DNA from: a virus
Taxonomy: Duplodnaviria; Heunggongvirae; Uroviricota; Caudoviricetes
Direction: 5' to 3' (one strand)
DNA: 31,116 bases
Virus record (IMG/VR): IMGVR_UViG_2690316344_000014
In this document: positions 1 to 31,116 of the stretch, one piece after another
How the letters are laid out: the number at the start of each line of letters is the position of its first letter
How positions within the stretch are numbered: position 1 is the stretch's first letter
Notes under the pieces: model-generated
Told to the model about the DNA's origin: nothing
Databases searched by the model: none
What the model saw: the letters and a program-made list of their open reading frames with translations, nothing else
Position numbers and translations under genes: made by a program

Positions 1-75
1 CCGTCAGTAGCTGAACAGGAGGGACAGCTGATAGAAACAGAAGCCACAGGAGCACCTCAAAAACACCATCATACA

Positions 76-420
76 CTAAATCAGTAAGTTGGCAGCATCA
101 CCAAACTCCCCTTCCGGCGATAACCAGGTAACATTTTCCGGTAACGGACCGAGTTCAGAAATAAATAACGCGTCCCCTGACGCTACGTCATAAACCATTT
201 TACCCCGATGGTCTTCAACGAGATGCCACGATGCCTCATCACTGTTGAAAACAGCCACGAAGCCTGCCGGAATATCTGGCGGTGCAATATCGGTACTGTT
301 TGCTGGCAGACCTGTATGAGGCGGAATATATGCATCACCTTCACCAATAAATTCATTAGTTCCGGCCAGCAGATTATAAATTTTTATGGTCCGTGATTGT
401 TCACTCATTCTGAATGCCAT
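76..420 (-). CDS. tfa: phage tail fibre assembly protein (Tfa), short 114-aa form
   Basis: N-terminus [39 protein letters not shown] matches the lambdoid Tfa family. Its ATG overlaps the stop of the upstream tail-fibre-type ORF by 1 nt (TAATG), the usual stf-tfa coupling. Shorter than the roughly 190-aa typical Tfa, so possibly truncated. Confidence 0.8.
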
Positions 421-2483
421 TATGCAAGCCTCACAATATAGTTAAATGCGATGTTTTTGACGGTGTTTTCCGCGTTACCAGCAGCGTTAACGGTGATGGT
501 GTGTCCATGTGAACCAATCGCAACAGAGTGCGTATGAGCACCAATACCGACAGTATGTGTGTGTGCACCTGCGCTTGCAGCAGTACCCGATACAGAGTGC
601 GTATGAGCGCCTGCAGAAGAAGTGTTAACACTGTATTTAGAATAATCAGGTGATCCACTTCCCGGAGCACCACTGGAACCACCTGAAACAAATGTCATCG
701 AATGGGTATGTGCACCGGCTGAAGCAGCCGTACCGCTAACACTATGGGTATGTGCACCAGTGTTATTCGTGGATTTAGTGCCGTAATCAAACGATGATGT
801 GGTTTTCGTCCCCAAATCCGTACTGGATGCGCTGGCGCTGTGGGTGTGCGATTTAATGCCGTCCTGTTCCTGAGACAATACGGCACGACCACTGGCGGGC
901 TTGCCCTTAATCGTCCAGCCACGCATATCCGTACCAATTTCGGTAAGGTAAACCCCGTTTTTGTTTCGCTTACGTGGCATGCTGGCCACAGGCTTTCCGT
1001 AGACGGATGCCCCTTTAATGGGGATCACCCGGAACAGCCCATGCTTTTTCGAGCGTTCATACACAATGGTCGGGTCAATCCCGCCAGTATCCCAGCAGAT
1101 ACGGGATACCGACATTTCTGCACCATTCCGGCGGATATAGGTTTTATTGATGGCCTCATCCACACGCAGCAGCGTCTGTTCATCGTCGTGGCGGCCCATA
1201 ATAATCTGCCGGTCAATCAGCCAGCTTTCCTCACCCGGCCCCCATCCCCATACGCGCATTTCGTAGCGATCCAGCTGGGAGTCGATACCGGCGGTCAGGT
1301 AAGCCACACGGTCAGGAACGGGCGCTGAATAATGCTCTTTCCGCTCTGCCATCACTTCAGCATCCGGACGTTCACCGATTTTCGCTTCCCACGTCTCACC
1401 GAGCGTGGTGTTCACGAAGGTTTTACGTTTTCCCGTATCCCCTTTCGTCTTCATCCAGTCTTTGACAATCTGCACCCAGGTGGTGAACGGACTGTACGCC
1501 GTCCAGATGTGAAAGGTCACGCTGTCCGGCGGCTCAATCTCTTCACCGGATGACGAAAACCAGAGAATGCCATCACGGGTCCAGATCCCGGTCTTTTCGC
1601 AGATATAACGGGCATCAGTGAAGTCCAGCTCCTGCTGGCGGATGACGCAGGCATTATGTTCGCAGAGATAAAACACGCTGGAGGGATCATCCGGCGTCCA
1701 TTTGAGGCCAAACGGCGTCTCTTTATCGCCAAATTTAAGGTACTGCTCCTCCCCGCAGTGCGGGCAGGCAACATGAAAACGCATAAAATGCGGGGATTCA
1801 CTGGCTGCACGCTCAATCTGACAGGTGCCTCTCACTTTGGGCGTGGAGCCACGGATGGACTTTGGCCAGACCGAGCCTTCAATACGCTTGTCACCCAGGA
1901 ACGTCGGAGAGCCTTCCTGTTCAATATCATCATCAAAAGCAGCAAGTTCATCATAACCCGCCACATCCACCGACTTTTCACGGTAGTTTTTTGCCGCTTT
2001 ACCGCCCAGGCACCAGAAGCCACGCCCATTAGTGAAACGCTTCATGGTGAGCGTGTTATCCCGGTGCTTTTTGCCATACCACGGGGCCAGCGCCAGCAGC
2101 GACGGAATATCACGAATAGTCGGCTCAACGTGGGTTTTCATAAAGTTCTCGGCATCACCATCCGTCGGCAACCAGATAAGGGTGTTGCGCTGCTTATGCT
2201 CTATGAAGTAGGCATAAACACCCAACAGCATTTTGGAATAACCGACACGGGCAGACTTCACCACATTCACCTCACGGATGTAGTCGCTGCCCATCGCATT
2301 CATGATGGCCCGCTGAAAGGGCAGTGTTTCCCAGCGCCCTTCCTGGTATGCGGATTCTTTCGGGAGATAGTAATTGGCATCCGCCCATTCAACGGCGGTC
2401 TGTGGCTCCGGCCTGAACAGTGAGCGAAGCCCGGCGCGGACAAAATGCCGCAGCCTGTTAACCTGACTGTTCGATATATTCAC
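420..2483 (-). CDS. chimeric ORF: terminase large subunit (lambda gpA-like) N-terminal ~557 aa fused in frame to a side tail fibre C-terminus (deletion remnant)
   Basis: The first ~557 residues ([43 protein letters not shown] ... VYLTEIGTD) follow lambda gpA as I remember it. From about nt 812 downward the frame continues into Gly/His-rich repeats ([20 protein letters not shown]) and ends ...[28 protein letters not shown], the lambda Stf C-terminus. Confidence 0.85.
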
Positions 2484-3003
2484 TCAGCAACCCCGGTATC
2501 AGTTCATCCAGCGCGGCTGCTTTGTTCATGGCTTTGATGATATCCCGTTTCAGGAAATCAACATGTCGGTTTTCCAGTTCCGGAAAACGCCGCTGCACCG
2601 ACAGGGGGATCCCGTCGAGAATACTGGCAATTTCACCTGCGATCCGCGACAGCACGAAAGTACAGAATGCGGTTTCCACCACTTCAGCGGAGTCTCTGGC
2701 ATTTTTCAGCTCCTGTGCGTCGGCCTGCGCACGCGTAAGTCGATGGCGTTCGTACTCAATAGTCCCTGGCTGGAGATCTGCCTCGCTGGCCTGCCGCAGT
2801 TCTTCAACTTCCCGGCGCAGCTTTTCGTTCTCAATTTCAGCATCCCTTTCGGCATACCATCTTATAACGGCGGCAGAGTCATAAAGCACCTCATTACCCT
2901 TGCCACCGCCTCGCAGAACGGGCATTCCCTGTTCCTGCCAGTTCTGAATGGTACGGATACTCGCACCGAAAATGTCAGCCAGCTGCTTTTTGTTGACTTC
3001 CAT
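2458..3003 (-). CDS. nohD: terminase small subunit Nu1
   Basis: 181 aa, [39 protein letters not shown]..., matching lambda Nu1 essentially along its length. Its 3' end overlaps the terminase A start, as in lambda. Confidence 0.9.
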
Positions 3004-3192
3004 TGTTCATTCCACGGACAAAAACAGAGAAAGGAAACGACAGAGGCCAAAAAGCCCGTTTTCAGCACCTGTCGTTTCCTTTCTTTTCAGGGGGTATTTT
3101 AAATAAAAACATTAAGTTACAACGAAGAAGAACGGAAATGCCTTAAACCGGAAAATTTTCATAAATAGCGAAAACCCGAGAGGTCGCCGCCC
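3003..3192. other. cos region: cosN cohesive-end sequence at 3181-3192, cosB between cosN and nu1
   Basis: Reverse complement of 3181-3192 is GGGCGGCGACCT, the lambda 12-nt cohesive end. The flanking sequence resembles the lambda left end upstream of Nu1. Confidence 0.75.
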
Positions 3193-3391
3193 CGTAACCT
3201 GTCGGATCGCCGGAAAGGACCCGCAAAATGATAATAATTATCATCTATATGTCACAACGTGCATCTACGCCATCAAACCACGTCAAATAATCAATTATGA
3301 CGCAGGTATCGTATTAATTGATCTGCATCAACTTAACGTAAAAACAACTTCAGACAATACAAATCAGCGACACTGAATACGGGGCAACCTC

Positions 3392-3586
3392 ATGTCAACG
3401 AAGAACAAAACCCGCAGAACAACAACCCGCAACATCCGCTTTCCTAACCAAATGATTGAACAAATTAACATCGCTCTTGAGCAAAAAGGGTCCGGGAATT
3501 TCTCAGCCTGGGTCATTGAAGCCTGCCGTCGGAGACTAACGTCAGAAAAGAGAGCATATACATCAATCCAGAGTGATGATGGATGA
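3392..3586 (+). CDS. small lambda right-arm protein (orf64-like), probable ribbon-helix-helix DNA binder
   Basis: 64 aa, MSTKNKTRRTTTRNIRFPNQMIEQINIALEQKGSGNFSAWVIEACRRRL. It sits beside cos as the lambda orf-64 homologue does; possibly ylcI of DLP12. Confidence 0.6.
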   Translation: MSTKNKTRRTTTRNIRFPNQMIEQINIALEQKGSGNFSAWVIEACRRRLTSEKRAYTSIQSDDG

Positions 3587-3948
3587 ACATCCCGGTTTCT
3601 TCCACCATCGCACCGGAAAAGCGACTATGAGGGTAACCCTGCGTCTGTCAGCACAGTAAAACCCGGTGTGCATCGTTTTTGATTATTCCCGCACACTCAC
3701 GCAGAAGGAATTCCCCGTCGGGCTACGGTCATGGTTAATGCGGGAATACGGCGACGATACAGCGCAGCTAAAAGGGTAATAGACGGATAGACCGGTTTAT
3801 TTCATTCCACAGGATTCTGAGTGTCCCCAACTTCCTCCAATAGTCTGAGCGTACACCTATATAGTTTTAATTTTCATCAATCCATTTAACTATCGTTTAA
3901 TTGTTGTCACATAGGATTCTGCCGTTTTTAACAATGCAGGATAATAAG

Positions 3949-4242
3949 ATGAAAAAAATGTTGTTTTCTGCCGCTCTGGCAATGCTTATTACAGGATGTG
4001 CTCAACAGACGTTTACTGTTGGAAACAAACCGACAGCAGTAACACCAAAGGAAACCATCACCCATCACTTCTTCGTTTCGGGAATTGGACAGGAGAAAAC
4101 TGTTGATGCAGCCAAAATTTGTGGCGGCGCAGAAAATGTTGTTAAAACAGAAACCCAGCAAACATTCGTAAATGGATTGCTCGGTTTTATTACTTTAGGC
4201 ATTTATACTCCGCTGGAAGCGCGTGTGTATTGCTCACAATAA
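3949..4242 (+). CDS. borD: Bor lipoprotein (serum-resistance moron)
   Basis: Internal start MKKMLFSAALAMLITGCAQQTF gives a 97-aa product with a lipobox (LITGC) that matches lambda Bor. It is oriented opposite to the lysis genes, as in lambda. Confidence 0.9.
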   Translation: MKKMLFSAALAMLITGCAQQTFTVGNKPTAVTPKETITHHFFVSGIGQEKTVDAAKICGGAENVVKTETQQTFVNGLLGFITLGIYTPLEARVYCSQ

Positions 4243-4273
4243 TTGCATGAGTTGCCCATCGATATGGGCAGCT

Positions 4274-4735
4274 CTATCTGCATTGCTCATTAATATACTT
4301 CTGGGTTCCTTCCAGTTGTTTTTGCATAGTGATCAGCCTCTCTCTGAGGGTGAAATAATCCCGTTCAGCGGTGTCTGCCAGTCGGGGGGAGGCTGCATTA
4401 TCCACGCCGGAGGCGGTGGTGGCTTCACGCACTGACTGACAGACTGCTTTGATGTGCAACCGACGACGACCAGCGGCAACATCATCACGCAGAGCATCAT
4501 TTTCAGCTTTCGCATCAGCTAACTCCTTCGTGTATTTTGCATCGAGCGCAGCAACATCACGCTGACGCATCTGCATGTCAGTAATTGCCGCGTTCGCCAG
4601 CTTCAGTTCTCTGGCATTTTTGTCGCGCTGGGCTTTGTAGGTAATGGCGTTATCACGGTAATGATTAACAGCCCATGACAGGCCGACGATGATGCAGATA
4701 ACCAGAGCGGAGATAATCGCGGTTACTCTGTTCAT
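4274..4735 (-). CDS. rzpD: Rz i-spanin
   Basis: From the internal Met, [55 protein letters not shown]..., near-identical to lambda Rz and immediately downstream of the lysozyme gene. Confidence 0.9.
4333..4515 (-). CDS. rzoD: Rz1 o-spanin lipoprotein, embedded in Rz in the +1 frame
   Basis: 60 aa, [24 protein letters not shown] with a lipobox and a proline-rich stretch ([13 protein letters not shown]). Fully nested inside Rz, the lambda Rz/Rz1 architecture. Confidence 0.85.
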
Positions 4736-5229
4736 TGCTGACCCCACAAACAGATTTCACGCTCAATCTCACGACGAGTCATGAGACCTTTCCATTGCTT
4801 ACCGCCAGCATATGTCCAGCGACGTAGCTGATCACATGCGCCTTTGATATCGCCCTGGTTTATTTTGCGAAGAAGCGTCGATGTTCTGAAATTGCCAGCA
4901 CCCACGTTGTAAACGAATGAGTAAAGAGCGCCGCGCATTGTTTCCGGTATATCGACTTTGATGTACGGGTTAATTTGTCTGGCGACCGTGGCAAGGTCTT
5001 TATTCAGGAGGGCTTTGCATTCTGCTTTGGTATACGTTTTACCGAGCATGATGTCTTTTCCTGTATGCCCGTGACATACAGTCCATACACCAACAATATC
5101 TTTGTATGGTATGTAGCTGACACCTTCCAGACCATCGTTACCACTTGGGCCAGTAATTAACACTGATGCTATAGCAATTGCTCCGCCACCAATAGCAGCA
5201 GCAACGGCTTTTCGTAATGATGGAGGCAT
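4732..5229 (-). CDS. rrrD: phage lysozyme (endolysin) with N-terminal hydrophobic signal-anchor-release-like segment
   Basis: 165 aa with a hydrophobic N-terminus ([20 protein letters not shown]) followed by lysozyme-family sequence ([16 protein letters not shown]). Sits between holin and Rz. Confidence 0.85.
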
Positions 5230-5444
5230 TATTCACCTCTCGCAGCCTTGCGCTTATCTTCTTTAATCTTGAAATAAAGGTTTGTCAGGTACGTCAGCAG
5301 GCCAAATACCAGGCTACCCAGCACACCTATTGCTGCCCACTGTGAGGGCGTGACTTTATCGAGCAGCTGTAAAAACCAGTAACCGGCACTACCTGCTGAG
5401 GTGCCATAGGCGACACCCGTTGTTAACTTATCCATGGATTTCAT
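5229..5444 (-). CDS. essD: holin
   Basis: 71 aa from the internal start [33 protein letters not shown]..., with transmembrane segments. Its stop overlaps the lysozyme start. Confidence 0.8.
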
Positions 5445-6032
5445 AACCCCACCTCGCAGACAAAGCGGGTGTAAATTGAGGGAATACAACGTATCGCAAA
5501 AAAGCAGAAACGTAACAGACTCGGAGTCAGTGAATAACTCAGGTATTGAGTTATCAGCTAATATCGAGACTCAAAAAATGGAAAAACCAGCTCGACGGCG
5601 GGTTAAGCTGTGTGACGAAGTAACCACTCTTAACAGCATAACCAATTTTTTACGTACGTAAACCACTGAATGATATTTATGAGAATGCTACCGAGTGTTC
5701 AAAACACCACCACAAATACATAAGAAAACCTCAACAAATAACCAACAAATAATTTCCAGTGTTATTTTTAGCCGATTTAAATTGAACCTTCAAATTATAG
5801 AGCACTTATAAATAACAGCCGTTAATATAAATTGGCTAATAGATTTATTTTTATTCAGCCAAGAGCTATGAATAGGATTCGATAGAAAAAAGTTCAGATA
5901 AAAATAGAGATCTACTTCACAAATCAAACGAGAAACCAAAACTTACATCTTGAAATAATCACATTGATTAGATGAATATTTATCGCGCAGTGACATCATT
6001 TTTTAATAATAGTTCAAAAAAAAGGGCTCACG

Positions 6033-7130
6033 ATGAAAAAATTAACAGTGGCAATTTCTGCTGTAGCTGCATCAGTACTGATGGCGATGTCTGCTCAGGC
6101 AGCTGAAATTTATAATAAAGACAGTAACAAGCTGGATCTGTACGGGAAAGTTAATGCCAAGCACTACTTCTCCTCTAATGATGCAGATGATGGTGATACT
6201 ACTTATGCCCGTCTTGGCTTCAAAGGTGAAACCCAAATCAACGATCAACTGACTGGTTTCGGTCAGTGGGAATATGAATTCAAAGGCAACCGCGCTGAAT
6301 CTCAAGGTTCCTCCAAAGACAAAACCCGTCTTGCATTTGCAGGCCTGAAATTCGGTGACTACGGCTCAATCGATTACGGCCGTAACTACGGTGTAGCATA
6401 CGACATCGGTGCGTGGACTGACGTTCTGCCAGAATTCGGTGGCGATACCTGGACCCAAACAGATGTGTTCATGACTGGTCGCACCACTGGTGTTGCAACC
6501 TATCGTAACAACGACTTCTTTGGTCTGGTTGATGGTCTGAACTTTGCTGCTCAGTACCAAGGCAAAAACGATCGTAGCGATTTCGATAACTACACTGAAG
6601 GTAACGGTGATGGCTTCGGTTTCTCTGCTACCTATGAATACGAAGGATTCGGTATCGGTGCAACTTATGCGAAATCTGATCGTACCGACACTCAAGTTAA
6701 TGCAGGGAAAGTTCTTCCTGAAGTATTTGCTTCCGGTAAAAATGCAGAAGTTTGGGCCGCAGGTCTGAAATATGACGCTAACAACATTTACCTGGCCACT
6801 ACCTATTCTGAAACCCAGAATATGACTGTATTTGCTGATCACTTCGTTGCTAATAAAGCCCAAAACTTCGAAGCTGTTGCACAATATCAGTTCGATTTCG
6901 GTCTGCGTCCGTCCGTTGCTTACCTGCAATCTAAAGGTAAAGATCTTGGAGTATGGGGCGATCAGGACTTAGTCAAATATGTTGATGTAGGTGCAACCTA
7001 TTACTTCAACAAAAATATGTCTACTTTCGTTGATTACAAAATCAACCTGCTTGACAAAAATGACTTCACTAAAGCACTCGGTGTAAGCACTGATGACATC
7101 GTTGCTGTAGGTCTGGTTTACCAGTTCTAA
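6033..7130 (+). CDS. nmpC: outer membrane porin NmpC (OmpC/OmpF family), intact
   Basis: 365 aa, signal peptide [23 protein letters not shown] followed by [16 protein letters not shown] and C-terminal ...VGLVYQF, a classic general-porin signature. AT-rich upstream region; lies between Q and the lysis cassette in the opposite orientation. Confidence 0.9.
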
Positions 7131-7139
7131 TCTGATTAC

Positions 7140-7180
7140 GAAAAAGATATGTTGCGGGAGGCGTTGCCTCCCCAACATAT
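7140..7180 (-). terminator. near-perfect ~15-bp-stem hairpin followed by T-run on the minus strand (candidate tR'-like terminator downstream of Q)
   Basis: ATATGTTGCGGGAGGC-GTT-GCCTCCCCAACATAT at 7147-7180. On the minus strand it is followed by CTTTTTC. Confidence 0.4.
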
Positions 7181-7267
7181 AAGTGGCTCCCTCAAGCCAC
7201 TTCCTTTAGAAGCACAACCTTGCTTCTAACTATATAAACCTTCTGTTATATATTACCCTTTATTTTT

Positions 7268-7300
7268 GGGGGCGTCTCAACGCCCCATTTTTAATAATTT
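7268..7300 (+). terminator. rho-independent terminator (nmpC 3' region)
   Basis: GGGGCG-tctcaa-CGCCCC followed by ATTTTTAATAATTTTT on the plus strand. Confidence 0.5.
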
Positions 7301-7319
7301 TTAGTAAACAATTGGCATA

Positions 7320-7703
7320 TTAATTAGAGTTATTAACAACGATATCCATCTCTAACCGGATATCTAATGCCATTAACATCCCTTCAATTATGCCCTCAGC
7401 CTTCTGTAACCTTTTCCCGATATAACCATCAGAGCAGCAATGCTTACCTGCCAGTGACATGAATGTCATACCGACTACATAATAATCTACTAATAAATCG
7501 TGCAAATCGCTGTTGTTCTTTTTCAGACGGGCCATGCACCCGCAAATGATCATCGCGTCATCGTCACAACATTGCGGGCGAGATTTTACTTTTGAAGGAA
7601 TTAATCCCTTAAAACCGGCGGCAATGGACGACCAGGTCACATCTTCATGATTATTAGCCGCCCACGCTCCCCAACGCTCAAGAACCATCTGAATATCACG
7701 CAT
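7320..7703 (-). CDS. quuD: late-gene antiterminator Q
   Basis: [60 protein letters not shown], cysteine-rich Q family. Sits upstream of the lysis cassette. The ORF can extend to 7718 (MWSKL...). Confidence 0.8.
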
Positions 7704-7788
7704 CAACTTACTCCACAAAAATCAGACCAGAACGCCAATCACAAGCAAAAATCAACAAAACAGTATTAGTTGATTGTTATCTCTGACT

Positions 7789-7929
7789 TCATACTCCTGC
7801 TCCTGTCAGGGTTTTGGCGTAATTCTTCAGTATTCGGTAATCGGTCAAAACAGAACCGGGGAAACGATATAAGCGCAGATGCCCCCAGCGGTGGCGAAGA
7901 AGTTCTGCCATATAAAACTCAAACATCAT
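7789..7929 (-). CDS. ylcG: small prophage protein YlcG-like (46 aa)
   Basis: Found by hand below the ORF-track length cut-off: [46 protein letters not shown]. Its start overlaps the rusA stop, between rusA and Q. Confidence 0.55.
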
Positions 7930-8288
7930 TCATTCCCCATTTCGGTGATGGTCAGTTCCAGCCTCCCACCTTTGGTAACGGGCATCTTCACAACGCGGTA
8001 ATCAACGACCTGAGCATCATCCAGCCAGAAACCTGCTTTAGTGAGTGCGTCAAAAGCGGCTTTTTGCAGATTATCCAGGTCACGGCGACGGCGATCCGGC
8101 ATGTGGCACTCAATGCGGATTTTCACAGGCATAGCCAGGCCGATATCCAGCATTGCGTTTTTAATGATTCGGGCGACGTTATCGCGGTATGCCTGCCCCT
8201 CTGCGCTGATGTGCGTGCGCCCGCGATTATGGCGGTAATAGCGATTATTGCTCGGAGGCCAGGGTAATGTGATGCTGTAGGTATTCAC
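7926..8288 (-). CDS. rusA: Holliday junction resolvase RusA
   Basis: 120 aa, [26 protein letters not shown] ... [26 protein letters not shown], the RusA family. Confidence 0.9.
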
Positions 8289-8575
8289 GCCTTAATAACC
8301 CCCTCTTTCAGCCAGATAACCTGTGTTCTCGCCATACCTTCCAGCGCGCATTCTTTTGCATATGCAGCATCGACAAAATGTGTGCGGCGGTCGATTTCGT
8401 CGTGGCAGGCAGAACATGCAATGGTGGCAATCAGGTCTGGCGGTTTGATACCGGTACCGCACAATCCAGCCAGCCGGATATGTGCCAGTACAGACGTTTC
8501 AGGGTTGCCATTACATACGCCAGGGATTCTTACCTGGCATTCCCGACCACGCGCTGCTTTTCTCAAATCAGCCAT
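8285..8575 (-). CDS. ybcO: YbcO-like prophage protein (putative nuclease, Cys-rich)
   Basis: 96 aa from the internal start [47 protein letters not shown]. Position between ninE and rusA matches DLP12. Confidence 0.75.
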
Positions 8576-8738
8576 GACTCCTCCTTGCTGCCAGTCGCAA
8601 CCATTTTTTATCAACCAAGCTGGCGGTATATCCGAGCAGTGTTGGTATTTCGGATGGCTTCAGCTCAGGTTTACGCTTACGACGATTTGGTACTCTGTAG
8701 ATGTGTCCGTTCATGACACGAATAAGCGGTGTAGCCAT
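8568..8738 (-). CDS. ninE: NinE
   Basis: 56 aa from the internal start [53 protein letters not shown]-type overlap with the upstream gene. Confidence 0.75.
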   Translation of the reverse strand: MATPLIRVMNGHIYRVPNRRKRKPELKPSEIPTLLGYTASLVDKKWLRLAARRSHG

Positions 8739-9193
8739 TACGCCTCCTGCTTGTCGCGCAGCAGCTGAAACTCGCAGCTCTGTGGAATAGTCAGGTGGCA
8801 ACCAATATTCATCGCCCAGGCTTCAACCTTACACAGGAAGACATACATCTCTCCGGTATCAAGATCGGAGGTATGGCGTAACGACTGGATAGTGGTGATA
8901 TCACCGGTTACGACATCAACCAGGTCTTTGGTTTCATAACCGAGATATGTGTGTTTGAGAGCATCTTTTACCCAAGCTGGAGTAGCGAACGTTTTACCCT
9001 TGCTGATGAGGTATTCACTGATTTCGCTGTACCACATGTGGCTGAGTGCATTCTGGGAAAGACTGCGTCTCTCGCGCCACGGTTTAAGCACCATGCGAAA
9101 GCATTTGCCTTCCTCCAGATAAGGCTGGATCTGCTGGCCGATAGCGGTGAAGTTGCCGCGATGTAATTTGATGCCGTCTTGTGGGAGGTTCAC
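8738..9193 (-). CDS. ybcN: YbcN-like prophage protein
   Basis: 151 aa, [55 protein letters not shown]. Position matches DLP12 ybcN. Confidence 0.75.
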
Positions 9194-9315
9194 GCTTCAC
9201 CTCCGCAGAGGTCAAACGCTAGATGCAAAGAATTGCAGGTGCATTTCTGCATCTGTGAAAGGAGAAGATAGTTTGGATTGTATGTGCGCATAAACGTCCC
9301 CGTTTAGCGCAGAAG

Positions 9316-9344
9316 TCACCGGAGTTGTTCAGGCTCCGGTGACA
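9316..9344. terminator. perfect 10-bp-stem hairpin between ybcM and ybcN
   Basis: GTCACCGGAG-ttgttcagg-CTCCGGTGAC, about 65 nt downstream of the ybcM stop. No strong T-run on either side, so its function is uncertain. Confidence 0.3.
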
Positions 9345-9407
9345 TAATTATGCCGTGTTGATTTCCCAAAATCAAAATCGATAGAATTGCTCCTTCTTAA
9401 AACACTT

Positions 9408-10205
9408 TTACTCTCTGGAAGCTTTTCTTATCTCTCTTGGTGTTATATTAAAACGATTATGAAATCTTTCAGTAAAACGAGAAGGACACTTATAACCATT
9501 TTCTCTGGCAATCTCGCTTATAGGTTTTACCGTCGTTTGTATAGCAGACAACGCATTATTTAACCTCACATCGTCCAGTATACTTTGGAAACTTACCCCC
9601 TCGCTTGCTAGACGGCGATGTAATGTAGAAACAGAAATGTAGAGATATCGAGCAACCTTGTTTGCTGTCCATTTTGTGCCGGGTTCGGATAGCAGCAGGT
9701 TATAACAACGACTTATCAATGATTGTTTACTATATGATAAAAGTAAATGATTAACATGATTCACTCCTAACGAAAGTAGAACGCCCATTGCTAAGTGCTC
9801 CTGAATTTTAGTTGAGAAGCCTCGGGAAACAGATGTTTTTAGTTGCTCCCAACAATATATTAACTCAGGATTCTGAGGTAAAAAGAAACTTGTTTTGTTA
9901 CGTATTTGATCAGTTACCGTATAAAGTTTTTGGAAACTCTCAATTAAATCAATGGGTAAGTAAAGCATTTCTGCAAGATAAAGCCCTGCTTCAGGATAAT
10001 TCTCAATATAAAATTCATAACCACAAGGAAATAATATTATTTGATTATTATCAACAGTTAAAGTATGCGTCTCCCAATTGATAACTTTCTTTCCCTGACG
10101 GATACGACACAAAGCTGGCATAAGAGGCTTAACCCTATGAATCTCATGATGTTTATGCATCCGTATTTCTTCGATCTTTAAGTTAGTCTTACCTCTTGCC
10201 AGCAT
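9408..10205 (-). CDS. ybcM: AraC-family transcriptional regulator
   Basis: 265 aa with a C-terminal AraC-type HTH region ([43 protein letters not shown] ... [28 protein letters not shown]). Confidence 0.85.
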
Positions 10206-10214
10206 ACTCTCACC

Positions 10215-10766
10215 CTACTTTATCTCATAAACTGGTGTTATCTCAGCGGTTGCGATTTTATTAGCATTAAGCATATAACCAACTAACGCTCCGCTGGAGT
10301 TAGAATCTACAGGAATCTTTTCAGTTTTTAGAGCCCATACTTTAAACTGGTAATGATGTGGTTTATCTCCTTTAGGAGGACATGCGCCACCAAACCCAGC
10401 ATAGCCAAAATCATTTCGGCCTTGAACAGCACCAGTCGGCAGTTTTGTTCCATCACGTCTCCCTGCATCAACGGGCAAATATGTTACTGTTGCTGGAATA
10501 TTAACAACAGTCCAATGCCACCAACCACTGCCTGTAGGTGCATCTGGATCATATACAGTTACGGCAAAGCTTTTGGTACCTTCAGGAACACCAGACCAGG
10601 TTAATGAGGGCGATGTATTACCACCTTCACACCCAAATCCAGAAAAGACATGAGACGTTGTAAGTTGCTCTCCTGTTTTTATTTCATTACTAGTGACCTG
10701 AAATGCTGCAGCCTGCGCAGAAAATGTTATGAATGCCAATACAGTTGAAACGATAAGTGTTTTCAT
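10215..10766 (-). CDS. ybcL: periplasmic YbcL-like protein (phosphatidylethanolamine-binding / Raf-kinase-inhibitor-like family)
   Basis: 183 aa with signal peptide MKTLIVSTVLAFITFSAQAAAFQV and a conserved PDAPTGSGWWHWTV motif. Confidence 0.85.
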   Translation of the reverse strand: MKTLIVSTVLAFITFSAQAAAFQVTSNEIKTGEQLTTSHVFSGFGCEGGNTSPSLTWSGVPEGTKSFAVTVYDPDAPTGSGWWHWTVVNIPATVTYLPVDAGRRDGTKLPTGAVQGRNDFGYAGFGGACPPKGDKPHHYQFKVWALKTEKIPVDSNSSGALVGYMLNANKIATAEITPVYEIK

Positions 10767-10982
10767 AAAAACCTCTTTGTTATGACCTATCGTTATTTTA
10801 TTTGATATTCCTTTATCTCATTATGCATAAAGGCGCAATGTTCATGCAAAAGCAATCACAATTGTACCCCCAACCCAATTATTTGCCACAATATACACAA
10901 AGCACATTGATACTATCTAAAAACTCTGCTTTATTATTAGTAATACCTACGAAAGTCGGTGTTATTTTTTAACCTACCATTC

Positions 10983-11032
10983 AAAATACGTGACATACAC
11001 CATTTTGCTCATAATAATTTGTCACGTATTTT
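10983..11032. promoter_or_regulatory. 13-bp perfect inverted repeat with 24-bp spacer in the ybcL upstream region
   Basis: AAAATACGTGACA (10983-10995) and TGTCACGTATTTT (11020-11032). Candidate operator; no U-run, so not an obvious terminator. Confidence 0.3.
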
Positions 11033-11230
11033 CAGTATTTGAATCTGCGACCAAGAGTTCTCACCTAACAAATGATTAAGATTGTATAGCTCATTTACTA
11101 CCCCAATACAGCCGTACAAAACTCGCTTGTGGGAGCAAACAAAGTAATTACCCATTAAGTTTCGTCAAAGATAATTAATTCTGTCTTGCACTTTATCACC
11201 ATAGCATAACTTAAAATCCGAGATCATTAT

Positions 11231-12757
11231 TTAGAAATAAATCTCACCATCAACCATATATTTGAGAGCACTTATCGCCTGCTGGGCGGATATTACTTTC
11301 ATTAAAGGATAGTGTTTAAAAACAATGCCATTCATAAAATAGATATCACAGGTTTTATTATCCGTATTAATTATGATTTTTTCGAATGTTTTATAGGCAA
11401 GTGTACGGCATAACTCTCGTCCATTTTTACTGGTTAAGTCAATAGCATAAAAATCACTGAATGAATTTACACCTTTACTCTTCAAAGTTTTCAATGATAC
11501 CGAAGCCCTTCGTAATTCCTTATCTAATAGTCTTATTTTCTCTGCTATAGCGGTAACTTCAGGCGCGACAGACAATGCAACGATTAAATTATTAATTTTC
11601 ATCTGAAGCTCAATAATTTTTAACTCTAAAGTTTCATTAGCATCTTTCTTGTTTTCAACTGGTTGAATTTTGCTACAATTAAAAAGCAATTCATTAATGA
11701 TATTATAATCAACCAAATCTCTTTTTATTGATGGCCTGTCACATCGATGTAATCTTCTCATCGGACAAACATAATAGCCATGCAAACTTCCAGATGCCGC
11801 ATGAACAATCATGGTATTACCACAAGCCTCACACTTCATAACTGTTCGAAGTAGATTTATTAGCATAGGATTCTTGCTACTATTGCTAATACCAAAAGGT
11901 ACCAACCGAATTTCCTGTACAGCGTAAAACAAATCATCTGATATGACTCTGGGATAATAGCCAGCGATTTCACTTATCCCTTTCCCTCTTGCACGATATG
12001 AAGGTACGCATATACCTATCAGAGCTTTATTCGCTAATAATTTTTCAATTACAGAAGGTCCCCATGCACTTTCTTTTCCTGAGAAATTCTTTACAGCATG
12101 ATCATTTAAATACTTGGCTATTGCATTCAATGAGCGCCTTTCCATCCTGAGTTTAAAAATTAGCTCAATAGTTTTCACCCTGTCGGGGTCTGGAACAAAA
12201 GCCGTTCTTTTGTCATCTAAGGAGAGCCATCTCGGACAAGACGCCGTCATAATCGTACCTGATTCCAGTGCATCCTGCCGTTTTTTCTTCCATGATAATT
12301 TAACCCGACTTGACTTTATCTCGCTTTCTTCATTTGCCCTTTGTGCTATAAGTATGGCTTTTATTAATGAATATGGCTCATTCAAAGAGTCAATATTATA
12401 GACTGTATTGTCGCAAAGAGTTATAACATCAATACCGTGATTCAAAATCAATTTCAGACGTTCAATCGCTTCACCGACTTTTTCTCTTGAAAGTCTGTCC
12501 AGACTTTCAACTAACAATGTAGTTCCTGGCAATATATAACCATGCTCTATAGCATCTAAAAATTCCGAAAAAGCTCCTGATTGTGCATGCTTTCCTTTGA
12601 ATGCACTTAATCCTAAATCTTCATATGTTATGGTATCAAGATAATAATCACTATTTACCTTTAACCATTCAGCAATAAGTCTTCTCTGTCGGTTTAATGA
12701 GTCGCCAGACATCTGACCTGGTGATGAAAATCGCATATATGCTATGGCTTTTTTCAT
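11231..12757 (-). CDS. ybcK: large serine recombinase (resolvase/invertase N-domain plus recombinase and zinc-ribbon domains)
   Basis: 508 aa. N-terminal resolvase catalytic region (MKKAIAYMRFSSPGQ ... SLNRQ with the catalytic Ser) and a C-terminal Cys cluster (CEACGNTM ... YYVCP). Position matches DLP12 ybcK. Confidence 0.85.
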   Translation of the reverse strand: MKKAIAYMRFSSPGQMSGDSLNRQRRLIAEWLKVNSDYYLDTITYEDLGLSAFKGKHAQSGAFSEFLDAIEHGYILPGTTLLVESLDRLSREKVGEAIERLKLILNHGIDVITLCDNTVYNIDSLNEPYSLIKAILIAQRANEESEIKSSRVKLSWKKKRQDALESGTIMTASCPRWLSLDDKRTAFVPDPDRVKTIELIFKLRMERRSLNAIAKYLNDHAVKNFSGKESAWGPSVIEKLLANKALIGICVPSYRARGKGISEIAGYYPRVISDDLFYAVQEIRLVPFGISNSSKNPMLINLLRTVMKCEACGNTMIVHAASGSLHGYYVCPMRRLHRCDRPSIKRDLVDYNIINELLFNCSKIQPVENKKDANETLELKIIELQMKINNLIVALSVAPEVTAIAEKIRLLDKELRRASVSLKTLKSKGVNSFSDFYAIDLTSKNGRELCRTLAYKTFEKIIINTDNKTCDIYFMNGIVFKHYPLMKVISAQQAISALKYMVDGEIYF

Positions 12758-13013
12758 GGTGACACCTGCTAACGTATGCTTTTATAAACCTTAGTGGTGG
12801 GATATAATTTTTTGTTTATTTTTTATTTAAAAAGACAATTAAGGTCACATTATCTTGAATATACAACAATAATCGTATTGCAATTTTCTTACGCCATAAT
12901 CTTGAAAGCACAAAAGAATACATAAAAAATAAAGACATTAACAAAAAGCATAAAACGAGGCTCATATAAATATAAGAGCCTCCATATTTTAGTCGTTTAG
13001 AAACAAATTATTT

Positions 13014-13256
13014 TAATGTGGTGTGCTTCGTGACAATAAATTAATAATCAACACACCGGCACAAATCAACATCATGCCTATAATGGCTGGCAGGTCCAGC
13101 CGTTGGCCGAAAAATCCCCATGACAGTAAGCTAATCAGGACAATACCGACTCCTGACCAGATAGCATAAGCAATCCCTGTAGGAATATAAGCCAGCGTCT
13201 GAGCTAATAACCAGAATGATGCACAATAACAAATAATTGTACCAACAGATGGCCAT
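13014..13256 (-). pseudogene. emrE: emrE (small multidrug resistance transporter) 3' fragment, 5' end replaced by IS2
   Basis: Reverse-strand translation gives WPSVGTIICYCASFWLL ... ending LLSRSTPH-stop, the EmrE C-terminal ~80 residues. The reading frame breaks at the IS2 terminal repeat at 13257. Confidence 0.75.
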
Positions 13257-13966
13257 TGGATTTGCCCCTATATTTCCAGACACCTGTTATCACTTAACCC
13301 ATTACTGGCTTGCTGCCGTAGATATTCCCGTGGCGAGCGATAACCCAGTGCACTATGCGGATGCCATTCGTTATAATGCTCGAACGCCTCTGCAAGGTTC
13401 TTTGCTGCCGTTAACCCGTCTGGTTTGGGCATGACACTGATGTAGTCACGCTTTATCGTTTTCACGAAGCTCTCTGCTATGCCGTTACTCTCCGGACTCC
13501 GCACCGCCGTGCTCTTCGGTTCAAGCCCCAACATCCGGGCAAACTGCCGTGTTTCATTAGCCCGGTAGCATGAACCATTATCCGTCAGCCACTCTACTGG
13601 AGACGCCGGAAGCTCGTTGCCGAAGCGGCGTTCCACCGCTCCCAGCATGACGTCCTGTACTGTTTCACTGTTGAAGCCGCCCGTAGTGACCGCCCAGTGC
13701 AGTGCCTCACGGTCACAGCAGTCCAGCGCGAACGTGACTCGCAGTTTTTCTCCGTTATCACAGCGGAACTCGAACCCGTCAGAGCACCATCGCTGATTAC
13801 TTTCTTTCACAGCCACTCTGCCTGTATGTGCCCGTTTCGATGGCGGTACAGCAGGTTTTCGCTCAAGCAACAGCGCATTCTGGCGCATGATCCGGTAAAC
13901 ACGTTTGGCATTGATCGCAGGCATACCATCAAGTTCTGCCTGTCTGCGAAGCAGCGCCCATACCCG
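13257..13966 (-). mobile_element. IS2 partial copy (right end and 3' part of insD only, ~710 bp of ~1.3 kb)
   Basis: Reverse complement of 13257-13300 is the IS2 terminal sequence (...GGGTTAAGTGATAACAGGTGTCTGGAAATATAGGGGCAAATCCA). The InsD C-terminal 218 aa is intact. Similarity to IS2 stops after ...CGCCCATACCCG at 13966, where the lambda gam 3' end begins. Confidence 0.85.
13268..13924 (-). CDS. insD: IS2 transposase InsD, C-terminal fragment (IS3 family OrfB)
   Basis: [53 protein letters not shown] ... [24 protein letters not shown]. The N-terminal third of InsD and all of insC are absent. Confidence 0.85.
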
Positions 13967-14072
13967 TGCGTTTGATGACGATGTTGAGTTTCAGGAGCGC
14001 ATGGCAGAACACATCCGGTACATGGTTGAAACCATTGCTCACCACCAGGTTGATATTGATTCAGAGGTATAA
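13965..14072 (+). pseudogene. gam: gam 3' fragment (last ~35 codons of lambda Gam)
   Basis: Translates as [35 protein letters not shown]-stop, the lambda Gam C-terminus, directly upstream of bet. The 5' part is deleted at the IS2 junction. Confidence 0.8.
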
Positions 14073-14077
14073 AACGG

Positions 14078-14863
14078 ATGAGTACAGCACTCGCAACGCT
14101 GGCTGGGAAGCTGGCTGAACGTGTCGGCATGGATTCTGTCGACCCACAGGAACTGATCACCACTCTTCGCCAGACGGCATTTAAAGGTGATGCCAGCGAT
14201 GCGCAGTTCATCGCATTACTGATCGTTGCCAACCAGTACGGCCTTAATCCGTGGACGAAAGAAATTTACGCCTTCCCTGATAAGCAGAACGGCATCGTTC
14301 CGGTGGTGGGCGTTGATGGCTGGTCCCGCATCATCAATGAAAACCAGCAGTTTGATGGCATGGACTTTGAGCAGGACAATGAATCCTGCACATGCCGGAT
14401 TTACCGCAAGGACCGTAATCATCCGATCTGCGTTACCGAGTGGATGGATGAATGCCGCCGCGAACCATTCAAAACCCGTGAAGGCAGAGAAATCACGGGG
14501 CCGTGGCAGTCGCATCCTAAACGGATGTTACGGCATAAAGCCATGATTCAGTGTGCCCGTCTCGCCTTCGGATTTGCGGGTATCTATGACAAGGATGAAG
14601 CCGAGCGCATTGTCGAAAATACCGCATACACTGCAGAACGTCAGCCGGAACGCGACATCACTCCGGTTAACGATGAAACCATGCAGGAGATTAACACTCT
14701 GCTGATTGCCCTGGACAAAACATGGGATGACGACTTATTGCCGCTCTGTTCCCAGATATTTCGCCGCGACATTCGCGCATCGTCGGAACTGACACAGGCC
14801 GAAGCAGTGAAAGCTCTTGGATTCCTGAAACAGAAAGCCTCTGAACAGAAGGTGGCTGCATGA
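14078..14863 (+). CDS. bet: Red-beta single-strand annealing recombinase Bet
   Basis: 261 aa, [66 protein letters not shown]..., near-identical to lambda Bet over its full length. Confidence 0.95.
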
Positions 14864-15540
14864 CACCGGACATTATCCTGCAGCGTACCGGGATCGACGT
14901 GAGAGCTGTCGAACAGGGGGATGATGCGTGGCACAAATTACGGCTCGGCGTCATCACCGCTTCAGAAGTTCACAATGTGATAGCAAAACCCCGCTCCGGA
15001 AAGAAATGGCCTGACATGAAAATGTCCTACTTCCACACCCTGCTTGCCGAGGTTTGCACCGGTGTGGCTCCGGAAGTTAACGCTAAGGCGCTGGCCTGGG
15101 GAAAACAGTACGAGAACGACGCCAGAGCCCTCTTTGAGTTCACTTCCGGCGTGAATGTTACTGAATCCCCGATCATCTATCGCGACGAAAGTATGCGCAC
15201 CGCCTGCTCTCCCGATGGTTTATGCAGTGACGGCAATGGCCTTGAACTGAAATGCCCGTTTACCTCACGGGATTTCATGAAGTTCCGGCTCGGTGGTTTC
15301 GAGGCCATAAAATCGGCTTACATGGCCCAGGTGCAGTACAGCATGTGGGTGATACGAAAAGATGCCTGGTACTTTGCCAACTATGACCCGCGTATGAAGC
15401 GTGAAGGCCTGCATTATGTCGTGATTGAGCGGGATGAAAAGTACATGGCGAGTTTTGACGAGATGGTGCCGGAGTTCATCGAAAAAATGGACGAGGCACT
15501 GGCTGAAATTGGTTTTGTATTTGGGGAGCAATGGCGATGA
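14860..15540 (+). CDS. exo: lambda exonuclease (Red-alpha)
   Basis: 226 aa, [65 protein letters not shown]..., full-length match to lambda Exo. Start overlaps the bet stop. Confidence 0.95.
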
Positions 15541-15719
15541 AGCATCCTCACGATAATATCCGGGTAGGCGCGATCACTTTCGTCTACTCCGTTACAAAGC
15601 GAGGCTGGGTATTTCCCGGCCTTTCTGTTATCCGAAATCCCCTGAAAGCACAGCGGCTGGCTGAGGAGATAAATAATAAACGGGGAGCTGTATGCACAAA
15701 GCATCTCCCGTTGAGTTAA
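15531..15719 (+). CDS. lambda orf61-like small early protein
   Basis: 62 aa immediately after exo, the position of lambda orf61. Product unknown. Confidence 0.55.
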
Positions 15720-15883
15720 GAACGAGTATCGAGATGGCACATAGCCTCGCTCAAATTGGAGTCAGGTTTGTGCCAATACCAGTAGAAACAGACGAAGAAT
15801 TTCATACGTTAGCCGCATCCCTTTCACAAAAGCTGGAAATGATGGTGGCGAAAGCAGAAGCAGATGAGAGAGACCAGGTATGA
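15692..15883 (+). CDS. lambda orf63-like small early protein
   Basis: 63 aa, [63 protein letters not shown]. Position matches lambda orf63. Confidence 0.55.
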   Translation: MHKASPVELRTSIEMAHSLAQIGVRFVPIPVETDEEFHTLAASLSQKLEMMVAKAEADERDQV

Positions 15884-15959
15884 CAACCACTGAATGCATT
15901 TTTCTGGCAGCGGGCTTCATATTCTGTGTGCTTATGCTTGCCAACATGGGGCTTGTTCA

Positions 15960-16175
15960 ATGACACCTCAGCAAGAAAACGCCCTTCGCAGCATTGCCCG
16001 TCAGGCTAATTCTGAAATCAAAAAAGCCAGACAGCAGTTTCCGGATAAAAACGTCGATGACATTTGCCGTAGCGTACTGAAGAAGCACCGCGAAACGGTA
16101 ACGCTGATGGGATTCACACCGACTCATTTAAGCCTGGCGATCGGCATGTTAAACGGCGTCTTTAAGGAGCGATGA
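15960..16175 (+). CDS. lambda orf60a-like small early protein
   Basis: Internal start MTPQQENALRSIARQANSEIKKARQQFPDKNVDDICRSVLKKHRETVTLMGF...; position matches lambda orf60a. Confidence 0.5.
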   Translation: MTPQQENALRSIARQANSEIKKARQQFPDKNVDDICRSVLKKHRETVTLMGFTPTHLSLAIGMLNGVFKER

Positions 16176-16273
16176 ACATGAAAAGCAAAATCATCAGGGA
16201 GCTACAGGCTCCTTTTTTATTATTCGCATTCACCCTCAAGCGTATTAACCAACAATTCAGGGATTAATGGAAG

Positions 16274-16492
16274 ATGGCAGACATCATTGATTCAGCATCA
16301 GAAATCGAAGAATTACAGCGCAATACAGCAATAAAAATGCGTCGTCTGAACCACCAGGTTATATCTGCCACTCATTGTTGTGAGTGTGGCGATCCCATAG
16401 ATGAACGAAGACGCCTGGCCGTTCAGGGTTGTCGGACTTGTGCAAGTTGCCAGGAGGAGATCGAACTTAAGAACAAACAATGGGGATTGTGA
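16274..16492 (+). CDS. TraR/DksA-family C4 zinc-finger protein (lambda Orf73-like)
   Basis: 72 aa with CxxC-x17-CxxC (CCECGDPIDERRRLAVQGCRTCASC), the TraR/DksA C4-type zinc-finger layout. Phage homologues of this family are known to act on host RNA polymerase. Confidence 0.65.
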   Translation: MADIIDSASEIEELQRNTAIKMRRLNHQVISATHCCECGDPIDERRRLAVQGCRTCASCQEEIELKNKQWGL

Positions 16493-16539
16493 TGGCCTCA
16501 AAGCAGCAAATTTCAACATCGTCCAACTGAGGTGTAAAA

Positions 16540-16818
16540 ATGTTCAGAATCATTTTTCCTAACACCTGGTACGTCGACCACCACGGCACTCCCTGCAAAA
16601 TCCTGCGTTCTACCCACAACAAAGTTCACTACATCCGAAAAGGCAGAACATGTATCGCCAGCATGTTCCGCTTTAATCATGACTTTGAACCTGTGAATAA
16701 AGCTGATGCAGATCGGATAGCAGAAGAGATCGAAACGGCAGAACACATTAAGAAGTTACGTGACATGCGTTCAAAAAGCAGAGGTAACCATGGAATCATA
16801 CAGCCTCACACTCGATGA
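16540..16818 (+). CDS. small Cys/His-rich early-left protein (possibly Ea8.5-like)
   Basis: 92-aa ORF between the TraR-like gene and xis, with several His/Cys residues. Assignment is tentative, from position and size only. Confidence 0.4.
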   Translation: MFRIIFPNTWYVDHHGTPCKILRSTHNKVHYIRKGRTCIASMFRFNHDFEPVNKADADRIAEEIETAEHIKKLRDMRSKSRGNHGIIQPHTR

Positions 16819-17140
16819 GGCCTGTCAGTTTCTCAAGATATCCAGACCTACCGCTACCAACTGGATACGAACAGGCCGCCTACAGGCAACACGCAAAGAC
16901 CCCACTAAACTAAAATCTCCTTACCTCACAACACGACAAGCCTGCATTGCGGCGCTTCAGTCTCCGCTGCATACTGTCCAGGTGAGCGCGGGTGATGGCA
17001 TAACAGAGGAAAGAAAATGTCACTCTTCCGCAGAGGTGAAATATGGTACGCCAGTTTCACATTGCCGAACGGTAAAAGATTTAAACAGTCTCTTGGAACA
17101 AAGGACAAAAGGCAGGCGACAGAACTCCATGACAAGCTAA
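16790..17140 (+). CDS. xis: excisionase (Xis), HTH DNA-binding
   Basis: Internal start with a good SD (GAGGTAACC-ATG): [37 protein letters not shown]. Immediately upstream of int, but overlaps it by ~120 nt, so the true 3' end is uncertain and the gene may be frameshifted. Confidence 0.55.
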
Positions 17141-18180
17141 AGGCTGAAGCATGGCGGGTCAGCAAACTTGGTGAAATACCTGATATAACGTTCGAGGAAG
17201 CGTGTGTCAGGTGGCTTGAAGAGAAAGCACATAAAAAATCACTGGACGATGACAAAAGCCGGATCGGATTCTGGCTTCAACATTTCGCAGGAATGCAACT
17301 AAGAGACATTACTGAATCAAAAATTTATTCAGCAATGCAGAAAATGACGAACCGGCGTAATGAGGAAAACTGGAAACTCAGGGCAGAAGCATGCAGAAAA
17401 AAAGGGAAACCTGTTCCAGAATACAAGCCAAAACCAGCGTCTGTTGCAACGAAGGCTACGCATCTTTCATTTATAAAAGCCCTACTAAGAGCCGCAGAGC
17501 GTGAATGGAAAATGCTGGATAAGGCACCAATTATTAAAGTGCCTCAACCAAAGAATAAACGGATCCGCTGGCTGGAGCCCCATGAAGCACAAAGGCTGAT
17601 TGATGAATGTCCGGAGCCATTAAAGTCTGTTGTTGAATTTGCACTGGCAACAGGCTTAAGACGCTCGAACATCATCAACCTTGAATGGCAACAAATAGAT
17701 ATGCAGCGCCGGGTGGCATGGATAAACCCGGAAGAGAGTAAATCAAACCGCGCAATCGGCGTTGCGCTGAATGATACTGCATGTCGCGTATTGAAAAAAC
17801 AAATCGGGAATCATCACCGTTGGGTATTTGTGTACAAGGAAAGCTGTACCAAACCAGACGGAACGAAAGCGCCAACAGTAAGGAAGATGCGGTATGACGC
17901 AAACACAGCCTGGAAAGCGGCGCTGAGACGGGCTGGTATTGATGATTTCAGATTTCACGACTTGAGACACACCTGGGCAAGTTGGCTGGTTCAAGCCGGA
18001 GTCCCGTTGTCAGTGTTACAGGAAATGGGAGGCTGGGAGTCTATCGAAATGGTTCGTCGATATGCTCACCTTGCACCTAATCACCTTACCGAACACGCAC
18101 GGCAAATAGACTCGATCCTGAACCCATCGGTCCCAAATTTGTCCCAGTCAAAAAATAAGGAAGGTACTAATGATGTGTAA
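17017..18180 (+). CDS. int: prophage tyrosine integrase (DLP12 IntD-like)
   Basis: 387 aa with a C-terminal catalytic region ([42 protein letters not shown], i.e. HxxR ... Y). Ends 15 nt before the tRNA-Thr fragment and is convergent with it. Confidence 0.9.
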
Positions 18181-18194
18181 CTTATTGATTTAAA

Positions 18195-18243
18195 TGGTGC
18201 CGATAATAGGAGTCGAACCTACGACCTTCGCATTACGAATGCG
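18195..18243 (-). other. att core: 3' 49 nt of a tRNA-Thr(CGU) gene (thrW-like), not a complete tRNA
   Basis: Reverse complement is CGCATTCGTAATGCGAAGGTCGTAGGTTCGACTCCTATTATCGGCACCA: anticodon stem-loop (anticodon CGT), T-arm and CCA end. Sequence 5' of the anticodon stem does not continue as D-arm or acceptor stem. Confidence 0.8.
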
Positions 18244-18331
18244 TAAATTGATCTTGTAAAATCAATACCTATCGAATTTAAATGGATTTTTTGCCACAAT
18301 ATTGCCACAGTTCGTTAGGAATCAGACAGAA

Positions 18332-19405
18332 ATGGCGACTATACGCAAACGTGGTAACTACCAATGGGAAGCTCAAATCCGTAAACGTGGTTTTCCCTCT
18401 CAAACCAAAACCTTTAACACCAAAGTAGAAGCAGAAGCTTGGGCCAAAATGATCGAGTCAGAAATGGCGAGAGGAGTTTGGCTTAGCCGCAGCGAAGCGG
18501 AATCTACGACATTGTATGAAGCCCTAACGCGATATGAAAAAGAGATTGTTCCCGACAAAAAAGGGGCAGTGCAAGACCGATCATTGGTGCGGATACTAAA
18601 AGGCACTCAGCTGGCGAAAAACTATATGGCCAGCATCAGGAGTGCCGATGTCGCCAAGCTGAGAGATGAATGGTTGAAAATCTATGCTCCTGCAACCGTT
18701 TTAAGGCGTTTGGCCTTACTTTCTCATGTATTCAATGTTTCGCGGAAAGAATGGGGCATGGAGAGCCTGCTGAACCCCGTAGAGGCCATTCGCAAACCCC
18801 AACCCAAGAACTCCAGGACCAGACGCCTAGAAGCGCTGCCTGTAGTTTCTGAGAAAACCGGTGTTACGTCAGGAAAGCAAATAGCCAACGAGATCGAACA
18901 TATCATCGCCGCAACACATTCATTAGTATTGCCAGCAATCATTCTTCTGGCGTTAGAGACAGCCATGCGCCGTAGCGAAATCGCAGAGCTTCGATGGCGC
19001 TTTATCGATCTTGATCGGCGAGTTGCACATCTGCCGGATACTAAGAATGGTAATGCCCGCGATGTCCCTTTATCAACGAAAGCCATTACGATACTGTCCA
19101 GTCTCAAGGAACATTCTAAGCCAGCTGCTGATAAGGTTTTTGATATGCGTGCAGACGCGATTACCCGAGCTTTTGACCGAGCTGTAAAACGAGCCAGAGA
19201 ACGATACGAGAAAACAAACTCATTATGTGATGAATCTTTCCTTAAAGATTTAAGATTTCATGACCTTCGACATGAAGCAACTTCTCGACTTGCTGAAATT
19301 TTCCCTATGCATGAACTAACCAAAATTACAGGACATAAAGATCCAAGAATGCTAATGCGGTATTATCATCCAAAAGCTGAAGATTTGGCGTTAAAGTTGA
19401 AATAA
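18332..19405 (+). CDS. second tyrosine site-specific integrase/recombinase
   Basis: MATIRKRGNYQWEAQIRKRGF... with C-terminal catalytic residues (RRSE, LRFHDLRHEATSRL, MLMRYYH). The ORF can start at 18302. Lies just across the att fragment from the prophage int. Confidence 0.85.
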   Translation: MATIRKRGNYQWEAQIRKRGFPSQTKTFNTKVEAEAWAKMIESEMARGVWLSRSEAESTTLYEALTRYEKEIVPDKKGAVQDRSLVRILKGTQLAKNYMASIRSADVAKLRDEWLKIYAPATVLRRLALLSHVFNVSRKEWGMESLLNPVEAIRKPQPKNSRTRRLEALPVVSEKTGVTSGKQIANEIEHIIAATHSLVLPAIILLALETAMRRSEIAELRWRFIDLDRRVAHLPDTKNGNARDVPLSTKAITILSSLKEHSKPAADKVFDMRADAITRAFDRAVKRARERYEKTNSLCDESFLKDLRFHDLRHEATSRLAEIFPMHELTKITGHKDPRMLMRYYHPKAEDLALKLK

Positions 19406-19414
19406 GGACGTTGT

Positions 19415-20305
19415 ATGGATTATAAAAATAAGTTAGTTGATGCATCACCAAAATTAAACAACCCTCAACTATTGGCTATAATATACTTAATACCTTTTGG
19501 ATACTTGATTGTAGAAAACCCATTATGGCTAGAAAATATATACATTGCCGCTCCAATTTTCCTATCATCTATAGCTTTATTAACCAGTGTATACATAGGA
19601 TATCGTGATTTATTAAATAAAGTATTTAATAATGCAGTAGTTAAATGGGGCGTAACTGGCTTTACATATTCCGTATGCTTATGGATCGCAAAGTTTAAGC
19701 TTGACATAGCTTATGGTATAGTCCCAGAAAACCTTAATTACTCGACATTAGCTTATGCTTTCATGCTCTCATTTCCAATAGGGGCAATGATTTGTGCAAT
19801 TACAGTCTATATATACATATTTTTGCGAGATGTATCCCCAGCAAAAATAGTAATATCCTCTATGATTTCAGTATATATTGGAAGCTTGGCTCAACATCAT
19901 ATACAGGTGAACAATCTTCCTGAAAAAATAATATTAATAGGACTTATAATTATGGTCCCCTATAACATGGTCAATTTAGCTAGTTCATTAGTTATTAAAA
20001 GGAAATTTAATTTTAATCGTTTAGTATCAGGCTTATCCCTTTTTGCTGTGTCAGTTGCTCTTTTTATTATTAGCATGACAGCAATGAAATACATTGAAAG
20101 ATTTCAAGAAAAGTTTATTTTTCTCGATGCAAGAACATCTACGACATGTGGTAGCTCAGAAAGCAAATCTCTTTATATTGAAAAAAATGAAAATCAGTGT
20201 TATAAAATATCAGGAAATAAATTCTCGGAGTTAAGACTAACTCTTGTAGATAAAAACATCTTGAATATAAATAATAAAGGCACTTCAACTTATGAACAAA
20301 AATAA
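19415..20305 (+). CDS. hypothetical polytopic inner-membrane protein
   Basis: 296 aa, AT-rich codon usage, multiple long hydrophobic segments (LLAIIYLIPFGYLIV, AAPIFLSSIALLTSVYIGY, LIGLIIMVPYNMVNLASSLVI, LSLFAVSVALFIISM). No family recognised. Confidence 0.6.
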   Translation: MDYKNKLVDASPKLNNPQLLAIIYLIPFGYLIVENPLWLENIYIAAPIFLSSIALLTSVYIGYRDLLNKVFNNAVVKWGVTGFTYSVCLWIAKFKLDIAYGIVPENLNYSTLAYAFMLSFPIGAMICAITVYIYIFLRDVSPAKIVISSMISVYIGSLAQHHIQVNNLPEKIILIGLIIMVPYNMVNLASSLVIKRKFNFNRLVSGLSLFAVSVALFIISMTAMKYIERFQEKFIFLDARTSTTCGSSESKSLYIEKNENQCYKISGNKFSELRLTLVDKNILNINNKGTSTYEQK

Positions 20306-20519
20306 CCCTGCTAATTCATTTTCTATAGAAGCAAGGAAAGAAGCTTTTCGGAGAGCTGAAGCCAGTCTTTTTTATCAAGTAAAGATCCCAAAGGCTCCTC
20401 ATTTTTTAATGAAATAAAAACTAAGGTAATCAATGGAGAGCTAACCTATGAAGAGGCAAAGAGAGAAGTATTAAATTATCACATTGAACAATCTAAAAAT
20501 CAAAATAAAAAAGGCTAAC
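20292..20519 (+). pseudogene. small ORF split by a frameshift at a T6 run (41-aa 5' part plus 3' part in another frame)
   Basis: MNKNNPANSFSIEARKEAFRRAEASLFYQVKIPKAPHFLMK-stop. Adding one T at the T6 run (20405-20410) restores a 75-aa ORF ending ...NGELTYEEAKREVLNYHIEQSKNQNKKG. Function unknown. Confidence 0.3.
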
Positions 20520-20539
20520 ATTTAGTTAGCCTCTTCTCA

Positions 20540-20752
20540 CTAGTGAGCTATTTTATAGTCCCTTAATGCATTTTTAAGTAACTCCGTTTGCTCATCAGCA
20601 TCATCATAATTATAAATTCCCGTAGCAGAATAATACTCTTCGATGCATAGAATATTTATCAATGGTTCACAAATCTCTTTAATAAACTCCTTGTTGTTAT
20701 CGGCAAAAATAATTTTTATTCCTTCCAAAACAAAGCTATTATAATCAGCCAT
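20540..20752 (-). CDS. hypothetical small acidic protein
   Basis: 70-aa ORF 70 nt downstream of trbL on the same strand. No recognisable family. Confidence 0.4.
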   Translation of the reverse strand: MADYNSFVLEGIKIIFADNNKEFIKEICEPLINILCIEEYYSATGIYNYDDADEQTELLKNALRDYKIAH

Positions 20753-20782
20753 TATCCACCTCCTTACAGGTGTTTAGTGGAA

Positions 20783-20814
20783 GCGTCAGTTAACGTTACC
20801 GCGCTAACTGACGC
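20783..20814. repeat. hairpin: 10-bp inverted repeat with 12-nt loop between trbL and the 70-aa ORF
   Basis: GCGTCAGTTA (20783-20792) and TAACTGACGC (20805-20814). No flanking U-run. Confidence 0.3.
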
Positions 20815-20821
20815 GCCTAAA

Positions 20822-22225
20822 TCAAGATTTTTTACTGCCAGTTAAACTATCACCCTCAAACTCATCCTGTTCGTGGTTAGTCTGACGATCGGCTGTGTGT
20901 TTACGTATTTGATTCGCTATTTCCCCACCAACGGTCTGTTGTCTTCGGATAGTATTAGTACTTCCCTTCATCATCTGATACTCCGAAGCTCCGTTAGACA
21001 ACCCGCTCGCCATGTGAGAAGCCATGCGGCCAGCTCGTGAGAATGATGAAGCAAACCCCTGGCTTCCTCCGCTGACGCTACCTGTATTACTCCCTGCAGA
21101 AGAACCACCGGAACCGCCTGATGGTTGTCCTCCAGAAGTATCTACGGAACCGGTATCTTCCCCTCCGCCAAATCCTCCACCTGAACCACCTTTATCACCA
21201 GAACCAGATTCTTCGGCCATCGCCGCTTGTGCAGATTCAAATGCTGCTTTTAGAGCGGAAGCACCACCACTGACTTGAGCTGTAGCACTTATTGCCATTG
21301 CCCCAGCGCCACTGATTGCAGTAGTAGCAGCGCCAGTAATCATACCTGCTCCAAAACCACCGATCCCTTGTAAGGACGCTCCTCCAACAACGCCTGATAA
21401 CAACAACGGTAATTTATTCGTCAATACTAAAAGAATAATTGACGCCAGAAGTAAAACAATAAGACTATTAAGATCAGGAATATCATTTTTAATAATAGAA
21501 AAATACTGATCTATAAATGATTGCCCAATCCCAATGATTAATGTCATCGTAAATAACTGAATACCAATCGATAATACTGTGCGTAAGTAATTTATTGCTA
21601 TATCAGAAGTCCATTTCGAGCCACCAAACCCAAGCAAAATAACTCCTGCATAACACAACACCCATGCAGAAACTAACATTATTAGCATATTTATCGCGAT
21701 AAGCGCCATTACTACTAATACTATTATCGCGACGGTTATCATAATGGTCGAAATCATTGGAGACCAAATTGATGCTGCTGAACTGACCTTTGTTAATATC
21801 ACAAATGCCATATCCACTATGCTGGAGGGTGAAATACCAGTACTTGTTCCTAAAGCATTTGCTGCAAGTTGTCTCATTGAGTTAATTATAGATTGTGATA
21901 TGGCTGGGCCGTTGATTAAAAGATAATAAAAAAAACCAATCACGGCAAAAAAACGAACTATTTCTGCAAGTGCACTGATTAAACCTTCCCCTTGCATCGC
22001 CAACATACCAAATGTCCAAACCATACTTATTAATACCACCCCCCAGAAGAGCCAATTTGCATAATCACCAATTACTAATGACCATGTGCTGGCTACTTGC
22101 TGAAACTTATCTAATAACGTATCAAGTAATCCGCTACTATCTAATTGACCAGCATAAGCATTTACAGAAAACAAAAAAAACATTCCTAAAAAAGTGAGCT
22201 TGCTTACTATTCTCATAATTACCAT
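20822..22225 (-). CDS. trbL: P-type conjugative transfer protein TrbL/VirB6
   Basis: 467 aa. N-terminal signal plus multiple transmembrane helices, then a C-terminal Gly/Ser-rich low-complexity tail (GGSGGGFGGGEDTGSVDTSGGQPSGGSGGSSAGS), typical of TrbL. Confidence 0.8.
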   Translation of the reverse strand: MVIMRIVSKLTFLGMFFLFSVNAYAGQLDSSGLLDTLLDKFQQVASTWSLVIGDYANWLFWGVVLISMVWTFGMLAMQGEGLISALAEIVRFFAVIGFFYYLLINGPAISQSIINSMRQLAANALGTSTGISPSSIVDMAFVILTKVSSAASIWSPMISTIMITVAIIVLVVMALIAINMLIMLVSAWVLCYAGVILLGFGGSKWTSDIAINYLRTVLSIGIQLFTMTLIIGIGQSFIDQYFSIIKNDIPDLNSLIVLLLASIILLVLTNKLPLLLSGVVGGASLQGIGGFGAGMITGAATTAISGAGAMAISATAQVSGGASALKAAFESAQAAMAEESGSGDKGGSGGGFGGGEDTGSVDTSGGQPSGGSGGSSAGSNTGSVSGGSQGFASSFSRAGRMASHMASGLSNGASEYQMMKGSTNTIRRQQTVGGEIANQIRKHTADRQTNHEQDEFEGDSLTGSKKS

Positions 22226-22392
22226 TCTCGCTTAGGGCTAGGATTGTTATTGCCACGCAGGGCACATTTATCGTAGTTATGTTCGTTCAATTTATTCTCT
22301 GGCGTCGATAAACAATCTTCATCTTTTTTATCGCAAGAGCATAGAATTAATGAAATTATTAGAATAAAAATGACCAAAAGTTTATCTTTCAT
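22219..22392 (-). CDS. small putative lipoprotein in the TrbK (entry-exclusion) position
   Basis: Found by hand (57 aa, below the ORF-track cut-off): MKDKLLVIFILIISLILCSCDKKDEDCLSTPENKLNEHNYDKCALRGNNNPSPKREW. Hydrophobic N-terminus followed by Cys; sits between trbJ and trbL as trbK does in IncP plasmids. Confidence 0.45.
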   Translation of the reverse strand: MKDKLLVIFILIISLILCSCDKKDEDCLSTPENKLNEHNYDKCALRGNNNPSPKREW

Positions 22393-22403
22393 TCAGCTCT
22401 CCC

Positions 22404-23198
22404 TCACCAAATTCGCTTCGGGCTTGGTGTGTTCTCGCCAGCTAACGCTTTTTCATCAGCGACTATTTGTTGGGCTTCTTTATCAGCCTCAGCCTGTGCC
22501 AGTGTTGCTGCAGCGTTTTGCTGAGCTACCAGAAGCGAGCGGATTTGCAGCAACTGGTTCGTTTGAGCACTGGCAAGCTGGTTAGCGGCCTGAATAGCTT
22601 CCATTTGCCCTTGTGCGCCGGTTGCCTGCGTTTGTAAATCTGCAAGGTTGTCAGCATCGCTTTGCAGTGTTTCCTGCTGTTCGTCAAGAGCCTTAAATAC
22701 AGCGTCATTGGCCTTTTTACGTGCCTCAGAGCTGTTCTGTTCAGCTTTGCGCAGTGCGCTAATTTCATCCGCAGTACATTCAACATTACTGTTAAAGCAC
22801 GGTGATGAGCGGTAGTAATTCACGTCCTGATAACGTTTCAGATATGAATCAAGACTCCCGGCCTGGTTTTTGTAGTAATTTAGGGTGTCCTGCGCCTGCA
22901 ACAATTTGTTGATGGTCGAATTGGCCTGATCCCAGATATAGGCTGCAGGTGCGACTGTATTTTTGAGCATGTTTTCATACTGCTGCAGCTGCGTCTGGTA
23001 CTGCTGGATCTGTTTTGCCACAGCCTGAACGTTGTTGACTGCGCTGATTGTGGTCTGCACCACATTAGTACCATCGATTACAGGGATACCGGCTGTCGCC
23101 GGTAATGCCATGATGGACGCCAGGAAGGAAGCAGCTAATGATTTTTTAGCTGCTAAAATCCCTCTCAGTGATGAAAATACTCGGAGCATTAACTTCAT
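22404..23198 (-). CDS. trbJ: P-type conjugative transfer protein TrbJ (VirB5-like)
   Basis: 264 aa, signal peptide then a coiled-coil-rich Q/A-rich sequence (QIQQYQTQLQQYENMLKN ...). The trbJ-trbK-trbL order is conserved. Confidence 0.75.
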   Translation of the reverse strand: MKLMLRVFSSLRGILAAKKSLAASFLASIMALPATAGIPVIDGTNVVQTTISAVNNVQAVAKQIQQYQTQLQQYENMLKNTVAPAAYIWDQANSTINKLLQAQDTLNYYKNQAGSLDSYLKRYQDVNYYRSSPCFNSNVECTADEISALRKAEQNSSEARKKANDAVFKALDEQQETLQSDADNLADLQTQATGAQGQMEAIQAANQLASAQTNQLLQIRSLLVAQQNAAATLAQAEADKEAQQIVADEKALAGENTPSPKRIW

Positions 23199-23279
23199 TT
23201 GCCCACCTCAAATTTAACTGATTATTAATATTGAAAACTCGTACTTTTAACAAATACAGATATTTAGGAAACCATAAAT

Positions 23280-23645
23280 TTATTTATTCAAGATTCTATC
23301 CATAATATTTCTTAGTTCTTGTCTGGTTGATTCTATTTTAGCAAGCAACGTTTTTATCAATGAGGGTGAAAAATCAACTGTGCGTGGATCGTTAGCTAAC
23401 CACAGTTTAAGTAACCCACCAAGTCGACCAAGATCAGCATTTACTCGGCTAAGCTCTACAACCTGTTCAATATCTACCATAGACTCAACCTGATAACCCA
23501 TTGCTACTTTACGAATGAAACTCGCTACACTTAAGCCAGATGCTTCTGCATTATCCTGGATTTGCGCTTTTTCATCTGGCAAACAATAAACTTTAATTGG
23601 TGTACTATTTTTTCTAGTCTGAGAAACGGTCATATCATTCTCCAT
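23280..23645 (-). CDS. traJ: relaxosome accessory oriT-binding protein, TraJ/MobC family
   Basis: 121 aa with PIKVYCLPDE and DLGRLGGLLKLWL motifs resembling RP4 TraJ / the MobC family. Sits immediately beside an RP4-like oriT. Confidence 0.75.
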   Translation of the reverse strand: MENDMTVSQTRKNSTPIKVYCLPDEKAQIQDNAEASGLSVASFIRKVAMGYQVESMVDIEQVVELSRVNADLGRLGGLLKLWLANDPRTVDFSPSLIKTLLAKIESTRQELRNIMDRILNK

Positions 23646-23660
23646 ACAGGCGGTAGCCGA

Positions 23661-23765
23661 TCAGCCTCGCAGAGCAGGACTCCGTTGAGCAGCTCAGCTG
23701 CGAATAAGGGAAGGTAAAGTAGAAGCACCGTTTACGGTGGGCCTACTTTACATATCCTGCCCTAC
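23661..23765 (+). other. origin of transfer (oriT), IncP/RP4 type, with TraJ-binding inverted repeat and nic site
   Basis: CAGCCTCGCAGAGCAGGACTCCGTTGAGCAG ... GCGAATAAGGGAAGGTAAAGTAGAAGCACCGTTTACGGTGGGCCTACTTTACATATCCTGCCC closely parallels the RP4 oriT as I recall it from mob vectors. Inverted repeat GTAAAGTAG (23714-23722) / CTACTTTAC (23743-23751), then the ATCCTG/C nick consensus at 23754-23760. Confidence 0.8.
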
Positions 23766-23915
23766 ATTTGCCGTTGTGAATCTGTGTACGTATTGTGTAT
23801 TCCTGTGTACTCAGTGTGTTTTCCTAAAGCATTTGTGCAGGATTAGTAGTGTAAAAATGTGCAGCATATGTGTTTATTGGAATGGAAATTATTTGAATGA
23901 CCCTAAGAGATATTT

Positions 23916-24197
23916 TTATTCTCGCGGCTTGGGTTTTGGCGGCCTGCCACGTTTCCTTTGACATCTATTTATCTCTTTCGCTATATCGTCATTTTCTGTC
24001 TTTGACTCAACAGATTTATCTATCCAGTCCTTAACATCTTCTTTACGCCAGAGAAGACGTTTATTACCGGGAAGACGGCATCTTGGTGGAAGACATTTTG
24101 GATTTCGCGTTGCATCACTGCGGATACTTTTTACAGTTTTCTTTAATGCAAAAGCCAACTCTTCAACGGTTATAAGTTCTGGCATAACTGATTTCAT
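23916..24197 (-). CDS. alpA: AlpA-family DNA-binding protein (excisionase/transcriptional regulator-like)
   Basis: MKSVMPELITVEELAFALKKTVKSIRSDATRNPKCLPPRCRLPGNKRLLWRKEDVKDWI, the AlpA/MerR-like winged-HTH pattern, with a basic C-terminal tail. The ORF can start at 24209. Confidence 0.7.
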   Translation of the reverse strand: MKSVMPELITVEELAFALKKTVKSIRSDATRNPKCLPPRCRLPGNKRLLWRKEDVKDWIDKSVESKTENDDIAKEINRCQRKRGRPPKPKPRE

Positions 24198-24231
24198 CGA
24201 AGAACCCATCTCTCAGTAGAAATTTGAGGAT

Positions 24232-24259
24232 TTTAGCGGCTAAAATTTTAGCCGCTAAA
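24232..24259. promoter_or_regulatory. 28-bp perfect palindrome immediately upstream of alpA
   Basis: TTTAGCGGCTAAAA-TTTTAGCCGCTAAA, 23 nt upstream of the longest alpA start. Candidate operator. Confidence 0.45.
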
Positions 24260-24509
24260 GTTTGCTAACCAACGTTATGAATTGAGAATAATTAAAACTT
24301 ACTGGCAAAAAGAATAATGTCAACAGGGTTTTTATTCATCGGATTCTTACTCCATATGAAATTGGTTTTATTGACCGATTTCTGAATGACACTAAGGTTT
24401 TAATAATTCCTTTAATCTTTTTGGTTATATAAAAGGTTAAAGATCAGGTTAGAGAGGTGTGGAAAAGCGATATATTCACTTGTTTACTATGACAATTTTA
24501 AATTATATC

Positions 24510-24572
24510 CGTACCTCAAATGTCATGAAAGCGTACCTCATATGTCATAAAGGCGTACCTCATATGTCATAT
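24510..24572 (+). repeat. three tandem ~22-bp direct repeats (iteron-like)
   Basis: CGTACCTCAAATGTCATGAAAG, CGTACCTCATATGTCATAAAGG, CGTACCTCATATGTCATAT, head to tail. Confidence 0.7.
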
Positions 24573-24615
24573 AATAAAAAATAAGCAAACAAGTTATACA
24601 CAATATTATTAACAG

Positions 24616-24865
24616 AATCTGTGGATAAATACACAGATTATACATGATAAAATAGATTGTTTAGCTAAACTAAATAACAATAAATAAAATGAAACAAAAT
24701 GTAAATAACAGGGGGGGGGGTGTAAGTGACTTATAAATTTGGTTAGCTAACCTTTATAAGAAACACTGTTTGTAAATGATTCATTTCTGACAACGGATAT
24801 ATCGAATTTGAGTAAGAAAAACACTTCAACTAACCTTACTCTCTGATTTGTTTAGCTAAACAAAT
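24616..24865. promoter_or_regulatory. cluster of palindromes upstream of the higA-like gene, three sharing a TTAGCTAA core
   Basis: AATCTGTG-n8-CACAGATT (24616-24639); GTTTAGCTAAAC (24659-24670); CTTATAAA-ttt-GGTTAGCTAACC-TTTATAAG (24730-24760); ATTTGTTTAGCTAAACAAAT (24846-24865, 20 bp perfect). Confidence 0.5.
24711..24720. repeat. G10 homopolymer tract
   Basis: Ten consecutive G in an otherwise AT-rich intergenic region. Confidence 0.9.
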
Positions 24866-24889
24866 TACTGTAAGGAATCCGATGACGTT

Positions 24890-24904
24890 AAAAAAAAGGG
24901 GGGG
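24890..24904 (+). repeat. A8G7 homopolymer tract overlapping the ribosome-binding site of the higA-like gene
   Basis: AAAAAAAAGGGGGGG ends 2 nt before the ATG at 24907. Confidence 0.9.
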
Positions 24905-24906
24905 AT

Positions 24907-25164
24907 ATGAGGACAATAAATGCTGCACCTTCAACTGTCGGAGAGATTTTATACGAAGAATTCTTGAAACCATTGGATATGCCTCCCGCAAGACTTGCTG
25001 AACTGATGGATACATCATATGAAAAAATTTGGGAAATAATTAAAAATGAGCGAAATATAACTCTTGAAGAAGCTATTCAACTCTCGATAATTTTCAATAC
25101 AGATGCATCTTTTTGGGTGAAACTGCAAGAGCTACATGAGGCATGGTTTAATAAACAAAAGTAA
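24907..25164 (+). CDS. HigA-like XRE-family HTH protein (antitoxin-like / transcriptional regulator), apparently orphan
   Basis: 85 aa, MRTINAAPSTVGEILYEEFLKPLDMPPARLAELMDTSYEKIWEIIKNERNITLEEAIQLSIIFNTDASFWVKLQ, the HigA/VapI-type pattern. No HigB/RelE-like ORF found on either side. Confidence 0.7.
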   Translation: MRTINAAPSTVGEILYEEFLKPLDMPPARLAELMDTSYEKIWEIIKNERNITLEEAIQLSIIFNTDASFWVKLQELHEAWFNKQK

Positions 25165-25364
25165 GGTTATTCAATTAGATTACTTAGTCCTAATACATAA
25201 TTTGCTTTGAATAATACTCATACATTTCTAACGACTTATTAAAGCGATAATATACTCGGACGACTGAGGATTAAAAAATCCGATCCTTGATGATGGGAAC
25301 CTGCCATGACTAGGTAAGTCATTTTAGCAGTGGTACAGGCGACATTAAAAGCCGATATAAAGAA

Positions 25365-25397
25365 GCCCGACTGGTAAGATCGGGCCTTTTTATTTTT
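25365..25397 (+). terminator. rho-independent terminator
   Basis: GCCCGA-ctggtaaga-TCGGGC followed by CTTTTTATTTTT. Confidence 0.5.
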
Positions 25398-25782
25398 CCA
25401 CTCTGGCCTGAATGGAACATCCTACATTAGACGTTAAGATCTTACATCTAATTATCCGAAAATACTAATGGATGCGTAGTTGCATTTGACCTGACCGCCC
25501 ATTTGCGGGTTACTCTACCATCGCCAATAAAGTCCGGCTACTCGAATTCGGAAGTATTAGGCTATAGGTCATAAACCTGAATAACTGCTATGTGCTGAAG
25601 CGGATAAAGCTGACATCATTATGCACCAATCAACTCGGTGTAAGTCAGCTAGTTGGTGATGGAGTGACTTGTCAATAGTTGTAGCCCCTACCAGTGCATC
25701 GGAGATTCTTGAGTGTAACCTTAGTTGCTTTAATCAGAAGTAAAGGAAACGTACTATGAAAATCAGTACTCTTAATCAAGAG

Positions 25783-25812
25783 ATCCCCCGTTCTCTCACG
25801 GAAAAGGGGGAT
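25783..25812. terminator. hairpin just 3' of the 420-aa gene
   Basis: ATCCCCC-n16-GGGGGAT beside the stop at 25820; T-rich sequence follows on the plus strand. Confidence 0.3.
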
Positions 25813-25819
25813 TGAATTT

Positions 25820-27082
25820 TCAAATTTTCTTTTTAGCGATAAAAATACAGTAAAAATATAAGGTTTTGATAATGTGATTAATGCTGTGCACCTCGCGAAA
25901 TAATAGTAATAGCTTCCTCATAAAAGACATGAAACTAAGTTCGTTGTATTTAGTGCGTTCCATTCCTTCCTTAGCGAAATAGTAGGTTATCATCTGAATT
26001 GACTCTTTATATTCATATTTATAATGTGCAATGCCATTTCGCAGCTTGTTGTCTAAAGCATTGAGATCAACTATATAAAAGCTATCATCCAATCCGCTTA
26101 TTTTCGTGCCTAAATCAACGTTTGCATATTCGTTGAGACTAGAAAAACCTTTAATTAAATCGCCTTTTTTATTTAGTCTTACTGAATCGTCAAAAATATT
26201 ATGATCTCCGCGTTTTAATAAGTTATTCAATCCGGCCACAATTATTAATTGCCGAGAGAATACTTCAGATAAGTCTTTGTAAAAATTGTTACAGTCATCA
26301 AATTCGGCAGTTGAAACTCGAGCAGGAATCATTGATAAATCTACGTTTTTATCATAATCATAGTAAAGCGCTGGGCGTGAAGGGAGTTCAAAGTCAAGCA
26401 TTTTGGGATATAGGCTTAAACAATCGAAATGCAAACTTTTCAGAAACCCACTTCCAATAATATCATCTAAAAATTTATTTAGCTGTTTTGGATGATTTTT
26501 CTGAATATAATGAAGAAATTGTGGCATTTTTTCACTAATTTCAGCATTATGTGCATGTATTGTAAAGGGAAATGACATTGCAGAGGTTGCTGTATAAAGT
26601 GCGGAAAGGATATCTTGTATTTTTAGCGAACGAGGTTTTTTCAGAGTAGGTAATTCTTTCATTAGGTTACTGAAAGTATTGTAATTTCCTTGTTTGTATT
26701 GAGTAATGAGTCGCTGGAGCTTATCGCGATGTTTATAAATATAATTCATTCCATTTAGATGTGCGTTCAGCATTAAGTATTTTTCATGACCTATTGCACT
26801 TGTTATTTTTAAGAATGCTGTTTTTCCTATTTCGTATTTTCCAAAGCCTACGGGAAAATCTAAATGCAAATCGATGAATGGATTTGTTGTGCCAAAGTCA
26901 TTGCTTTCTACAGTTTCCGCACCGTTAAATACAGGCTCTCCCTCCCCAAGAGTAAACGATATATTATTCTCACAATTTGGACATGCAAATTGGAACGGTT
27001 GTATGTCTCGATTAGACATACCTATTCTTGTATCAATGACCGTGTCACATACAAGGCATTTAAATTGCTGTAAAAAATTCAT
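25820..27082 (-). CDS. hypothetical protein with N-terminal zinc-ribbon (CxxC ... CxxC), 420 aa
   Basis: MNFLQQFKCLVCDTVIDTRIGMSNRDIQPFQFACPNCEN: Cys9/Cys12 and Cys34/Cys37. AT-rich; no family recognised by eye. Confidence 0.6.
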   Translation of the reverse strand: MNFLQQFKCLVCDTVIDTRIGMSNRDIQPFQFACPNCENNISFTLGEGEPVFNGAETVESNDFGTTNPFIDLHLDFPVGFGKYEIGKTAFLKITSAIGHEKYLMLNAHLNGMNYIYKHRDKLQRLITQYKQGNYNTFSNLMKELPTLKKPRSLKIQDILSALYTATSAMSFPFTIHAHNAEISEKMPQFLHYIQKNHPKQLNKFLDDIIGSGFLKSLHFDCLSLYPKMLDFELPSRPALYYDYDKNVDLSMIPARVSTAEFDDCNNFYKDLSEVFSRQLIIVAGLNNLLKRGDHNIFDDSVRLNKKGDLIKGFSSLNEYANVDLGTKISGLDDSFYIVDLNALDNKLRNGIAHYKYEYKESIQMITYYFAKEGMERTKYNELSFMSFMRKLLLLFREVHSINHIIKTLYFYCIFIAKKKI

Positions 27083-27329
27083 AAATATTTTATTAATCCT
27101 ATAAATTATAAGTTAAGTATTAGTCTTTTATCTACAAACCAAAGCCACTTTACTACTTTACCTAACTGCACTTTAAACAATCATAAGTTCTTTTTTTTTA
27201 AAAAGGTAGTCCAAAGATACCAATTTATTCAATATCAACGAGAATTCGAGACTCCTATGTGAGTAAAAAACTATGAGCTTCATGCCATGCTTTCAATAAA
27301 TGTCTTCAGTTACCCATAAATTTACTGGA

Positions 27330-27857
27330 TTAACAATTTGTAGTCTTTCCGACCAAATTACCGCGCGCAGTGTGACCCCATACTTTAGATGTCACCTTAT
27401 CTCTTTCCACTAGTTGTTTACGGTGCATCAAATCGGCAAGCAGTATTGAAACAAAGAACATGAATTTTGTTTTGGGAGTATTAGGAACATCTTTGGGTCC
27501 AAGCCAAGGTAGCTGCTCCAGTTGATTTTGTATTTTGGGTGTTGCGAAGCTAACACCATTCCAACTATGCCCAAAAGCATTTCTAATGCTACGCAGTGTG
27601 TTTAGTTCTTTGTATTCGTGTTCCATTATCAGTCCTAACGCATATGCTAAGCCTGTTCTAGCAGCAAAAGATGATAAAGGCGCTGTTGCACCATTCAGTA
27701 GACCTTTAGCTACTTTGTCATTTAACAGGTGAGCCTGGATGATCTCGGATAACCACTCATCGAAAATGGATGCTGCTATTAGAACAGAGCCACGATCTGA
27801 TTCTTTATTTAGTTCGGACAAAAATTGACCGAGTTCAATTTGGGTTTTATCACTCAC
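27330..27857 (-). CDS. HEPN/MtlR-like protein with Rx4H motif (candidate RNase-type toxin or abortive-infection protein)
   Basis: 175 aa. The N-terminus (GSVLIAASIFDEWLSEIIQAHLL) resembles the MtlR/HEPN helical fold; RNAFGH (R92-x4-H97, nt 27567-27584) fits the HEPN Rx4-6H motif. Confidence 0.5.
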   Translation of the reverse strand: MSDKTQIELGQFLSELNKESDRGSVLIAASIFDEWLSEIIQAHLLNDKVAKGLLNGATAPLSSFAARTGLAYALGLIMEHEYKELNTLRSIRNAFGHSWNGVSFATPKIQNQLEQLPWLGPKDVPNTPKTKFMFFVSILLADLMHRKQLVERDKVTSKVWGHTARGNLVGKTTNC

Positions 27858-28371
27858 AGACTCTGGAACTCCTTTCTCAAAAATTCAACATGAGGACGCT
27901 TCGGTCGCACATCAATCTTAACCATTAGATTATGAAATTGTGTTAGGTCTGGGTCAAACTATGAACAAAAACAGAAAAAATTATTGTGACGTTATTTAGG
28001 GGGACCTACAATGACACATTTTAAACAATTACTTTAATATCAATAAATTGGATCGTATTACTGTGTTCCTATTATTGGTTTAGCTCAGCTTGTCGCTCAC
28101 AGCGGACCTTCAGCTCGATAGCAAGTCCGCTCCGTTGGAGTGCCAGATGCGCTCTAAATTTGATGGCTAGTATTGAAGAGATACTTGGGCATCATGGTTA
28201 TGGTGTAAATACCGTCTGTGATACCCGCAGAGGTGCTAGGTTTAGGCACTGAGAAGGATACATTGAACATGAATTCAGAGTGATGTAACACAAGTCATAG
28301 AAAATTAGTGATTTATATTGAAAAGGGGGCTATTTTATTAAAGCAAGGCCGCCTTTAGGCAGCCTCTTATT

Positions 28372-29049
28372 TTACATGTAGATATTCATTAAACTGTCAA
28401 ATAGTCTTTTGGTTAACTCTTTTTCCGCTCGTGCTTCGATTTGAGCCATACCATTTCGGAAGAGTTTTAATTTACCGCTAAATTCTTGGTCATGAATAGT
28501 ACATGTCAATCGATCAAGTCTCATTTTTTTGTGAATAAGCTCATCTTTGAAATATTTTTTAAGATCGCTGGTACTATTAATTTGCATCTTGGCAAGAGCA
28601 AATTCAGCAACTTGAATTTGAGATACATCTAGTTGCACTATATTAAGTGTCAACTCTGTGTTTAAAGAACTGAACCATATGAACGGGTCAATCTCAATCT
28701 CTTCTAAGCTGGTACCAAGACCAAGGTTTTTTACCAGTGCCTGAGCAAATGGTTTAAGTGTTCTCGGTGGATTATCAATAAGTAAAACTGGGGTGTATTG
28801 TTCGTCAAAACTGAAAGATGTTACTCTATATTCAATGCGTTCAACAGCGGTACTGTTGCCGTATAGATTACTTATTCTATCTTCGCTAATTATCTTTTCG
28901 ATGAAGCGAGCGTGAAAATGAGATGTTCGTGATTTATCAAATATAAACCCTTTCCCTTTCTCTTCAGTAAAAGGATCACGCATGAGTTTTTCAACTGTTT
29001 CACTAGTAGTGAAACGATTGTTGAGTTTAATCCATTTAAATTTTTTCAT
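28372..29049 (-). CDS. hypothetical protein, gene C of a coupled three-gene operon
   Basis: 225-aa ORF whose start overlaps the last 14 nt of the upstream gene. AT-rich; no recognisable motif. Confidence 0.6.
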   Translation of the reverse strand: MKKFKWIKLNNRFTTSETVEKLMRDPFTEEKGKGFIFDKSRTSHFHARFIEKIISEDRISNLYGNSTAVERIEYRVTSFSFDEQYTPVLLIDNPPRTLKPFAQALVKNLGLGTSLEEIEIDPFIWFSSLNTELTLNIVQLDVSQIQVAEFALAKMQINSTSDLKKYFKDELIHKKMRLDRLTCTIHDQEFSGKLKLFRNGMAQIEARAEKELTKRLFDSLMNIYM

Positions 29050-30115
29050 GCTCTTCCACCTTTTTACCCGTCACGATATTATAGGCGTCTGCTGCTGACT
29101 GTTCAATTAGTAGGCTGATTTTCTTCTTTTCAACTTCATTTGCTGCACGAATAGTAACATTGTATCCACTACCTTTTTGGTTATTGATTCCTTTAATTTG
29201 ATAGGAAAAATCAGAGCAATTTTCTGAATCCTTAAAGAAAGCTTCAACCAAAATCCTGTCTCCTATTCCGTTTTTAGGTTTAGCAGACCAAGCAATTCTT
29301 CCAATATAGTATCCTTTGTTATGTAGTTGGGTGAAAATAGCAGAACTATTAACAGAATCACCTTTTAGAACCGCTTTTTTTACGAATCCTGTCTCGATTT
29401 CTTCTTCTTCCTCGTCATCACCTTTGCTTGTTGAACGGTTAAGCTCTACATTAGTAACGTCGTCAATTTCATATCCACTCAAGCCGCCCATAACCTCTTG
29501 AAAAAACTGACTTCTTAGCGCTGGTGTAGGAATCGCTTCTAAAGAAATTTCAAACTTTTCAACATCAACGGATTTAATCTTTGACAACTCTTTTTGTAAT
29601 AGTGTTATTACATCTTTAGCCTTTTGGTTCTGAGGCATACGAATATCAACATTATCGTTATTTACAGTAAGATCAATCTTGATGTTTCGGTTGTCTATCT
29701 GACGCAATGCTGTTCTGGACAAGTCTACTTCTTGGTAGTTTACCTCGATTGCTAAAGACCCATCTTTTTTCGCAGTGATTTTTACTGTTTCACCAGAGCC
29801 AGTGGCTAATTTTCTTTTAACTAACTCTGCTGCTGTTTTTAATTCCGTCTGAGAGGATGATGCTTGAAGCTTGACGCTAGTTATACTCTCTCTTTTATCA
29901 TAAGTTTGTACAAGTTCCTTAATAGAATCTAGATCACTATATCCCTGAGGTAGTTTGCAAACCTCTTCAATTAATTCCTCCTTTGTTAAGTCTTGAGCAA
30001 CAATAATACCTTTCCGTAATAATATCTCGCGTAATCTTGCGATGGTAATTCGTTTATGATGAAGTGCATCATATATATTTTTGTCAGTTGCGAAATAAAT
30101 ATTCATGTTATTCAT
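29036..30115 (-). CDS. hypothetical protein, gene B of a coupled three-gene operon
   Basis: 359 aa with an acidic stretch (GDDEEEEEIE). Its ATG overlaps the upstream stop by 1 nt (TAATG). No family recognised. Confidence 0.6.
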   Translation of the reverse strand: MNNMNIYFATDKNIYDALHHKRITIARLREILLRKGIIVAQDLTKEELIEEVCKLPQGYSDLDSIKELVQTYDKRESITSVKLQASSSQTELKTAAELVKRKLATGSGETVKITAKKDGSLAIEVNYQEVDLSRTALRQIDNRNIKIDLTVNNDNVDIRMPQNQKAKDVITLLQKELSKIKSVDVEKFEISLEAIPTPALRSQFFQEVMGGLSGYEIDDVTNVELNRSTSKGDDEEEEEIETGFVKKAVLKGDSVNSSAIFTQLHNKGYYIGRIAWSAKPKNGIGDRILVEAFFKDSENCSDFSYQIKGINNQKGSGYNVTIRAANEVEKKKISLLIEQSAADAYNIVTGKKVEEHEKI

Positions 30116-31116
30116 TAACGTTGCTCCATGCCTATAGCTTCAAGACTATATTGAATTACCATTGCAGCTGTTTTTTCGAATGCAACTTTTGAAAACAAAC
30201 GTTCACTTTCGCCTGATAGCCAATGGGCACTATATTTTTGCTTTGCTCTTTCAAAGTGATGAATGGAGTCTTCATGCGGATTTATATGACAATGTCTAAT
30301 TTTTATTCTTTTTGCATCAGTCAGTATTTGATAATTAGAAAGCATGTCAAGGAAATAGATGAACTCATCTTCACTATTCCCTGGTTGATTATAATAAATT
30401 ACGTAACCACTATCTTCTTTTTCACCCATCCAATCGAATTCTTCATGCTTTATTATTATGAATGGTGATGTTAAGACCTCAACAGTAGCTGCAGTCTTAT
30501 TGTTGATAGGATGTTTTATCCTAGTTAGTGCTAAGTCTGGGTAATAGAAATAGTACAAATCTGGTTGAGGTAAAGCCCCGGTACCAATAAGCATTTTAAT
30601 ATCTGATGCTATATTTATCATATCGGATATTTTGAATGGATCTAAAAGGTGTAATTTTATGTTTGGGGGGCATTTTATTATTTCAGGGTCGACTTTCTTC
30701 ATCACGGATGAGTAAAAATCCTTGTCATAAAGGTTGTCATGATTATAGAGAAATAATAAACCTCGAACTTTGTAACCTAATGACTCATCCCGCACATATC
30801 GTTTACACCACTGTTGGCTAATGTTGGCGCATTCTGTAGCGAGAGCTAAAGAAGAAAGTGCACCTTCTACCATCCCTTTGCCGATACTACTTTGAGCATA
30901 GCTTTTGAGGTCTGTGTTCAAGTACACAATCTCTTCTTCATAAGGATCGGTATAGTAAAACACCACATCGCTAGGATGTGTTTTTTTGTCATGAGCCTCT
31001 AGGTCGCAATCCCAGTTCATATCTTGACTAGTAGCTCGTTGCCATTTGAAAATTTTAAAAATATCTTGGGTTATCTTATTTGCAACATGCTGTATTGAAG
31101 AGGTCTCTCCGCCCAT
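30115..31116 (-). CDS. hypothetical protein, gene A of a coupled three-gene operon; possible PD-(D/E)xK nuclease-like motif; start at or beyond the window edge
   Basis: At least 333 aa. The ORF reaches the last base of the window, where an ATG lies. A hydrophobic strand ending in Asp (DVVFYYTD57) is followed by EIVYLNTD69-L-K71, a pattern like restriction-endonuclease-fold motifs II/III. Confidence 0.55.
   Translation of the reverse strand: MGGETSSIQHVANKITQDIFKIFKWQRATSQDMNWDCDLEAHDKKTHPSDVVFYYTDPYEEEIVYLNTDLKSYAQSSIGKGMVEGALSSLALATECANISQQWCKRYVRDESLGYKVRGLLFLYNHDNLYDKDFYSSVMKKVDPEIIKCPPNIKLHLLDPFKISDMINIASDIKMLIGTGALPQPDLYYFYYPDLALTRIKHPINNKTAATVEVLTSPFIIIKHEEFDWMGEKEDSGYVIYYNQPGNSEDEFIYFLDMLSNYQILTDAKRIKIRHCHINPHEDSIHHFERAKQKYSAHWLSGESERLFSKVAFEKTAAMVIQYSLEAIGMEQR

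Follow-up and report, generated by a model that had tools for sequence, protein, structure and literature searches.

Organization of the cos-proximal region

The window spans 31,116 nt, with its first position at the very end of contig CXZL01000026.1 (E. coli assembly GCA_001286425.1), and has a late region with DLP12-type synteny–quuD, nmpC, essD, rrrD, rzpD, bor, ylcI, cos, nohD, and A'–as determined by blastn against K-12 coordinates 560000–587000 and from the gene calls of the source contig. The cos region (3004–3230; minus strand, as are the genes described below) is intact, with a cosN site (GGGCGGCGACCT; 3181–3192) identical to that of lambda and a cosB side nearly identical to the lambda left end. 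It is adjoined by an intact nu1/nohD small terminase subunit gene (2458–3003; 181 aa), identified by Pfam and tblastn, and gene A' sits directly after cos and nu1. The nu1 gene overlaps the start of the next ORF by 26 nt, like nu1 and A in lambda.

That next ORF (420–2483, GTG start) is a single chimeric gene of 687 codons, in which the large terminase subunit gpA contributes residues 1–519 and the side tail fibre protein Stf its last 168. Its product is identical to RefSeq protein WP_077819354.1, which is listed for 17 E. coli and is named by NCBI a 'phage terminase large subunit family protein'. The ORF ends in a stop codon that shares one base with the ATG of tfa (TAATG), as in lambda, and the coupling to a downstream tfa proposed in the sequence-only reading of this DNA is thus present, with the qualification that tfa itself is not intact. 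Only about 106 codons of its 5' part remain (103–420; Caudo_TAP_N), as the gene is disrupted by an IS1 element, of which the terminal 102 nt (1–102; 99% identity) lie in the window and form the end of the source contig. Because homology to all of the tfa genes examined ends at 103 and IS1 fills 1–102, with the boundary at 102/103, a 114-aa ORF (76–420) runs from tfa into IS1.

The gpA part (927–2483) was defined by tblastn, Pfam, and alignment to lambda A, and has 99.6% amino acid identity to lambda gpA and 98.2% nucleotide identity to lambda 1–2268, with 24 synonymous and two non-synonymous codon differences. The packaging ATPase domain is complete (PF05876, GpA_ATPase; aa 47–285, profile positions 3–237 of 247, E 2e-50), and the nuclease domain is not (PF20454, GpA_nuclease; aa 322–519, profile positions 2–211 of 294): its match stops at residue 519, exactly where Stf homology begins, and the final third of the domain is missing. 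Lambda gpA residues 520–641 are absent altogether, including the prohead/portal-binding segment, which we take to be the last 30–40 or so residues of lambda gpA.

The Stf part (420–925, the 168 codons and the stop) was defined by alignment to an intact stf, and residues 520–687 align end to end with residues 74–242 of 2XGF (E 1.6e-55), a structure of the phage T4 gp37 tip, reportedly that of Bartual et al. 2010. This agrees with the earlier proposal that the ORF ends as lambda Stf with its histidine-rich repeats; there are seven HxH motifs (at aa 546, 578, 592, 627, 641, 650, and 659), four of them GAHTHS, and one each GAHTHT, KSHTHS, and GSHGHT. The fragment is only the last 168 of about 1025 Stf residues, and the missing N-terminal portion of about 840 residues presumably includes the tail-attachment end. 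It starts (MRGW...) just past the Pfam Collar domain, which was not detected in a Pfam search of the fusion ORF. In T4 gp37 the HxH motifs form an iron-binding needle, and the D10 'collar' domain comprises residues 811–881 (PMC6957217); if the 242-residue 2XGF chain is taken as gp37 785–1026, the Stf breakpoint (chain residue 74) would fall inside D10. Both parents of the fusion, lambda gpA and the Stf/Tfa pair (homologues of T4 gp37/gp38), are incomplete.

The deletion junction and its relatives in K-12

Alignment to lambda A and to the intact stf of phage PhiR26_1 gives one clean junction with a 4-nt microhomology, GATA, at 926–929, where the gpA sequence ...GGTACGGATA|CC meets the stf sequence ...CCTGATA|TGCG. 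This is about 115 nt from the position near 812 that had been suggested, as 812–840 is the start of the first HxH motif. The remnants read through as one ORF because the GAT codon is shared and lies in the same frame in both genes, so that the fusion reads T-D-M-R across the joint. In lambda coordinates the deletion corresponds to nt 2269–21371, or about 19.1 kb. As the sequence-only reading had it, the head and tail genes are missing: tblastn of the whole 31-kb window finds none of lambda W, B, C, D, E, FI, FII, Z, U, V, G, T, H, M, L, K, I, J, or lom. Judged by its gene content, the prophage cannot by itself build heads or tails or package DNA, in line with the earlier view that it makes no particles.

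We conclude that the fusion ORF is very probably a by-product of prophage decay through one microhomology-mediated deletion, as had been proposed in outline. The starting point would have been a lambda-like prophage whose late region was of the DLP12 type, in which a single illegitimate recombination may have joined gpA codon 519 to the stf codon preceding MRGW via GATA. The 3' end of A, all of W through J, lom, and the 5' 840 or so codons of stf would have been lost in this one step, with lambda's translational coupling kept on both sides, to nu1 upstream and to tfa downstream.

Three chimeric genes of E. coli K-12 are related in kind, and the fusion is one more example of such in-frame remnants. 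The DLP12 prophage (nohD–aaaD'–tfaD'; b0560, b4634, and b0561) shares the late region of the window, with 99.5% identity between window positions 7064–13256 and K-12, and 97.9% identity across cos, nohD, and A'. As in the window, a deletion extending rightwards from inside A has removed every morphogenesis gene of DLP12, and the junction is also in frame, gpA(1–103)::Tfa(51–), with the tfaD ORF consisting of gpA residues 62–103 and Tfa from residue 51. The comparison with DLP12 that had been suggested thus shows the same kind of lesion at a different junction, which is nested inside the structure seen here, lacking the stf remnant and having 416 fewer gpA codons. The DLP12 junction type is far commoner, being found in up to 368 of 5426 complete genomes as against four to seven for that of the window. 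The two prophages also differ in their integrases and early regions, and the window lacks ybcV and ybcW and has an intact nmpC-type porin gene. The integrase region matches K-12 at only 81% identity over 369 nt, adjoins a second integrase and conjugation genes, and does not have the intD/argU arrangement by which DLP12 is integrated; argU is absent and there are no tRNA genes in the window.

In the Qin prophage (nohA–stfQ–tfaQ–pinQ), stfQ is likewise an in-frame fusion of A' to stf followed by tfa, but contains only gpA codons 1–3, including the GTG start of A, and the C-terminal 317 residues of Stf; its junction is thus at gpA3 rather than gpA519, and at a 'TALTD' site in Stf about 399 nt upstream of the Stf site used in the window. 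The third case, e14 ymfN (oweE'–aaaE'), annotated as a 'chimeric replication protein/phage terminase', is also a deletion-derived in-frame chimera, but it combines a replication protein with the C-terminal part of a terminase and derives from another phage type. The window fusion has lost less of gene A and of stf than the K-12 copies have, which helps to order the steps by which DLP12/Qin-type cryptic prophages decay; it would represent a further intermediate among them. Nothing specific came out of our literature searches on aaaD and DLP12, chimeric terminase–fibre ORFs, or hot spots of stf deletion.

Recurrence of the junction and of its Stf endpoint

The identical junction is present within a single alignment piece in four of the 5426 complete genomes, all E. 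coli. In TOK-001 it is at the Qin locus, where the ORF is intact, is 703 aa long, and has another fibre-tip insert. In FT130 it is in a DLP12 prophage at appY/ompT; a further deletion there has taken the first 440 codons of the gene, which is annotated as a pseudogene. The KFu019 and EC50 genes carry a pseudogene annotation too (on annotation only). Homologous exchange is the likely cause of the same junction being found at different chromosomal loci: the retained cos–nu1–A' and stf'–tfa' DNA would be a substrate for exchange with incoming lambdoid phages and with cryptic prophages. Lambda and DLP12 often swap the cos/nu1/A region by homologous recombination, and infecting phages are known to recombine with the cos–nu1 and stf'–tfa remnants, which serve as reservoirs for such exchange (PMC3945230).

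The Stf endpoint is not confined to this fusion. The end GAT|ATGCGTGG is common to deletions with about ten left partners, six of which are confirmed on DNA (gpA519, gpA102, gpK, lysozyme R, a DUF1441 small terminase, and J, the last joining Stf 5 nt upstream of the breakpoint); gpA186, ParB, and two further proteins are partners at the protein level. Other reused ends are Stf GGGTA|ACCGCG, gpA nt 307/308, and gpA nt ~555, and the hot-spot sites include GATATGCG and GGGTAACC; site 1 contains GGTNACC. Three different sequences follow the gpA nt 307/308 end on its right. One such locus, L151, has the junction gpA102|MRGW with ybcY and appY beyond it at 100% identity, and looks like a direct relative of the aaaD/tfaD junction of K-12 DLP12. 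At loci L255 and L256, allele-specific SNPs are shared to the left of a common gpA breakpoint, with different right partners.

Because so many other deletions reuse the Stf-side breakpoint, a simple random deletion may not be the whole account of the event. We consider it an even chance that this prophage did not itself generate the junction de novo: it may have come in from another cryptic prophage, through homologous recombination within the A and stf/tfa sequences on either side, or have been derived from an earlier deletion allele through reuse of a breakpoint already there; this refines the deletion explanation rather than contradicting it. The presence of one junction in a Qin prophage, in a DLP12 prophage, and in the window's prophage with its different integrase points in this direction, as do the many left partners abutting GAT|ATGCGTGG, the three right partners of gpA nt 307/308 (L151 among them), and the SNPs shared by L255 and L256. 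On the other hand, since the microhomology is just 4 nt and diagnostic SNPs are lacking beside the joint, common descent and recurrence look the same for this window, and we found no enzyme or sequence feature that explains the reuse.

A broader and more tentative proposal, which we put at rather less than even, is that truncation of lambdoid prophages in E. coli recurs at a few nucleotide-precise hot spots, with new deletion alleles reusing one old endpoint. If so, a specific process would be at work rather than random illegitimate deletion and drift, the candidates being a recurrent site-specific break or nick, or heterology-boundary processing, which would occur in recombination between a prophage carrying a deletion and an intact relative. 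Were the reuse mechanistic, it would show how prophages are dismantled step by step, and would explain the persistent retention of cos–nu1 and stf'–tfa remnants.

Several candidate causes of the breakpoints were considered and rejected. Site-specific recombination of the Pin/Gin/Cin (Din-family) type does not fit, as there is no 26-bp crossover site (TTCTCNNAAACCNNGGTTTNNGAGAA-like) at the breakpoint; a scan with the crossover-site consensus, which recovered both e14 pix sites at 19/20 and 18/20 positions, found nothing of at least 15/20 in the window, intact stf, or Qin-type loci. The e14 crossover site is about 45 codons upstream of the equivalent motif. A hairpin or cruciform is not indicated, the predicted DNA fold of 80 nt on either side of the breakpoint being unremarkable (z = -0.64), and there are no notable direct or inverted repeats at the breakpoint. 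Chi-limited RecBCD degradation was rejected, as Chi is absent in both orientations from stf/tfa and from lambda 1–23500. The hot spots are not natural mosaic boundaries of stf, as the homology boundary among phages is about 135 nt upstream of the MRGW ATG and at neither hot spot. Restriction sites, the gyrase cleavage consensus, MOBP-type nic-like ATCC(C)TG, and the type I-E PAM were compared by eye, and none fits both hot spots.

The fusion product and its classification

The fusion product is most likely functionless, since the final third of the nuclease, the prohead-binding end, the fibre attachment end, and the collar are all lacking. It would keep the Nu1-binding and ATPase part of the terminase, and we have considered whether it is a domesticated protein, either a decoy that would bind Nu1 or cos through its terminase part and so poison the packaging of superinfecting lambdoid phages, or one that makes some other use of the fibre tip. 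In favour are an unbroken ORF whose native translational coupling is kept on either side, the few non-synonymous differences in the gpA part, an intact copy in TOK-001 as well, and the report of the exact sequence from 17 E. coli. However, one in three junctions is expected to be in frame in any case, and among 19 independent junctions sampled regardless of frame, five are in frame, which is at chance level. The FT130 copy is a truncated pseudogene, the tfa gene, which encodes the chaperone needed for folding of the fibre tip, is disrupted by IS1 here, the junction type is rare, with the four single-piece matches noted above, and the fibre fragment begins within a structural domain. Domestication is accordingly a quite improbable account of the fusion.

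We found no evidence of selection for the fusion. Selection for in-frame fusions was rejected on the five of 19 count, and selection at a domain boundary was rejected since the breakpoint appears to be inside the D10 collar and since nucleotide precision is not expected from selection at the protein level. The few non-synonymous changes in the gpA part, including one of the 13 differences from the junction-sharing TOK-001 copy, could, taken alone, suggest purifying selection after the deletion. This polymorphism is better explained by exchange with functional phage alleles, because the A allele of the window is nearer to that of the functional phage PhiR26_1 (99.1%) than to TOK-001 (98.8%), and the fibre-tip inserts differ. 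We regard the ORF as a very probable product of decay, whose spread would have been by homologous recombination.

An artefact of assembly or annotation, with a chimeric contig formed at a repeat, might be suspected from a short-read draft contig ending in IS1 about 420 nt from the ORF, and from the stf C-terminus being a multi-copy repeat in E. coli genomes. It can nonetheless be set aside with near certainty: four complete genomes have the junction within one alignment piece, the exact protein is encoded on two contigs and listed by RefSeq for 17 E. coli, and the 4 nt shared at the joint would not suffice for bridging by an assembler. Just as improbable is that the histidine-rich repeats belong to a natural terminase variant, as the NCBI protein name would have it and as had been raised as the observation that would overturn the fusion, since the match to the receptor-binding tip of gp37 covers residues 520–687 over their whole length, the DNA of the same residues aligns with the 3' ends of stf in many lambdoid phages, and the nuclease domain ends precisely at the start of fibre homology. 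The best single-piece phage match of the Stf part has a 2H10-like variable insert. WP_077819354.1 is shown to be a chimera in spite of its RefSeq terminase name, and in the protein search the exact fusion protein was clustered under a partial terminase representative.

The fusion locus and its distribution

The window starts at the end of draft contig CXZL01000026.1 from an E. coli isolate (assembly GCA_001286425.1), and the late genes lie on the minus strand in the order, from high to low coordinates, cos, nu1/nohD, the 687-aa fusion ORF, and a tfa reading frame. The lambda-type cosN, GGGCGGCGACCT, is at 3181-3192 (window 3192 corresponding to lambda nt 1), nu1/nohD (2458-3003; 181 aa) is 98.9% identical to lambda Nu1, and the fusion ORF (420-2483) has a GTG start 26 nt before the nu1 stop, the same arrangement as lambda A. 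In an ungapped comparison, the ORF has only scattered single differences from lambda A up to nt 1558 and is unrelated beyond, with gpA residues 1-519 at 99.6% identity (tblastn); from ORF nt 1555 onward it is collinear with the stf 3' ends of phage PhiR26_1, which has an intact stf, and of lambda (from lambda nt 21368). The two homologies overlap over four bases, GATA, at window 929-926. The contexts are ACG GAT ACC in A and CCT GAT ATG in stf; both genes read the common GAT as a codon, so the product runs in frame from ...EIGTD straight into Stf residues. Missing relative to lambda is 2269-21371 (~19.1 kb), with the 3' end of A, W, B, C/nu3, D, E, FI, FII, Z, U, V, G, T, H, M, L, K, I, J, lom, and ~840 stf codons, and no proteins of this region are detectable elsewhere in the 31-kb window. 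The in-frame terminase-tail fibre fusion and the deletion of the morphogenesis region, both proposed in the sequence-only reading, are thus borne out, but the junction is at 926-929 and not near 812, which is the site of the first His motif.

That reading also described a coupled downstream tfa. The coupling is present, as the tfa frame starts at 420 and overlaps the stop of the fusion ORF as TAATG, but the gene is not intact. Homology to the tfa genes of lambda, PhiR26_1, K-12 (tfaD and tfaQ), and the complete E. coli genomes TOK-001 and FT130 stops at 103, and 102 terminal nt of an IS1 (99% identical to K-12 IS1A), inserted after ~codon 106, make up window 1-102, so that only the first ~106 codons of tfa are coupled; the assembly breaks inside this IS1 copy.

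The junction is rare. A 301-nt junction-spanning probe has a single-piece match in 4 of 5426 complete E. coli genomes, with three more reaching 80% coverage only as two pieces, and RefSeq lists an identical 687-aa protein, WP_077819354.1, from 17 E. coli. The junction in TOK-001 is within the Qin prophage, in the order cspI...ynfO, nohA, a 703-aa fusion carrying another fibre-tip insert than the window, tfaQ, pinQ, and ydfK. That of FT130 is in DLP12, adjoining ybcY, appY, and ompT, and a second deletion, from nohD codon ~137 to gpA codon ~441 with GGAT microhomology, leaves little of the terminase part; KFu019 and EC50 are annotated in the same way as FT130. Each of the two K-12 junction types occurs in up to ~370 complete genomes, these being upper bounds as some matches are two joined pieces.

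Reused breakpoints in stf

Comparison with the K-12 DLP12 remnants, as the sequence-only reading had suggested, reveals a similar in-frame remnant, but with a different junction nested inside the window structure. The K-12 DLP12 junction runs from gpA nt 308 (codon 103) into tfa codon 51 via TAT, in frame, so K-12 tfaD opens with gpA residues 62-103 (L005 21355-22098; L-numbers denote the related loci compared). In K-12 Qin, gpA codons 1-3 (GTG AAT ATA, gpA's own start) are in frame with Stf '...TALTDNTQG', forming stfQ (L006 6886-7848). Both of these annotated 'genes' are deletion chimeras. With e14 ymfN, a chimeric replication protein/terminase by annotation, they make in-frame chimeric remnants already known from K-12 cryptic prophages, and the window belongs to this series as a less eroded case.

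The interest of the finding is in its reused breakpoints, rather than in the fusion ORF. A junction-spanning protein query matches many E. coli proteins with another phage protein fused to the Stf C-terminus. In ten of these the foreign part ends within 8 codons of 'MRGW', the Stf-side breakpoint of the window junction, and in eight exactly before it, in a sample that sees only in-frame fusions keeping the full tip and whose database entries are non-independent isolates. The partners from the protein search are gpA186 (numbers denoting the last residue kept), gpK, lysozyme R, a DUF1441 small terminase, a ParB-domain protein, a PF20691 protein, one further protein, and an internal Stf deletion. 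At the DNA level gpK, R, and DUF1441 each abut ATGCGTGG after GAT, the R fusion coming from a bio/uvrB-site prophage and the other two from Qin-site prophages; the prophage with the gpK fusion also has an A'-'G fusion. Unbiased DNA scans add gpA102 (L151) and J820 (out of frame, 5 nt upstream) at the MRGW site. The junction of GAT with ATGCGTGG ('D' then 'MRGW') is common to several deletions (L009, L011, L012, L151, L089/L163, L255, and window 926-929), in prophages at three chromosomal loci or more. The A'-'G in-frame fusion (L009 2700-3983) is a 427-aa ORF with GpA_ATPase and Phage_TAC_2 (gpG) Pfam matches, and its presence with a K'-'Stf fusion in the same Qin-site element indicates two separate internal deletions in one prophage.

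The second Stf breakpoint, the TALTD site, where GGGTA is followed by ACCGCGCTGAC, is ~399 nt upstream of the MRGW site and is an even tighter hot spot. On DNA, E71, Z31, gpA57, gpA3, and a J-like gene are joined there within 1-2 nt, with microhomology of 0-2 nt (L171, L125/L211, L194, L056/L115, and L112, and stfQ of K-12, L006); protein matches add Nu1-89, a ClpP-type protease, a tape-measure protein, and three portal fragments. The gpA3-TALTD junction of K-12 stfQ is found in two contexts, Qin with pinQ downstream and DLP12 with ybcY downstream. Among 237 metagenomic and IMG/VR loci picked solely by the 23-mer just right of the junction, there are 19 distinct lambda-late-protein/stf junctions within 1.5 kb upstream; 7 of the 19 are at the MRGW and TALTD sites, in a sample free of frame bias but small, against ~0.1 expected per 8-nt window with endpoints uniform over 1.5 kb.

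Left endpoints recur too. The endpoint at gpA nt 307/308 has three right partners, 'NQNTTG'-type Stf (L254), MRGW (L151), and Tfa51 (K-12, L005 21355-21663). Beyond the L151 junction lie ybcY and appY, 100% identical to K-12, and L151 looks like the immediate relative of the K-12 DLP12 aaaD/tfaD allele. The endpoint at gpA nt ~555 has two, 'NASVTI'-type Stf (L256) and MRGW (L255); L255 and L256 have allele-specific SNPs in common on the left side, which therefore descends from a shared ancestor.

Two candidate causes of this reuse can be proposed. Deletions could arise by heterology-boundary processing during pairing between a prophage that carries a deletion and an intact relative, a process that would naturally retain one old endpoint and make a new partner; or a nick or break that recurs at a specific site, with one side protected, could be the point from which the prophage is eroded stepwise. 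At the MRGW site, part of the reuse may come from a preference for GATA(T) microhomology, but such a preference cannot account for the TALTD site. Reading-frame selection is excluded or unsupported as a cause, with 5 of the 19 junctions in frame against a prior of 1/3, as are, by tests, Din-family invertase sites, secondary structure or repeats, and Chi. Natural stf mosaic boundaries are also set aside: the stf 3' block shared by sequenced lambdoid phages begins where the collar domain does, ~135 nt upstream of the ATG of MRGW (L004 about 2869-2878), and the pix crossover site of the e14 invertible fibre segment is at the same relative position.

Protein parts and the question of selection

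The GpA_ATPase domain is complete (aa 47-285; Pfam), and GpA_nuclease ends at the junction, at profile position 211 of 294 (Pfam). The prohead-docking segment of lambda gpA presumably falls within the C-terminal residues missing here. The C-terminal 168 residues align over their full length with the crystal structure of the T4 gp37 receptor-binding tip (2XGF residues 74-242; E 1.6e-55), and the fibre part contains seven HxH motifs, the same number as the iron sites described in the gp37 needle (PMC6957217). The length of the 2XGF chain (242 residues) suggests that it represents gp37 785-1026, in which numbering the window fibre fragment would begin at ~residue 858, inside domain D10 (residues 811-881; PMC6957217). 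Its start falls just past the region called Collar by Pfam, which the ORF lacks. With a start inside D10 and no Collar, the fibre fragment is an incomplete structural module, joined to a terminase fragment without part of its nuclease.

Neither the junction frame counts nor the gpA codon differences provide evidence for selection of the fusion. The gpA part has 24 synonymous and 2 non-synonymous codon differences from lambda, and 12 and 1, respectively, from TOK-001. Exchange with functional phage alleles is a better explanation of this low non-synonymous ratio, as the window A allele is closer to that of PhiR26_1 (99.1%) than to that of the junction-sharing TOK-001 (98.8%). Lambda and DLP12 exchange the cos-nu1-A region at high frequency (PMC3945230), and the fibre-tip insert has been swapped between copies with a common junction. 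Against upkeep of the fusion, the ORF is truncated further in the FT130 lineage and tfa is destroyed in the window. Cryptic-prophage decay of an ordinary kind, closely paralleled in K-12, accounts for the fusion, whose product most likely has no function.

Prophage surroundings

Collinearity with the late and nin regions of K-12 DLP12 extends over window 103-13256, at up to 99.5% identity, and takes in bor, rzpD, rrrD, essD, an nmpC-type porin gene, quuD, rusA, ybcO, ninE, ybcN, ybcM, ybcL, and ybcK. The porin gene (6033-7130, between quuD and essD) is intact and codes for 365 aa with a full-length Porin_1 match, whereas the K-12 copy is interrupted by IS5. A 1.28-kb segment with ybcV and ybcW, between ylcI and borD in K-12 DLP12, is absent, and ~290 nt without a K-12 DLP12 match (3604-3894) stand in its place. 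The early end (13268-18180) is unlike K-12 DLP12, with an IS2 transposase fragment (13268-13924), bet (14078-14863), an exo-like gene (14860-15540), and a 387-aa tyrosine integrase other than intD (17017-18180); there is no tRNA gene in the window.

A second tyrosine recombinase gene (18302-19405) directly adjoins the prophage integrase, and is followed by genes coding for TrbL (20822-22225), TrbJ (22404-23198), and a NikA-like protein (23280-23645), with several ORFs beyond them that have no family match. The recombinase and the TrbL/TrbJ/NikA-like genes (18302-24209 and beyond) belong to an integrative conjugative or mobilisable element that stands in tandem with the prophage.

Follow-up and report, generated by a model that had tools for sequence, protein, structure and literature searches.

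A deletion scar joining emrE to gam in a DLP12-family prophage, probably left by an IS2 insertion and a later microhomology deletion

How does the 3′ part of emrE come to lie beside the 3′ end of gam in a lambdoid prophage, with part of an IS2 element between them? A preliminary description of the 31,116-nt stretch of viral DNA analyzed here (the window) had read this arrangement as an IS2-mediated adjacent deletion that removed the immunity and replication region. By resolving both junctions and comparing the window with related prophages, we arrive at a different view of how the DNA was lost. We consider it likely, with a probability of about 0.8, that the scar records the decay of a DLP12-family lambdoid prophage in two steps, an insertion of IS2 and then a microhomology deletion. 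This is ordinary prophage decay and no new biological system.

The features of the scar and of the remainder of the window are compiled in Table 1. On the emrE side, direct reading of the minus strand places the stop codon at 13014-13016, and EmrE residues 31-110 are encoded at 13255-13016 with 98.75% identity to EmrE of strain JNE141411 (L019) by tblastn. Codons 1-30 of emrE, which specify transmembrane helix 1 and the essential Glu14, are absent from the window. Up to position 13256 the window is collinear with K-12 and JNE141411, and the right terminal repeat of IS2 begins at the next base as TGGATTTGCCCC..., such that the emrE/IS2 junction reads GTACCAACAGATGGCCAT followed by TGGATTTGCCCC. 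Both the sequence and blastn thus bear out the earlier reading that the IS2 right end abuts emrE at 13257. A megablast extension of the element to 13243-13246 was rejected as chance matches of flanking bases; the IS of L001 likewise ends at TGGATTTGCCCC.

Table 1. Coordinates of the scar and of other features of the window.
Feature	Position	Strand	Content	Basis
IS1 end	about 1-102			
Porin gene	6033-7130		nmpC homologue, 365 codons	
emrE remnant	13014-13256	-	codons 31-110 and stop codon	direct sequence reading, tblastn
IS2 remnant	13257-13966	-	IS2 nt 622-1331, right-hand 710 bp	blastn
Chimeric ORF	13905-14072		55 codons, TTG start	
Crossover microhomology TACCCG	13961-13966		common to IS2 orfB and gam codons 102-104	three-way alignment
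gam remnant	13967-14072	+	with the shared bases, Gam residues 103-138 and stop codon	Pfam, alignment, tblastn
bet (Red beta)	14078-14863	+	intact 261-codon ORF directly downstream of the scar	ORF list, tblastn
exo (lambda exonuclease)	14860-15540	+	intact 226-codon ORF	ORF list, tblastn
int	17017-18180			
thrW (tRNA-Thr) 3′ copy	18195-18243		49 nt, exact	
Second integrase gene	18302-19405			
Second integrative element	18302-31116			
PtaRNA1 antisense RNA	20746-20818		48.6 bits	
traJ-II RNA	23663-23762		93 bits	

The IS2 segment aligned without gaps to nt 1331-622 of K-12 IS2A at 96.62% identity (24 mismatches in 710), within the range of about 95% or more to the reference by which IS2 is recognized, and it was gapless and 100% identical over the 710 bp to the IS2 isoform of L001. 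That isoform is common, and other E. coli carry it as a complete element of 1,331 bp. As had been noted from the sequence, similarity to IS2 stops internally at 13966. The segment retains OrfB codons 70-301 (the C-terminal 232 codons) and lacks orfA, the frameshift site, the promoter and the left terminal repeat; it is therefore a fragment, with neither the two terminal inverted repeats of the 1,331-bp element nor the orfA and orfB pair read by programmed -1 frameshifting. Additional IS2 segments, the left-end sequence included, were not detected by blastn across the whole window.

On the other side of the scar, sequence compatible with gam begins at 13961, from which point the window matches the intact gam of strain CP53 (L018) without a difference, and sequence belonging to gam alone begins at 13967. 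The remnant matched positions 60-98 of the 98-position Pfam profile PF06064 (Gam) with E = 1.3e-20. Where about 35 terminal codons of gam had been estimated, we counted 36 (103-138). Downstream, Bet residues 1-261 showed 100% and Exo residues 1-226 showed 97.8% identity to their counterparts in JNE141411 by tblastn. The ORFs between exo and int encode a DUF1317 protein, a DUF1382 protein, a TraR/DksA zinc finger protein, a DUF4222 protein and an excisionase-like HTH protein. An Rfam search of the scar gave no match. The chimeric ORF of Table 1 begins in antisense IS2 and continues in the same frame through the 36 remaining gam codons; its 55-aa product has no record in the public gene collection, and the ORF is probably meaningless.

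The IS2/gam joint was resolved by a three-way alignment of the window, intact gam (CP53) and full-length IS2 (L001). At this point full IS2 reads ...GCGCCCATACCCG followed by ACGATA, intact gam reads ...AAAGCCATTACCCG followed by TGCGTT, and the window reads ...GCGCCCATACCCG followed by TGCGTT. The two parents, full-length IS2 and intact gam, share the 6-bp identity TACCCG, which lies inside a 9/11 match (GCCnnTACCCG); one copy is kept at the joint of the window. The microhomology is consequently 6 bp and not the CG dinucleotide first reported. When 400,000 random pairs of breakpoints were drawn between IS2 and the deleted region, the chance of an identity of 6 bp or more was 0.0015. The deletion endpoint falls at IS2 nt 622-627, inside orfB and 621 nt into the element.

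The extent of the loss was evident from the complete DLP12-family prophage of JNE141411 (NZ_AP027256.1), which lies at argU and is collinear with the window to the left and to the right of the scar. Window positions 926-13256 correspond to JNE141411 16001-28328 at 98.8% identity and positions 13958-17285 to 33190-36518 at 95.9%, leaving 4,861 bp (28329-33189) that have no counterpart in the window. These 4.86 kb hold the 5′ end of emrE, ren, P, O, a YdaT-like gene in the cII position, a cro-like gene, an S24 (cI-like) repressor gene, a kil-like gene and the 5′ part of gam. The JNE141411 prophage, with the order emrE-ren-P-O-YdaT-like-cro-like-S24 repressor-kil-like-gam-bet-exo, likely represents the undeleted state; unlike the window, it has no IS2, its emrE is intact, and it retains the early region, the full set of head and tail genes, and intD beside argU. 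None of its early-region proteins matched anywhere in the window by tblastn at an E-value of 0.01 or better, and neither did the lambda-type ren, P, O, cII, cro, cI, N, sieB, ral, cIII and kil products of strain CP53 at E 0.01. A full-length IS2, or a cI/O/P region elsewhere in the prophage, would have spoken against a deletion; since neither occurs in the window, the loss of the immunity and replication region by deletion, as proposed in the preliminary description, is real. If the ancestor resembled JNE141411, we estimate that the event removed about 5.5 kb, including IS2 nt 1-621. However, the ancestor may have differed from JNE141411, and with a lambda-type early region as in CP53 the deletion would have been ~8 kb.

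We propose that in the first step an IS2 isoform inserted in emrE at the boundary of codons 30 and 31, its right end pointing toward the emrE 3′ part, as suggested by the intact IS2 right end that abuts codon 31. In the second step, a single transposase-independent illegitimate recombination would have joined TACCCG in IS2 orfB (nt 622-627) to TACCCG in gam (codons 102-104). This would have taken IS2 nt 1-621, the emrE promoter and first 30 codons, ren, P, O, the gene in the cII position, the cro-like, cI-like and kil-like genes and the first 102 codons of gam. The O gene holds the lambdoid replication origin. An endpoint internal to IS2, the loss of the left end and a 6-bp joint are together the signature of such transposase-independent illegitimate recombination. 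Either replication slippage, or resection of a double-strand break with annealing and subsequent ligation, could have been the route; the 6-bp identity is compatible with both and does not tell them apart. Illegitimate recombination in E. coli is akin to microhomology-mediated end joining (PMC11372144). The scar resembles the short-homology illegitimate recombination of E. coli that is scored as aberrant lambda excision in the Spi- assay, in that the joint lies in a few bases shared by otherwise unrelated parents, one copy is retained and no end of a site-specific element is involved. The assayed recombination is characterized genetically by RecA independence and by roles of RecQ, SSB, RecBCD and ligase, and the class as a whole by independence from RecA and transposase and by a need for resection and ligase or for replication slippage. 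No intermediate preceding the deletion, in which a complete IS2 would interrupt emrE at codon 30/31, was detected among 5,426 complete E. coli genomes, species-representative genomes or JGI metagenome contigs; for that reason we infer the order and number of steps, as we do the single-event character of the deletion and its enzymology.

Alternatively, the scar could have arisen when parts of two prophages, one at argU and one at thrW, were joined by an inter-prophage or chromosomal rearrangement and not by a local deletion. The left block is 98.8-99.5% identical to DLP12 prophages at argU and the right block 95.9% identical to the JNE141411 prophage, the integrase gene of the window is of the thrW type, and the scar also occurs with a K-12-type intD in another contig (L023), so inter-prophage recombination did happen nearby. 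Nevertheless, the switch between modules lies at 16750-17285, about 3 kb from the scar, and complete DLP12-family prophages have gam-bet-exo next to the early region, arranged and oriented as here. Moreover, Bet is 100% identical to that of JNE141411, and the joint would still be a microhomology event within IS2. We therefore hold this route to be improbable.

Adjacent deletion by the IS2 transposase, in which intramolecular transposition from the copy in emrE would have removed the DNA up to gam, was the mechanism first proposed and now appears very unlikely. An IS2 copy does sit exactly at the deletion, IS3-family elements are known to generate adjacent deletions (PMC11708052), and a target-site duplication would not be visible, the left flank having gone with the deletion. 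In adjacent deletions, however, the IS is kept and the flanking DNA is lost starting at the IS terminus (PMC11708052). IS2 transposes at its right and left ends via a figure-of-eight and a minicircle, strand transfer using both ends (PMC3299598). In the window, the deletion ends 621 nt into the element, within orfB, and the 621 bp of IS2 that include the left end are missing across the whole window, such that a second deletion of exactly the left part of IS2 would be required. Transposition, in addition, has no need of the 6-bp microhomology found at the joint. An IS at the border of a deletion does not by itself implicate its transposase; the signature at this scar is the microhomology that our two-step reading accommodates. 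Homologous recombination between two IS2 copies was likewise considered and rejected, as it would restore a whole IS2.

Both junctions were found, identical, in at least 12 public draft-assembly contigs from independent assemblies, which were located by a look-up of the exact Exo protein in draft NCBI assemblies. L022, L024, L026-L031 and L032-L034 carry both junctions, at 99.9-100% identity across the region. Assemblies with the scar include GCA_001286425.1, GCA_001284705.1, GCA_042144375.1 and GCA_049861655.1. Either junction occurs in 0 of 5,426 complete E. coli genomes, none of which covers 80% or more of 12900-14300, and the 33-nt gam/IS2 and 39-nt emrE/IS2 junction sequences had no exact match in species-representative genomes or JGI metagenome contigs. 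The 218-aa OrfB remnant was uninformative as a query: it matched numerous unrelated IS2 copies whose predicted ORFs begin at the same internal Met. Identical junctions in many draft genomes establish that the scar is a real, inherited allele and no artefact. IS2 is multicopy, assemblers often fail at IS copies and complete genomes lack the junction, yet a contig misjoined at a repeated IS2 has next to no chance of being the explanation, given the same two junctions in 12 contigs of separate NCBI draft assemblies with differing downstream neighbours, and given that a unique internal position of IS2 meets unique gam sequence and not a repeat boundary. No description of the allele was found in the literature on DLP12, emrE and IS2. 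The scar adds an uncatalogued allele to a well-known type of prophage decay, and its two junction sequences are usable as a lineage marker. Strain TB4019, which had appeared as the best relative, proved to be a coincidence: it carries the IS2 isoform inside ybcK together with an intact emrE.

DLP12 has been found in 74% of 638 genomes (PMC6379469), and the closest well-described relative of the window is the DLP12 of K-12. Window positions 7064-13256, from quuD to emrE codon 31, are 99.5% identical to it (99.48% over 6,193 bp), and the block quuD-rusA-ybcO-ninE-ybcN-ybcM-ybcL-ybcK-emrE that typifies the DLP12 family is present. In both, the genes of the nin, moron and lysis regions follow the same order, immunity/replication and morphogenesis genes have been lost, and an IS lies in the ren-emrE neighbourhood. 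In K-12, though, the IS is a different one, as the preliminary description had stated, namely IS3C in renD, and the deletion is different as well: a fragment of exo is joined to a fragment of P (exoD′ to ′peaD), bet and gam are gone and emrE is intact. In contrast, the window keeps bet and exo, its emrE is broken by IS2, and ren and P are wholly gone. The endpoints of the morphogenesis deletion also differ, K-12 having an aaaD/tfaD junction. Because the breakpoints are different, the sequences indicate that the loss of the immunity/replication module in K-12 and in the lineage of the window is convergent, which fits the general picture of prophage degradation. As an aside, the prophage porin gene is intact in the window and split by IS5B in K-12 DLP12.

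At its left border, the window begins with the end of an IS1, followed by tail-fibre and tail-fibre-assembly sequence. The latter is fused near 926 to a 3′-truncated terminase large-subunit gene, which constitutes the morphogenesis deletion. This fusion is common to a few complete E. coli genomes (FT130, KFu019 and EC50).

With immunity, replication and morphogenesis genes missing, the prophage is defective. Devoid of repressor, early promoters, replication genes and origin, it would be expected neither to be induced nor to replicate. From their truncation, emrE and gam are predicted to be pseudogenes. Although bet and exo are intact ORFs, they have presumably lost their natural pL/N-dependent transcription; a promoter and terminator scan of 12700-14300 gave weak consensus matches only (5 vs. 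2.6 expected), none of them convincing for bet or exo. The IS2 remnant, having one end and no transposase, should be immobile. For annotation of the allele, we suggest that emrE and gam be treated as pseudogenes, the 218-codon "transposase" ORF as an IS2 fragment, and bet and exo as promoterless remnants. The scar offers a clean, base-resolved example of prophage domestication, and it matters little beyond annotation.

The insertion proposed as the first step is not the only one of its kind. Across different E. coli lineages, IS2 has inserted independently five times in a 215-bp stretch around the emrE start codon, at +126, +13, -10, -44 and -89 nt from the ATG; the insertion of the window (13257) is the one at -89. 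Four full-length copies near emrE (L004 4574, L005 4450, L006 4329 and L007 4295) have distinct 5-bp target duplications (GGCAC, CTTTC, AATAT and CAATG). In all five cases the right end faces emrE, a shared orientation that may be an artefact of the search, which joined pieces. The right end of IS2 is known to carry an outward-facing -35 element (PMC9330008). The cluster may reflect either an insertion hot spot or selection on emrE. That the 5′ end of emrE would be a recurrent IS2 target under selection is a speculative and rather unlikely proposition; were it true, IS2 would repeatedly switch a prophage-borne multidrug/osmolyte exporter on or off, and the deletion in the window would have followed secondarily from one of these insertions.

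Finally, the integration site of the prophage differs from that of K-12 DLP12, which resides at argU with intD. In the window, int is directly followed by an exact copy of the last 49 nt of thrW, and int diverges from intD beyond 17285, so the argU/intD arrangement is absent. The copy is the attachment-site repeat of a prophage at thrW and not at argU; ARAGORN detected no tRNA genes in the window. In strain E54, the PGAP annotation of the thrW fragment and its flank, a 112-nt "tRNA-Ser", is apparently a miscall. One contig with the same scar (L023) switches from about 16750 to a K-12-type intD (99.7% identity), such that the scar is found with two integration modules, one of the thrW type (the window) and one of the intD type, the switch lying in the xis/int 5′ region. 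The occurrence of one scar with two modules points to recombination between DLP12-like prophages after the deletion. Beyond the thrW fragment, the second integrase gene marks the start of a different, tandem integrative element at thrW; other elements lie behind the same fragment in L033 and L034. This second element carries conjugation genes of the trbL/trbJ type, as does a trb-type element in the ETEC-like strain E54, and it encodes the traJ-II RNA and the PtaRNA1 antisense RNA listed in Table 1.

Follow-up and report, generated by a model that had tools for sequence, protein, structure and literature searches.

A thrW 3' fragment as the probable internal attachment junction between a defective prophage and a plasmid-derived island in E. 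coli

When a piece of a tRNA gene is found between two tyrosine integrase genes, a question is immediately raised as to what that piece represents: the point at which two independently acquired mobile elements meet, an internal part of one composite element, a tRNA-like gene in its own right, or simply the product of a deletion or of faulty assembly. Such an arrangement is present in a 31,116-nucleotide stretch of DNA (here termed the 'window'; IMG/VR record IMGVR_UViG_2690316344_000014), which corresponds to the first 31 kb of contig CXZL01000026.1 in assembly GCA_001286425.1 (where the record coordinate equals the window position plus 2). An initial annotation of this DNA, made from the letters alone, had proposed that only the 3' 49 nt of a tRNA-Thr(CGU) gene are present at positions 18195-18243, and that they constitute a copy of an attachment (att) core rather than a functional gene. 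The analysis described below bears out both parts of that proposal, and leads with high confidence to the reading that two elements are arrayed in tandem at thrW, downstream of proBA in E. coli, with the fragment as the att junction between them.

When reverse-complemented, the letters at 18195-18243 (TGGTGCCGATAATAGGAGTCGAACCTACGACCTTCGCATTACGAATGCG on the plus strand) match the 3'-terminal 49 nt of E. coli thrW, the gene for tRNA-Thr(CGU), without a single difference. This 49/49 identity, on the minus strand, was checked against the intact gene in E. coli E54, against the 76-nt thrW sequence and against the intact gene of the same contig. In the tRNA sense the core reads ATTCGTAATGCG...GGCACCA; its first base is C28 of the anticodon stem and its last bases are the CCA end, so that it takes in the greater part of the anticodon arm together with the variable loop, the T arm, the 3' acceptor strand and the CCA itself. 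The 5' 27 nt of the tRNA are absent, and unrelated AT-rich DNA is found in their place. At the other end, the identity extends one position further, in that A18194 matches the base that follows the CCA at the intact thrW gene. The match is a single copy in the window (a second core copy is lacking there even when three mismatches are allowed), and a chance match to the 49-mer was encountered in none of 100 shuffles. Because ARAGORN finds no tRNA in the window, and because the Rfam tRNA model (RF00005) scores the fragment at 22.3 bits against a gathering score of 29, the sequence is considered to be a fragment and not a tRNA gene.

The functional gene had been presumed to lie outside the window, and that is where it was found. 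[quoted passage not shown] The search for further repeats of the core that had been suggested together with that for the intact gene was likewise successful for the right-hand element: in a 20-kb stretch of the contig there are exactly two copies of the 49-nt core, in direct orientation and 13,621 bp apart, and the two copies flank an island to the right of the fragment. On the left, the contig begins 2 nt before window position 1, and the far end of the element on that side, along with its distal att copy, lies off the contig.

The left-hand element is a lambdoid prophage, the body of which occupies positions 1-16759 according to PHROG and Pfam gene calls. Its content includes a terminase, lysis genes, a porin, a Q antiterminator, a ybcK-type serine recombinase, an IS transposase (13268-13924) and bet/exo, among others, with PHROG matches to the terminase large subunit, Bet, the exonuclease and the transposase. 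An open reading frame of 687 amino acids at 420-2483 (minus strand) matches the terminase large subunit over residues 1-518 and the C-terminus of a tail fibre over residues 518-686; this fusion implies that the whole block of head and tail genes has been deleted and that the prophage is cryptic. The element is thus a defective, DLP12-like lambdoid mosaic without its morphogenesis genes. No gtr genes are in view on the contig.

At the right-hand end of this prophage, an excisionase gene (xis; 16760-17140, plus strand; phrog_2907, E 1.4e-51, with a PF12728 HTH_17 match on the same contig) overlaps the start of a tyrosine integrase gene, here termed int1 (17017-18180, plus strand; PF00589, E 3.4e-48), in a layout identical to that of phage SfIV. 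The int1 product belongs to the SfIV/SfII/SfI/SfV/P22 family of thrW-targeting integrases, with amino-acid identities of 99.5% to SfIV Int, 99.0% to that of SfII, 97.9% to that of SfV and about 90% to those of ST64T and P22-like Salmonella phages. The gene is transcribed towards the fragment and ends at a TAA codon (18178-18180), 14 nt before it. The spacer between that stop codon and the 3' end of the tRNA sequence (18181-18194) aligns to the SfIV attP with a single mismatch, as part of the phage's int-side att arm. The window and the SfIV attP are in fact collinear through int, this short arm and 46 nt of tRNA sequence, after which they diverge; the length of that identity equals the length of the attP core that has been published for SfI, SfII, SfV, SfX and P22, phages for which thrW, next to proA, is the integration site (PMC3636060), and beyond it the island arm takes over. 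The gtr-side arm of SfIV, which reads TATAAGAATCCGCTTCTAATTCAAAGC in the window's plus orientation, would lie to the right of the core. Given this SfIV-type attP geometry, a phage residing alone at the site should have its int gene abutting an intact tRNA gene.

On the other side of the fragment lies a plasmid-derived island of 13.6 kb, which starts at 18244, continues past the window for about 700 nt and has at its fragment-proximal end a second tyrosine integrase gene, int2 (18332-19405, plus strand; PF00589, E 1.5e-26). Its ATG at 18332, which is also the start used by RefSeq on identical sequence, is 88 nt from the fragment, and an alternative TTG start at 18302 is 58 nt from it. The initial annotation was therefore correct that an integrase gene adjoins the fragment on each side (int1 at a distance of 14 nt on the left and int2 at 88 nt on the right, each with a PF00589 domain), and mistaken that the two face it: both are on the plus strand, such that int1 runs into the fragment and int2 is transcribed away from it. 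Over the catalytic domain, the two integrases are 29.5% identical, and int2 belongs to a lineage unrelated to that of int1; its identity to phage integrases does not exceed 41%. A shift from balanced to AT-rich composition had also been placed at this point. The overall difference is real (45.7% GC for 1-18194 versus 37.6% for 18244-31116), but it does not arise at the junction: int2 has a GC content of 45.6%, and the fall occurs near 19.4 kb, about 1.2 kb to the right. The prophage additionally contains an AT-rich block of its own (9-13 kb, 37.2% GC).

Several observations tie int2 to its attachment site. The int2 protein is 100% identical in E. coli strains E54 and STO_Bone1B, and homologues with identities of 92-100% are found in Enterobacter vonholyi, E. 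quasiroggenkampii, two Pantoea species and an Enterobacterales metagenome-assembled genome (the last of which contains only the first 76 residues of int2). The identities in Enterobacter and Pantoea are 92-99%. In all of these genomes, E. coli included, the distance between int2 and the thrW fragment is 88 nt, and the fragment has a length of exactly 49 nt. The Pantoea fragments carry Pantoea's own thrW substitutions, and in Ca. Pantoea haifensis the intact thrW gene is 2.7 kb away. The recurrence of 49-nt thrW fragments beside int2 homologues in different genera indicates that int2 is tied to the att site independently of the phage. The identity of the island with thrW amounts to 49 nt, three beyond the 46-nt phage core; since the phage core stops at 46 nt, the fragment's bases 18241-18243 are not from the phage attP. 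The fragment is thus a hybrid att site, with the int2 arm of the island on one side and the int arm of the phage on the other.

The int2-proximal arm of the island (18244-18331; 88 nt, 30.7% GC) is conserved, at an identical spacing, upstream of the int2 homologues of Enterobacter and Pantoea. An inverted repeat, ATTGAT-N8-ATCAAT, can be read at 18247-18266, and two direct repeats of TTGCCACA, 11 bp apart, are located at 18291-18298 and 18302-18309; these direct and inverted repeats might, by inference only, be candidate integrase arm sites or regulatory sites. The possibility that the inverted repeat forms a conserved hairpin, or a mimic of a tRNA D arm, was considered and rejected, as it is not kept in the Pantoea copies. 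On the opposite side of the core, the 3' end of int1 contains two direct repeats of GTCCCA, again 11 bp apart (18130-18146), and a similar pair of GGCACA repeats is seen at other thrW junctions (in STO_Bone1B and E54). Together, these short direct repeats flanking the core are possible arm-type binding sites for the integrases.

The remainder of the island within the window (19406-31116) was described by comparison with Rfam, Pfam, PADLOC and the RefSeq annotation of E54, in which the corresponding region is 99.65% identical; across other E. coli strains, the island is 99.65-99.8% identical. The int2 gene is followed by a gene for a 296-aa protein and by a vbhA-like antitoxin gene (20292-20518, plus strand) that is frameshifted by a 1-nt deletion in the window and is intact, encoding 75 aa, in E54; the frameshift may reflect either real decay or an error in the draft assembly. 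There follow a 70-aa open reading frame (20540-20752), a PtaRNA1 RNA located between that frame and trbL (20746-20818, plus strand; 48.6 bits in Rfam, above gathering), trbL itself (20822-22225; Pfam TrbL), trbJ (22404-23198) and a traJ/NikA-like gene (23280-23645; Pfam NikA-like), upstream of which is a traJ-II leader RNA (23663-23762, minus strand; 93.1 bits in Rfam, above gathering). The two RNAs are hallmarks of a transfer module of IncP origin, and they hint that an oriT is close by.

Further upstream of traJ, a protein of 93/97 aa (23916-24209, minus strand) is without a Pfam match. By eye, it bears an AlpA/Xis-like winged-helix signature (...RLLWRKEDVKDWI...), and it might be considered a candidate excisionase or regulator of the island; the allele carried by this contig is rare, being present in 40 blocks of the public collection. 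Between this gene and the thrW-proximal end of the island are higA and the genes for a 420-aa protein and an MtlR-like regulator, and the end itself is occupied by a candidate defence cassette, Hp3-Hp2-Hp1 (28372-31116, minus strand), with matches to PADLOC models PDLC03006, PDLC03005 and PDLC03004 at E-values from 1e-79 to 1e-176. Hp1 carries a PDDEXK_GAPS4 domain (PF26115), and the cassette is likely to be anti-phage cargo of the island. The Hp1 protein was also encountered in 614 blocks of the public collection, mostly beside proA. In strain MB19, insertions have enlarged this island to about 25 kb, among them a dynamin-family pair, an ABC-three-component system, IS903B and a Tn10-type tet(B) region; these insertions indicate that the island can serve as a platform for resistance and defence genes.

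The repeats, the arm identities, the two integrase families and the intact tRNA gene on the contig are all seen directly, as are states of single occupancy in other genomes, and they suggest a scheme for how the array would have been formed. Strand exchange by both tyrosine integrases would take place within the tRNA gene, at the anticodon loop or close to it, a position at which we place the crossover because both blocks of identity begin there and continue to the 3' end, as would be expected if the 3' half were replaced from attP. Each attP would hold a copy of the 3' part of the tRNA, with a length of 46 nt in the SfIV/P22-type phage and of 49 nt in the island, such that each integration would rebuild an intact thrW gene on the proA side and leave behind a 3' fragment at the opposite end. 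In the direction of the tRNA, the locus consists of proB, proA and the intact thrW gene; the island, ending with int2; the fragment (18243 to 18195); and int1, xis and the rest of the prophage. Beyond the prophage there would presumably be a third copy of the core (off the contig, and proposed by analogy with strain TA8571, described below), followed by host DNA. The junction would act both as the distal att site of the island and as the proximal att site of the prophage. In principle, and by inference as regards their present-day competence, each element could be excised by its own Int, or the two could leave jointly by recombination between the outer repeats. Because the prophage is defective (as indicated by the terminase/tail-fibre fusion and the IS), the array may be partly fossil and no longer mobile.

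The occupancy of thrW in other genomes provides the states expected of such a scheme. The phage is found alone in H1827/12, where the order is xis, int1, intact thrW, proA and proB, as predicted from the attP geometry; the island is found alone in STO_Bone1B, where the host gene yagP is followed by the fragment, int2 and, at the other end of the island, thrW. These single-occupancy genomes, together with the match to the SfIV attP, support the original suggestion that two elements were serially integrated at one tRNA site. In strain 600029, the island is accompanied in the second slot by a CP4-6-like element (its ykfI/yafW end). The int2 arm, together with int2 and a 49-nt fragment, is present in 95 of 5,426 complete E. 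coli genomes, in which it is always single and always chromosomal, and the combination of the island with an int1 prophage, joined by the same hybrid junction, is found in 17 complete E. coli genomes. When matching E. coli records were sampled at even intervals, an int1-type arm stood beside the core in about a third of them (15 of 40 rows).

In TA8571, the 251-nt junction is 100% identical to that of the window, the prophage is related and further deleted, and another copy of the core is found 21.3 kb to the left, joined to the gtr-side attP arm of SfIV, which is the arrangement expected of the distal att site; that arm is then followed by genes other than gtr. In MB19, there is no third repeat at the far end of the prophage, which is truncated there by an IS3 element. 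A separate observation in E54 is that a third copy of the thrW core is present in inverted orientation (locus L003, 4734-4765, minus strand), joined to the SfIV gtr-side arm and adjoining a partial integrase, with IS66 and an Avs2 gene alongside; this copy indicates an inversion or some further rearrangement within the thrW array. In Enterobacter vonholyi, only a C-terminal int1-like remnant is present beside an intact island. As these varied occupants illustrate, and as reviews have already stated (PMC7545054), thrW is a multi-occupancy hotspot.

Against this background, it might still be argued that the two halves were acquired in one step, as a single composite element that has two integrases of its own and a tRNA-like sequence in its interior. 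The recurrence of the same junction in 17 complete genomes would be in keeping with that idea, and the int1-like remnant beside the island of E. vonholyi makes the co-transfer of the pair conceivable. We nevertheless regard it as very unlikely: each half occurs alone at thrW, with the junctions of an independent integration (in STO_Bone1B and H1827/12), a CP4-6-like element replaces the phage beside the island in 600029, and the neighbouring prophages differ widely while the island is nearly identical. In E. vonholyi itself the remnant is 81% identical to int1 while int2 is 99% identical, which points to separate histories. Even less credence is given to the view that the truncated tRNA is an artefact of assembly, or a pseudogene produced by simple deletion rather than by site-specific integration. 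The source is indeed a draft assembly with a contig end at the start of the window; but an identical junction is found in closed genomes, the break falls exactly where the core identities of the SfIV attP and of the island predict it, and the contig also contains an intact copy, as a direct repeat at a distance of 13.6 kb. The chance that this view is correct is close to negligible.

A further alternative is that the junction encodes a working chimeric tRNA or tRNA-like RNA, with a 3' half from thrW and a 5' half from the island arm. The RefSeq/PGAP annotation contains a 112-nt 'tRNA-Ser' at window-equivalent positions 18195-18306 (minus strand), which corresponds to the junction plus 63 nt of the island arm. 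The same feature is annotated in MB19 (locus L001, 21696-21807), E54 (locus L003, 18046-18157), TA8571, 600029 and most of the 30 genomes with an int2 arm among the matches listed, and the island arm does offer 5 to 6 of the 7 acceptor-stem pairs, as well as a hairpin in the position of a D arm. Against these points, ARAGORN finds nothing at default or lowered thresholds, and reports a 'tRNA-Thr with a 52-nt intron' only when forced to do so, with introns permitted and the threshold set to 50%; the sub-gathering Rfam match cited above is in a different register; a length of 112 nt is far beyond those of bacterial tRNAs; the inverted repeat of the arm is without compensatory changes in Pantoea; and the acceptor-stem match is within chance (about 0.2-0.3 by our own estimate, allowing for the offsets tried). 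A functional chimera is accordingly held to be highly improbable, and the 'tRNA-Ser' is probably a false positive that recurs because the T arm and the acceptor strand within it are genuine. In STO_Bone1B, the acceptor part has a 1-nt deletion, and the 'tRNA-Ser' annotation is absent.

If the fragment is taken to be the internal junction of a tandem array, the order in which the two elements arrived can also be considered. The island probably arrived second, into the intact, proA-proximal copy of thrW, as judged from the decay and diversity of its neighbours and from one precedent with other phages: the island is near-identical between strains and genera, and the int1 prophages that adjoin it are diverse and decayed, down to the C-terminal remnant in E. 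vonholyi; and in Shigella, where tandem integration of SfI and SfX at thrW has been produced experimentally, the incoming SfI inserted into the SfX lysogen at the proA-side att site, attL (PMC3306764). A stronger version of this idea, that the island, when a P22/Sf-type prophage is already resident, preferentially enters the intact copy of thrW adjoining it, seems quite unlikely. If it were true, the host half of the prophage's proximal att site would be replaced by island DNA, which could either lock the neighbour in place and promote its decay into a cryptic prophage, or enable the pair to be excised jointly between the outer repeats and to be mobilised in cis. Decayed int1-type prophages do recur beside the near-identical island in E. 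coli, Enterobacter and Salmonella, an observation that is compatible with preferential entry, and equally with the plain sharing of a popular site.

Each part of this array has its counterpart among systems that have already been described. Like the integration modules of the Sf phages and P22 (PMC3306764, PMC3636060), the left-hand element targets thrW next to proA through the same 46-bp core, ATTCGTAATGCGAAGGTCGTAGGTTCGACTCCTATTATCGGCACCA, and it shares with the Sf phages an Int that is 98-99.5% identical and the xis-int-attP layout; unlike those phages, its body is a defective DLP12-like lambdoid mosaic. Like the SfI/SfX tandem, the array has an internal hybrid att site between two elements, but the partner here, rather than a second phage, is an island of plasmid origin whose core is 49 nt long and whose integrase is unrelated.

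The closest counterpart of the island, and of the pairing, is StmGI_0323, a thrW island of Salmonella Typhimurium that is found in strain L1864 in tandem with a P22 prophage related to SPN9CC (PMC5575072). The two islands share the site and the gene order HigA, 97 aa, TraJ (121 aa), TrbJ (264 aa), 57 aa, TrbL and 70 aa (PMC5575072, Table 4), a series that runs on in both to a terminal tyrosine recombinase; and in both cases the neighbour is a prophage with a P22-family integrase. They differ in their thrW-proximal cargo, which in StmGI_0323 consists of ORF1-4, including a 202-aa recombinase, and in the present island consists of the 420-aa protein, the MtlR-like regulator and the Hp1-3 cassette. 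The island described here is a StmGI_0323-type thrW island, as matched by gene order, sizes and names, and not by sequence.

[quoted passage not shown] Like them, the present element is a chromosomal island with an integrase, an IncP-type traJ-trbJ-trbL set and defence cargo, and is found in near-identical form in several genera. It was nonetheless rejected as a PIME: int, trbJ and trbL are present, but neither an AlpA nor a replicase domain was detected in any island open reading frame scanned with Pfam, and its site is thrW rather than guaA. Other thrW islands of E. coli, such as CP4-6, PAI-536-thrW and the GI-thrW of ST131 (PMC7545054, PMC4134206), occupy the same hotspot with different integrases and cargo, and are alternative occupants of it rather than relatives of either element described here.

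Tandem occupancy of thrW, the 46-bp Sf/P22 core, both integration modules, this type of island and even the pairing itself are therefore already published, and the value of the present finding is mostly one of bookkeeping, with no new biology implied. Its uses are nevertheless practical. The borders of two mobile elements are fixed (18244 and a point about 700 nt outside the window for the island; 18194 for the prophage, which extends to the left of it), and a recurrent RefSeq misannotation, in which a 112-nt 'tRNA-Ser' is drawn over an att junction in most of the island-bearing E. coli genomes listed, is exposed. Finally, thrW is documented once more as a slot that holds several elements in series, an arrangement of the kind that prophage and island callers tend to merge or to split in the wrong place.

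Follow-up and report, generated by a model that had tools for sequence, protein, structure and literature searches.

Why should a chromosome of E. coli keep three genes of a conjugative pore from which all the others are missing? In the window (the whole 31,116-nt stretch of DNA that was analysed), traJ (23280-23645) is followed on the minus strand by trbJ (VirB5-like, 22404-23198), a trbK-like gene (22219-22392) and trbL (VirB6-like, 20822-22216 with the start equivalent to that of RefSeq, within an ORF of 20822-22225). The trbL product is recognised by Pfam TrbL (E=2e-29, 103 bits for a cut-off of 25.9) and by NCBIfam TrbL_P (TIGR02783, 267 bits for a cut-off of 128.9). The match of the trbJ product in Pfam is weak (E=0.004), and it scores above the cut-offs of the NCBIfam TrbJ equivalog NF010452 (381.8 bits, cut-off 286) and of TIGR02780 (183.6 bits, cut-off 100.6). 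The relaxosome gene that a preliminary description of this locus had placed upstream is traJ: its product, by family an oriT-binding relaxosome accessory protein, is NikA-like in Pfam (E=6e-23), reaches 162 bits with the NCBIfam TraJ equivalog (cut-off 134) and shares 64% identity with the TraJ of the IncP-type plasmid discussed below. The small lipoprotein that had been put in the entry-exclusion position is likewise found there, as a 57-aa ORF between trbJ and trbL which has the features of TrbK and whose stop abuts the trbL start. Downstream of trbL, a 70-aa ORF (20540-20752, minus strand) is followed by a terminator-like hairpin (20537-20507; whole feature 20507..20752), made of a 13-pair stem and then a T run, which probably marks the end of the traJ-trbJKL transcription unit.

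The isolation of the three contiguous trb genes, which had also been claimed, is real. The ORFs are confirmed, a tblastn search of the window with the TrbB-I, TrbM/N, TraI, TraK and TraG proteins of R751 and pIso00199_02 returned nothing else, and no further trb gene, coupling protein or relaxase appears on the complete map of the island, distal repeat through thrW, in the near-identical genome of strain E54. There, thrW closes the island about 700 bp beyond the window end and is followed by proA and proB, so that no full trb operon, whose presence nearby would have spoken against an isolated fragment, lies just outside the window.

These genes belong to an island of 13.6 kb that has entered the E. 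coli chromosome at thrW, a tRNA gene, and has at either end a perfect 50-bp direct repeat of the thrW 3' end; in E54, the two copies are 13,620 bp apart. The distal att repeat (18194..18243) duplicates 50 bp from the 3' part of thrW (tRNA-Thr), and the 31-mer core of the repeat occurs once within the window. In RefSeq, it falls within an annotated pseudo 'tRNA-Ser' of 112 nt; we rejected this as a real tRNA, since it is a partial thrW repeat and a scan of the window with ARAGORN turned up no intact tRNA. The island tyrosine integrase (18302..19405, plus strand, RefSeq start at about 18332; Pfam Phage_integrase, E=1.6e-26) has homologues of 50-64% identity at the same position in Burkholderiales and Pseudomonas islands, in the orientation opposite to trbJ-trbL. 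The site-specific integration module with its flanking att repeats and an oriT resembling the one of a conjugative helper are those of an integrative mobilizable element (IME), and trbB-I, the coupling protein and the relaxase of a complete conjugative element are absent. With trbJ, trbK and trbL as its only pilus or pore genes, and lacking both a relaxase and a coupling protein, the element is unable to conjugate alone.

On which helper would it depend? The oriT (23645..23765, plus strand), which comprises an inverted repeat (23707-23758) and the nick motif ATCCTG|C on the plus strand (23754-23760), matches the traJ-proximal oriT of pIso00199_02 at about 93% identity in an alignment of about 125 bp that includes the nick region and the inverted repeat. 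This plasmid, typed IncP/MOBP/MPF_T, has the full trbB-L operon and traI, and 109 of the 111 matching plasmids are typed conjugative. The operators of the IncP regulators KorB and KorA, whose sequences (OB and OA) are confirmed by PMC11790492, are also present on the island. A motif search revealed two adjacent perfect KorB operators (TTTAGCSGCTAAA) at 24232..24259, for 0.08 expected by chance, and a further copy, which departs from the motif at one position, at 23145-23157 in the 5' end of trbJ; R751 has nine KorB motifs and pIso00199_02 fourteen, including one at the same trbJ position. Two perfect KorA operators (GTTTAGCTAAAC) were found, one at 24659-24670 and one, 46 bp upstream of higA, at 24850-24861; in R751, the KorA motif stands at the korA and trfA promoters, beside KorB sites. 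The density of KorB sites per 10 kb is 1.46 in islands that have only TrbJKL and 1.48 in complete plasmids. VbhA and HigA homologues are common to the island and the IncP-type plasmid. The island probably rides on IncP-type plasmids, as these shared sequences suggest. In E. coli, where matches were found in 300 genomes (301 records, one of the 300 having matches on two records), the island and a helper-type plasmid are rarely together in one genome, which counts against this view; co-occurrence is too rare for a statistical test, about three cases being expected by chance.

The conserved core of the E. coli islands ends near 25590 and, besides the genes above, encodes a hydrophobic 296-aa multi-pass membrane protein (19415..20305, plus strand) that has no match in Pfam, NCBIfam or PADLOC. 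The VbhA-family antitoxin gene (20292..20417, plus strand) is interrupted in the window and encodes 41 aa there; in E54 it is intact, and its 75-aa product is 40% identical to VbhA of the IncP-type plasmid. On the minus strand, a 97-aa AlpA-like candidate regulator or excision factor (23916..24209) shares 55% identity with an ORF of the Pandoraea island L072 which precedes an RPA replicase and has a weak HTH_17 match (E=0.017); the 97-aa ORF itself has no Pfam match, nor any AlpA or HTH match. Three iteron-like 22-bp direct repeats (CGTACCTCAWATGTCAT...) lie at 24510..24575, and the last gene of the core, of the XRE-type HigA family (24907..25164, plus strand), scores 66 bits with NCBIfam HigA (cut-off 48) and encodes a protein 51% identical to the HigA of the IncP-type plasmid. 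The variable cargo that follows (25590..31116, minus strand) comprises a 420-aa protein without a family match in Pfam, PADLOC or NCBIfam, an MltR-like regulator and three genes of a candidate defence set (PADLOC Hp3, Hp2 and Hp1, E=3e-80 to 5e-176) that includes a PD-(D/E)XK nuclease. Other E. coli copies of the island carry different cargo in the same place, for example Shedu, Ite or DUF4365.

The relation of trbJ-trbK-trbL to the IncP-type plasmid is that of a mosaic, whose identity changes at sharp breakpoints along the three genes. At the protein level, TrbJ is 92% identical overall to that of the plasmid, 100% over aa 27-236 and 54% over the last ~28 aa. The trbJ DNA is 94% identical over 23158-22467 and then falls to about 50%, a level which persists to the end of trbJ, throughout trbK and for ~1 kb into trbL. 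TrbL is 57% identical to the plasmid protein overall and about 57% in its membrane domain, and its Gly/Ser-rich linker has 83-97% DNA identity. The body of TrbJ is thus plasmid-identical, and strong divergence is seen in the tail of TrbJ, in TrbK and in the membrane domain of TrbL. The breakpoints indicate that the trbJ core of the island has recombined with an IncP-type plasmid. Between the two cores, 29 synonymous changes and a single nonsynonymous one have accumulated (dN/dS 0.008).

What, then, is the small protein encoded between the two larger ones? The 57-aa protein has the marks by which TrbK is known, namely a small ORF between trbJ and trbL, a lipoprotein signal and an Asp at +2: its signal peptide leads to an invariant Cys20 followed by Asp, with two further conserved Cys, and it is predicted to be an inner-membrane lipoprotein. 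Across the homologues, Cys20 is followed by D or E and aligns with the lipobox Cys of the plasmid TrbK, with which the island protein shares 22% identity (E=4e-6), an equal length, the same Cys pattern and a C-terminal SPxxxW motif. No curated family of Pfam or NCBIfam recognises it, and matches to Syndecan and to a Treponema lipoprotein in these two collections were rejected as noise. Homologues of 63-100% identity are encoded on chromosomal contigs of Salmonella, Klebsiella, Brenneria and Kosakonia, and a tblastn search of 72,556 PLSDB plasmids gave no match to this TrbK type. Sequence searches of solved structures with TrbJ and TrbK gave nothing usable. Exclusion by the island lipoprotein is plausible.

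The C-terminus of TrbK, which is essential for exclusion in the proteins studied (PMC8923210), here resembles that of its neighbour: the island TrbJ ends in ENTPSPKRIW and the island TrbK in NNNPSPKREW. This holds throughout the family, in which the TrbK tail best matches the tail of its own TrbJ in 11 of the 12 tail types (permutation p ~2e-5), the clustering being informative at the 7-, 12- and 20-type levels and three to four types being too few for a meaningful p-value. In the sample analysed, none of the island tail types is shared with complete plasmids. That one of the two tails was recently copied onto the other by gene conversion was judged unlikely, as the third codon positions of trbJ and trbK agree there at only 7-8 of 14. 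An exclusion-like protein of a Xanthomonas type IV secretion system binds VirB5. We would tentatively suggest, with less than even confidence, that TrbK excludes by mimicking the C-terminal tail of the donor TrbJ, and that the islands graft a private tail onto a TrbJ body identical to that of the helper, carry the matching TrbK, and in this way confer a private exclusion identity on the pore that they hijack. Through their own operators, they would also be wired to KorA/KorB, the sliding-clamp silencing system of the helper. If this were true, the TrbJ tail, possibly together with the TrbL membrane domain, would be the donor-side specificity determinant of IncP exclusion, and the KorA/KorB operators could be the route by which the islands sense their helper. 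The last seven residues of the island TrbK, PSPKREW, are those of R751 TrbK, and exclusion in this family can be broad, since the TrbK of pKPC_UVA01 excludes both IncP and IncN plasmids; a different tail may therefore not alter specificity, and the helper itself might be among the plasmids that the island TrbK excludes.

The model that we favour, to which we would give an even chance, is that trbJ-trbK-trbL form the transfer module of an integrative mobilizable element at thrW, whose dependence on a helper goes through a remodelled pore. An incoming IncP-type helper would provide what the island lacks, namely a relaxase, a coupling protein and the other Trb subunits of the pore, while the island TraJ would mark the island oriT for the helper relaxase. 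The KorB and KorA of the helper would couple the expression of the island to the transfer regulon of the helper; as both are repressors, the operator sites alone do not explain a helper-driven induction. In the last and least certain step, the island TrbJ and TrbL would replace the helper subunits in the pore, which TrbJ would fit because it has the helper's body; with the different C-terminal tail of TrbJ and the diverged membrane domain of TrbL, they would confer a new exclusion identity on it. Pores containing the island subunits may then escape the helper TrbK, by analogy with the TraG of SGI1 and IncC, and the island TrbK, matched in its tail to the island TrbJ, would block redundant entry from donors that carry the same island type. 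Against this model counts the replication of the element: no island ORF matches a replication family in Pfam, PADLOC or NCBIfam, so that an excised copy could not be maintained.

Could the same subunits serve another end? In related systems, VirB6 and VirB5 form the inner channel stalk and the pilus tip, and it is precisely a VirB6-like and a VirB5-like subunit that the island carries, the membrane domain being the most diverged part of TrbL. TrbL and TrbJ might then bias the helper pore towards island DNA, or alter the range of recipients reached by the pilus tip, with TrbK acting in ordinary self-exclusion. We consider this unlikely, as it leaves unexplained both the exchange of a TrbJ tail on an identical body and the TrbK tails that track those of TrbJ.

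That selection for the exclusion of incoming IncP-like plasmids has retained the cluster, as the preliminary description proposed, is quite unlikely if it is meant as the whole explanation, in which trbK would be the gene kept and trbJ and trbL would merely flank it or serve its expression. It would agree with the TrbK architecture of the 57-aa protein and a tail identical to that of R751, with the ability of TrbK-type proteins to act alone in recipients, at times over a broad range, and with a cargo of defence genes. It is incomplete, however, for it does not account for the conservation of trbJ, trbL, traJ and the oriT: purifying selection on trbJ and trbL equals or exceeds that on trbK (among islands, dN/dS is 0.13-0.26 for trbL and 0.14-0.45 for trbK), and the oriT and traJ are conserved along with them. 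The TrbJ body that has stayed identical through the synonymous changes of its gene implies a function inside the plasmid pore, and shutting out the sole possible helper would block the spread of the island itself.

An interference with the helper, whose pore or regulon would be poisoned or tuned down by the island subunits to the profit of a parasite that limits helper spread, is very unlikely. The KorB sites of the island could titrate KorB, and the element PIME1 lowered the copy amplification of its helper; it did not reduce helper transfer, however (bioRxiv 10.64898/2026.01.12.698999), and a TrbJ body identical to that of the helper speaks for a compatible subunit, not a poisonous one.

The preliminary description had left the choice between a decayed conjugative element and a retained subset, and it is the second that stands. 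The four genes traJ, trbJ, trbK and trbL are full length and under purifying selection (dN/dS 0.05-0.45) in the islands of Enterobacter, Pseudescherichia, Erwinia, Dickeya and Citrobacter, and about 58 of the 78 scored TrbJ loci, in different species and with different integrases, have the same traJ-trbJ-trbK-trbL set without trbB-I. That the three genes are the functionless, chance leftovers of a decaying integrated IncP plasmid or conjugative element, as the presence of just three of about eleven pore genes, the interrupted vbhA of the window and a truncated traJ in a Shigella copy (L008) might suggest, is extremely improbable in view of this selection and recurrence, of the very low dN/dS of the trbJ core, of perfect att repeats, of an intact integrase and oriT, and of the tight packing of the genes. 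The lone trbJ-trbK-trbL genes are maintained and are not wreckage.

Chromosomal clusters of this kind should accordingly be annotated as the mobilisation module of helper-dependent islands carrying defence genes, and not as dead plasmids. The natural mosaic, the matching of TrbJ and TrbK tails throughout the family and the KorA/KorB operators turn a loose proposal into a testable one. IncP-type plasmids spread resistance genes widely, and elements that ride on them and alter which cells can receive DNA are therefore of practical interest.

Elements bearing TrbJKL have already been described as integrative mobilizable elements (PMC5704250; bioRxiv 10.64898/2026.01.12.698999), and the closest to our island are the PIMEs (Pseudomonadota integrative mobilizable elements), with which it shares the defining co-occurrence of int, trbJ and trbL (bioRxiv 10.64898/2026.01.12.698999). 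Both have the traJ-trbJ-trbK-trbL module, an IncP-like oriT and a cargo of defence genes, and both are without the remaining type IV secretion genes; protein identity with the island is 80-98% in TraJ, TrbJ and TrbL and 64-94% in TrbK, and enterobacterial, guaA-integrated PIMEs such as L009 stand especially close. The island differs in its position at thrW, reached through an unrelated integrase and in the opposite orientation, in a trbJ core recombined with an IncP-type plasmid, and in having no recognisable AlpA or LuxR regulator beyond the AlpA-like 97-aa candidate and no RepA-type replicase, a component of PIMEs that is represented by RPA in L072 (E=2e-92) and by an AAA_25 RepA-like protein in L009. 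PIMEs are induced and mobilised by IncP helpers, excision and transfer being known from other PIMEs, and helper co-transfer was undiminished in a study in which trbJ and trbL were left unmutated; with the IncP-1 plasmids pB10 and pKJK5, a related element of E. coli, PIME1EcRHB23-C07, underwent induction without mobilisation (bioRxiv 10.64898/2026.01.12.698999). Both observations count against our model.

GIsul2 and the 'IncP island' of Burkholderia glumae and Brucella suis are also chromosomal elements in which TrbJ, TrbK and TrbL are the only part of the IncP pore, and they have been proposed to remodel the helper pore and to evade exclusion (PMC5704250). GIsul2 has RepA/RepC and no relaxosome protein, whereas our island has TraJ and no replicase; the IncP island has its own relaxase with TraJ and TraK, whereas TraJ alone is present here (PMC5704250). 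The mobilizable island SGI1 similarly carries a few pore subunits, TraG (VirB6-like), TraH and TraN, which replace those of its IncC helper and disable the entry exclusion of the latter; these genes are dispensable for mobilisation itself, which counts against our model (PMC5704250). SGI1 belongs to MPF-F and not to MPF-T, its proteins are unrelated, and it has no exclusion gene, unlike the present cassette with its exclusion-type lipoprotein. The TrbK proteins of the IncP-1 plasmids RP4 and R751 and of pKPC_UVA01 are, like that of the island, small lipoproteins with a gene between trbJ and trbL, an Asp following the lipidated Cys, and the C-terminal SPxxxW; the island protein is only 22-26% identical to them, is outside the curated family models and is encoded on a non-conjugative island. 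With pIso00199_02 and the pJJ1886-type plasmids (52-60 kb), the island has in common the oriT, the TrbJ body, the TrbL linker, the KorA/KorB operators and the VbhA and HigA homologues, but the trbB-L operon, traI, traG, trfA and the kor genes belong to the plasmids alone. The island is a variant of the known TrbJKL-bearing IMEs, that is, of GIsul2, the IncP island and the PIMEs, which is devoid of a replicase and has thrW as its site of insertion.

The window is E. coli chromosome, and the three mating-pair-formation genes that the preliminary description placed at 20822-23198, where we found the corresponding open reading frames, lie with traJ on the minus strand of a 13.6-kb integrated element, the island. 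The trbL gene is recognised by Pfam (E=2e-29) and by the NCBIfam equivalog TrbL_P (267 bits for a cut-off of 129), trbJ weakly by Pfam and at 382 bits by NCBIfam (cut-off 286), and both collections identify the relaxosome gene noticed upstream as traJ. The 57-aa open reading frame matched no curated family in Pfam or NCBIfam; it has the build of a TrbK, with a signal peptide, an invariant Cys followed by Asp, two further conserved Cys, a C-terminal SPxxxW motif and the length of TrbK in the nearest plasmid, pIso00199_02. A tblastn search of the window with the other Trb and Tra proteins of this plasmid and of the IncP-1 plasmid R751 yielded nothing further.

The 4-kb block around the trb genes is 99.1-99.9% identical across 14 complete E. 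coli genomes, and 99 of 5,426 genomes contain it at a coverage of 80% or more. The near-identical genome E54, which matches 17000-31116 at 99.8%, completes the map: from 18.2 kb on, the genes form a single island ending at thrW (tRNA-Thr), about 700 bp past the window, followed by proA and proB. The island is flanked by two identical 50-bp copies, in direct orientation, of the thrW 3' end, one at 18194-18243 and one within thrW, 13,620 bp apart. These bounds and the E54 map rule out a trb operon immediately beyond the window, a possibility raised at the outset. The core conserved among the E. coli copies (~18177-25590) comprises int, a membrane protein gene, vbhA, a small ORF, trbL, trbK, trbJ, traJ, a 97-aa ORF and higA. 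The cargo past it is variable, with Shedu, Ite or DUF4365 genes in other E. coli strains; here it includes a three-gene operon (28372-31116) with almost full-length matches to Hp3, Hp2 and Hp1, candidate defence models of PADLOC (E=3e-80 to 5e-176), and one of the genes is annotated as a PD-(D/E)XK nuclease. Neither the 296-aa multi-pass membrane protein of the core (19415-20305) nor a 420-aa cargo protein (25820-27082) matched Pfam, NCBIfam or PADLOC. The VbhA-family antitoxin gene (20292-20519), beside which no partner toxin is annotated, is interrupted in the window (41 aa), by a frameshift mutation or by an error in sequencing, and intact in E54 (75 aa).

The sequence from 1 to ~18180 is a lambdoid prophage (terminase, Nu1, Bor, Rz, lysozyme, RecT, YqaJ exonuclease, integrase). 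Its integrase ends at 18180 and it adjoins the distal thrW repeat of the island (window 1-18243), so that the thrW hotspot holds prophage and island in tandem; in strains ES6 and AH50 the island occurs without this prophage. The prophage region also contains a gene for a large serine recombinase (11231-12757), within a stretch of low GC (34-35% over 11-13 kb), and next to it a truncated rve-type transposase gene (13268-13924; GC ~51%).

The nearest plasmids are enterobacterial, 52-60 kb long and typed IncP/MOBP/MPF_T, and carry a full trbB-trbL operon, traI, trfA and kor genes. The similarity of the island to them is a mosaic: against the homologues of pIso00199_02, TrbJ stands at 92% overall and 100% over residues 27-236, TrbK at 22%, TrbL at 57% and TraJ at 64%. 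The DNA breakpoints are sharp: identity is 94% over 23158-22467 (the trbJ core), falls to ~50% from the trbJ 3' end through trbK to ~1 kb into trbL, rises to 83-97% over 21245-21006, where the Gly/Ser-rich linker of TrbL is encoded, and is ~40% beyond. Two high-identity patches in such surroundings imply that the island and the plasmid family have recombined recently, and the island TrbJ is a recombinant whose body is that of the helper and whose tail differs; the dS of the trbJ core is 0.24 to the plasmid, against 0.5-0.8 to most other islands. The 125 bp preceding traJ share ~93% identity with the plasmid oriT, inverted repeat and nick motif ATCCTG|C included, and the island thus combines an oriT of IncP type with a TraJ of its own and lacks a relaxase.

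Across all the systems examined, the lipoprotein ends in ~12 residues that resemble the C-terminal tail of TrbJ, whose gene immediately precedes its own. The TrbJ and TrbK tails are ENTPSPKRIW and NNNPSPKREW in the island (22404-22450 and 22219-22260), TYTKSPAQSW and EFTKSPEKKW in pIso00199_02 and, in other types, PKNWLELTR and PKNWLELTDPTR, PPDRSKSKGY in both proteins, and DFLPSSPDRY and EFKPSSPDRY (scan loci L006-L085, L002 and L004 were compared). When the TrbJ tails of plasmids and islands were grouped into 12 types, the cognate TrbK tail was the best-scoring partner in 11 (permutation p ~2e-5), with a mean score of 54.8 against 19.4 for non-cognate pairs; coarser and finer groupings rank it first in 7/7 and 15/20 types. 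In this sample, no tail type is shared between TrbJKL-only islands and complete plasmids. Recent gene conversion between the tails is unlikely, since agreement at third codon positions is limited to 7-8 of the 14 codons. The matching, of which the searchable literature yielded no report (an absence that is not proof), suggests that TrbK may mimic the tail of the VirB5-like TrbJ. The TrbK C-terminus is essential for exclusion (PMC8923210), and an exclusion-like protein of a Xanthomonas T4SS was recently shown to bind VirB5.

[quoted passage not shown] A pair of adjacent perfect KorB sites (TTTAGCSGCTAAA) at 24232-24259 closely precedes the 97-aa ORF, and a third site with one mismatch lies at 23145-23157, within the trbJ 5' end, where the plasmids have a perfect site. 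Of two perfect KorA sites (GTTTAGCTAAAC), one occupies 24659-24670 and the other, 46 bp ahead of higA, 24850-24861. Chance alone would yield 0.08 occurrences of each motif, and R751 and pIso00199_02 have the KorB motif 9-14 times and the KorA motif 2-4 times at the expected promoters. The density of KorB sites per 10 kb is 1.46 in 58 TrbJKL-only islands and 1.48 in complete plasmids. Three iteron-like 22-bp direct repeats (24510-24575), between the AlpA-like 97-aa ORF and higA in this replicase-free island, may represent a relic oriV or sites for regulator binding.

The island is an integrated, att-flanked element equipped with a helper-type oriT and helper regulator operators. In the model we favour, IncP-type plasmids of the pIso00199_02 kind would mobilise it, the helper relaxase being directed to its oriT by the island TraJ and its expression being tied to the helper regulon through KorA and KorB. 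The island TrbJ and TrbL would enter the helper pore and alter its exclusion identity, and the island TrbK would guard against donors with the same island type; the model is least certain in these last two steps. Exclusion within the TrbK family can be broad and the island TrbK tail is that of R751 TrbK, so the lipoprotein may, as suggested earlier, exclude IncP plasmids in general. The trbJKL observation as first stated carries modest interest; it gains from the mosaic, the tail matching and the Kor operators, which open the donor-side target of TrbK and the helper-sensing route to direct tests.

The preliminary description had hesitated between a retained subset and a decayed element. The trbJ core differs from the plasmid by 29 synonymous and 1 nonsynonymous changes (dN/dS 0.008). 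Across islands of Enterobacter, Shigella, Pseudescherichia, an unclassified Enterobacterales MAG, Erwinia, Dickeya, Citrobacter and another E. coli, traJ, trbJ, trbK and trbL are full length, the sole damaged gene being traJ in Shigella, with dN/dS of 0.05-0.45 and dS up to ~1; the three pore genes are under purifying selection. A scan by TrbJ alignment, one genome per species, gave 80 loci, of which 75 were scored: 17 have a complete trb operon, and in the other 58 the set consists solely of trbJ and trbL with a small lipoprotein ORF, mostly with traJ directly upstream. These selection figures and this recurrence make the subset a recurrent selected module, and the full-length genes, their dN/dS values and the 58 loci lead us to reject wreckage. 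The retained subset stands, within a known class of mobilizable islands.

A 2017 review (PMC5704250) described GIsul2 and the "IncP island", whose IncP pore proteins are limited to TrbJ, TrbK and TrbL, and proposed, by analogy with SGI1, that they reshape the helper pore and escape exclusion. A preprint (bioRxiv 10.64898/2026.01.12.698999) describes 1,136 Pseudomonadota integrative mobilizable elements (PIMEs), some induced and mobilised by IncP-1 plasmids, and PIMEs with IncP-like oriTs and defence-gene cargo; trbJ and trbL mutants were not made there, and exclusion, KorA, KorB and thrW are not mentioned. The island has the traJ-trbJKL module in common with guaA-integrated enterobacterial PIME-type elements (guaA, int, RepA-like, traJ, trbJKL in locus L009), and the integrase and 97-aa ORF in common with betaproteobacterial relatives such as a Pandoraea island (L072), in which an RPA replicase gene separates the 97-aa-ORF homologue from traJ. 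The island under study has neither a replicase nor a recognisable AlpA, and we therefore treat it as a variant that would work in a PIME-like manner while falling outside the preprint's definition. It is a novel variant, integrated at thrW, devoid of replicase and with TraJ as its only relaxosome component.

Follow-up and report, generated by a model that had tools for sequence, protein, structure and literature searches.

An RP4-like transfer origin and its TraJ on a relaxase-less E. coli island, probably a GIsul2/PIME-type integrative mobilizable element

Positions 23646-23777 of the window (the whole 31,116-nt stretch of DNA analysed here) are confirmed by sequence comparison as a genuine RP4-like transfer origin (oriT) with its own TraJ. 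We consider, with a probability of roughly 0.8, that it serves for the transfer of an island belonging to the GIsul2/PIME type of integrative mobilizable element. Homology of the site and its genes, their conservation under purifying selection and the absence of all other helper functions can be read directly from the sequences compared. The best reading of the element is that of a satellite of IncP-1-like plasmids, which would borrow their relaxase and T4SS and probably also TrfA. The oriT can no longer count as a new finding; the dependence of this family on IncP plasmids has already been published. The features of the island are collected in Table 1.

A BLAST search with 23640-23800 matched 395 plasmids. 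Identity was 92% to IncP-1-like plasmids of the pCFSA664-2 type (E 3e-48), 82% over 114 nt to the authentic RP4 record (E 4e-20) and 74% to R751, and the alignment with RP4 and R751 was gap-free from the right arm of the inverted repeat to nic. The Rfam family traJ-II (RF01760) matched 23663-23762 over its full length with 93.1 bits (gathering score 40; E 1.4e-17); its counterpart in RK2/RP4 is the oriT as described (PMC6206304). The first-pass annotation had called an RP4/IncP-type oriT at 23661-23765, and both the RP4 alignment and the Rfam score bear out this identification. Its extent needed only a small correction: the interval lies inside the homologous region, which is slightly wider, running from the start of traJ (about 23646) to about 23777.

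The plus strand reads ACATATCCTGCCC at 23750-23762, which puts ATCCTG at 23754-23759 and the RP4-equivalent nick between G23759 and C23760, on the strand and at the position proposed previously. TATCCTG/C (slash, nick) at 23753-23760 agrees with the nick-region consensus applied here, YATCCTG/Y; in place of its ATCCTG, sibling island copies and the most similar plasmid read GTCCTG. Origins of the IncP type adjoin traJ and contain an imperfect inverted repeat of 17-19 bp, placed 5' of nic with a short, constant interval between nic and the nearer arm. Indeed, an imperfect repeat is found 5' of nic (arms 23707-23731 and 23734-23758, 76% complementary, 2-nt loop), with no indel between arm and nic relative to RP4, and traJ adjoins on the repeat side, transcribed away from nic. 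As single-stranded DNA the repeat is predicted to fold with a dG of -13.8 kcal/mol (z = -3.3).

Homology to the plasmids ends about 18 nt past nic, and neither a TraK-binding curved region nor traK was found on the leading side. The RP4 and R751 origins have a conserved block, CCAAGGAAAGTCTACAC, on the right of nic; in the window TGTGTA repeats take its place, standing where the plasmids hold the traJ promoter and the TraK-binding region. Every island copy has kept these repeats, and the plasmids lack them at this position. A promoter scan of the leading side of nic found no consensus traJ promoter. The TGTGTA repeats align at 30 of 41 positions with ATACACA repeats upstream of traK in pCFSA664-2, a figure that is inflated by the repeats and whose shuffle control came from another segment, so that we treat it as a lead only.

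Among 11 island copies the right arm and the nic region are almost invariant. The left arm varies, with no compensatory changes in the right arm, and we therefore rejected covariation of the hairpin. This suggests that a protein site, and not pairing, underlies the conservation; the conserved right arm and nic would fit a protein-binding site, and RP4 TraJ binds at the repeat (PMC7314908).

The TraJ of the island is 73% identical to that of pCFSA664-2 and 55% to that of RP4, and its likely true start is at 23633. The gene is intact, with a dN/dS of 0.04-0.14 at dS 0.4-3. Of the initial description of this neighbour as TraJ/MobC-like, the TraJ half stands; the protein is of the ribbon-helix-helix, NikA-like kind, not MobC-like. 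As already recognised at first pass, traJ is followed by trbJ, a trbK-like gene and trbL in place of traI, an order that Pfam and comparisons with plasmid proteins uphold. These four, all on one strand, are the only conjugation genes that the island has kept. At the DNA level trbJ is up to 94-95% identical to E. coli IncP-type plasmids of 47-54 kb, and it contains a KorB operator (OB) with one mismatch at 23145-23157; an OB lies within the 5' end of trbJ in RP4 and in pCFSA664-2, too. The trbK-like product is 22% identical to pCFSA664-2 TrbK (E 1e-5), has a C-terminal motif in common with RP4 TrbK and, with a dN/dS of 0.14-0.45, comes from the fastest-evolving gene of the module (0.12-0.26 for trbL). 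Origin as a simple deletion derivative of an IncP plasmid was rejected, because traJ and trbJ lie on opposite strands in RP4 and pCFSA664-2 and on the same strand in the island.

No match to a relaxase (TraI) was found in the window, in the complete island of strain STO_Bone1B (L001) or within 10 kb in any relative, which extends the original remark that the window lacks one. TraG, TraF, TraK/L/M, TrbB/E/I, Ssb, IncC, TrfA, KorA and KorB were likewise not found in the window or at any island locus. No RepA_HS homologue was detected in the window, in L001 or in two Enterobacter islands (L006 and L007), and Pfam, NCBIfam and PHROG scans of the island ORFs gave no replication families. There was also no LuxR-type ORF, the interval 24260-24900 beside the alpA-like gene being free of genes.

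The island is about 13.6 kb long and is bounded by 47-bp repeats of the 3' half of thrW. The second exact copy of the repeat lies at 31612-31658 of L001, about 0.7 kb past the end of the window. Matches to the repeat lie in annotated tRNA-Thr genes of over 5000 E. coli genomes. Elements of the same type in two Enterobacter species (L006 and L007) lie next to an intact tRNA-Thr, and L006 has a second copy of the repeat beside int. The sequences thus show tRNA insertion to be site-specific in two genera. Of the smaller genes, the 70-aa ORF of the probable toxin-antitoxin pair matches phrog_26407 and its antisense RNA scores 48.6 bits with Rfam RF01811 (gathering score 47; E 2.8e-7). The AlpA-like ORF has no Pfam or NCBIfam match, while its E. 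coli HS counterpart scores 1e-12 with Pfam AlpA; the protein is 80-93% conserved in Enterobacter copies. Beyond higA, which is also present in copies with different cargo, sibling islands with near-identical backbones carry other cargo at the same position. In the window this cargo includes a set of three genes with matches to the PADLOC defence models Hp3, Hp2 and Hp1 (E 3e-80, 2e-160 and 5e-176, respectively).

Table 1. Features of the island, by position in the window
Feature	Position	Strand	Basis or remark
47-bp att repeat, 3' part of tRNA-Thr(CGU) thrW	18194..18240	-	integrase-side end of the island
Tyrosine integrase	18302..19405	+	Pfam Phage_integrase 1.6e-26; 92% identical in Enterobacter L006 element
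Probable type I toxin-antitoxin pair	20540..20818		70-aa ORF 20540-20752 (-) and PtaRNA1 antisense RNA 20746-20818 (+)
trbL (VirB6-type)	20822..22225	-	Pfam TrbL 2e-29; 58% to pCFSA664-2 TrbL
trbK-like small lipoprotein, presumed entry-exclusion protein	22219..22392	-	position, size, weak similarity
trbJ (VirB5-type)	22404..23198	-	89% to pCFSA664-2 TrbJ, 56% to RP4 TrbJ
traJ, oriT-binding relaxosome accessory protein (predicted)	23280..23645	-	Pfam NikA-like 6e-23
oriT core	23646..23777	+	inverted repeat and nic region TATCCTG/C; nic 23759/23760, plus strand
TGTGTA-type repeat block, island-specific	23782..23823	+	about 10-11 bp apart; 21-nt tandem repeat
AlpA-like/excisionase-like small DNA-binding protein (weak support)	23916..24209	-	phrog_66 'excisionase and transcriptional regulator', 7e-6
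Two tandem exact KorB operators TTTAGCSGCTAAA	24232..24259	.	together a 28-bp palindrome; 0.08 expected by chance
IncP-1-type oriV core	24423..24575	-	three iterons, TTTTCCACA DnaA-box-like motif, AACC repeats
Two exact KorA operators GTTTAGCTAAAC	24659-24670, 24850-24861	.	upstream of higA
HigA-family antitoxin	24907..25164	+	TIGR02607, 2e-18; last conserved backbone gene before the variable cargo
Variable cargo	25820..31116	-	420-aa protein of unknown function, MltR-like regulator, matches to PADLOC Hp3, Hp2, Hp1

Of 5426 complete E. coli genomes, 222 (about 4%) contain the whole 1.4-kb trbJ-traJ-oriT segment, located at various sites and 84-99.9% identical. Nine loci from seven other Enterobacterales genera, as well as E. 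coli HS, have traJ, trbJ, trbK and trbL with identical spacing; the fusion is under purifying selection and a relaxase was never seen alongside it. The oriT-traJ-trbJKL block is the mobilization module of GIsul2/PIME integrative mobilizable elements, a conserved design and not a one-off remnant.

Published PIMEs have a core set of int, alpA, a replicase, trbJ, trbL and an IncP-like oriT, and undergo excision and mobilization when IncP helpers are present (Perta et al., bioRxiv 10.64898/2026.01.12.698999). From this set the window element has the integrase, trbJ, trbL and an oriT like that of IncP helpers. It resembles PIME1 of E. coli RHB23-C07 and the rest of the family in being a chromosomal integrative element with traJ, trbJ, trbL and an IncP-like oriT with conserved nic, in lacking traI, in its large cargo of defence genes and, as predicted here, in its dependence on IncP plasmids. 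The guaA-type relatives sampled (E. coli HS, L015 and others) have the module in common with it, at 83-84% TraJ identity. Judged by its sequence, however, the window element is a variant: it lies at thrW and not at guaA, with thrW repeats at its ends and a different integrase of its own at the trbL end (Int_HS has no match on it); no RepA/RepC homologue, Pfam AlpA match or LuxR partner, and no divergent pair of alpA and luxR-family regulators of the PIME1 kind, was found in it; the variable cargo lies to the leading side of oriT; and it carries an IncP-1-type oriV core and exact KorA and KorB operators.

The PIME1 of RHB23-C07, a guaA-type element, is the closest tested relaxase-less relative. 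It was excised by the IncP-1 beta plasmid pB10 and the IncP-1 epsilon plasmid pKJK5 and mobilized by neither, and its cloned oriT and traJ were poorly mobilized (bioRxiv 10.64898/2026.01.12.698999). A failure of an RP4 helper to mobilize the window element would therefore not refute mobilization by IncP plasmids.

GIsul2 (Harmer, Hamidian and Hall 2017, via PMC5704250) is similar in its IncP-1-related TrbJ, TrbK and TrbL and, as far as it is described in that second source, has no relaxase or coupling protein. Its relatives are presented there in the same way, with TrbJ/K/L, no relaxase and IncP helpers proposed, and a reshaping of the mating apparatus has been suggested for GIsul2 (PMC5704250). 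According to the same secondary account, GIsul2 differs in lying at guaA, in its RepA, RepC and resistance genes and in having no relaxosome protein, whereas the window element encodes TraJ and has an oriT that can be recognised. The origins of RP4/RK2 (IncP-1 alpha) and R751 (beta) agree with that of the window in the inverted repeat, its spacing to nic, ATCCTG/C, traJ adjoining the repeat side, leading-strand polarity and the KorB operator in the 5' end of trbJ; in contrast to these plasmids, the window has no traI after traJ and no traK-traL-traM. SGI1 with IncA/C plasmids, and MGIs with SXT/R391 ICEs, are likewise islands without a relaxase and with a helper-like oriT, and SGI1 encodes T4SS subunits that replace those of its helper, with which it interferes. 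Both, however, involve unrelated protein families and another group of helpers, and the replicon of SGI1 is its own, not an origin of the helper type.

Between the alpA-like gene and higA lie sites that belong to IncP-1 replication and control. The iterons at 24514-24525, 24536-24547 and 24558-24569 have a TrfA-type TGACAnnTGAGG core and an exact spacing of 22 bp; the motif gave these 3 matches against 0.05 expected by chance, and in RP4 and pCFSA664-2 it is confined to oriV. The iteron cores are invariant at 33 of 36 positions, compared with 4 of 20 for the spacers. The oriV core is colinear with 1968-2113 of the pCFSA664-2 oriV (BLAST E 3.8e-15; local alignment score 49 vs. 11.3 +/- 1.5 for shuffles). 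In the window and in L007 this colinearity spans 147 nt and takes in both TTTTCCACA and the AACC repeats. Two other window-type copies (L006 and L016) do not retain the DnaA-box-like motif, and the window copy reads TGAGGTAC where the plasmid iterons read TGAGGGGC. The guaA-type elements have about two iterons in common with this origin, but not the rest of it.

The KorB-operator motif marks the known OB positions in RP4 (cf. PMC7314908), and the tandem pair of the window is kept in all window-type copies. The KorA-operator (OA) 12-mer occurs in the trfA and klaA promoters of RP4 and in the trfA and korA promoters of pCFSA664-2; besides its two exact copies, the island has a degenerate one at 24741-24752. 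KorA and KorB are repressors, and KorB sites double as the IncP-1 centromere. As binding sites for repressors, the operators before the alpA-like gene and higA thus give no obvious explanation of helper-induced excision. The text of the PIME preprint makes no mention of TrfA, KorA, KorB or their operators (bioRxiv 10.64898/2026.01.12.698999).

Judging from these cis sites, the helper would come from a clade of low-GC IncP-1-like plasmids. Plasmids of the pCFSA664-2 type (45% GC, 41-60 kb, from E. coli and Salmonella, with trfA, MOBP and MPF_T) have an inverted repeat identical to that of the island, the same iteron core, 22-bp spacing, oriV layout and OA and OB sequences, and a similar GC content, in addition to the identities of oriT, TrbJ and TraJ given above. 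They differ in being complete self-transmissible plasmids, in their GTCCTG nick and in their TrbK. We favour this clade, and not necessarily RP4, as the natural helper, although with some reserve. Whether the excised island is also replicated by the helper's TrfA from the IncP-type oriV, and wired into the helper's KorA/KorB regulon, is close to an even call, with the odds slightly against. A little more tentative still is the broader proposal of a satellite that consists almost wholly of cis sites of IncP-1-like plasmids, with none of the genes that go with them, and that, once excised from thrW, would borrow relaxase and T4SS, initiator, partition system and global regulators.

The same sites could instead serve against plasmids, with TrbK-like exclusion and titration of TrfA, KorA and KorB making the host refractory to, or incompatible with, IncP-1-like plasmids, and oriT being secondary. 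This is unlikely, but is the best of the alternatives. It would account for iterons, OA and OB being present without their proteins and for a trbK-like gene that was kept and diverged fastest (22% to the plasmid TrbK, dN/dS up to 0.45); replication of PIMEs is also accompanied by lowered helper copy number and small colonies (bioRxiv 10.64898/2026.01.12.698999). Island and clade plasmid occur together in only 1 of 5426 genomes, against about 3 expected, and in that genome the island has lost oriT and oriV; this deficit, however, is not significant. Three single-copy chromosomal iterons would moreover be a weak titrator, and the conservation of traJ, its binding arm and nic would be left unexplained. 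The two roles are not exclusive either, since SGI1 both uses and harms its helper (PMC5704250; bioRxiv 10.64898/2026.01.12.698999).

Decay of an integrated IncP-1-like plasmid into an inert relic, with oriT, iterons and operators as functionless leftovers, is less probable again and in our view improbable. Most plasmid genes, the relaxase included, are indeed gone, the leading-side half of the plasmid oriT has been replaced, several copies are eroded by IS elements and traJ is truncated in a Shigella flexneri copy. Decay would nevertheless not be expected to preserve a four-gene fusion with identical spacing in eight genera, at a dN/dS of 0.04-0.26 for a dS of about 0.5, or to spare the nic region and iteron cores while neighbouring spacers diverged. 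The opposite orientation of traJ and trbJ in the plasmids, the exchange of cargo between otherwise near-identical backbones, and the excision and transfer of related elements in experiments also speak against it. Least credible is that the conserved 100 nt act chiefly as a cis-regulatory RNA, the traJ-II 5' leader of the traJ mRNA: Rfam does class the family as such, Weinberg et al. consider it a likely RNA, the match is on the traJ-sense strand and the RP4 traJ transcript starts 24 nt beyond nic, so that the whole oriT core is transcribed (PMC7314908), but the RP4 member of RF01760 is an experimentally defined oriT (PMC6206304), the uncompensated changes in the left arm argue against selection on base pairing, the nick sequence is the most strongly conserved part, and a leader could in any case coexist with oriT function.

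For the preferred reading, a mobilizable satellite, we draw on RP4 biology and the PIME preprint to propose how nicking, excision and transfer would proceed and with what polarity. The island's TraJ would bind the nic-proximal arm of the inverted repeat, and a MOBP relaxase (TraI) from a co-resident IncP-1-type plasmid would nick the plus strand at 23759/23760; the strand would then leave 5' to 3' through the coupling protein and T4SS of the helper. RP4 DNA moves 5' to 3', led by the region on the traK side of nic (PMC7314908). With a matching polarity the alpA-like/higA/cargo side would enter the recipient first, as the first-pass annotation had anticipated: the alpA-like gene, the oriV/operator region, higA and the defence cargo ahead, and traJ last. 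TrbJ, the TrbK-like protein and TrbL would probably modify the helper's mating apparatus and exclusion.

Islands of the PIME kind carry anti-phage defence genes between enterobacterial species. Which plasmid mobilizes their relaxase-less members is open in the literature, and the cis sites described here nominate a common low-GC IncP-1-like clade; if this is true, plasmids of the pCFSA664-2 type would be the missing mobilizing helper. How such islands sense and interfere with their helpers is open as well, helper sensing and the drop in helper copy number being left as questions in the preprint (bioRxiv 10.64898/2026.01.12.698999). Operators and a TrfA-type origin without the corresponding genes suggest a direct wiring into the replication, partition and repression circuits of the helper. 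A satellite built of cis sites, if it is one, would offer a candidate route for sensing IncP plasmids and an explanation of the fall in helper copy number, and its borrowing of the helper's replication initiator would represent a new level of plasmid parasitism.

Positions 23750-23762 of the plus strand read ACATATCCTGCCC, in which an RP4-type nick would fall at 23759/23760, and are preceded by an imperfect inverted repeat (23707-23731/23734-23758) that folds better as single-stranded DNA than shuffled sequences (z = -3.3). By BLAST, segment 23640-23800 matched 395 plasmids, mostly conjugative MOBP/IncP types; it shares 92% identity with E. coli and Salmonella plasmids of 41-60 kb (pCFSA664-2, for example), 82% with an authentic RP4 record and 74% with R751. 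Likeness to RP4 and R751 runs from the traJ start codon, across the repeat, to about 18 nt beyond nic, and the stretch from the right arm to the nick is free of indels. Independently of BLAST, the Rfam traJ-II family (RF01760), whose RP4 member is an oriT defined by experiment (PMC6206304), matched end to end at 23663-23762 (93 bits). The RP4-like oriT proposed in the first-pass annotation, including its nick position, is thus borne out. The adjoining gene, described there as TraJ/MobC-like, indeed encodes a TraJ homologue (55% identity to RP4 TraJ, 73% to that of pCFSA664-2), the protein being of the NikA-like ribbon-helix-helix type rather than MobC. On sequence grounds, we consider the nick-containing segment to be a real IncP-type oriT with its cognate TraJ.

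Among 11 island copies of the oriT, 14 of 17 columns of the right arm and 11 of 12 of the nick region are invariant, while the left arm varies with no compensating changes. This pattern is consistent with a protein-binding site; RP4 TraJ binds at a 19-bp inverted repeat (PMC7314908). The nic motif is GTCCTG in the pCFSA664-2-type plasmid and in all but three of the sampled island copies, including the otherwise near-identical flank from Enterobacter vonholyi. Among these copies, the ATCCTG of RP4 and R751 occurs only in the three closest: the window, the complete island of E. coli STO_Bone1B and one further locus (L017), with at least 99.5% identity over the 1.4-kb module. This single-base change at 23754 (nic -6) may alter which relaxases use the oriT. 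Directly to the right of nic, a 21-nt tandem repeat (23782-23823) carries four TGTGTA-type motifs about 10-11 bp apart; it is kept in all island copies and stands in place of the TraK-binding and traJ-promoter block of the plasmids. A promoter scan of this replacement block found no consensus traJ promoter. In pCFSA664-2, the reverse complement of a TGTGTA-type motif (ATACACA, 3-4 copies) lies just upstream of traK.

As first annotated, traJ is followed by trbJ-trbK-trbL rather than by traI, and this fusion recurs with identical gene spacing among species-representative genomes of Enterobacter (two species), Pseudescherichia, Erwinia, Dickeya, Shigella, Citrobacter, Phytobacter and an Enterobacterales MAG. 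The absence of a relaxase from the window also held: none was found there, in 15 collected island loci (tblastn), or in the complete STO_Bone1B island (99.8% identical to the window's) and 18 kb either side of it. More broadly, 14 pCFSA664-2 backbone proteins (TraI, TraG, TraF, TraK/L/M, TrbB/E/I, TrfA, Ssb, KorA, IncC and KorB) gave no tblastn match in the window or the 15 loci. A simple deletion does not explain the traJ-trbJ-trbK-trbL order, because RP4 and pCFSA664-2 each carry traJ and trbJ on opposite strands. Among 5426 complete E. coli genomes, 222 contain the whole 1.4-kb trbJ-traJ-oriT segment (84-99.9% identity), which occupies several different places on the chromosome; the commensal strain HS has it as well. 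At dS values of roughly 0.4-0.8, dN/dS was 0.04-0.14 for traJ, 0.06-0.14 for trbJ, 0.12-0.26 for trbL and 0.14-0.45 for the trbK-like gene. The absence of a relaxase from the island is not accidental, and the first-pass interpretation was essentially correct.

The window is E. coli chromosome, in which a prophage and the island lie side by side (see table). The island is bounded by an exact 47-bp direct repeat (18194-18240, with a second copy just past the window end, seen in STO_Bone1B), corresponding to the 3′ part of the tRNA-Thr(CGU) gene thrW. In two Enterobacter loci (L006 and L007), the same type of element adjoins an intact tRNA-Thr gene, and the repeat is duplicated beside int in L006; judged from these junctions, this shows site-specific insertion in two genera. 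The prophage integrase ORF stops 14 nt short of the 47-bp repeat, and the thrW-type att sites appear to hold a tandem array (window 17017-18240; STO_Bone1B locus 31612-33143). In STO_Bone1B, yagP takes the place of the prophage on that side, and beyond the second repeat comes a CP4-like island that has an integrase of its own.

Coordinates of the predicted features (window positions)
Feature	Position	Strand	Content
DLP12-like lambdoid prophage	1-18180		terminase, Nu1, Rz, lysozyme, porin, Q, serine recombinase, RecT, exonuclease, integrase
Separate island	18194 to window end		tyrosine integrase, small uncharacterised genes, trbL, trbK-like, trbJ, traJ, putative oriT, alpA-like ORF, A+T-rich gene-free stretch, higA, cargo
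KorB operator	23145-23157		one mismatch; inside trbJ 5′ end
KorB operators	24232-24259		two tandem exact copies (TTTAGCSGCTAAA), jointly a 28-bp palindrome
IncP-1-type oriV core	24423-24575	minus	three TrfA-type iterons, TTTTCCACA DnaA-box-like motif, AACC repeats
Iterons	24510-24575		three tandem 22-bp repeats; minus-strand core TGACAt(a/t)TGAGG
KorA operators	24659-24670, 24850-24861		two exact copies (GTTTAGCTAAAC)

Just downstream of trbL, a PtaRNA1 antisense RNA on the plus strand (Rfam; 20746-20818) overlaps the 5′ end of a 70-aa minus-strand ORF (20540-20752); the pair (20540-20818) probably serves the island backbone as a type I toxin-antitoxin module for stability. A VbhA-family antitoxin ORF annotated in STO_Bone1B meets stops within its first 23 codons at the matching window coordinates (20291-20518), which could reflect an indel or a coordinate offset. 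In the cargo (28372-31116), three co-directional genes are near full-length matches to the PADLOC models Hp3, Hp2 and Hp1 (E = 3e-80 to 5e-176), making them a candidate three-gene anti-phage system, to which PADLOC gave no name.

Islands of this kind have been described. According to a 2017 review of integrative mobilizable elements, GIsul2 and its relatives carry TrbJ, TrbK and TrbL akin to those of IncP-1 plasmids without a relaxase; it proposes that they use IncP helpers and reshape the mating apparatus (PMC5704250). A January 2026 preprint (bioRxiv 10.64898/2026.01.12.698999) defines the PIME family of 1136 elements, whose core consists of int, alpA, a replicase, trbJ and trbL, and shows that PIMEs have an IncP-like oriT in which nic is conserved. 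Its E. coli RHB23-C07 element, beside guaA, has traJ and lacks traI; its excision is induced by the IncP-1 plasmids pB10 and pKJK5, yet neither plasmid mobilizes it. Mobilization of the cloned oriT plus traJ was also poor, and the authors suggest an unidentified helper. The preprint text nowhere mentions TrfA, KorA, KorB or their operators. The oriT and TraJ of the window belong to this known family of IncP-dependent mobilizable islands, whose oriT design is an already described family principle. Our sampled loci fall into two types. The guaA type (E. coli HS, L008-L012, L014 and L015) has the order guaA, int, a divergent regulator, Pfam AlpA, sometimes RepA, oriT-traJ-trbJKL and cargo. The window type (the window, L001 from STO_Bone1B, L016, L017, L019 and Enterobacter L006 and L007) differs in its integrase, which sits at the trbL end, carries variable cargo on the oriT's leading side and has no RepA homologue; its alpA-like ORF, adjoining the oriT, is not Pfam AlpA and matches only a PHROG excisionase (7e-6). 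Since no replicase, Pfam AlpA or LuxR partner was found in it, we treat the window element as a variant of the PIME1 kind rather than a strict member. As a whole, the element appears from its sequence to be a distinct variant that is integrated at thrW, has no replicase and carries the helper's oriV and Kor operators.

The oriV and operators lie mainly in the gene-free stretch between the alpA-like ORF and higA (24230-24900), which holds three classes of predicted IncP-1 binding site. The KorB motif (3 matches vs. 0.08 expected) marks OB4 in the traJ-traI spacers of RP4 and R751, where OB4 has been placed in RP4 (PMC7314908), and also an operator within RP4 trbJ. In RP4 the KorA 12-mer lies at the promoters of trfA and klaA, and in pCFSA664-2 at those of trfA and korA. 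The island itself contains no korA or korB gene, and its operator positions are kept in all sampled copies. The iteron core (3 matches vs. 0.05 expected) occurs ten times in RP4, always within oriV and including a five-iteron cluster at 22-23-bp spacing, and in pCFSA664-2 only just after trfA, among six iterons spaced exactly 22 bp. Over 147 nt, the minus strand of the island (24423-24570) follows the pCFSA664-2 oriV colinearly through iterons, TTTTCCACA and AACC repeats (BLAST E = 3.8e-15; local score 49 vs. 11.3 ± 1.5 in shuffles); no trfA or other replicase was found in the island. In five window-type copies, 33 of 36 iteron-core positions are invariant vs. 4 of 20 in the spacers (Fisher p = 8e-8, a partly biased test, the blocks having been located by motif), and the DnaA-box-like motif is not kept in two copies. 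All sampled PIME-type loci have a KorB operator at -613/-614 from nic plus one or two on the leading side, with 1-3 iteron-core motifs near the latter except in L013, whose contig ends close to the oriT.

Several lines of comparison point to the low-GC pCFSA664-2 clade as the helper: an inverted repeat identical to the island's, TrbJ at 89% and trbJ DNA at up to 94-95% identity, an oriV with the same layout, and a GC content of 45%. RP4 is more distant (TrbJ 56%, TraJ 55%). Only one complete E. coli genome was found to hold both island and clade plasmid, 2017.06.04CC (chromosomal locus L019, 14881-16045; plasmid p20170604CC-2). There, an ISKpn26-associated deletion has left the island without its oriT, oriV, alpA-like gene and higA and without the 5′ part of traJ. 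This single, suggestive case would fit an incompatibility of the plasmid with the cis sites of the island.

By analogy with RP4 and PIMEs, the island would be excised by its integrase and its oriT marked by its own TraJ, whereupon a helper MOBP relaxase would nick at 23759/23760. The strand would then leave through the helper's coupling protein and T4SS, led by the operator/oriV region together with higA and the defence cargo. The probable role of TrbJ, the TrbK-like protein and TrbL is to adapt the apparatus and exclusion of the helper, an idea put forward for GIsul2 on the analogy of SGI1. The Kor sites alone do not account for helper-induced excision, because KorA and KorB are repressors. 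We give slightly less than even odds (about 0.45) to the proposal that the excised circle, having no replicase, is replicated by the helper's TrfA and subject to its KorA and KorB. Helper copy number is reported to fall when a PIME replicates (bioRxiv 10.64898/2026.01.12.698999), and action of these three helper proteins on the circle could explain this drop as well.

Follow-up and report, generated by a model that had tools for sequence, protein, structure and literature searches.

A conserved putative miniature IncP-1 oriV with Kor operators in a replicase-less relative of the PIME islands

The PIMEs are IncP-dependent islands with the genes int, alpA, repA, (traJ), trbJ and trbL and a cargo of defence systems, which excise, replicate about eight-fold and are transferred with IncP helpers (bioRxiv 10.64898/2026.01.12.698999). 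Their oriV consists of four iterons and a DnaA box placed just downstream of their own repA, and their authors note that variants without a core component might exist (bioRxiv 10.64898/2026.01.12.698999). The search reported in that preprint required repA, and a replicase-less type was therefore probably not collected. The plasmid origin of RK2 is organized in the order DnaA boxes, iterons and AT-rich unwinding element (PMC4980987). The iteron consensus of the RK2/RP4 TrfA protein is TGACA(G/C)(A/T)TGAGGGGC, and clade II IncP/P-1 plasmids have an iteron variant with T and A at positions 13-14 (PMC9499019). The RK2 TrfA has been reported to start replication only on a cluster of five iterons (PMC8034659). 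The island type examined here is represented in the literature by StmGI_0323 of Salmonella Typhimurium, a thrW island in tandem with a prophage, which shares with our locus HigA, a 97-aa protein, TraJ (121 aa), TrbJ (264 aa), a 57-aa protein, TrbL and a recombinase; its report gives the ORF content only, with no mention of iterons, an oriV or Kor operators (PMC5575072).

We analysed a window of 31,116 nucleotides, from the IMG/VR virus record IMGVR_UViG_2690316344_000014 (Caudoviricetes), whose features are collected in Table 1. The window is a piece of E. coli chromosome, and from position 18195 on, it matches at 99.6% an island situated next to tRNA-Thr (thrW) and proA in E. coli PM22 and other strains. 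The 49-bp duplicate of the thrW 3' end at 18195-18243 recurs in PM22 at either end of the island, with 13.7 kb between the two copies, and the end distal to the integrase lies about 700 bp past our window. Behind int come genes for a 296-aa membrane-like protein and a VbhA-family antitoxin and then a small ORF; these are followed in turn by trbL, the gene of a 57-aa lipoprotein, trbJ, traJ, the 97-aa gene, a spacer, the higA-like gene and the cargo. A lambdoid prophage at about 926-17285, with its own integrase at 17017-18180, precedes the island, the two elements forming a tandem at the duplicate of the thrW 3' end, an arrangement which mirrors the P22-island tandem of StmGI_0323. In the cargo at 28372-31116 (minus strand), the products of three genes correspond to Hp3, Hp2 and Hp1, which PADLOC lists as candidate defence proteins (E 3e-80 to 5e-176), the last of them being a PD-(D/E)XK nuclease domain protein in the RefSeq annotation; the nearby 420-aa and MltR-like genes showed no defence match.

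Table 1. Features of the island and its spacer in the window (positions are those of the window; "." marks sites given without a strand)
Feature	Position	Strand	Basis or remark
49-bp duplicate of the tRNA-Thr (thrW) 3' end	18195..18243	+	integrase-side island end
Tyrosine integrase of the island	18302..19405	+	family scan and annotation
trbL	20822..22225	-	TrbL 58% identical to that of pEC187_3
57-aa lipoprotein gene in the trbK position	22219..22392	-	position between trbL and trbJ
trbJ	22404..23198	-	TrbJ 89% identical to that of pEC187_3
traJ (NikA-like oriT-recognition protein)	23280..23645	-	PF21983, E 6e-23; 70% identical to TraJ of pEC187_3
IncP-type oriT	23707..23761	+	inverted repeat 23707-23731/23734-23758; nic TATCCTG/CC at 23753-23761 (slash, nick)
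97-aa "alpA-like" small DNA-binding protein	23916..24209	-	RefSeq start 24197
Two tandem KorB operators O_B, TTTAGCGGCTAAA and TTTAGCCGCTAAA	24232..24259	.	exact TTTAGC(C/G)GCTAAA
AT-rich block, four GGTT(A/T) 12-13-mers including GGTTAAAGATCAGGTTAGAG	24396..24459 (24396, 24423, 24435, 24447)	+	candidate DNA-unwinding element
Three 22-bp TrfA-type iterons	24510..24575	+	other-strand core TGACAT(A/T)TGAGGTAC; match to pEC187_3 oriV
DnaA-box-like TTATACACA	24594..24602	+	8/9 to TTATCCACA; 36 bp past the last iteron core
Perfect DnaA box TGTGGATAA (= TTATCCACA on the minus strand)	24620..24628	-	62 bp from the iterons
KorA operator O_A GTTTAGCTAAAC, copy 1	24659..24670	.	exact; 12/12 invariant in 7 islands
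O_A-like palindrome GGTTAGCTAACC	24741..24752	.	10/12 to O_A; 12/12 invariant in 7 islands
KorA operator O_A, copy 2	24850..24861	.	11/12 invariant in 7 islands; ends 45 bp upstream of the higA-like ATG
HigA-family HTH gene, without partner toxin	24907..25164	+	NCBIfam TIGR02607, E 2e-18

The island possesses the integrase, trbJ and trbL of the PIMEs, as well as an IncP-like oriT with a conserved nic site beside an inverted repeat of 25 nt, lying upstream of traJ and aligning with the oriT of pEC187_3; it has no repA of its own. The Rfam traJ-II RNA motif RF01760 was detected at 23663-23762 on the minus strand (93 bits against a gathering score of 40). Given that it coincides with the oriT repeat and nic site, this match may reflect the oriT DNA hairpin rather than an RNA element, and the Rfam scan of the spacer returned nothing beyond it. 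The 57-aa lipoprotein shows no detectable similarity to TrbK of pEC187_3, while TrbJ is closely related; the entry-exclusion specificity of the island may differ from that of the plasmid. The HigA-like protein is 51% identical to the HigA encoded beside the oriV of p14EC001a. As regards the PIME component alpA, the 97-aa protein is at most a candidate: it matched neither the Pfam nor the NCBIfam AlpA model, although its homologues in Betaproteobacteria hold the alpA position before a TrfA-family gene and traJ. These distant homologues (45-58% identity), two of which are labelled AlpA by JGI, directly precede the TrfA-family gene in Burkholderia and Thiobacillus. The loci in question have a PIME-like layout of an alpA-like gene followed by a TrfA-family (PF07042) gene (L019 5863-8052 and L020 8001-9380), the products of the latter being 28-32% identical to plasmid TrfA. 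In the Burkholderia locus (L019) a NikA/TraJ gene comes next, with an O_B site at the end of this traJ-like gene, as in pEC187_3; in the Thiobacillus locus (L020) 4.7 copies of a 23-bp repeat follow right after the TrfA-family gene. The enterobacterial thrW islands differ from both in that they lack the TrfA-family gene, and their oriV, which is of the plasmid type, flanks the alpA-like gene on the opposite side.

The spacer contains an array of three head-to-tail 22-bp units, CGTACCTCAAATGTCATGAAAG, CGTACCTCATATGTCATAAAGG and CGTACCTCATATGTCATATAAT, which a repeat search of the window placed at starts 24510, 24532 and 24554. TRF recovered it as a period-22 array at 24510-24571 (2.8 copies, 92% matches, score 103), and the 17-mer core CGTACCTCATATGTCAT occurs three times in the 31-kb window with up to 3 mismatches, against 0.03 expected; at least 3 occurrences were seen in none of 100 shuffles. 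These results confirm the three tandem direct repeats recorded in a preliminary description of this DNA, whose consensus holds for copies 1 and 2 and, in copy 3, for the 17-nt core but not for the end, which reads ATAAT. The AT-rich intergenic setting given there was likewise borne out, the array lying in a 697-bp spacer of 69.7% A+T (window mean 57.6%) between two divergent genes; of the names assigned to these neighbours, HigA-like agrees with the TIGR02607 match, whereas alpA finds no counterpart among the Pfam and NCBIfam models. At up to 3 mismatches there are no extra copies of the repeat in the window, inclusive of the island end at 18195-18243, and none at either end of the PM22 island. 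A 41-aa ORF overlapping the array (24459-24584) was considered as a coding explanation of the repeat and rejected as not credible, since a period of 22 is not a multiple of 3.

Sequence comparisons unify this array with the vegetative origins of IncP-1 plasmids. Copy 1 is identical over 22/22 nt to one of the oriV iterons of pEC187_3, a plasmid with seven iterons in 22-bp register and two more near trfA, all of them CGTACCTCA(A/T)ATGTC. In IncP-1-backbone plasmids, the stretch 24434-24570 of the window finds several matches per record within the trfA-klcA spacer; the iterons of these plasmids sit between trfA and the antirestriction gene klcA, and trfA is their constant neighbour in three plasmid clades. 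When set against the published RK2 consensus (PMC9499019), the island core agrees at 12/15 positions, and the 22-bp spacing falls within the 22-23 bp of such arrays. Taken together, these observations make it almost certain that the array comprises TrfA-type iterons of the IncP-1 (clade II) oriV, and the earlier remark that the repeats resemble iterons was accordingly correct, these 22-mers being identical to pEC187_3 oriV iterons.

The surroundings of the iterons also conform to a plasmid origin. On one side lies the AT-rich block, which ends in GGTTAAAGATCNGGTTAGAG, is homologous to the GGTTAAA repeats adjoining the iterons in three plasmid clades, and is separated from the first iteron by 58-60 bp in all sampled islands and by 60 bp in all three plasmid clades. 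On the other side, the first DnaA-box-like site is found 35-37 bp from the last iteron in all islands except that of Serratia (L017), in which the first box is at +49 bp; the plasmid value is 37 bp. The perfect DnaA box beyond it is kept in most island variants and is degenerate in L005 and L008. The order of DnaA boxes, iterons and AT-rich repeats is thus the same as in RK2 oriV and the three plasmid clades. Overall, the locus shares with the IncP-1 oriV (RK2/RP4 and the clade II plasmids pEC187_3, p14EC001a and p2017.17.03CC_6) the iteron core, the 22-bp register, the order of sites and the 60- and 37-bp spacings. It differs in having three iterons as against seven and one to two outlying ones in the plasmids, in lacking an adjacent trfA, in its chromosomal location inside an integrative element and, in some variants, in its mixture of iteron subtypes; the GC-rich segment found beyond the AT-rich repeats in plasmid oriVs is also absent from the island in our sequence comparison. 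We accordingly regard the iterons, AT-rich block and DnaA boxes, as judged from their sequence, as a putative shortened clade II IncP-1 oriV with three iterons in place of seven, and it looks like the plasmid oriV minus four iterons through a clean in-register loss. Three iterons, the number in every resolved variant, fall short of the at least five of the RK2 minimal origin, a rule which may not hold for clade II TrfA.

The same spacer contains operators for the repressors KorA and KorB of IncP-1 plasmids, as defined by the O_A and O_B sequences of RK2 (PMC2680271). Two exact copies each of O_A and O_B are found within 24232-24861 and nowhere else in the 31-kb window. The O_B pair, with 23/26 columns invariant in seven islands, lies 23-50 bp upstream of the first ATG (24209) of the 97-aa gene; pEC187_3 has nine O_B sites, and its trfA and korA promoters carry the O_A 12-mer GTTTAGCTAAAC as well as O_B. 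These plasmid promoters have the form TTGAC(T/C)-17-TAAACT, with O_A overlapping the -10 and O_B abutting the -35, an arrangement that could not be recognised in the island: the island O_A sites have no discernible -35, and O_B is downstream of the only TTGACA. A sigma-70 scan gave 3 sites, fewer than the 6.0 of shuffled sequence, and for this reason no promoters were assigned to the O_A and O_B sites. Other spacer sites include a block at 24792-24807, CAACGGATATATCGAA, which contains the palindrome GATATATC and shows no variation among the seven aligned islands. A homopolymer at 24711-24720, located between O_A copy 1 and the palindrome GGTTAGCTAACC, varies in length from G10 in our window through G8 in PM22, whose copy is 99.6% identical, to G3-G5 in the remaining variants, and may be either a slippage-prone tract or a sequencing artefact; a further G7 run (24898-24904) abuts the ribosome-binding site of the higA-like gene.

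The structural conservation of this arrangement was assessed in variants from E. coli (94, 85, 78 and 73% spacer identity), Enterobacter quasiroggenkampii, E. vonholyi, Serratia marcescens, Citrobacter freundii and further assemblies; a scan of species-representative genomes gave seven loci, among which L006, L007, L009 and L010 were unrelated or uninformative chance matches. The array is conserved in related islands: exactly three in-register iterons with the same geometry are present in 14/14 resolved variants from Escherichia, Enterobacter, Serratia, Citrobacter and the further assemblies, and a frameshift-ridden assembly, L021, shows two iterons by the strict pattern. Constraint was evaluated on seven aligned spacers with a mean pairwise identity of 75%, using motifs pre-defined from the plasmid and the literature, namely two O_B, three iteron cores, two DnaA boxes and two O_A. 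Invariant positions make up 91/104 (88%) of these motifs against 286/605 (47%) of the rest of the spacer, and 0/20000 random block placements reached the motif value. The iteron cores have 32/36 invariant positions in the seven islands (36/20000 random placements), and the AT-rich block has 16/19 invariant columns. The fixed number and register of the iterons, together with the invariance of the motif positions, count against passive decay. At the level of genes, the core from trbL to the higA-like gene persists across variants in association with completely different cargo, which is the candidate three-gene system here and CBASS, ABC-3C, NACHT, AAA+HNH or type I R-M in other variants. Between variants with unchanged iteron cores, the identity of the HigA-like and AlpA-like proteins falls to 46-80%.

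The four bases 5' of the iteron core, which correspond to positions reported to be important for RK2 TrfA contacts (PMC9499019), differ among islands, with CGTA, GCCC and CCTA all being represented. Mixed arrays of the types CCTA/GCCC/GCCC, TGTA/GCCC/GCCC and CGTA/CTAC/CTAC occur in L004 (20301-20366), L005 (20294-20359), L012 (6960-7025) and L022. The plasmid arrays are homogeneous, with CGTA in pEC187_3, GCCC in p14EC001a and p2017.17.03CC_6, and CTA in one Salmonella contig. The mixed arrays could widen the range of usable helpers or could reflect recombination with different plasmids. Separately, an extra segment of about 250 bp follows O_A copy 2 in L004 (20650-20940) and L008, and the higA-like gene after it starts with GTG and has a product only 46-49% identical to that of our window; the insertion and the divergent gene together point to module exchange at this position in these two variants.

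None of the proteins expected to act at these sites appears to be encoded by the island. With pEC187_3 queries, trfA, korA, korB, incC, traI and traK yielded no match in the window (tblastn, E<=10), and the same was true of two TrfA-family proteins from related elements used as queries at E<=10. Nor did tblastn at this threshold reveal any remnant of trfA between the alpA-like gene and traJ. Pfam and NCBIfam scans of the window detected no Rep family, and no trfA is annotated in the whole PM22 island, leaving the iterons without a cognate trfA on the same replicon. The earlier statement that the element has an oriT and no obvious replication gene is therefore upheld, the IncP oriT being present and both Rep and TrfA matches absent. 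It follows that the trans-acting partners of the iterons, O_A, O_B and nic site would have to come from a plasmid. Relatives of trfA were found in 5426 complete E. coli genomes at 65 plasmid places and four chromosomal places, one of these four, the chromosomal trfA among the matches listed, being in the laboratory strain EPI300. The island is present in 135/5426 of these genomes and trfA plasmids in 65, so that chance alone would give about 1.6 genomes with both. The plasmid collection contained no extrachromosomal island copy. Two island-length short-read contigs, L022 and L023, have their ends inside the 49-bp att repeat and were considered as excised circles; the same ends are expected from an integrated copy under an assumed k=31 assembly, and they thus constitute no evidence either way.

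Given the above observations, we favor, with a probability of roughly 55%, the reading that the iterons are used as an origin fired in trans by the TrfA of a helper plasmid after excision of the island. As the island encodes no TrfA, it probably replicates only when a helper plasmid supplies this protein. In a cell with a cognate IncP-1 plasmid and an excised island, the plasmid TrfA would bind the three iterons and, together with the host DnaA, would open the AT-rich block, upon which the island circle would be replicated. Plasmid KorB at the two O_B sites and KorA at O_A would tie expression of the alpA-like, traJ and trb genes and of the higA-like gene to the plasmid circuit; RK2 KorB loaded at O_B is reported to act at a distance on KorA-bound promoters (PMC11790492). 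KorB loaded at O_B might also allow IncC-KorB partition of the island, and the helper relaxase would nick the island oriT together with the island's own TraJ. On this reading, the island would amount to a collection of cis sites (oriV, oriT, O_A and O_B) served by helper proteins. Evidence on the opposite side includes the three iterons against five, the lack of the GC-rich segment and the mixed 5' ends in several variants, which could cut the number of sites usable by any one TrfA. Further, KorA and KorB are repressors, and the flanking promoters should consequently be shut down, not activated, by a helper.

The main rival, the possibility that the array acts as a sink or handcuffing partner for TrfA that lowers the copy number of the helper, or as a TrfA sensor changing transcription of the alpA-like and higA-like genes, without being an origin, appears rather unlikely. 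It is in keeping with several facts. The three iterons are below the five said to be needed for RK2 initiation (PMC8034659), the array lies between two divergent regulator genes alongside helper-repressor operators, and an active PIME was associated with reduced amplification of pB10 and a "potential incompatibility" in the preprint, which leaves open the helper signal that PIMEs sense (bioRxiv 10.64898/2026.01.12.698999). However, a sink or sensor would need the iterons alone, and it fits less well with the conservation of the AT-rich block, the DnaA boxes and the exact spacings while the intervening sequence diverges; as a sink, moreover, one chromosomal copy of three sites would be a weak competitor for a multicopy plasmid with nine. 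We consider it still less probable that the locus is an inert relic, a functionless piece of plasmid oriV captured by recombination with an IncP-1 plasmid. The absence of an initiator in cis, an array shorter than that of the plasmids, the degenerate DnaA boxes of L005 and L008 and the mosaic nature of the island modules are all compatible with such an origin. Against this, the excess of invariant positions in the motifs (88% versus 47%) was matched by none of the 20000 permutations, and iteron number, register and geometry are alike in all resolved variants from at least 4 genera, whereas decay would have produced variable copy numbers and indels.

The preliminary description had looked instead to proteins of the island itself, proposing the AlpA-like protein, the HigA-like protein or the integrase as binders of the array, with a function as operators or recombination-directionality sites. 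The location between two small HTH genes, and the fact that excisionase or integrase arm binding typically involves repeated sites, make this proposal understandable; we nevertheless deem it highly improbable. The same 22-mers are present nine times in the oriV of pEC187_3, a plasmid with neither AlpA-like nor HigA-like genes, on which grounds binding by island proteins is very unlikely. The AlpA-like protein is absent from enterobacterial plasmids, and the iteron cores remain unchanged while both this protein and the HigA-like one diverge among variants. A directionality role is further disfavored by position, as the array is about 6.3 kb from the attL-type end and no copies of the repeat, of the sort that an element-encoded protein would bind near the att ends, occur near either end of the PM22 island.

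Returning to the origin fired in trans, a wider and more tentative proposal, which we hold at somewhat under even odds, is that the islands constitute a family that has given up its own replicase, retains of the helper backbone just the cis sites (a three-iteron mini-oriV, KorB sites, KorA operators and an oriT), and after excision is replicated, regulated, perhaps partitioned and transferred wholly by IncP-1 plasmid proteins, with mixed iterons admitting the TrfA of several clades. Within this proposal the KorB sites could double as operators and centromere. The element would then be, as far as our searches show, the first natural integrative element with a vegetative origin borrowed from its helper. 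Our search of the literature, outside which most subscription journals lie, turned up no report of such islands with plasmid-type iterons or Kor operators. The locus has a bearing on questions raised by the PIME preprint, namely how islands sense IncP helpers and whether variants minus one core gene work, in that it offers candidate cis sites for three helper proteins (TrfA, KorA and KorB) in a replicase-less variant. If the miniature oriV fires in trans, mimicry of a replication origin would join oriT mimicry and the replacement of mating-pore subunits as a means of exploiting plasmids, and three iterons with preserved geometry could suffice for a TrfA origin. This would have consequences for the spread of island-borne defence systems and for the stability of IncP-1 plasmids in island-carrying strains. 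Some IncP-1 plasmids of this kind carry mcr-1 or carbapenemase genes.

On the whole, the locus is best described, from its sequence, as a probable IncP-1 oriV in miniature, conserved and accompanied by Kor operators, in an island that is related to the PIMEs but lacks their replicase. In laboratory systems with oriV and trfA in trans, an RK2-type oriV that has no trfA beside it can be replicated by TrfA provided from another location. The copy-control systems of the EPI300 type are engineered and contain the full RK2 oriV, whereas the island is natural and has a candidate origin of three iterons. With the PIMEs, GIsul2 and the "IncP island" (PMC5704250), our island shares a tyrosine integrase, a small candidate alpA-type gene, traJ, trbJ-trbK-trbL, an IncP-like oriT and a large defence cargo; IncP plasmids act as helpers in those elements, which replicate after excision. 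It is distinguished from them by the absence of the repA or repC that each of them encodes, by a helper-type oriV upstream of the alpA-like gene and by integration at thrW, as against guaA in the cited relatives. The SGI1 system with its IncC helpers offers a further parallel, in that an island with an incomplete transfer system provides substitutes for some mating-pore subunits and depends on the presence of a helper for its replication. SGI1, however, uses a Rep_3 initiator and an oriV of its own, which an activator of the helper turns on (PMC5704250), while in the island described here the initiator itself would be that of the helper.

Follow-up and report, generated by a model that had tools for sequence, protein, structure and literature searches.

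Palindromes in a divergent control region of a chromosomal island match the operators of the KorA/KorB regulatory network of IncP-1 plasmids. On the strength of these matches, we consider it probable that they are cis-acting sites of this network, carried by an island that itself produces no protein to read them. The window, by which we mean the entire 31,116-nucleotide stretch of DNA that was analysed, holds a ~10-kb chromosomal integrative mobilizable element whose hosts are E. coli and Enterobacter. Its genes and sites are arranged in the order int, trbL, trbK-like, trbJ, traJ, IncP-type oriT, alpA-like, a 700-bp control region, higA-like, and variable defence cargo. The most likely binders of the dyads would be the KorA and KorB proteins of a helper plasmid. 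Exact sites for both proteins, on an island that has neither, make the element look as if it were wired to sense and exploit an entering plasmid. Among the main broad-host-range carriers of antibiotic resistance are the IncP-1 plasmids, and the KorA/KorB circuit is a textbook network; if our reading is correct, the KorA/KorB regulon extends past the plasmid to a widespread chromosomal island that carries defence genes.

All of the palindromes listed in a preliminary description of this DNA were present in the window where that description had placed them, and its suggestion that they are operator-type sites for dimeric DNA-binding regulators is supported by exact matches to KorA and KorB operators. 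The published OA operator of IncP-1 KorA is the 12-bp palindrome GTTTAGCTAAAC (PMC2680271; PMC2665229), and by letter-for-letter match to the OA of RK2/RP4 we assign the dyads with a TTAGCTAA core as KorA operators (OA1, OA2, and OA3; Table 1). The exact 12-mer occurs twice in the window (0.00 expected) and the 8-mer core four times (0.69 expected), a number that none of 100 shuffles reached; the fourth core, at 23392, lies within traJ as part of CGTTAGCTAACC (23390-23401). OA3 sits inside a perfect 20-bp palindrome, ATTTGTTTAGCTAAACAAAT (24846-24865). It is the final conserved core element before the variable module, and the higA-like ATG follows 57 bp downstream. OA2 is nested between the arms CTTATAAA (24730-24737) and TTTATAAG (24753-24760), which are offset by a 3-nt TTT, and differs from OA by symmetric T->G and A->C changes that keep the four KorA-contacted bases (PMC2665229) in both half-sites. 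The flanks of OA2 vary among island variants, with dyad symmetry retained. As single-stranded DNA the dyads fold into hairpins, a trivial consequence of palindromy, and an Rfam search (E<=1) found no RNA element at the palindromes, its sole match being traJ-II at oriT.

Hexamers resembling -10 elements overlap the OA sites (TAAACT, TAACCT, and TAAACA), with a plausible -35 element only for OA2 and, weakly, for OA1. The right half of OA1 plus a T forms the -10-like TAAACT, as in trfAp and korAp of the plasmids, and the best local promoter-like context of OA2 is GTGACT, 16 bp, TAACCT, reading rightward. A promoter/terminator scan returned three promoter-like sites (7.3 expected), none convincingly tied to an OA site, and our manual -35/-10 assignments around the OA sites are weak.

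The published OB operator of IncP-1 KorB is the 13-bp palindrome TTTAGC(C/G)GCTAAA (PMC2680271), and the two tandem 13-mers adjoining the alpA-like gene are, by letter-for-letter match, assigned as KorB operators (OB1 and OB2). The perfect 28-bp palindrome at 24232-24259 is better seen as these two tandem 13-bp palindromes, 15 bp apart from centre to centre and lying 23 bp upstream of the alpA-like gene when its start is taken from the longest ORF (24209). Although this palindrome had been described as different from the others, it has the TTTAGC/GCTAAA half-site in common with them and is part of the same regulatory network of the plasmids. Two exact copies of the 13-mer TTTAGCSGCTAAA are present in the window, compared to an expectation of 0.00. 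In trbJ, the island has an OB-like site with one mismatch, TTTAGCTGCTAAA (23145-23157), and the corresponding position of plasmid trbJ is occupied by an exact OB. No tandem OB was seen in the plasmid parts fetched.

Table 1. Features of the island in the window (., no strand assigned).
Feature	Coordinates	Strand	Description
Tyrosine integrase	18302..19405	+	Pfam Phage_integrase; first gene of the element in all variants
trbJ, trbK-like lipoprotein, trbL	20822..23198	-	trbJ with OB-like site
traJ	23280..23645	-	oriT-recognising relaxosome protein; NF010451, 161.8 bits
IncP-type oriT	23707..23762	+	25-nt inverted repeat, then nic region TATCCTGCCC
alpA-like gene	23916..24209	-	93-97 aa, small basic protein; C-terminal KRGRPPKPKP (AT-hook-like) tail
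OB1	24232..24244	.	TTTAGCGGCTAAA; exact KorB operator; 12/13 positions invariant in 8 variants
OB2	24247..24259	.	TTTAGCCGCTAAA; exact KorB operator; 11/13 positions invariant
Conserved block	24260..24277	.	GTTTGCTAACCAACGTTA; from OB2 to putative alpA-like promoter; nearly invariant in alignment A1
Putative -35 TTGACA	24318..24323	-	putative promoter of alpA-like, traJ, trbJKL; weak -10 TAAGTT ~16 bp downstream
AT-rich repeats	24395..24455	+	GGTTAAAG-type; collinear with AT-rich part of plasmid oriV
TrfA-type iterons	24510..24575	+	three 22-bp direct repeats (CGTACCTCAWATGTCAT...); homologous to plasmid iterons
DnaA box	24594..24602	+	TTATACACA; position collinear with plasmid DnaA-box region
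DnaA box	24620..24628	-	TGTGGATAA (TTATCCACA on minus strand); part of inverted repeat 24616-24639
OA1	24659..24670	.	GTTTAGCTAAAC; exact match to KorA operator; 12/12 positions invariant
20-nt block	24686..24705	.	AAAATGAAACAAAATGTAAA; invariant; minus strand holds TTTACA
Poly-G tract (G10)	24711..24720	+	length differs among near-identical islands
OA2	24741..24752	.	GGTTAGCTAACC; symmetric OA variant, 10/12 match; 11/12 positions invariant
Conserved block	24791..24806	.	CAACGGATATATCGAA (core GATATATC); 14/15 scored positions (24792-24806) invariant
OA3	24850..24861	.	GTTTAGCTAAAC; exact match to KorA operator; 11/12 positions invariant
higA-like gene	24907..25164	+	orphan HigA-family HTH protein, 85 aa; NCBIfam TIGR02607, 65.9 bits

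Comparison of island variants supports purifying selection on the operator sites. Across eight variants with a mean column identity of 65% and spacer DNA that is 73-94% identical, 57 of the 62 operator positions (~92%) are invariant versus 287 of 635 positions (45%) elsewhere (Fisher p ~1e-13). The sole variable position of OB1 is the central S position, and the central S of OB varies only inside the consensus. In the alignment of island variants (A1), divergence starts right after OA3 in two of them (L007 and L012). The same operator sites are found in two species of Enterobacter, and a species-wide search with the alpA-like protein as query returned three loci, two of them Enterobacter islands.

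For traJ, trbJ, and oriT of the island, the closest relatives come from low-GC enterobacterial IncP-1-like plasmids, among which mcr-1 is present. These plasmids carry trfA, korA (TrfB-related), incC/korB, korC, and kle/klc/kfr genes, place the same OA sequence as the island in korAp and trfAp, with the layout OB, TTGAC(C/T), 17 bp, TAAACT, and contain several more OB sites in the stretches fetched. The KorA of these plasmids is clearly homologous to that of RK2 (PDB 5ckt/2w7n, E 1.5e-29) and keeps Arg48 and Gln53, two residues that contact DNA, and their ParB is KorB (8qa8, E 1e-91). At the nucleotide level, the island trbJ is 88-94% identical to plasmid trbJ and the island traJ is 75-83% identical to its plasmid counterpart; compared to the plasmid proteins, TrbL is 56% identical and the TrbK-like protein 25%. 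The inverted repeat of oriT is that of pCFSA664-2 except for 1 nt, the nic motif is at 23753, and the oriT region matches Rfam traJ-II (RF01760) with 93 bits. We found no plasmid homologue of the OA1-OA3 segment; a 54-bp match in LR890477 was rejected as such a homologue, as it is a fragment of the island enclosed by IS elements.

The regulators that would read these sites are absent from the island and from its hosts. Among the island genes examined we found no korA, korB, trfA, or traI, and among the ORFs examined no replicase gene (repA/repC). The element is flanked by chromosomal genes in several genomes and has no full T4SS; it is integrated at tRNA-Thr/proA in several variants and beside yagP in the nearest relative. 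The korA-incC-korB region was present in 68 of 5426 E. coli genomes and was essentially restricted to plasmids. Because the island lacks korA, incC, korB, and trbA, its OA and OB sites are orphans, and any protein reading them would have to act in trans.

The region between OB and OA holds a reduced copy of the plasmid oriV. As in the IncP-1 oriV, AT-rich repeats, TrfA iterons spaced by 22 bp, and DnaA boxes (two on the island) are all present and follow one another in collinear order, and the AT-rich repeats, which are covered by an alignment of the island with the pEC187_3 and p14EC001a oriV (A4), are collinear with those of the plasmids and highly conserved among islands. The interval originally noted for its palindromes starts (24616-24639) with two DnaA-box-like sequences in inverted orientation. 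Unlike the oriV of IncP-1-like plasmids, which has 7+2 iterons, the island segment has three (four in one variant), lacks a GC-rich block, and has no trfA in cis; the minimal oriV of RK2 has five iterons. On the island the iterons are of one of the two types seen on the plasmids, and in one variant a patch of the oriV derives from a plasmid and is 95.7% identical to the p14EC001a oriV. That iteron types track plasmid types, together with this patch, argues for physical co-residence of islands and such plasmids and for recombination between them, although the patch by itself shows past co-residence only.

Several further blocks of the control region are conserved. The block that follows OB2, GTTTGCTAACCAACGTTA, is a candidate site for an island-encoded regulator. 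The TGTCAACA block, which includes the putative -35 region at 24318-24323, is invariant in A1, and a promoter here, although below the threshold of the promoter scan, would serve the alpA-like gene and the transfer genes beyond it. A promoter-like site that runs from 24705 to 24677 on the minus strand overlaps the AAAATGAAACAAAATGTAAA block, but its -10 element is not conserved. The GATATATC core resembles TTTCG(N)TATATCG, a motif that precedes trbB and traG in the related plasmids, and by that resemblance the CAACGGATATATCGAA block is possibly a TrbA-operator-like site. The poly-G tract, which varies from G6 to G10 in islands that are at least 99% identical, may reflect homopolymer error in assembly; we rejected it as a conserved regulatory element, as it is confined to one lineage.

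From this arrangement we infer how an incoming plasmid could act on the island, including the promoters that might be affected, the sign of the response, and possible roles in partition and replication. In a plasmid-free cell, which would be the usual state, the operator sites should be empty. Upon entry of an IncP-1-type plasmid, the OB pair would serve as the loading point for its KorB, a CTP-dependent sliding clamp of the ParB family, which would then move over the 400-600 bp that include the oriV-like iterons, and KorA dimers on OA1-3 would capture the sliding KorB to form stationary co-repressor complexes. There is precedent in RK2, where two reports (PMC11790492; PMC13584720) describe co-repression from a distal OB and an OA through sliding KorB. 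The control region is divergent, as had been proposed, with the alpA-like gene, traJ, and trb on one side and the higA-like gene and cargo on the other, and it would thereby be coupled to the presence of the plasmid, on the right through OA2 and OA3 upstream of the higA-like gene and on the left through the OB pair in the leader of the alpA-like, traJ, and trbJKL genes. Our working model is a double negative, in which KorA and KorB would silence the higA-like regulator and so release the excision and transfer genes. After excision of the island, the OB pair could act as a centromere for partition by plasmid IncC/KorB, and the adjacent iterons would recruit plasmid TrfA. Considered in isolation, the OB sites in the leader of the alpA-like gene would be expected to silence the transfer genes. 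Both Kor proteins act as repressors, yet the related PIME elements are induced by their helper plasmids, which counts against a KorA/KorB reading of the island; the double negative is hypothetical.

The resemblance to the RK2/RP4 network extends beyond identical OA (GTTTAGCTAAAC) and OB (TTTAGCSGCTAAA) sequences and the TAAACT hexamer formed by the right half of OA, as the OB-OA distance on the island is within the range over which KorA captures sliding KorB and the sites are associated with oriV, oriT, and tra/trb genes. By contrast, the island sites are chromosomal, with none of korA, incC, korB, or trbA alongside; the island OB sites are tandem, whereas those of RK2 and of the plasmid stretches fetched are single; three OA sites are packed into 200 bp in front of a higA-like gene, a gene not known to be controlled by KorA; and one of the three, a symmetric variant, is absent from the plasmid stretches fetched. 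More tentatively, and with the odds somewhat against it, the island could be a satellite of the "cis-sites-only" kind, having an oriT, a reduced oriV, OB, OA, and possibly a TrbA-like operator without the cognate proteins, in which case the plasmid would supply TrfA, IncC/KorB, KorA/KorB, relaxase, and mating pore, and KorA/KorB would be the helper-sensing signal of PIME-type islands, acting through repression of the higA-like gene.

The same sites might instead work against the plasmid, being bound by plasmid KorA, KorB, and TrfA chiefly so that these proteins are titrated and incompatibility results. Iterons and OB sites, both of which the island carries, are classical IncP incompatibility determinants; handcuffing at the iterons and extra centromere-like OB sites would lower plasmid copy number or expel the plasmid, the TrbK-like lipoprotein encoded by the island would exclude plasmid entry, and the orphan HigA, which is 51% identical to HigA of a plasmid higBA module, would neutralise plasmid HigB and allow plasmid loss without host killing. 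The defence-type cargo of the island variants fits this account, as do the reduced pB10 amplification and signs of incompatibility caused by a PIME (bioRxiv 10.64898/2026.01.12.698999) and the hijacking of IncC parABS by SGI1 to expel its helper (PMC10954446). Island and plasmid also appear never to occur together in complete genomes (0-1 shared E. coli genomes in surveys of 135 records from 135 genomes and 334 records from 333 genomes), but with only ~1-3 chance co-occurrences expected this absence is statistically non-significant and counts neither for nor against the KorA/KorB model. Moreover, the TrbK-like protein has just 25% identity to plasmid TrbK, and the intact IncP-type oriT, integrase, trbJ/trbL, and traJ of its own suggest an element that exploits the plasmid rather than merely resisting it. 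We regard a chiefly anti-plasmid role as unlikely, although it is compatible with sites that serve sensing or exploitation and the two are not mutually exclusive. The islands may affect the copy number, stability, and entry of plasmids, which bears on the joint spread or mutual exclusion of resistance plasmids and anti-phage defence in Enterobacteriaceae.

Regulation by proteins of the island itself, with the HigA-like protein autoregulating through the TTAGCTAA-core sites and the alpA-like protein binding the 28-bp palindrome, is how the preliminary description, which named the HigA-like protein and AlpA for binding tests, can be spelled out. HigA-family antitoxins typically form dimers, contain an HTH, and repress their own promoters by binding palindromes there, a HigA-family HTH gene does lie downstream of the palindromes, and OA3 and the OB pair are close to the starts of the higA-like (57 bp) and alpA-like (23 bp) genes. 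In addition, GTTAGCTAAC-type sites are present on the island and not on the plasmid stretches fetched, and the GGTTAGCTAACC variant recurs on the island and is absent from those stretches, so another protein might read the latter subtype. Nonetheless, multiple observations make it very unlikely that the HigA-like and alpA-like proteins are the binders. First, the sites are exact consensus operators of KorA and KorB, and no similarity between the HigA-like protein and KorA was detected. Second, HigA alleles of island variants diverge to as little as 46-49% identity, with differences in helix-turn-helix residues, whereas OA1, OA2, and OA3 are unchanged, and in the variants with divergent HigA the gene is 315-327 bp from OA3 rather than the 57 bp seen here. 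Third, no higB toxin gene accompanies the island higA-like gene, which has no ORF upstream, and the plasmid higBA operon that encodes the homologous HigA has no OA site and no palindromes upstream. With no higB, operators that do not co-vary with HigA alleles, and a site-free plasmid higBA, the segment does not behave as a HigA-type autoregulatory operator. Finally, the alpA-like protein cannot be recognised as an AlpA: it has no Pfam/NCBIfam match and no match to the Phage_AlpA profile even at E<10, is 21-23% identical to the true AlpA of PIME1 elements, and in a single-sequence AlphaFold (AF2) model of low confidence (pLDDT 65.6) gave nothing below E=1 in a Foldseek search against the PDB; the palindrome assigned to it in this model consists of exact KorB operators.

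That the control region is fossil plasmid DNA left from the formation of the island, with operators and iterons now functionless, is suggested by the mosaic of plasmid pieces (traJ, oriT, trbJKL, and an oriV fragment) and by hosts that normally lack the cognate proteins, but we consider it extremely improbable given operators that are ~92% invariant versus 45% for spacer DNA in variants down to 73% identity and across genera, variation of the OB central S only within the consensus, the symmetry of the OA2 change, and the renewal of iteron blocks by recombination with contemporary plasmids.

Sites for helper-plasmid KorA and KorB, as we propose here, would place the island beside other mobilizable elements that depend on a helper. 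Like SGI1, which responds to IncA/C plasmids, it is a mobilizable element with sites for helper regulators and its own mating-pore replacements, and SGI1 replicates only with its helper and hijacks the ParB/parS of that helper (PMC10954446). In contrast to SGI1, the plasmid family differs, the regulators would be repressors (KorA/KorB) rather than an activator (AcaCD), and the island appears to borrow an initiator through its iterons, whereas SGI1 has its own replicon and mobilisation proteins.

The closest likeness is to the PIME family, which shares an integrase, a small regulator beside an IncP-type oriT, its own traJ, trbJ-trbK-trbL, and large defence cargo. The island differs from these elements in that it has no replicase (repA) or luxR, has the higA-like gene in the position of the divergent regulator, encodes a small regulator that is not a recognisable AlpA, is not integrated at guaA, and has TrfA-type iterons instead of its own replicon. 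Excision of PIME elements is experimentally induced by IncP plasmids via an unknown signal, and the preprint reporting this result makes no mention of KorA, KorB, operators, TrfA, or HigA and lists helper sensing as open (bioRxiv 10.64898/2026.01.12.698999); the operators described here offer a testable answer to how PIME-type islands might sense an IncP helper. PIME1-type elements at guaA are 83-86% identical to the island at the nucleotide level over trbJ-traJ-oriT, and those we fetched also have 3-4 exact OB sites.

The palindromes that the preliminary description placed upstream of the higA-like gene and of the alpA-like gene were all present in the window, and chance is no explanation for them: TTAGCTAA occurred four times against 0.69 expected, and the exact 12-mer GTTTAGCTAAAC and the 13-mer TTTAGCSGCTAAA each occurred twice against 0.00 expected. 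GTTTAGCTAAAC is the consensus operator (OA) of KorA from the IncP-1 plasmids RK2 and RP4, and TTTAGC(C/G)GCTAAA is the operator (OB) of KorB from the same plasmids (PMC2680271; PMC2665229). Because both palindrome types are published operators, they represent two halves of one well-studied regulatory system rather than unrelated motifs. In the central site, GGTTAGCTAACC, OA is altered symmetrically (T to G and A to C) where KorA makes no contact, and each half-site retains the four bases read by KorA Arg48 and Gln53 (PMC2665229). From left to right, the 700-bp region contained two OB sites, a reduced oriV, OA1, OA2, OA3, and higA. The flanks of OA2 vary by lineage yet stay dyad-symmetric, and those of two island variants (L012, 6521-6546, and L015) extend the site to a perfect 26-bp palindrome, CCACAAAGGTTAGCTAACCTTTGTGG, which hints at a hairpin or cruciform role or a larger binding site. 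The OA2-type dyad GTTAGCTAAC also occurred outside the higA upstream region, within traJ in most variants; variants L010 (5502-5534) and L011 (5489-5521) instead have a pair of copies, 19 bp apart, in the stretch from traJ to the alpA-like gene. The plasmid stretches fetched lacked this dyad.

Features of the island in window coordinates
Feature	Position	Strand	Remarks
TrbK-like 57-aa lipoprotein	22219-22392	-	between trbJ and trbL, in the place of the entry-exclusion protein TrbK
OB-like TTTAGCTGCTAAA	23145-23157		42 nt into trbJ
OA2-type dyad GTTAGCTAAC	23390-23401		within traJ
traJ-II RNA motif (Rfam RF01760, 93 bits)	23663-23762	-	coincides with oriT inverted repeat and nic region
alpA-like gene	23916-24209	-	AT-hook-like tail KRGRPPKPKP; hypothetical in RefSeq, start 24197
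CTTTCGCTATATCG	23973-23988		in 3' end of alpA-like gene; similar to CAACGGATATATCGAA; resembles TTTCG(N)TATATCG
OB pair	24232-24259		perfect 28-bp palindrome; two tandem copies of TTTAGCSGCTAAA
Invariant block	24260-24277		eight-variant alignment
Invariant block TGTCAACA	24318-24325		reads as putative TTGACA -35 on minus strand
oriV-like stretch	24385-24650		collinear with oriV of enterobacterial IncP-1-like plasmids
AT-rich GGTTAAAG repeats	24395-24455		
Iterons	24510-24575		three 22-bp direct repeats
DnaA boxes	24594-24628		TTATACACA at 24594, TGTGGATAA at 24620
OA1, GTTTAGCTAAAC	24659-24670		
Invariant 20-nt block AAAATGAAACAAAATGTAAA	24686-24705		holds TTTACA on minus strand and start of tiny variable ORF (MKQNVNN...)
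Poly-G tract	24711-24720		G10
OA2, GGTTAGCTAACC	24741-24752		flanked by arms CTTATAAA and TTTATAAG (arm region 24730-24760)
Invariant block CAACGGATATATCGAA	24791-24806		resembles TTTCG(N)TATATCG upstream of trbB and traG on plasmids
OA3, GTTTAGCTAAAC	24850-24861		within perfect 20-bp palindrome 24846-24865

For both traJ (75-83% nucleotide identity) and trbJ (88-94%), the closest relatives were low-GC enterobacterial IncP-1-like plasmids of 40-55 kb, some carrying mcr-1. These plasmids have trfA and genes for a TrfB-related protein, ParA/ParB, KorC, and Kle/Klc/Kfr functions. Their TrfB-related protein is homologous to KorA and keeps Arg48 and Gln53, their ParB is KorB, and exact OA sites identical to those of the island lie at the korA and trfA promoters, which have the layout OB, TTGAC(C/T), 17 bp, TAAACT; several more exact OB sites occurred in the plasmid stretches fetched. 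An exact OB is also present at the place in plasmid trbJ, and in PIME1 elements, that matches the OB-like site in the island gene. On the island, traJ and the alpA-like gene flank an IncP-type oriT; its 25-nt inverted repeat is one base off that of plasmid pCFSA664-2 and is followed by the nic motif TATCCTGCCC. The TrbK-like lipoprotein and plasmid TrbK have equal length and a common C-terminal motif yet are only 25% identical, and exclusion specificity may therefore differ.

Between the OB pair and OA1, the three direct repeats were homologous to the TrfA iterons of plasmid oriV, and AT-rich repeats, iterons, and DnaA boxes followed one another in that order; the inverted repeat that opened the interval of the preliminary description is the DnaA-box pair. 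Plasmid iterons are of two types, GCGTACCTCA... and GCGCCCCTCA..., and each island has one or the other. In the variant of E. coli TUM10008 (L008, 6250-6390), a 140-column block with four iterons was 95.7% identical to the oriV of the mcr-1 IncP plasmid p14EC001a (L003, ~33060-33205), whereas its flanks were ~95% identical to the window and only 57-74% to plasmids. This plasmid-type block inside island-type flanks is a recombination patch and shows that island and plasmid once shared a cell; we take it as evidence of island-plasmid recombination and iteron-type switching.

In an alignment of eight island variants (intergenic DNA 73-99% identical to the window, mean column identity 65%), 57 of 62 OA and OB positions were invariant vs 287 of 635 elsewhere (Fisher p ~1e-13, indicative only given related sequences and a small sample). 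The OB positions that varied were the central S, as the consensus permits, and a G/C swap in two sequences, and OA and OB sites were likewise found in islands of two Enterobacter species. Among the other invariant blocks, CAACGGATATATCGAA, together with its relative CTTTCGCTATATCG, may be a candidate TrbA-operator-like site; a search for the RK2 OT sequence, for comparison with CAACGGATATATCGAA, did not find it in the papers covered. The poly-G tract sits immediately before the putative -35 of the OA2 promoter. Its length spans G6 to G10 in islands that share at least 99% identity, and other lineages lack it; strand slippage or assembly errors in the homopolymer could explain the differences.

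Which proteins read these sites? Neither KorA, KorB, TrfA (no trfA gene), nor a relaxase was encoded among the island genes examined, and the simplest interpretation is that KorA and KorB from an IncP-1-type plasmid entering the cell act on the sites in trans. For RK2, KorB is described (PMC13584720) as a CTP-dependent clamp that loads at OB and slides up to kilobases, until KorA or TrbA, at an operator overlapping a promoter -10, captures it to form a stable co-repressor. On the island, the tandem OB pair lies 400-600 bp from the three OA sites, which by analogy supplies the same site components. The surroundings of OA2 look most like a promoter (GTGACT, 16 bp, TAACCT, towards higA), OA1 provides a TAAACT hexamer, as the plasmid promoters do, OA3 falls in the would-be higA leader, and the OB pair falls in what is presumably the leader of the alpA-like, traJ, and trbJKL genes. 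On this basis we propose a model for KorA and KorB binding, for the promoters involved, and for the direction of the response: plasmid entry would silence the higA-like regulator and modulate the leftward genes, coupling the excision and transfer programme of the island to the presence of a helper. Once excised, the island may also borrow plasmid functions, with the OB pair as its centromere and the iterons as its origin.

Alternatively, the island might chiefly antagonise the plasmid through the same protein-DNA contacts: iterons and OB sites would cause incompatibility, the TrbK-like protein would exclude the plasmid, and HigA would counter addiction. SGI1 treats its IncC helper in both ways (PMC10954446), and the helper-coupling and antagonistic readings are compatible rather than exclusive. 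Of 5426 complete E. coli genomes, 68 had the plasmid korA-incC-korB region, nearly always on a plasmid; the three chromosomal places include S17-1, a laboratory strain with a known RP4 integration. No genome had both island and plasmid, but only ~1-3 co-occurrences were expected by chance, so this carries little weight either way.

The preliminary description had read the sites as operators of dimeric regulators in a divergent control region, which is supported, and had named HigA and AlpA as binders, which is not. First, the HigA-like protein is a genuine member of the HigA family without similarity to KorA. Second, the HigA alleles of variants L007 and L012 are only 46-49% identical and differ in helix-turn-helix residues, yet OA1 and OA2 are unchanged in both, and OA3 is unchanged in L012 and one base different in L007; higA also lies 315-327 bp from OA3 in these variants vs 57 bp in the window. 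Third, no OA site was found upstream of the plasmid higBA operon, whose HigA is 51% identical to the island protein. Fourth, the alpA-like protein had no AlpA/HTH_17 profile match, and its structure prediction gave nothing informative. Thus, the operators are most probably meant for plasmid KorA and KorB rather than HigA and AlpA.

The island is a near relation of the PIME family, described in a January 2026 preprint (bioRxiv 10.64898/2026.01.12.698999). PIMEs are chromosomal IMEs that combine int, alpA, a replicase, traJ, and trbJ/K/L with an IncP-like oriT and defence cargo; IncP plasmids induce their excision, and the preprint gives the means of helper sensing as unknown. PIME1-type elements (guaA, E. 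coli) were 83-86% identical in nucleotide sequence to the island over trbJ-traJ-oriT, and two of them (L017 and L018) had 3-4 exact OB sites, 1-2 iteron-like repeats, a HigA-family gene between trbL and cargo and, in one, an 11/12 OA site. By contrast, the island lacks a replicase and a recognisable AlpA, two defining features in the preprint, has higA where PIME1 has luxR, and differs in integration site. The preprint (bioRxiv 10.64898/2026.01.12.698999) does not mention these PIME1 features, nor KorA, KorB, operators, TrfA, or HigA, and a literature search of partial coverage turned up no earlier account of chromosomal islands with KorA/KorB operators or TrfA iterons. The OA and OB operators themselves are textbook; what appears novel is that a PIME-like island without a replicase has orphan IncP-1 operators and iterons, by which the explicitly open helper-sensing question becomes a simple experiment.

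The nearest database copy of the island (99.7% identical) adjoins yagP in an E. coli chromosome and has the order integrase, membrane protein, VbhA-like gene, trbL, 57-aa lipoprotein (trbK position), trbJ, traJ, a small basic 'hypothetical' protein (the alpA of the preliminary description), 700-bp intergenic region, HigA-family gene, and cargo; variants also occupy the tRNA-Thr/proA locus. Cargo downstream of higA differs among variants and is of defence type (AAA ATPase with HNH endonuclease, S8 peptidase, NACHT, CBASS-like, ABC-three-component), and that in the window matches PADLOC candidates Hp2 and Hp3. Similarity between island lineages stops directly past OA3, from 24862 (for L007 and L012, alignment columns after ~710). 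The higA allele and cargo are swapped as one module, which puts OA3 at the border of conserved core and variable region. The immediate left neighbour of the island is an unrelated lambdoid prophage remnant (1-18180; Nu1/gpA terminase, porin, serine recombinase, RecT/YqaJ) that has an integrase of its own (17017-18180); in its place the nearest database relative has yagP.

Follow-up and report, generated by a model that had tools for sequence, protein, structure and literature searches.

Results

Genes and control elements at the locus

We analyzed a 31,116-nucleotide stretch of DNA, hereafter the window, and the two homopolymer tracts that lie in one of its intergenic stretches (697 bp, 30% G+C), between an excisionase-like open reading frame (ORF) and a divergent higA-like gene (Table 1). 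Tract 1 is a run of ten G residues within ...TAAATAACA-G10-TGTAAGTGAC. Tract 2 is a run of eight A followed by seven G, after which the dinucleotide AT leads into the ATG of the higA-like gene. The window sequence confirms the original prediction on the existence and position of both tracts, including the 2-nt distance between the end of G7 and the start codon.

Table 1. Features in and around the tract-bearing intergenic region, in window coordinates
Feature	Position	Strand	Basis and remarks
Excisionase-like ORF, 97 aa	23916..24209	-	phrog match; divergent from higA-like gene, shares the tract-bearing intergenic region
Two abutting KorB operator words, TTTAGCGGCTAAA (24232-24244) and TTTAGCCGCTAAA (24247-24259)	24232..24259		Sequence match
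Three tandem 22-bp iterons (CGTACCTCATATGTCAT...), relic of an IncP-like oriV	24510..24575	+	Repeats, similarity
DnaA box TTATCCACA, perfect	24620..24628	-	No other perfect match in the window; flanked by the iterons and an AT-rich stretch
OA1, perfect 12-bp KorA operator word GTTTAGCTAAAC	24659..24670		40 bp left of tract 1
Tract 1, G10, non-coding	24711..24720	+	Sequence; derived, length-polymorphic (G6 to G10 in close relatives)
OA2, KorA-operator-like palindrome GGTTAGCTAACC	24741..24752		Agrees at 10 of 12 positions; tract 1 lies 20 bp to its left
OA3, perfect KorA operator word GTTTAGCTAAAC	24850..24861		45 bp upstream of the higA-like ATG
Questionable upstream ORF across tract 2, 39 codons	24882..25001	+	ORF list, comparison; out of frame with the higA-like gene
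A8 run directly 5' of the Shine-Dalgarno sequence	24890..24897	+	Last two A would extend the anti-Shine-Dalgarno pairing (AAGGGGG)
Tract 2, G7, Shine-Dalgarno region of the higA-like gene	24898..24904	+	Ends 2 nt before the ATG
HigA-family helix-turn-helix (HTH) gene, orphan, 85 aa	24907..25164	+	TIGR02607; no higB

The 85-aa product of the higA-like gene matches the HigA family model TIGR02607 well above its curated cut-off (65.9 bits, E = 2e-18, cut-off 47.7) and also matches phrog_1381, a plasmid antitoxin with an HTH domain. It is 51% identical to the HigA protein of plasmid pHS102707. The ORF is intact in all copies that we compared, with a dN/dS of 0.23-0.42 calculated over few sites. 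No ORF of at least 30 aa with HigB-like sequence lies upstream of the gene in the ORF list, and a tblastn search of the window with the HigB-like protein of pHS102707 returned one weak match (E = 8.8, 3602-3673), far from the locus. Because the HigA model is matched and HigB is absent, we do not class the gene as a toxin-antitoxin module, and it may act solely as a DNA-binding regulator. We also considered a degraded higB whose reading frame the tracts might control; this was ruled out, as tblastn found no HigB-like remnant at the locus.

Of 5,426 complete Escherichia coli genomes, about 60-90 carry the locus in the chromosome, on a 13-kb island beside tRNA-Thr and proA. The island encodes an integrase, trbL, trbJ, a NikA-type traJ, the 97-aa excisionase-like ORF and the higA-like gene, followed by cargo. 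A search for RNA families placed a traJ-II Rfam RNA at 23663-23762, preceding traJ, and otherwise gave one sub-threshold match to Thr_leader. The 97-aa ORF matches phrog_66 (excisionase and transcriptional regulator; E = 7e-6) and phrog_6355 (E = 2.5e-31), and is annotated as a hypothetical protein in the RefSeq records of relatives. A literature search on this island found nothing.

The region carries operators and iterons of IncP-1 type

The palindromes around tract 1 had been taken for sites of the HTH regulator. They match instead the published KorA operator of IncP-1 plasmids, a 12-bp symmetric word (PMC2680271, PMC2665229, PMC11790492). OA1 and OA3 are perfect copies of this word and OA2 agrees at 10 of 12 positions. 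The TTAGCTAA cores of these sites lie at 24661-24668, 24743-24750 and 24852-24859, and the first two flank tract 1, which bears out the claim that the G10 lies between palindromic sites; the window has four TTAGCTAA words versus 0.69 expected. Two further words, 23-50 bp upstream of the leftward excisionase-like ORF, match the 13-bp KorB operator TTTAGC(C/G)GCTAAA (PMC2680271, PMC11790492). The palindromes are KorA operators by sequence, and so are not evidently HigA sites.

In IncP-like plasmids such as pTA13-3, a site flanked by trfA and klcA-like genes is 90-92% identical to the three iterons. Plasmid pHS102707 and the IncP-like plasmids that share the iterons have the same KorA (OA) and KorB (OB) operator words in the canonical trfAp layout, in which 32-33 bp separate OA from OB, and the HigA homologue of pHS102707 adjoins its origin region. 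OA1 is 100% conserved out to Enterobacter vonholyi and OA2 is 100% conserved in all relatives. Both, along with one OB, are perfect in E. vonholyi, in which the intergenic DNA is only 87% identical overall. OA3 is degenerate in part of a clade of E. coli copies 93% identical to the window (TTTAACAAAAC and TTTAACTAAAC). These data identify the region as a relic IncP-1-type plasmid origin and control region rather than a generic regulatory region, and this context is arguably more interesting than the tracts themselves.

The island encodes no korA, korB, trfA or relaxase. Plasmid-type iterons, oriT-side genes and operators for KorA and KorB are thus retained on a chromosomal island that lacks the corresponding proteins.

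Long G tracts are exceptional in the window

Counted by length, the mononucleotide runs of E. coli K-12 number 216 at 8 nt, 19 at 9 nt and one at 10 nt (bioRxiv 10.1101/346874). In the window, tracts 1 and 2 are the only G/C runs of at least 7 nt, and together they fall within a span of 194 bp. Base composition predicts about 0.01 G/C runs of at least 10 nt in the whole window, where the G10 is observed, and about 0.002 of at least 7 nt in the 697-bp intergenic stretch. Counting overlaps, the window contains five G7 words versus 1.32 in shuffled sequences. The two tracts are not chance features, in line with the original prediction's remark that long G tracts are rare in such DNA, and both G10 and G7 are mononucleotide repeats long enough to slip.

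Tract 1 varies in length among near-identical copies

The prediction held that both tracts are prone to slipped-strand mispairing. We compared 13 E. coli chromosomal copies, six more added later, six metagenome contigs and one copy from E. vonholyi. Fifteen independent island copies, the window included and a small sample, form a clade more than 99% identical to the window. At the site of tract 1, runs of six or more G are confined to this clade, where tract 1 is G6 in four copies, G7 in five, G8 in three, G9 in two and G10 in the window. The 15 copies otherwise differ at 0-3 positions in 1.2 kb. The G8 state was reached by insertion in two copies and in the third, ETEC6, by a T-to-G substitution that joins the run to the next G. 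The same substitution is present in two further copies, a T-to-G subclade in which the run is G9. Four related isolates from Nepal, Bangladesh and Indonesia all have G7.

The closest pair of isolates gives the clearest view of this variation. E54 (G8) and E8 (G6) show 0 mismatches in a 40,999-bp alignment, and tract 1 is their sole difference. E1316 (G7) differs from each of them by two SNPs and by tract 1. With a tract of only G6-G8, the site has changed at least twice in one clonal background. The other 68 runs of at least 6 nt in the same 41 kb are equal in length in E54 and E8; they include one A/T run of 9 nt, three A/T runs of 8 nt and six G/C runs of 6-7 nt. While tract 1 changed, tract 2 kept its G7, and six other runs of 6-7 G/C were likewise stable. 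When the window is compared with E54, 11 of the 12 runs of at least 7 nt in the shared 14.3 kb agree, and tract 1 alone differs. All changes seen at tract 1 are gains, and no copy in the clade has fewer than six G. The window's own junction was found in no genome of the complete E. coli collection.

Tract 1 is thus by far the most changeable site of the locus. Since the 68 other runs in E54 and E8 and 11 of 12 runs in the window and E54 keep their length, general miscalling of homopolymers is an unlikely cause. The G6-G10 range in near-identical copies, and the fact that E54 and E8 differ there alone, support the view that tract 1 is prone to slippage, unless the differences arose in assembly. 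For tract 2, repeat number does not differ between close strains. The slippage prediction is thus supported for tract 1 and not for tract 2, whose length is constant in the clade.

Tract 1 is a young repeat

The segment between ...AAATAA and TGAC... is ancestrally 14 nt long and non-repetitive in the outgroups. At this site E. vonholyi has CAAGGCAAGGTAGA, E. coli copies of 93-94% identity have CAGAGGGTTGTAGA or CAGAGGATTGTAGA, and the 98.6% clade has CAGGGGATTGTAGA. The more than 99% identical clade includes a 14-nt form with G6, CAGGGGGGTGTAGG. Because this form keeps the 14 nt, the G6 run was made by substitutions alone. The repeat is not maintained across lineages: tract 1 is lacking in the 98.6% and 93% clades and in E. 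vonholyi. These comparisons show that tract 1 is evolutionarily young and derived.

We propose that the run originated in one lineage of the island in E. coli through several substitutions towards G, along the putative path GAGGATTGTAGA to GGGGATTGTAGA to GGGGGGTGTAGG. We infer that, once the run had reached G6, replication slippage would begin to add bases, giving G7, G8, G9 and G10 in different strains, and that these length changes would be selectively neutral or nearly so. Tract 1 would then be a mutational hot spot and no evolved contingency switch. We give a probability of roughly 0.55 to this reading, in which tract 1 is a young repeat built by run-templated substitutions and slippage, with length changes that are most likely neutral or nearly so.

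Mutation accumulation in E. coli provides precedents for both steps. Substitutions are up to ~18-fold enriched at or beside runs, about half of them run-templated, and the indel rate climbs exponentially with run length (10.1101/346874; PMC8510543). The proposed path fits this known overwriting of run-flanking bases by the run, and boundary substitutions recur inside the more than 99% identical clade, namely the T-to-G changes at tract 1 and an A-to-G change at tract 2 in copy ES6.

Three observations fit the hot-spot reading poorly: tract 1 changed within a clone at only G6-G8, neighboring runs were stable, and only gains were seen. A purely neutral, length-dependent model does not predict the gains or the stable neighbors. 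Selection on tract length would predict both, and both would also be expected if this site had its own mutation rate or a base-calling problem of its own. These misfits keep alternative readings of tract 1, as a switch or as an artefact, alive.

Tract 1 length and expression

According to the original prediction, changes in tract length would alter the spacing of the palindromes and give stochastic on/off switching of the HTH regulator. We therefore examined the routes by which tract 1 length could act on expression. For lengths G6 to G11 no ORF spans tract 1, except a 15-codon chance ORF at G10, which rules out a coding frameshift switch. Promoter scans called no + strand site around tract 1 for the window, a G6 copy or an ancestral copy, and a single weak - strand site across tract 1, seen only in a variant (L007) that carries an extra C-to-T change. 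Promoter-like sites in the region are fewer than in its shuffles, and tract 1 overlaps no operator. When the putative leader was folded, the predicted mean unpaired probability from the Shine-Dalgarno sequence to the AUG was 0.49 at each of the lengths G6 to G11. On this basis we rejected the idea that a long-range mRNA structure connects tract 1 with the Shine-Dalgarno sequence.

[quoted passage not shown] The centers of OA1 and OA2 shift from 78 to 82 bp apart, equal to 7.4 to 7.8 helical turns. Two papers, however, report that co-repression by KorA and KorB is unaffected by a 5-bp insertion, by operator distance or by helical phase (PMC2680271, citing Bingle 2005; PMC2665229). This independence undercuts the idea that a change in spacing flips expression. 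By eye, weak korAp-like arrangements can be read at OA1 (ATGATA-16-TAAACT) and at OA2 (GTGACT-16-TAACCT), candidates for a promoter on which tract 1 might act. TAAACT and TAACCT lie at the right halves of OA1 and OA2, as in korAp; the -35 elements are weak. If transcription starts in a korAp-like manner on OA1 or OA2, tract 1 would lie in the 5' leader or just upstream of a -35 element, and not in a spacer. With no spanning ORF, no promoter spacer detected by the scan and no mRNA structure link, on/off switching of the regulator is unsupported, and a switching function of either tract is, in our estimate, unlikely.

Among the readings that compete with a neutral hot spot, we consider it improbable, though worth keeping in view, that tract 1 is a functional phase-variation (contingency) tract tuning transcription of the higA-like gene or of the divergent excisionase-like and traJ genes. 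Its length could set promoter activity in the KorA-operator region, or the position of OA1 relative to a promoter at OA2. This would account for a tract that differs between isolates identical over 41 kb, that changes in one direction and that lies near runs of similar length which stay stable. The perfect conservation of OA1 and OA2 likewise indicates that the region is under constraint. Furthermore, the ancestral 14-nt and G6 states have weak hexamers at exactly 17 bp on both strands, ATAACA-17-TATAAA read by eye on the + strand and TTTATA-17-TATTAT from the scan of the C-to-T variant on the - strand, and each added G would lengthen this spacer as in known promoter-spacer switches. However, the hexamers are weak, the + strand -10 element lacks the T at position 6 and was not called by the scan, and such sites are fewer here than in shuffles of the AT-rich DNA. 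Older lineages of the conserved module lack tract 1, which is therefore no maintained feature; the G7 shared by the four isolates from Nepal, Bangladesh and Indonesia argues against high-frequency switching; and cooperation between KorA and KorB tolerates altered spacing.

It is distinctly improbable, in our estimate, that the variation at tract 1 stems from mistakes in sequencing or assembly or from consensus calls on mixed cultures, in which case the strains would have no fixed difference here and the G10 of the window may be miscounted. Long-read assemblies characteristically go wrong at homopolymers of at least 8 nt, several of the genomes that inform the comparison are recent WGS records at chromosome level, and a literature search on the sequencing of the E-series strains found nothing. 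In addition, the sole deviant copy of tract 2 comes from a contig of ~2-fold coverage. Against such errors, the runs that E54 and E8 share at equal length include A8, the A/T run of 9 and the adjacent A8G7. Lengths are also consistent within groups, as in the four related G7 isolates and the two G9 copies of the T-to-G subclade. The variation extends to finished genomes from unrelated laboratories, and two Illumina-type metagenome contigs are included, both with G6.

There is a slim chance that tract 1 is a contingency switch caught at its birth, with its length already under selection. On this account the poly-G would have arisen within the last fraction of a percent of divergence, in a region controlled by KorA and KorB and bearing TrfA iterons, on an island that would depend on IncP-type helper plasmids. 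Tract length would tune the orphan HigA, the divergent excisionase-like and traJ genes, or the helper-driven firing of the relic origin. Such a switch would explain why only gains are seen, why tract 1 changes faster than its neighbors and why it differs within a clone.

Tract 2 is an ordinary ribosome-binding site

The second tract had been described as overlapping the ribosome-binding site of the higA-like gene, and our comparison supports this. The sequence AAGGGGG (24896-24902) presumably pairs with the anti-Shine-Dalgarno sequence of 16S rRNA through one G-U wobble, 4 nt from the ATG, as we reason from the known 3' end of 16S rRNA. Upstream of the higA-like ATG, the 93% E. coli clade has A8-GGAGGGGGG-ATG, the 98.6% clade has A8-GGGGGG-AT-ATG and E. 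vonholyi has A7-GGGGGAGAT-ATG. The higA homologue of pHS102707 is preceded by AGGGGGGAAT-ATG / TAGGGGGGAAT-ATG. All E. coli chromosome copies collected have A8, and A7 is seen in E. vonholyi and some of the metagenome variants. Four lineages place the end of the A run 9 nt from the ATG, and one places it 8 nt away. A purine-rich sequence complementary to 16S rRNA thus lies near the start codon and is conserved with the gene. These data show that a G-rich Shine-Dalgarno sequence at this position is ancestral and conserved in diverged relatives, with a geometry inherited from ancestors with GGAGG-type sequences in the same place. Tract 2 is the ordinary conserved ribosome-binding site of the higA-like gene.

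Because tract 2 overlaps the Shine-Dalgarno sequence, a change in its length would alter the spacing to the ATG, as had been predicted; at the sampling depth used here, none was seen among the 15 copies of more than 99% identity, 13 of which carry A8G7. In ES6 the A-to-G substitution makes G8 with total length kept, and the remaining copy is the low-coverage contig, which has several other single-base indels. The proposal that tract 2 is a length-variable switch element finds no support in these copies. As the tract is constant among close relatives, it would be a constitutive translation signal and no switch.

The questionable upstream ORF that runs across tract 2 differs between lineages. 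In the 93% clade and in E. vonholyi, its ATG (24882 in the window) lies 26 nt from the higA ATG, and the ORF has nine codons and terminates in ATGA, overlapping the start of higA. A distance of 25 nt, with the 39-codon out-of-frame read-through, is found in the window clade, the 98.6% clade and one metagenome variant. The change from 26 to 25 nt arose by three independent 1-nt losses, in the T run, the G run and the A run. Frame coupling between the upstream ORF and the higA-like gene is, at best, suggested by this pattern and is a weak lead only. It is very unlikely that the homopolymer cluster at tract 2 (T run, A8 and G7) tunes higA translation over evolutionary time, with 1-nt changes setting the Shine-Dalgarno-to-ATG spacing and the fate of the upstream ORF (ATGA coupling versus out-of-frame read-through): three different losses yield the same 25-nt distance and the upstream ORF of the window clade has AAGGA 5 nt upstream of its ATG, but the more than 99% identical clade shows no variation and hence no fast switch, the upstream ORF lacks a Shine-Dalgarno sequence in the lineages where coupling would occur, and the nine-codon frame match in two lineages has a chance of about 1 in 3 each.

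Discussion

Our analysis confirms the tract observation, and the earlier interpretation is partly supported. The annotation of the locus should be corrected on two points: the "regulatory region" is a relic IncP-1 origin and operator region, and tract 2 is an ordinary ribosome-binding site. If tract 1 is a mere hot spot, it is a clean natural example of the birth of a homopolymer followed by its runaway, and it calls for caution when SNPs and indels are used to type E. coli lineages with the island. If its length affects expression, it would be a rare simple-sequence switch of E. coli in the control region of a mobile island, a region that also appears to be wired to the regulators of IncP-type plasmids.

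Homopolymers in promoters act as contingency loci in other bacteria, with poly-C in fim of Bordetella pertussis and poly-G or poly-C in porA and opc of Neisseria meningitidis, and simple-sequence switches are uncommon in E. coli. Like the Bordetella and Neisseria tracts, tract 1 is an intergenic run (G6-G10) upstream of a gene and changes in 1-nt steps between close isolates, the pattern expected of replication slippage. Unlike them, it appears to be young, is absent from older lineages and shows gains only; no promoter spacer or ORF was detected at it, and no ON/OFF phenotype is known for it. Simple-sequence contingency loci are treated as a class in PMC1891110, PMC5084427 and PMC2831843.

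The IncP-1 plasmids RK2 and RP4 have KorA operators (OA, GTTTAGCTAAAC) and KorB operators (OB, TTTAGCSGCTAAA) at korAp, trfAp, klcAp and kleAp, beside oriV. The window similarly has two exact OA, one 10/12 variant and two exact OB beside iterons, a DnaA box and an AT-rich stretch. Unlike its IncP-1 counterparts, the region sits in a chromosomal tRNA-Thr island; its iterons repeat every 22 bp, a HigA-family gene and not klcA adjoins the origin, and the operators are known here from their sequence, with no KorA gene in the window. Plasmid pHS102707 carries a higBA-like pair beside oriV. As in such HigBA modules, the gene in the window matches the HigA model, and a G6 lies just upstream of the ATG of the pHS102707 HigA; in contrast to them, the window gene is an orphan, with no HigB-like ORF or remnant upstream.

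Taken together, tract 1 is probably a hypermutable simple-sequence tract, a kind already known, joined to an ordinary ribosome-binding site. It resembles the run-associated mutagenesis of E. coli described by the Foster laboratory, with transient-misalignment substitutions beside mononucleotide runs and length-dependent indels (10.1101/346874, PMC8510543), in its boundary substitutions followed by 1-base gains. Unlike in mutation-accumulation lines, the process at tract 1 has taken place in natural isolates, and it appears to be faster than at similar runs nearby.

Variation upstream of the higA start codon

We compared the DNA immediately upstream of higA, the orphan HigA-family HTH gene, among related sequences. 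A perfect TATAAT lies approximately 35 nt 5' of higA in the 93% clade of E. coli copies (context ACTATAATGAAT). At the equivalent position, copies >99% identical to the window (the window clade) read ACTGTAAGGAAT, with two further substitutions towards G. As a result of these two substitutions, the window clade lost the -10-like hexamer and gained an AAGGA before an upstream ATG. The distance from this ATG to the higA ATG is 26 nt in two lineages, giving a 9-codon upstream ORF that ends in an ATGA overlap, versus 25 nt in three lineages, giving an out-of-frame read-through of 39 codons. Separate 1-nt losses in a T-run, a G-run and an A-run account for the two distances.

On the IncP-like plasmid pHS102707, a HigB-like ORF of 148 codons (plasmid positions 8694-9140) lies 5' of the plasmid higA and is stop-free up to that gene. 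The PLSDB gene table holds no protein entry at this position. A G6 run is located precisely at the junction of the two reading frames, where a 1-base change would cause the toxin frame to end elsewhere.

Features of the higA leader, retained genes and cargo
Feature	Window position	Location or strand	Compared sequences
-10-like site	24866-24876		L009, L011, L017
Upstream ATG / higA start region	24882-24909		equivalents in L009-L013, L020, L028, L008, L017
Operator-like word TTTAGCTGCTAAA	23145-23157	within trbJ coding sequence	
Operator-like word CGTTAGCTAACC	23390-23401	within traJ coding sequence	
Cargo genes	25820-31116	minus strand	

Conserved DNA and cargo downstream of higA

Downstream of higA, approximately 430 bp of non-coding DNA (25165-25598) is ~92% conserved in Enterobacter vonholyi. 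A strong hairpin lies within this stretch, at 25363-25387. The only RNA-family match in this interval was one sub-threshold Thr_leader. Conservation with E. vonholyi stops at ~25598, where the cargo genes start. The cargo consists of a 420-aa protein without a family match, an MtlR-like protein, two hypothetical proteins and a protein that carries the annotation PD-(D/E)XK nuclease in relatives; in strain ETEC6 of the window clade, IS1 replaces part of this cargo. This cargo could be a defence-type gene set.

The island retains IncP-1-type cis elements

The island next to tRNA-Thr spans 18302-31116, with a core at 21907-25598. It retains traJ with traJ-II RNA, a DnaA box, KorA and KorB operators, three TrfA-type iterons, and trbJ and trbL. 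The operator-like words within trbJ and traJ could be additional sites of the KorB and KorA type, respectively, or chance matches.

In metagenome contig OHRC01000383.1 (L017), the part aligned to 24505-24580 carries four iterons versus three, and every one has the repeat word GCCCCTCATATGTCAT versus CGTACCTCATATGTCAT. The sequence flanking these iterons is still alignable. The change is concerted, as though another initiator had been matched by the iteron set.

Genes for trfA, korA, korB and a relaxase are all absent from the island. The E. vonholyi island has a backbone 92% identical and different cargo on its right side. The tRNA-Thr island has the look of a satellite, or of a mobilizable island, for which IncP-like helper plasmids would supply regulation, replication and transfer.
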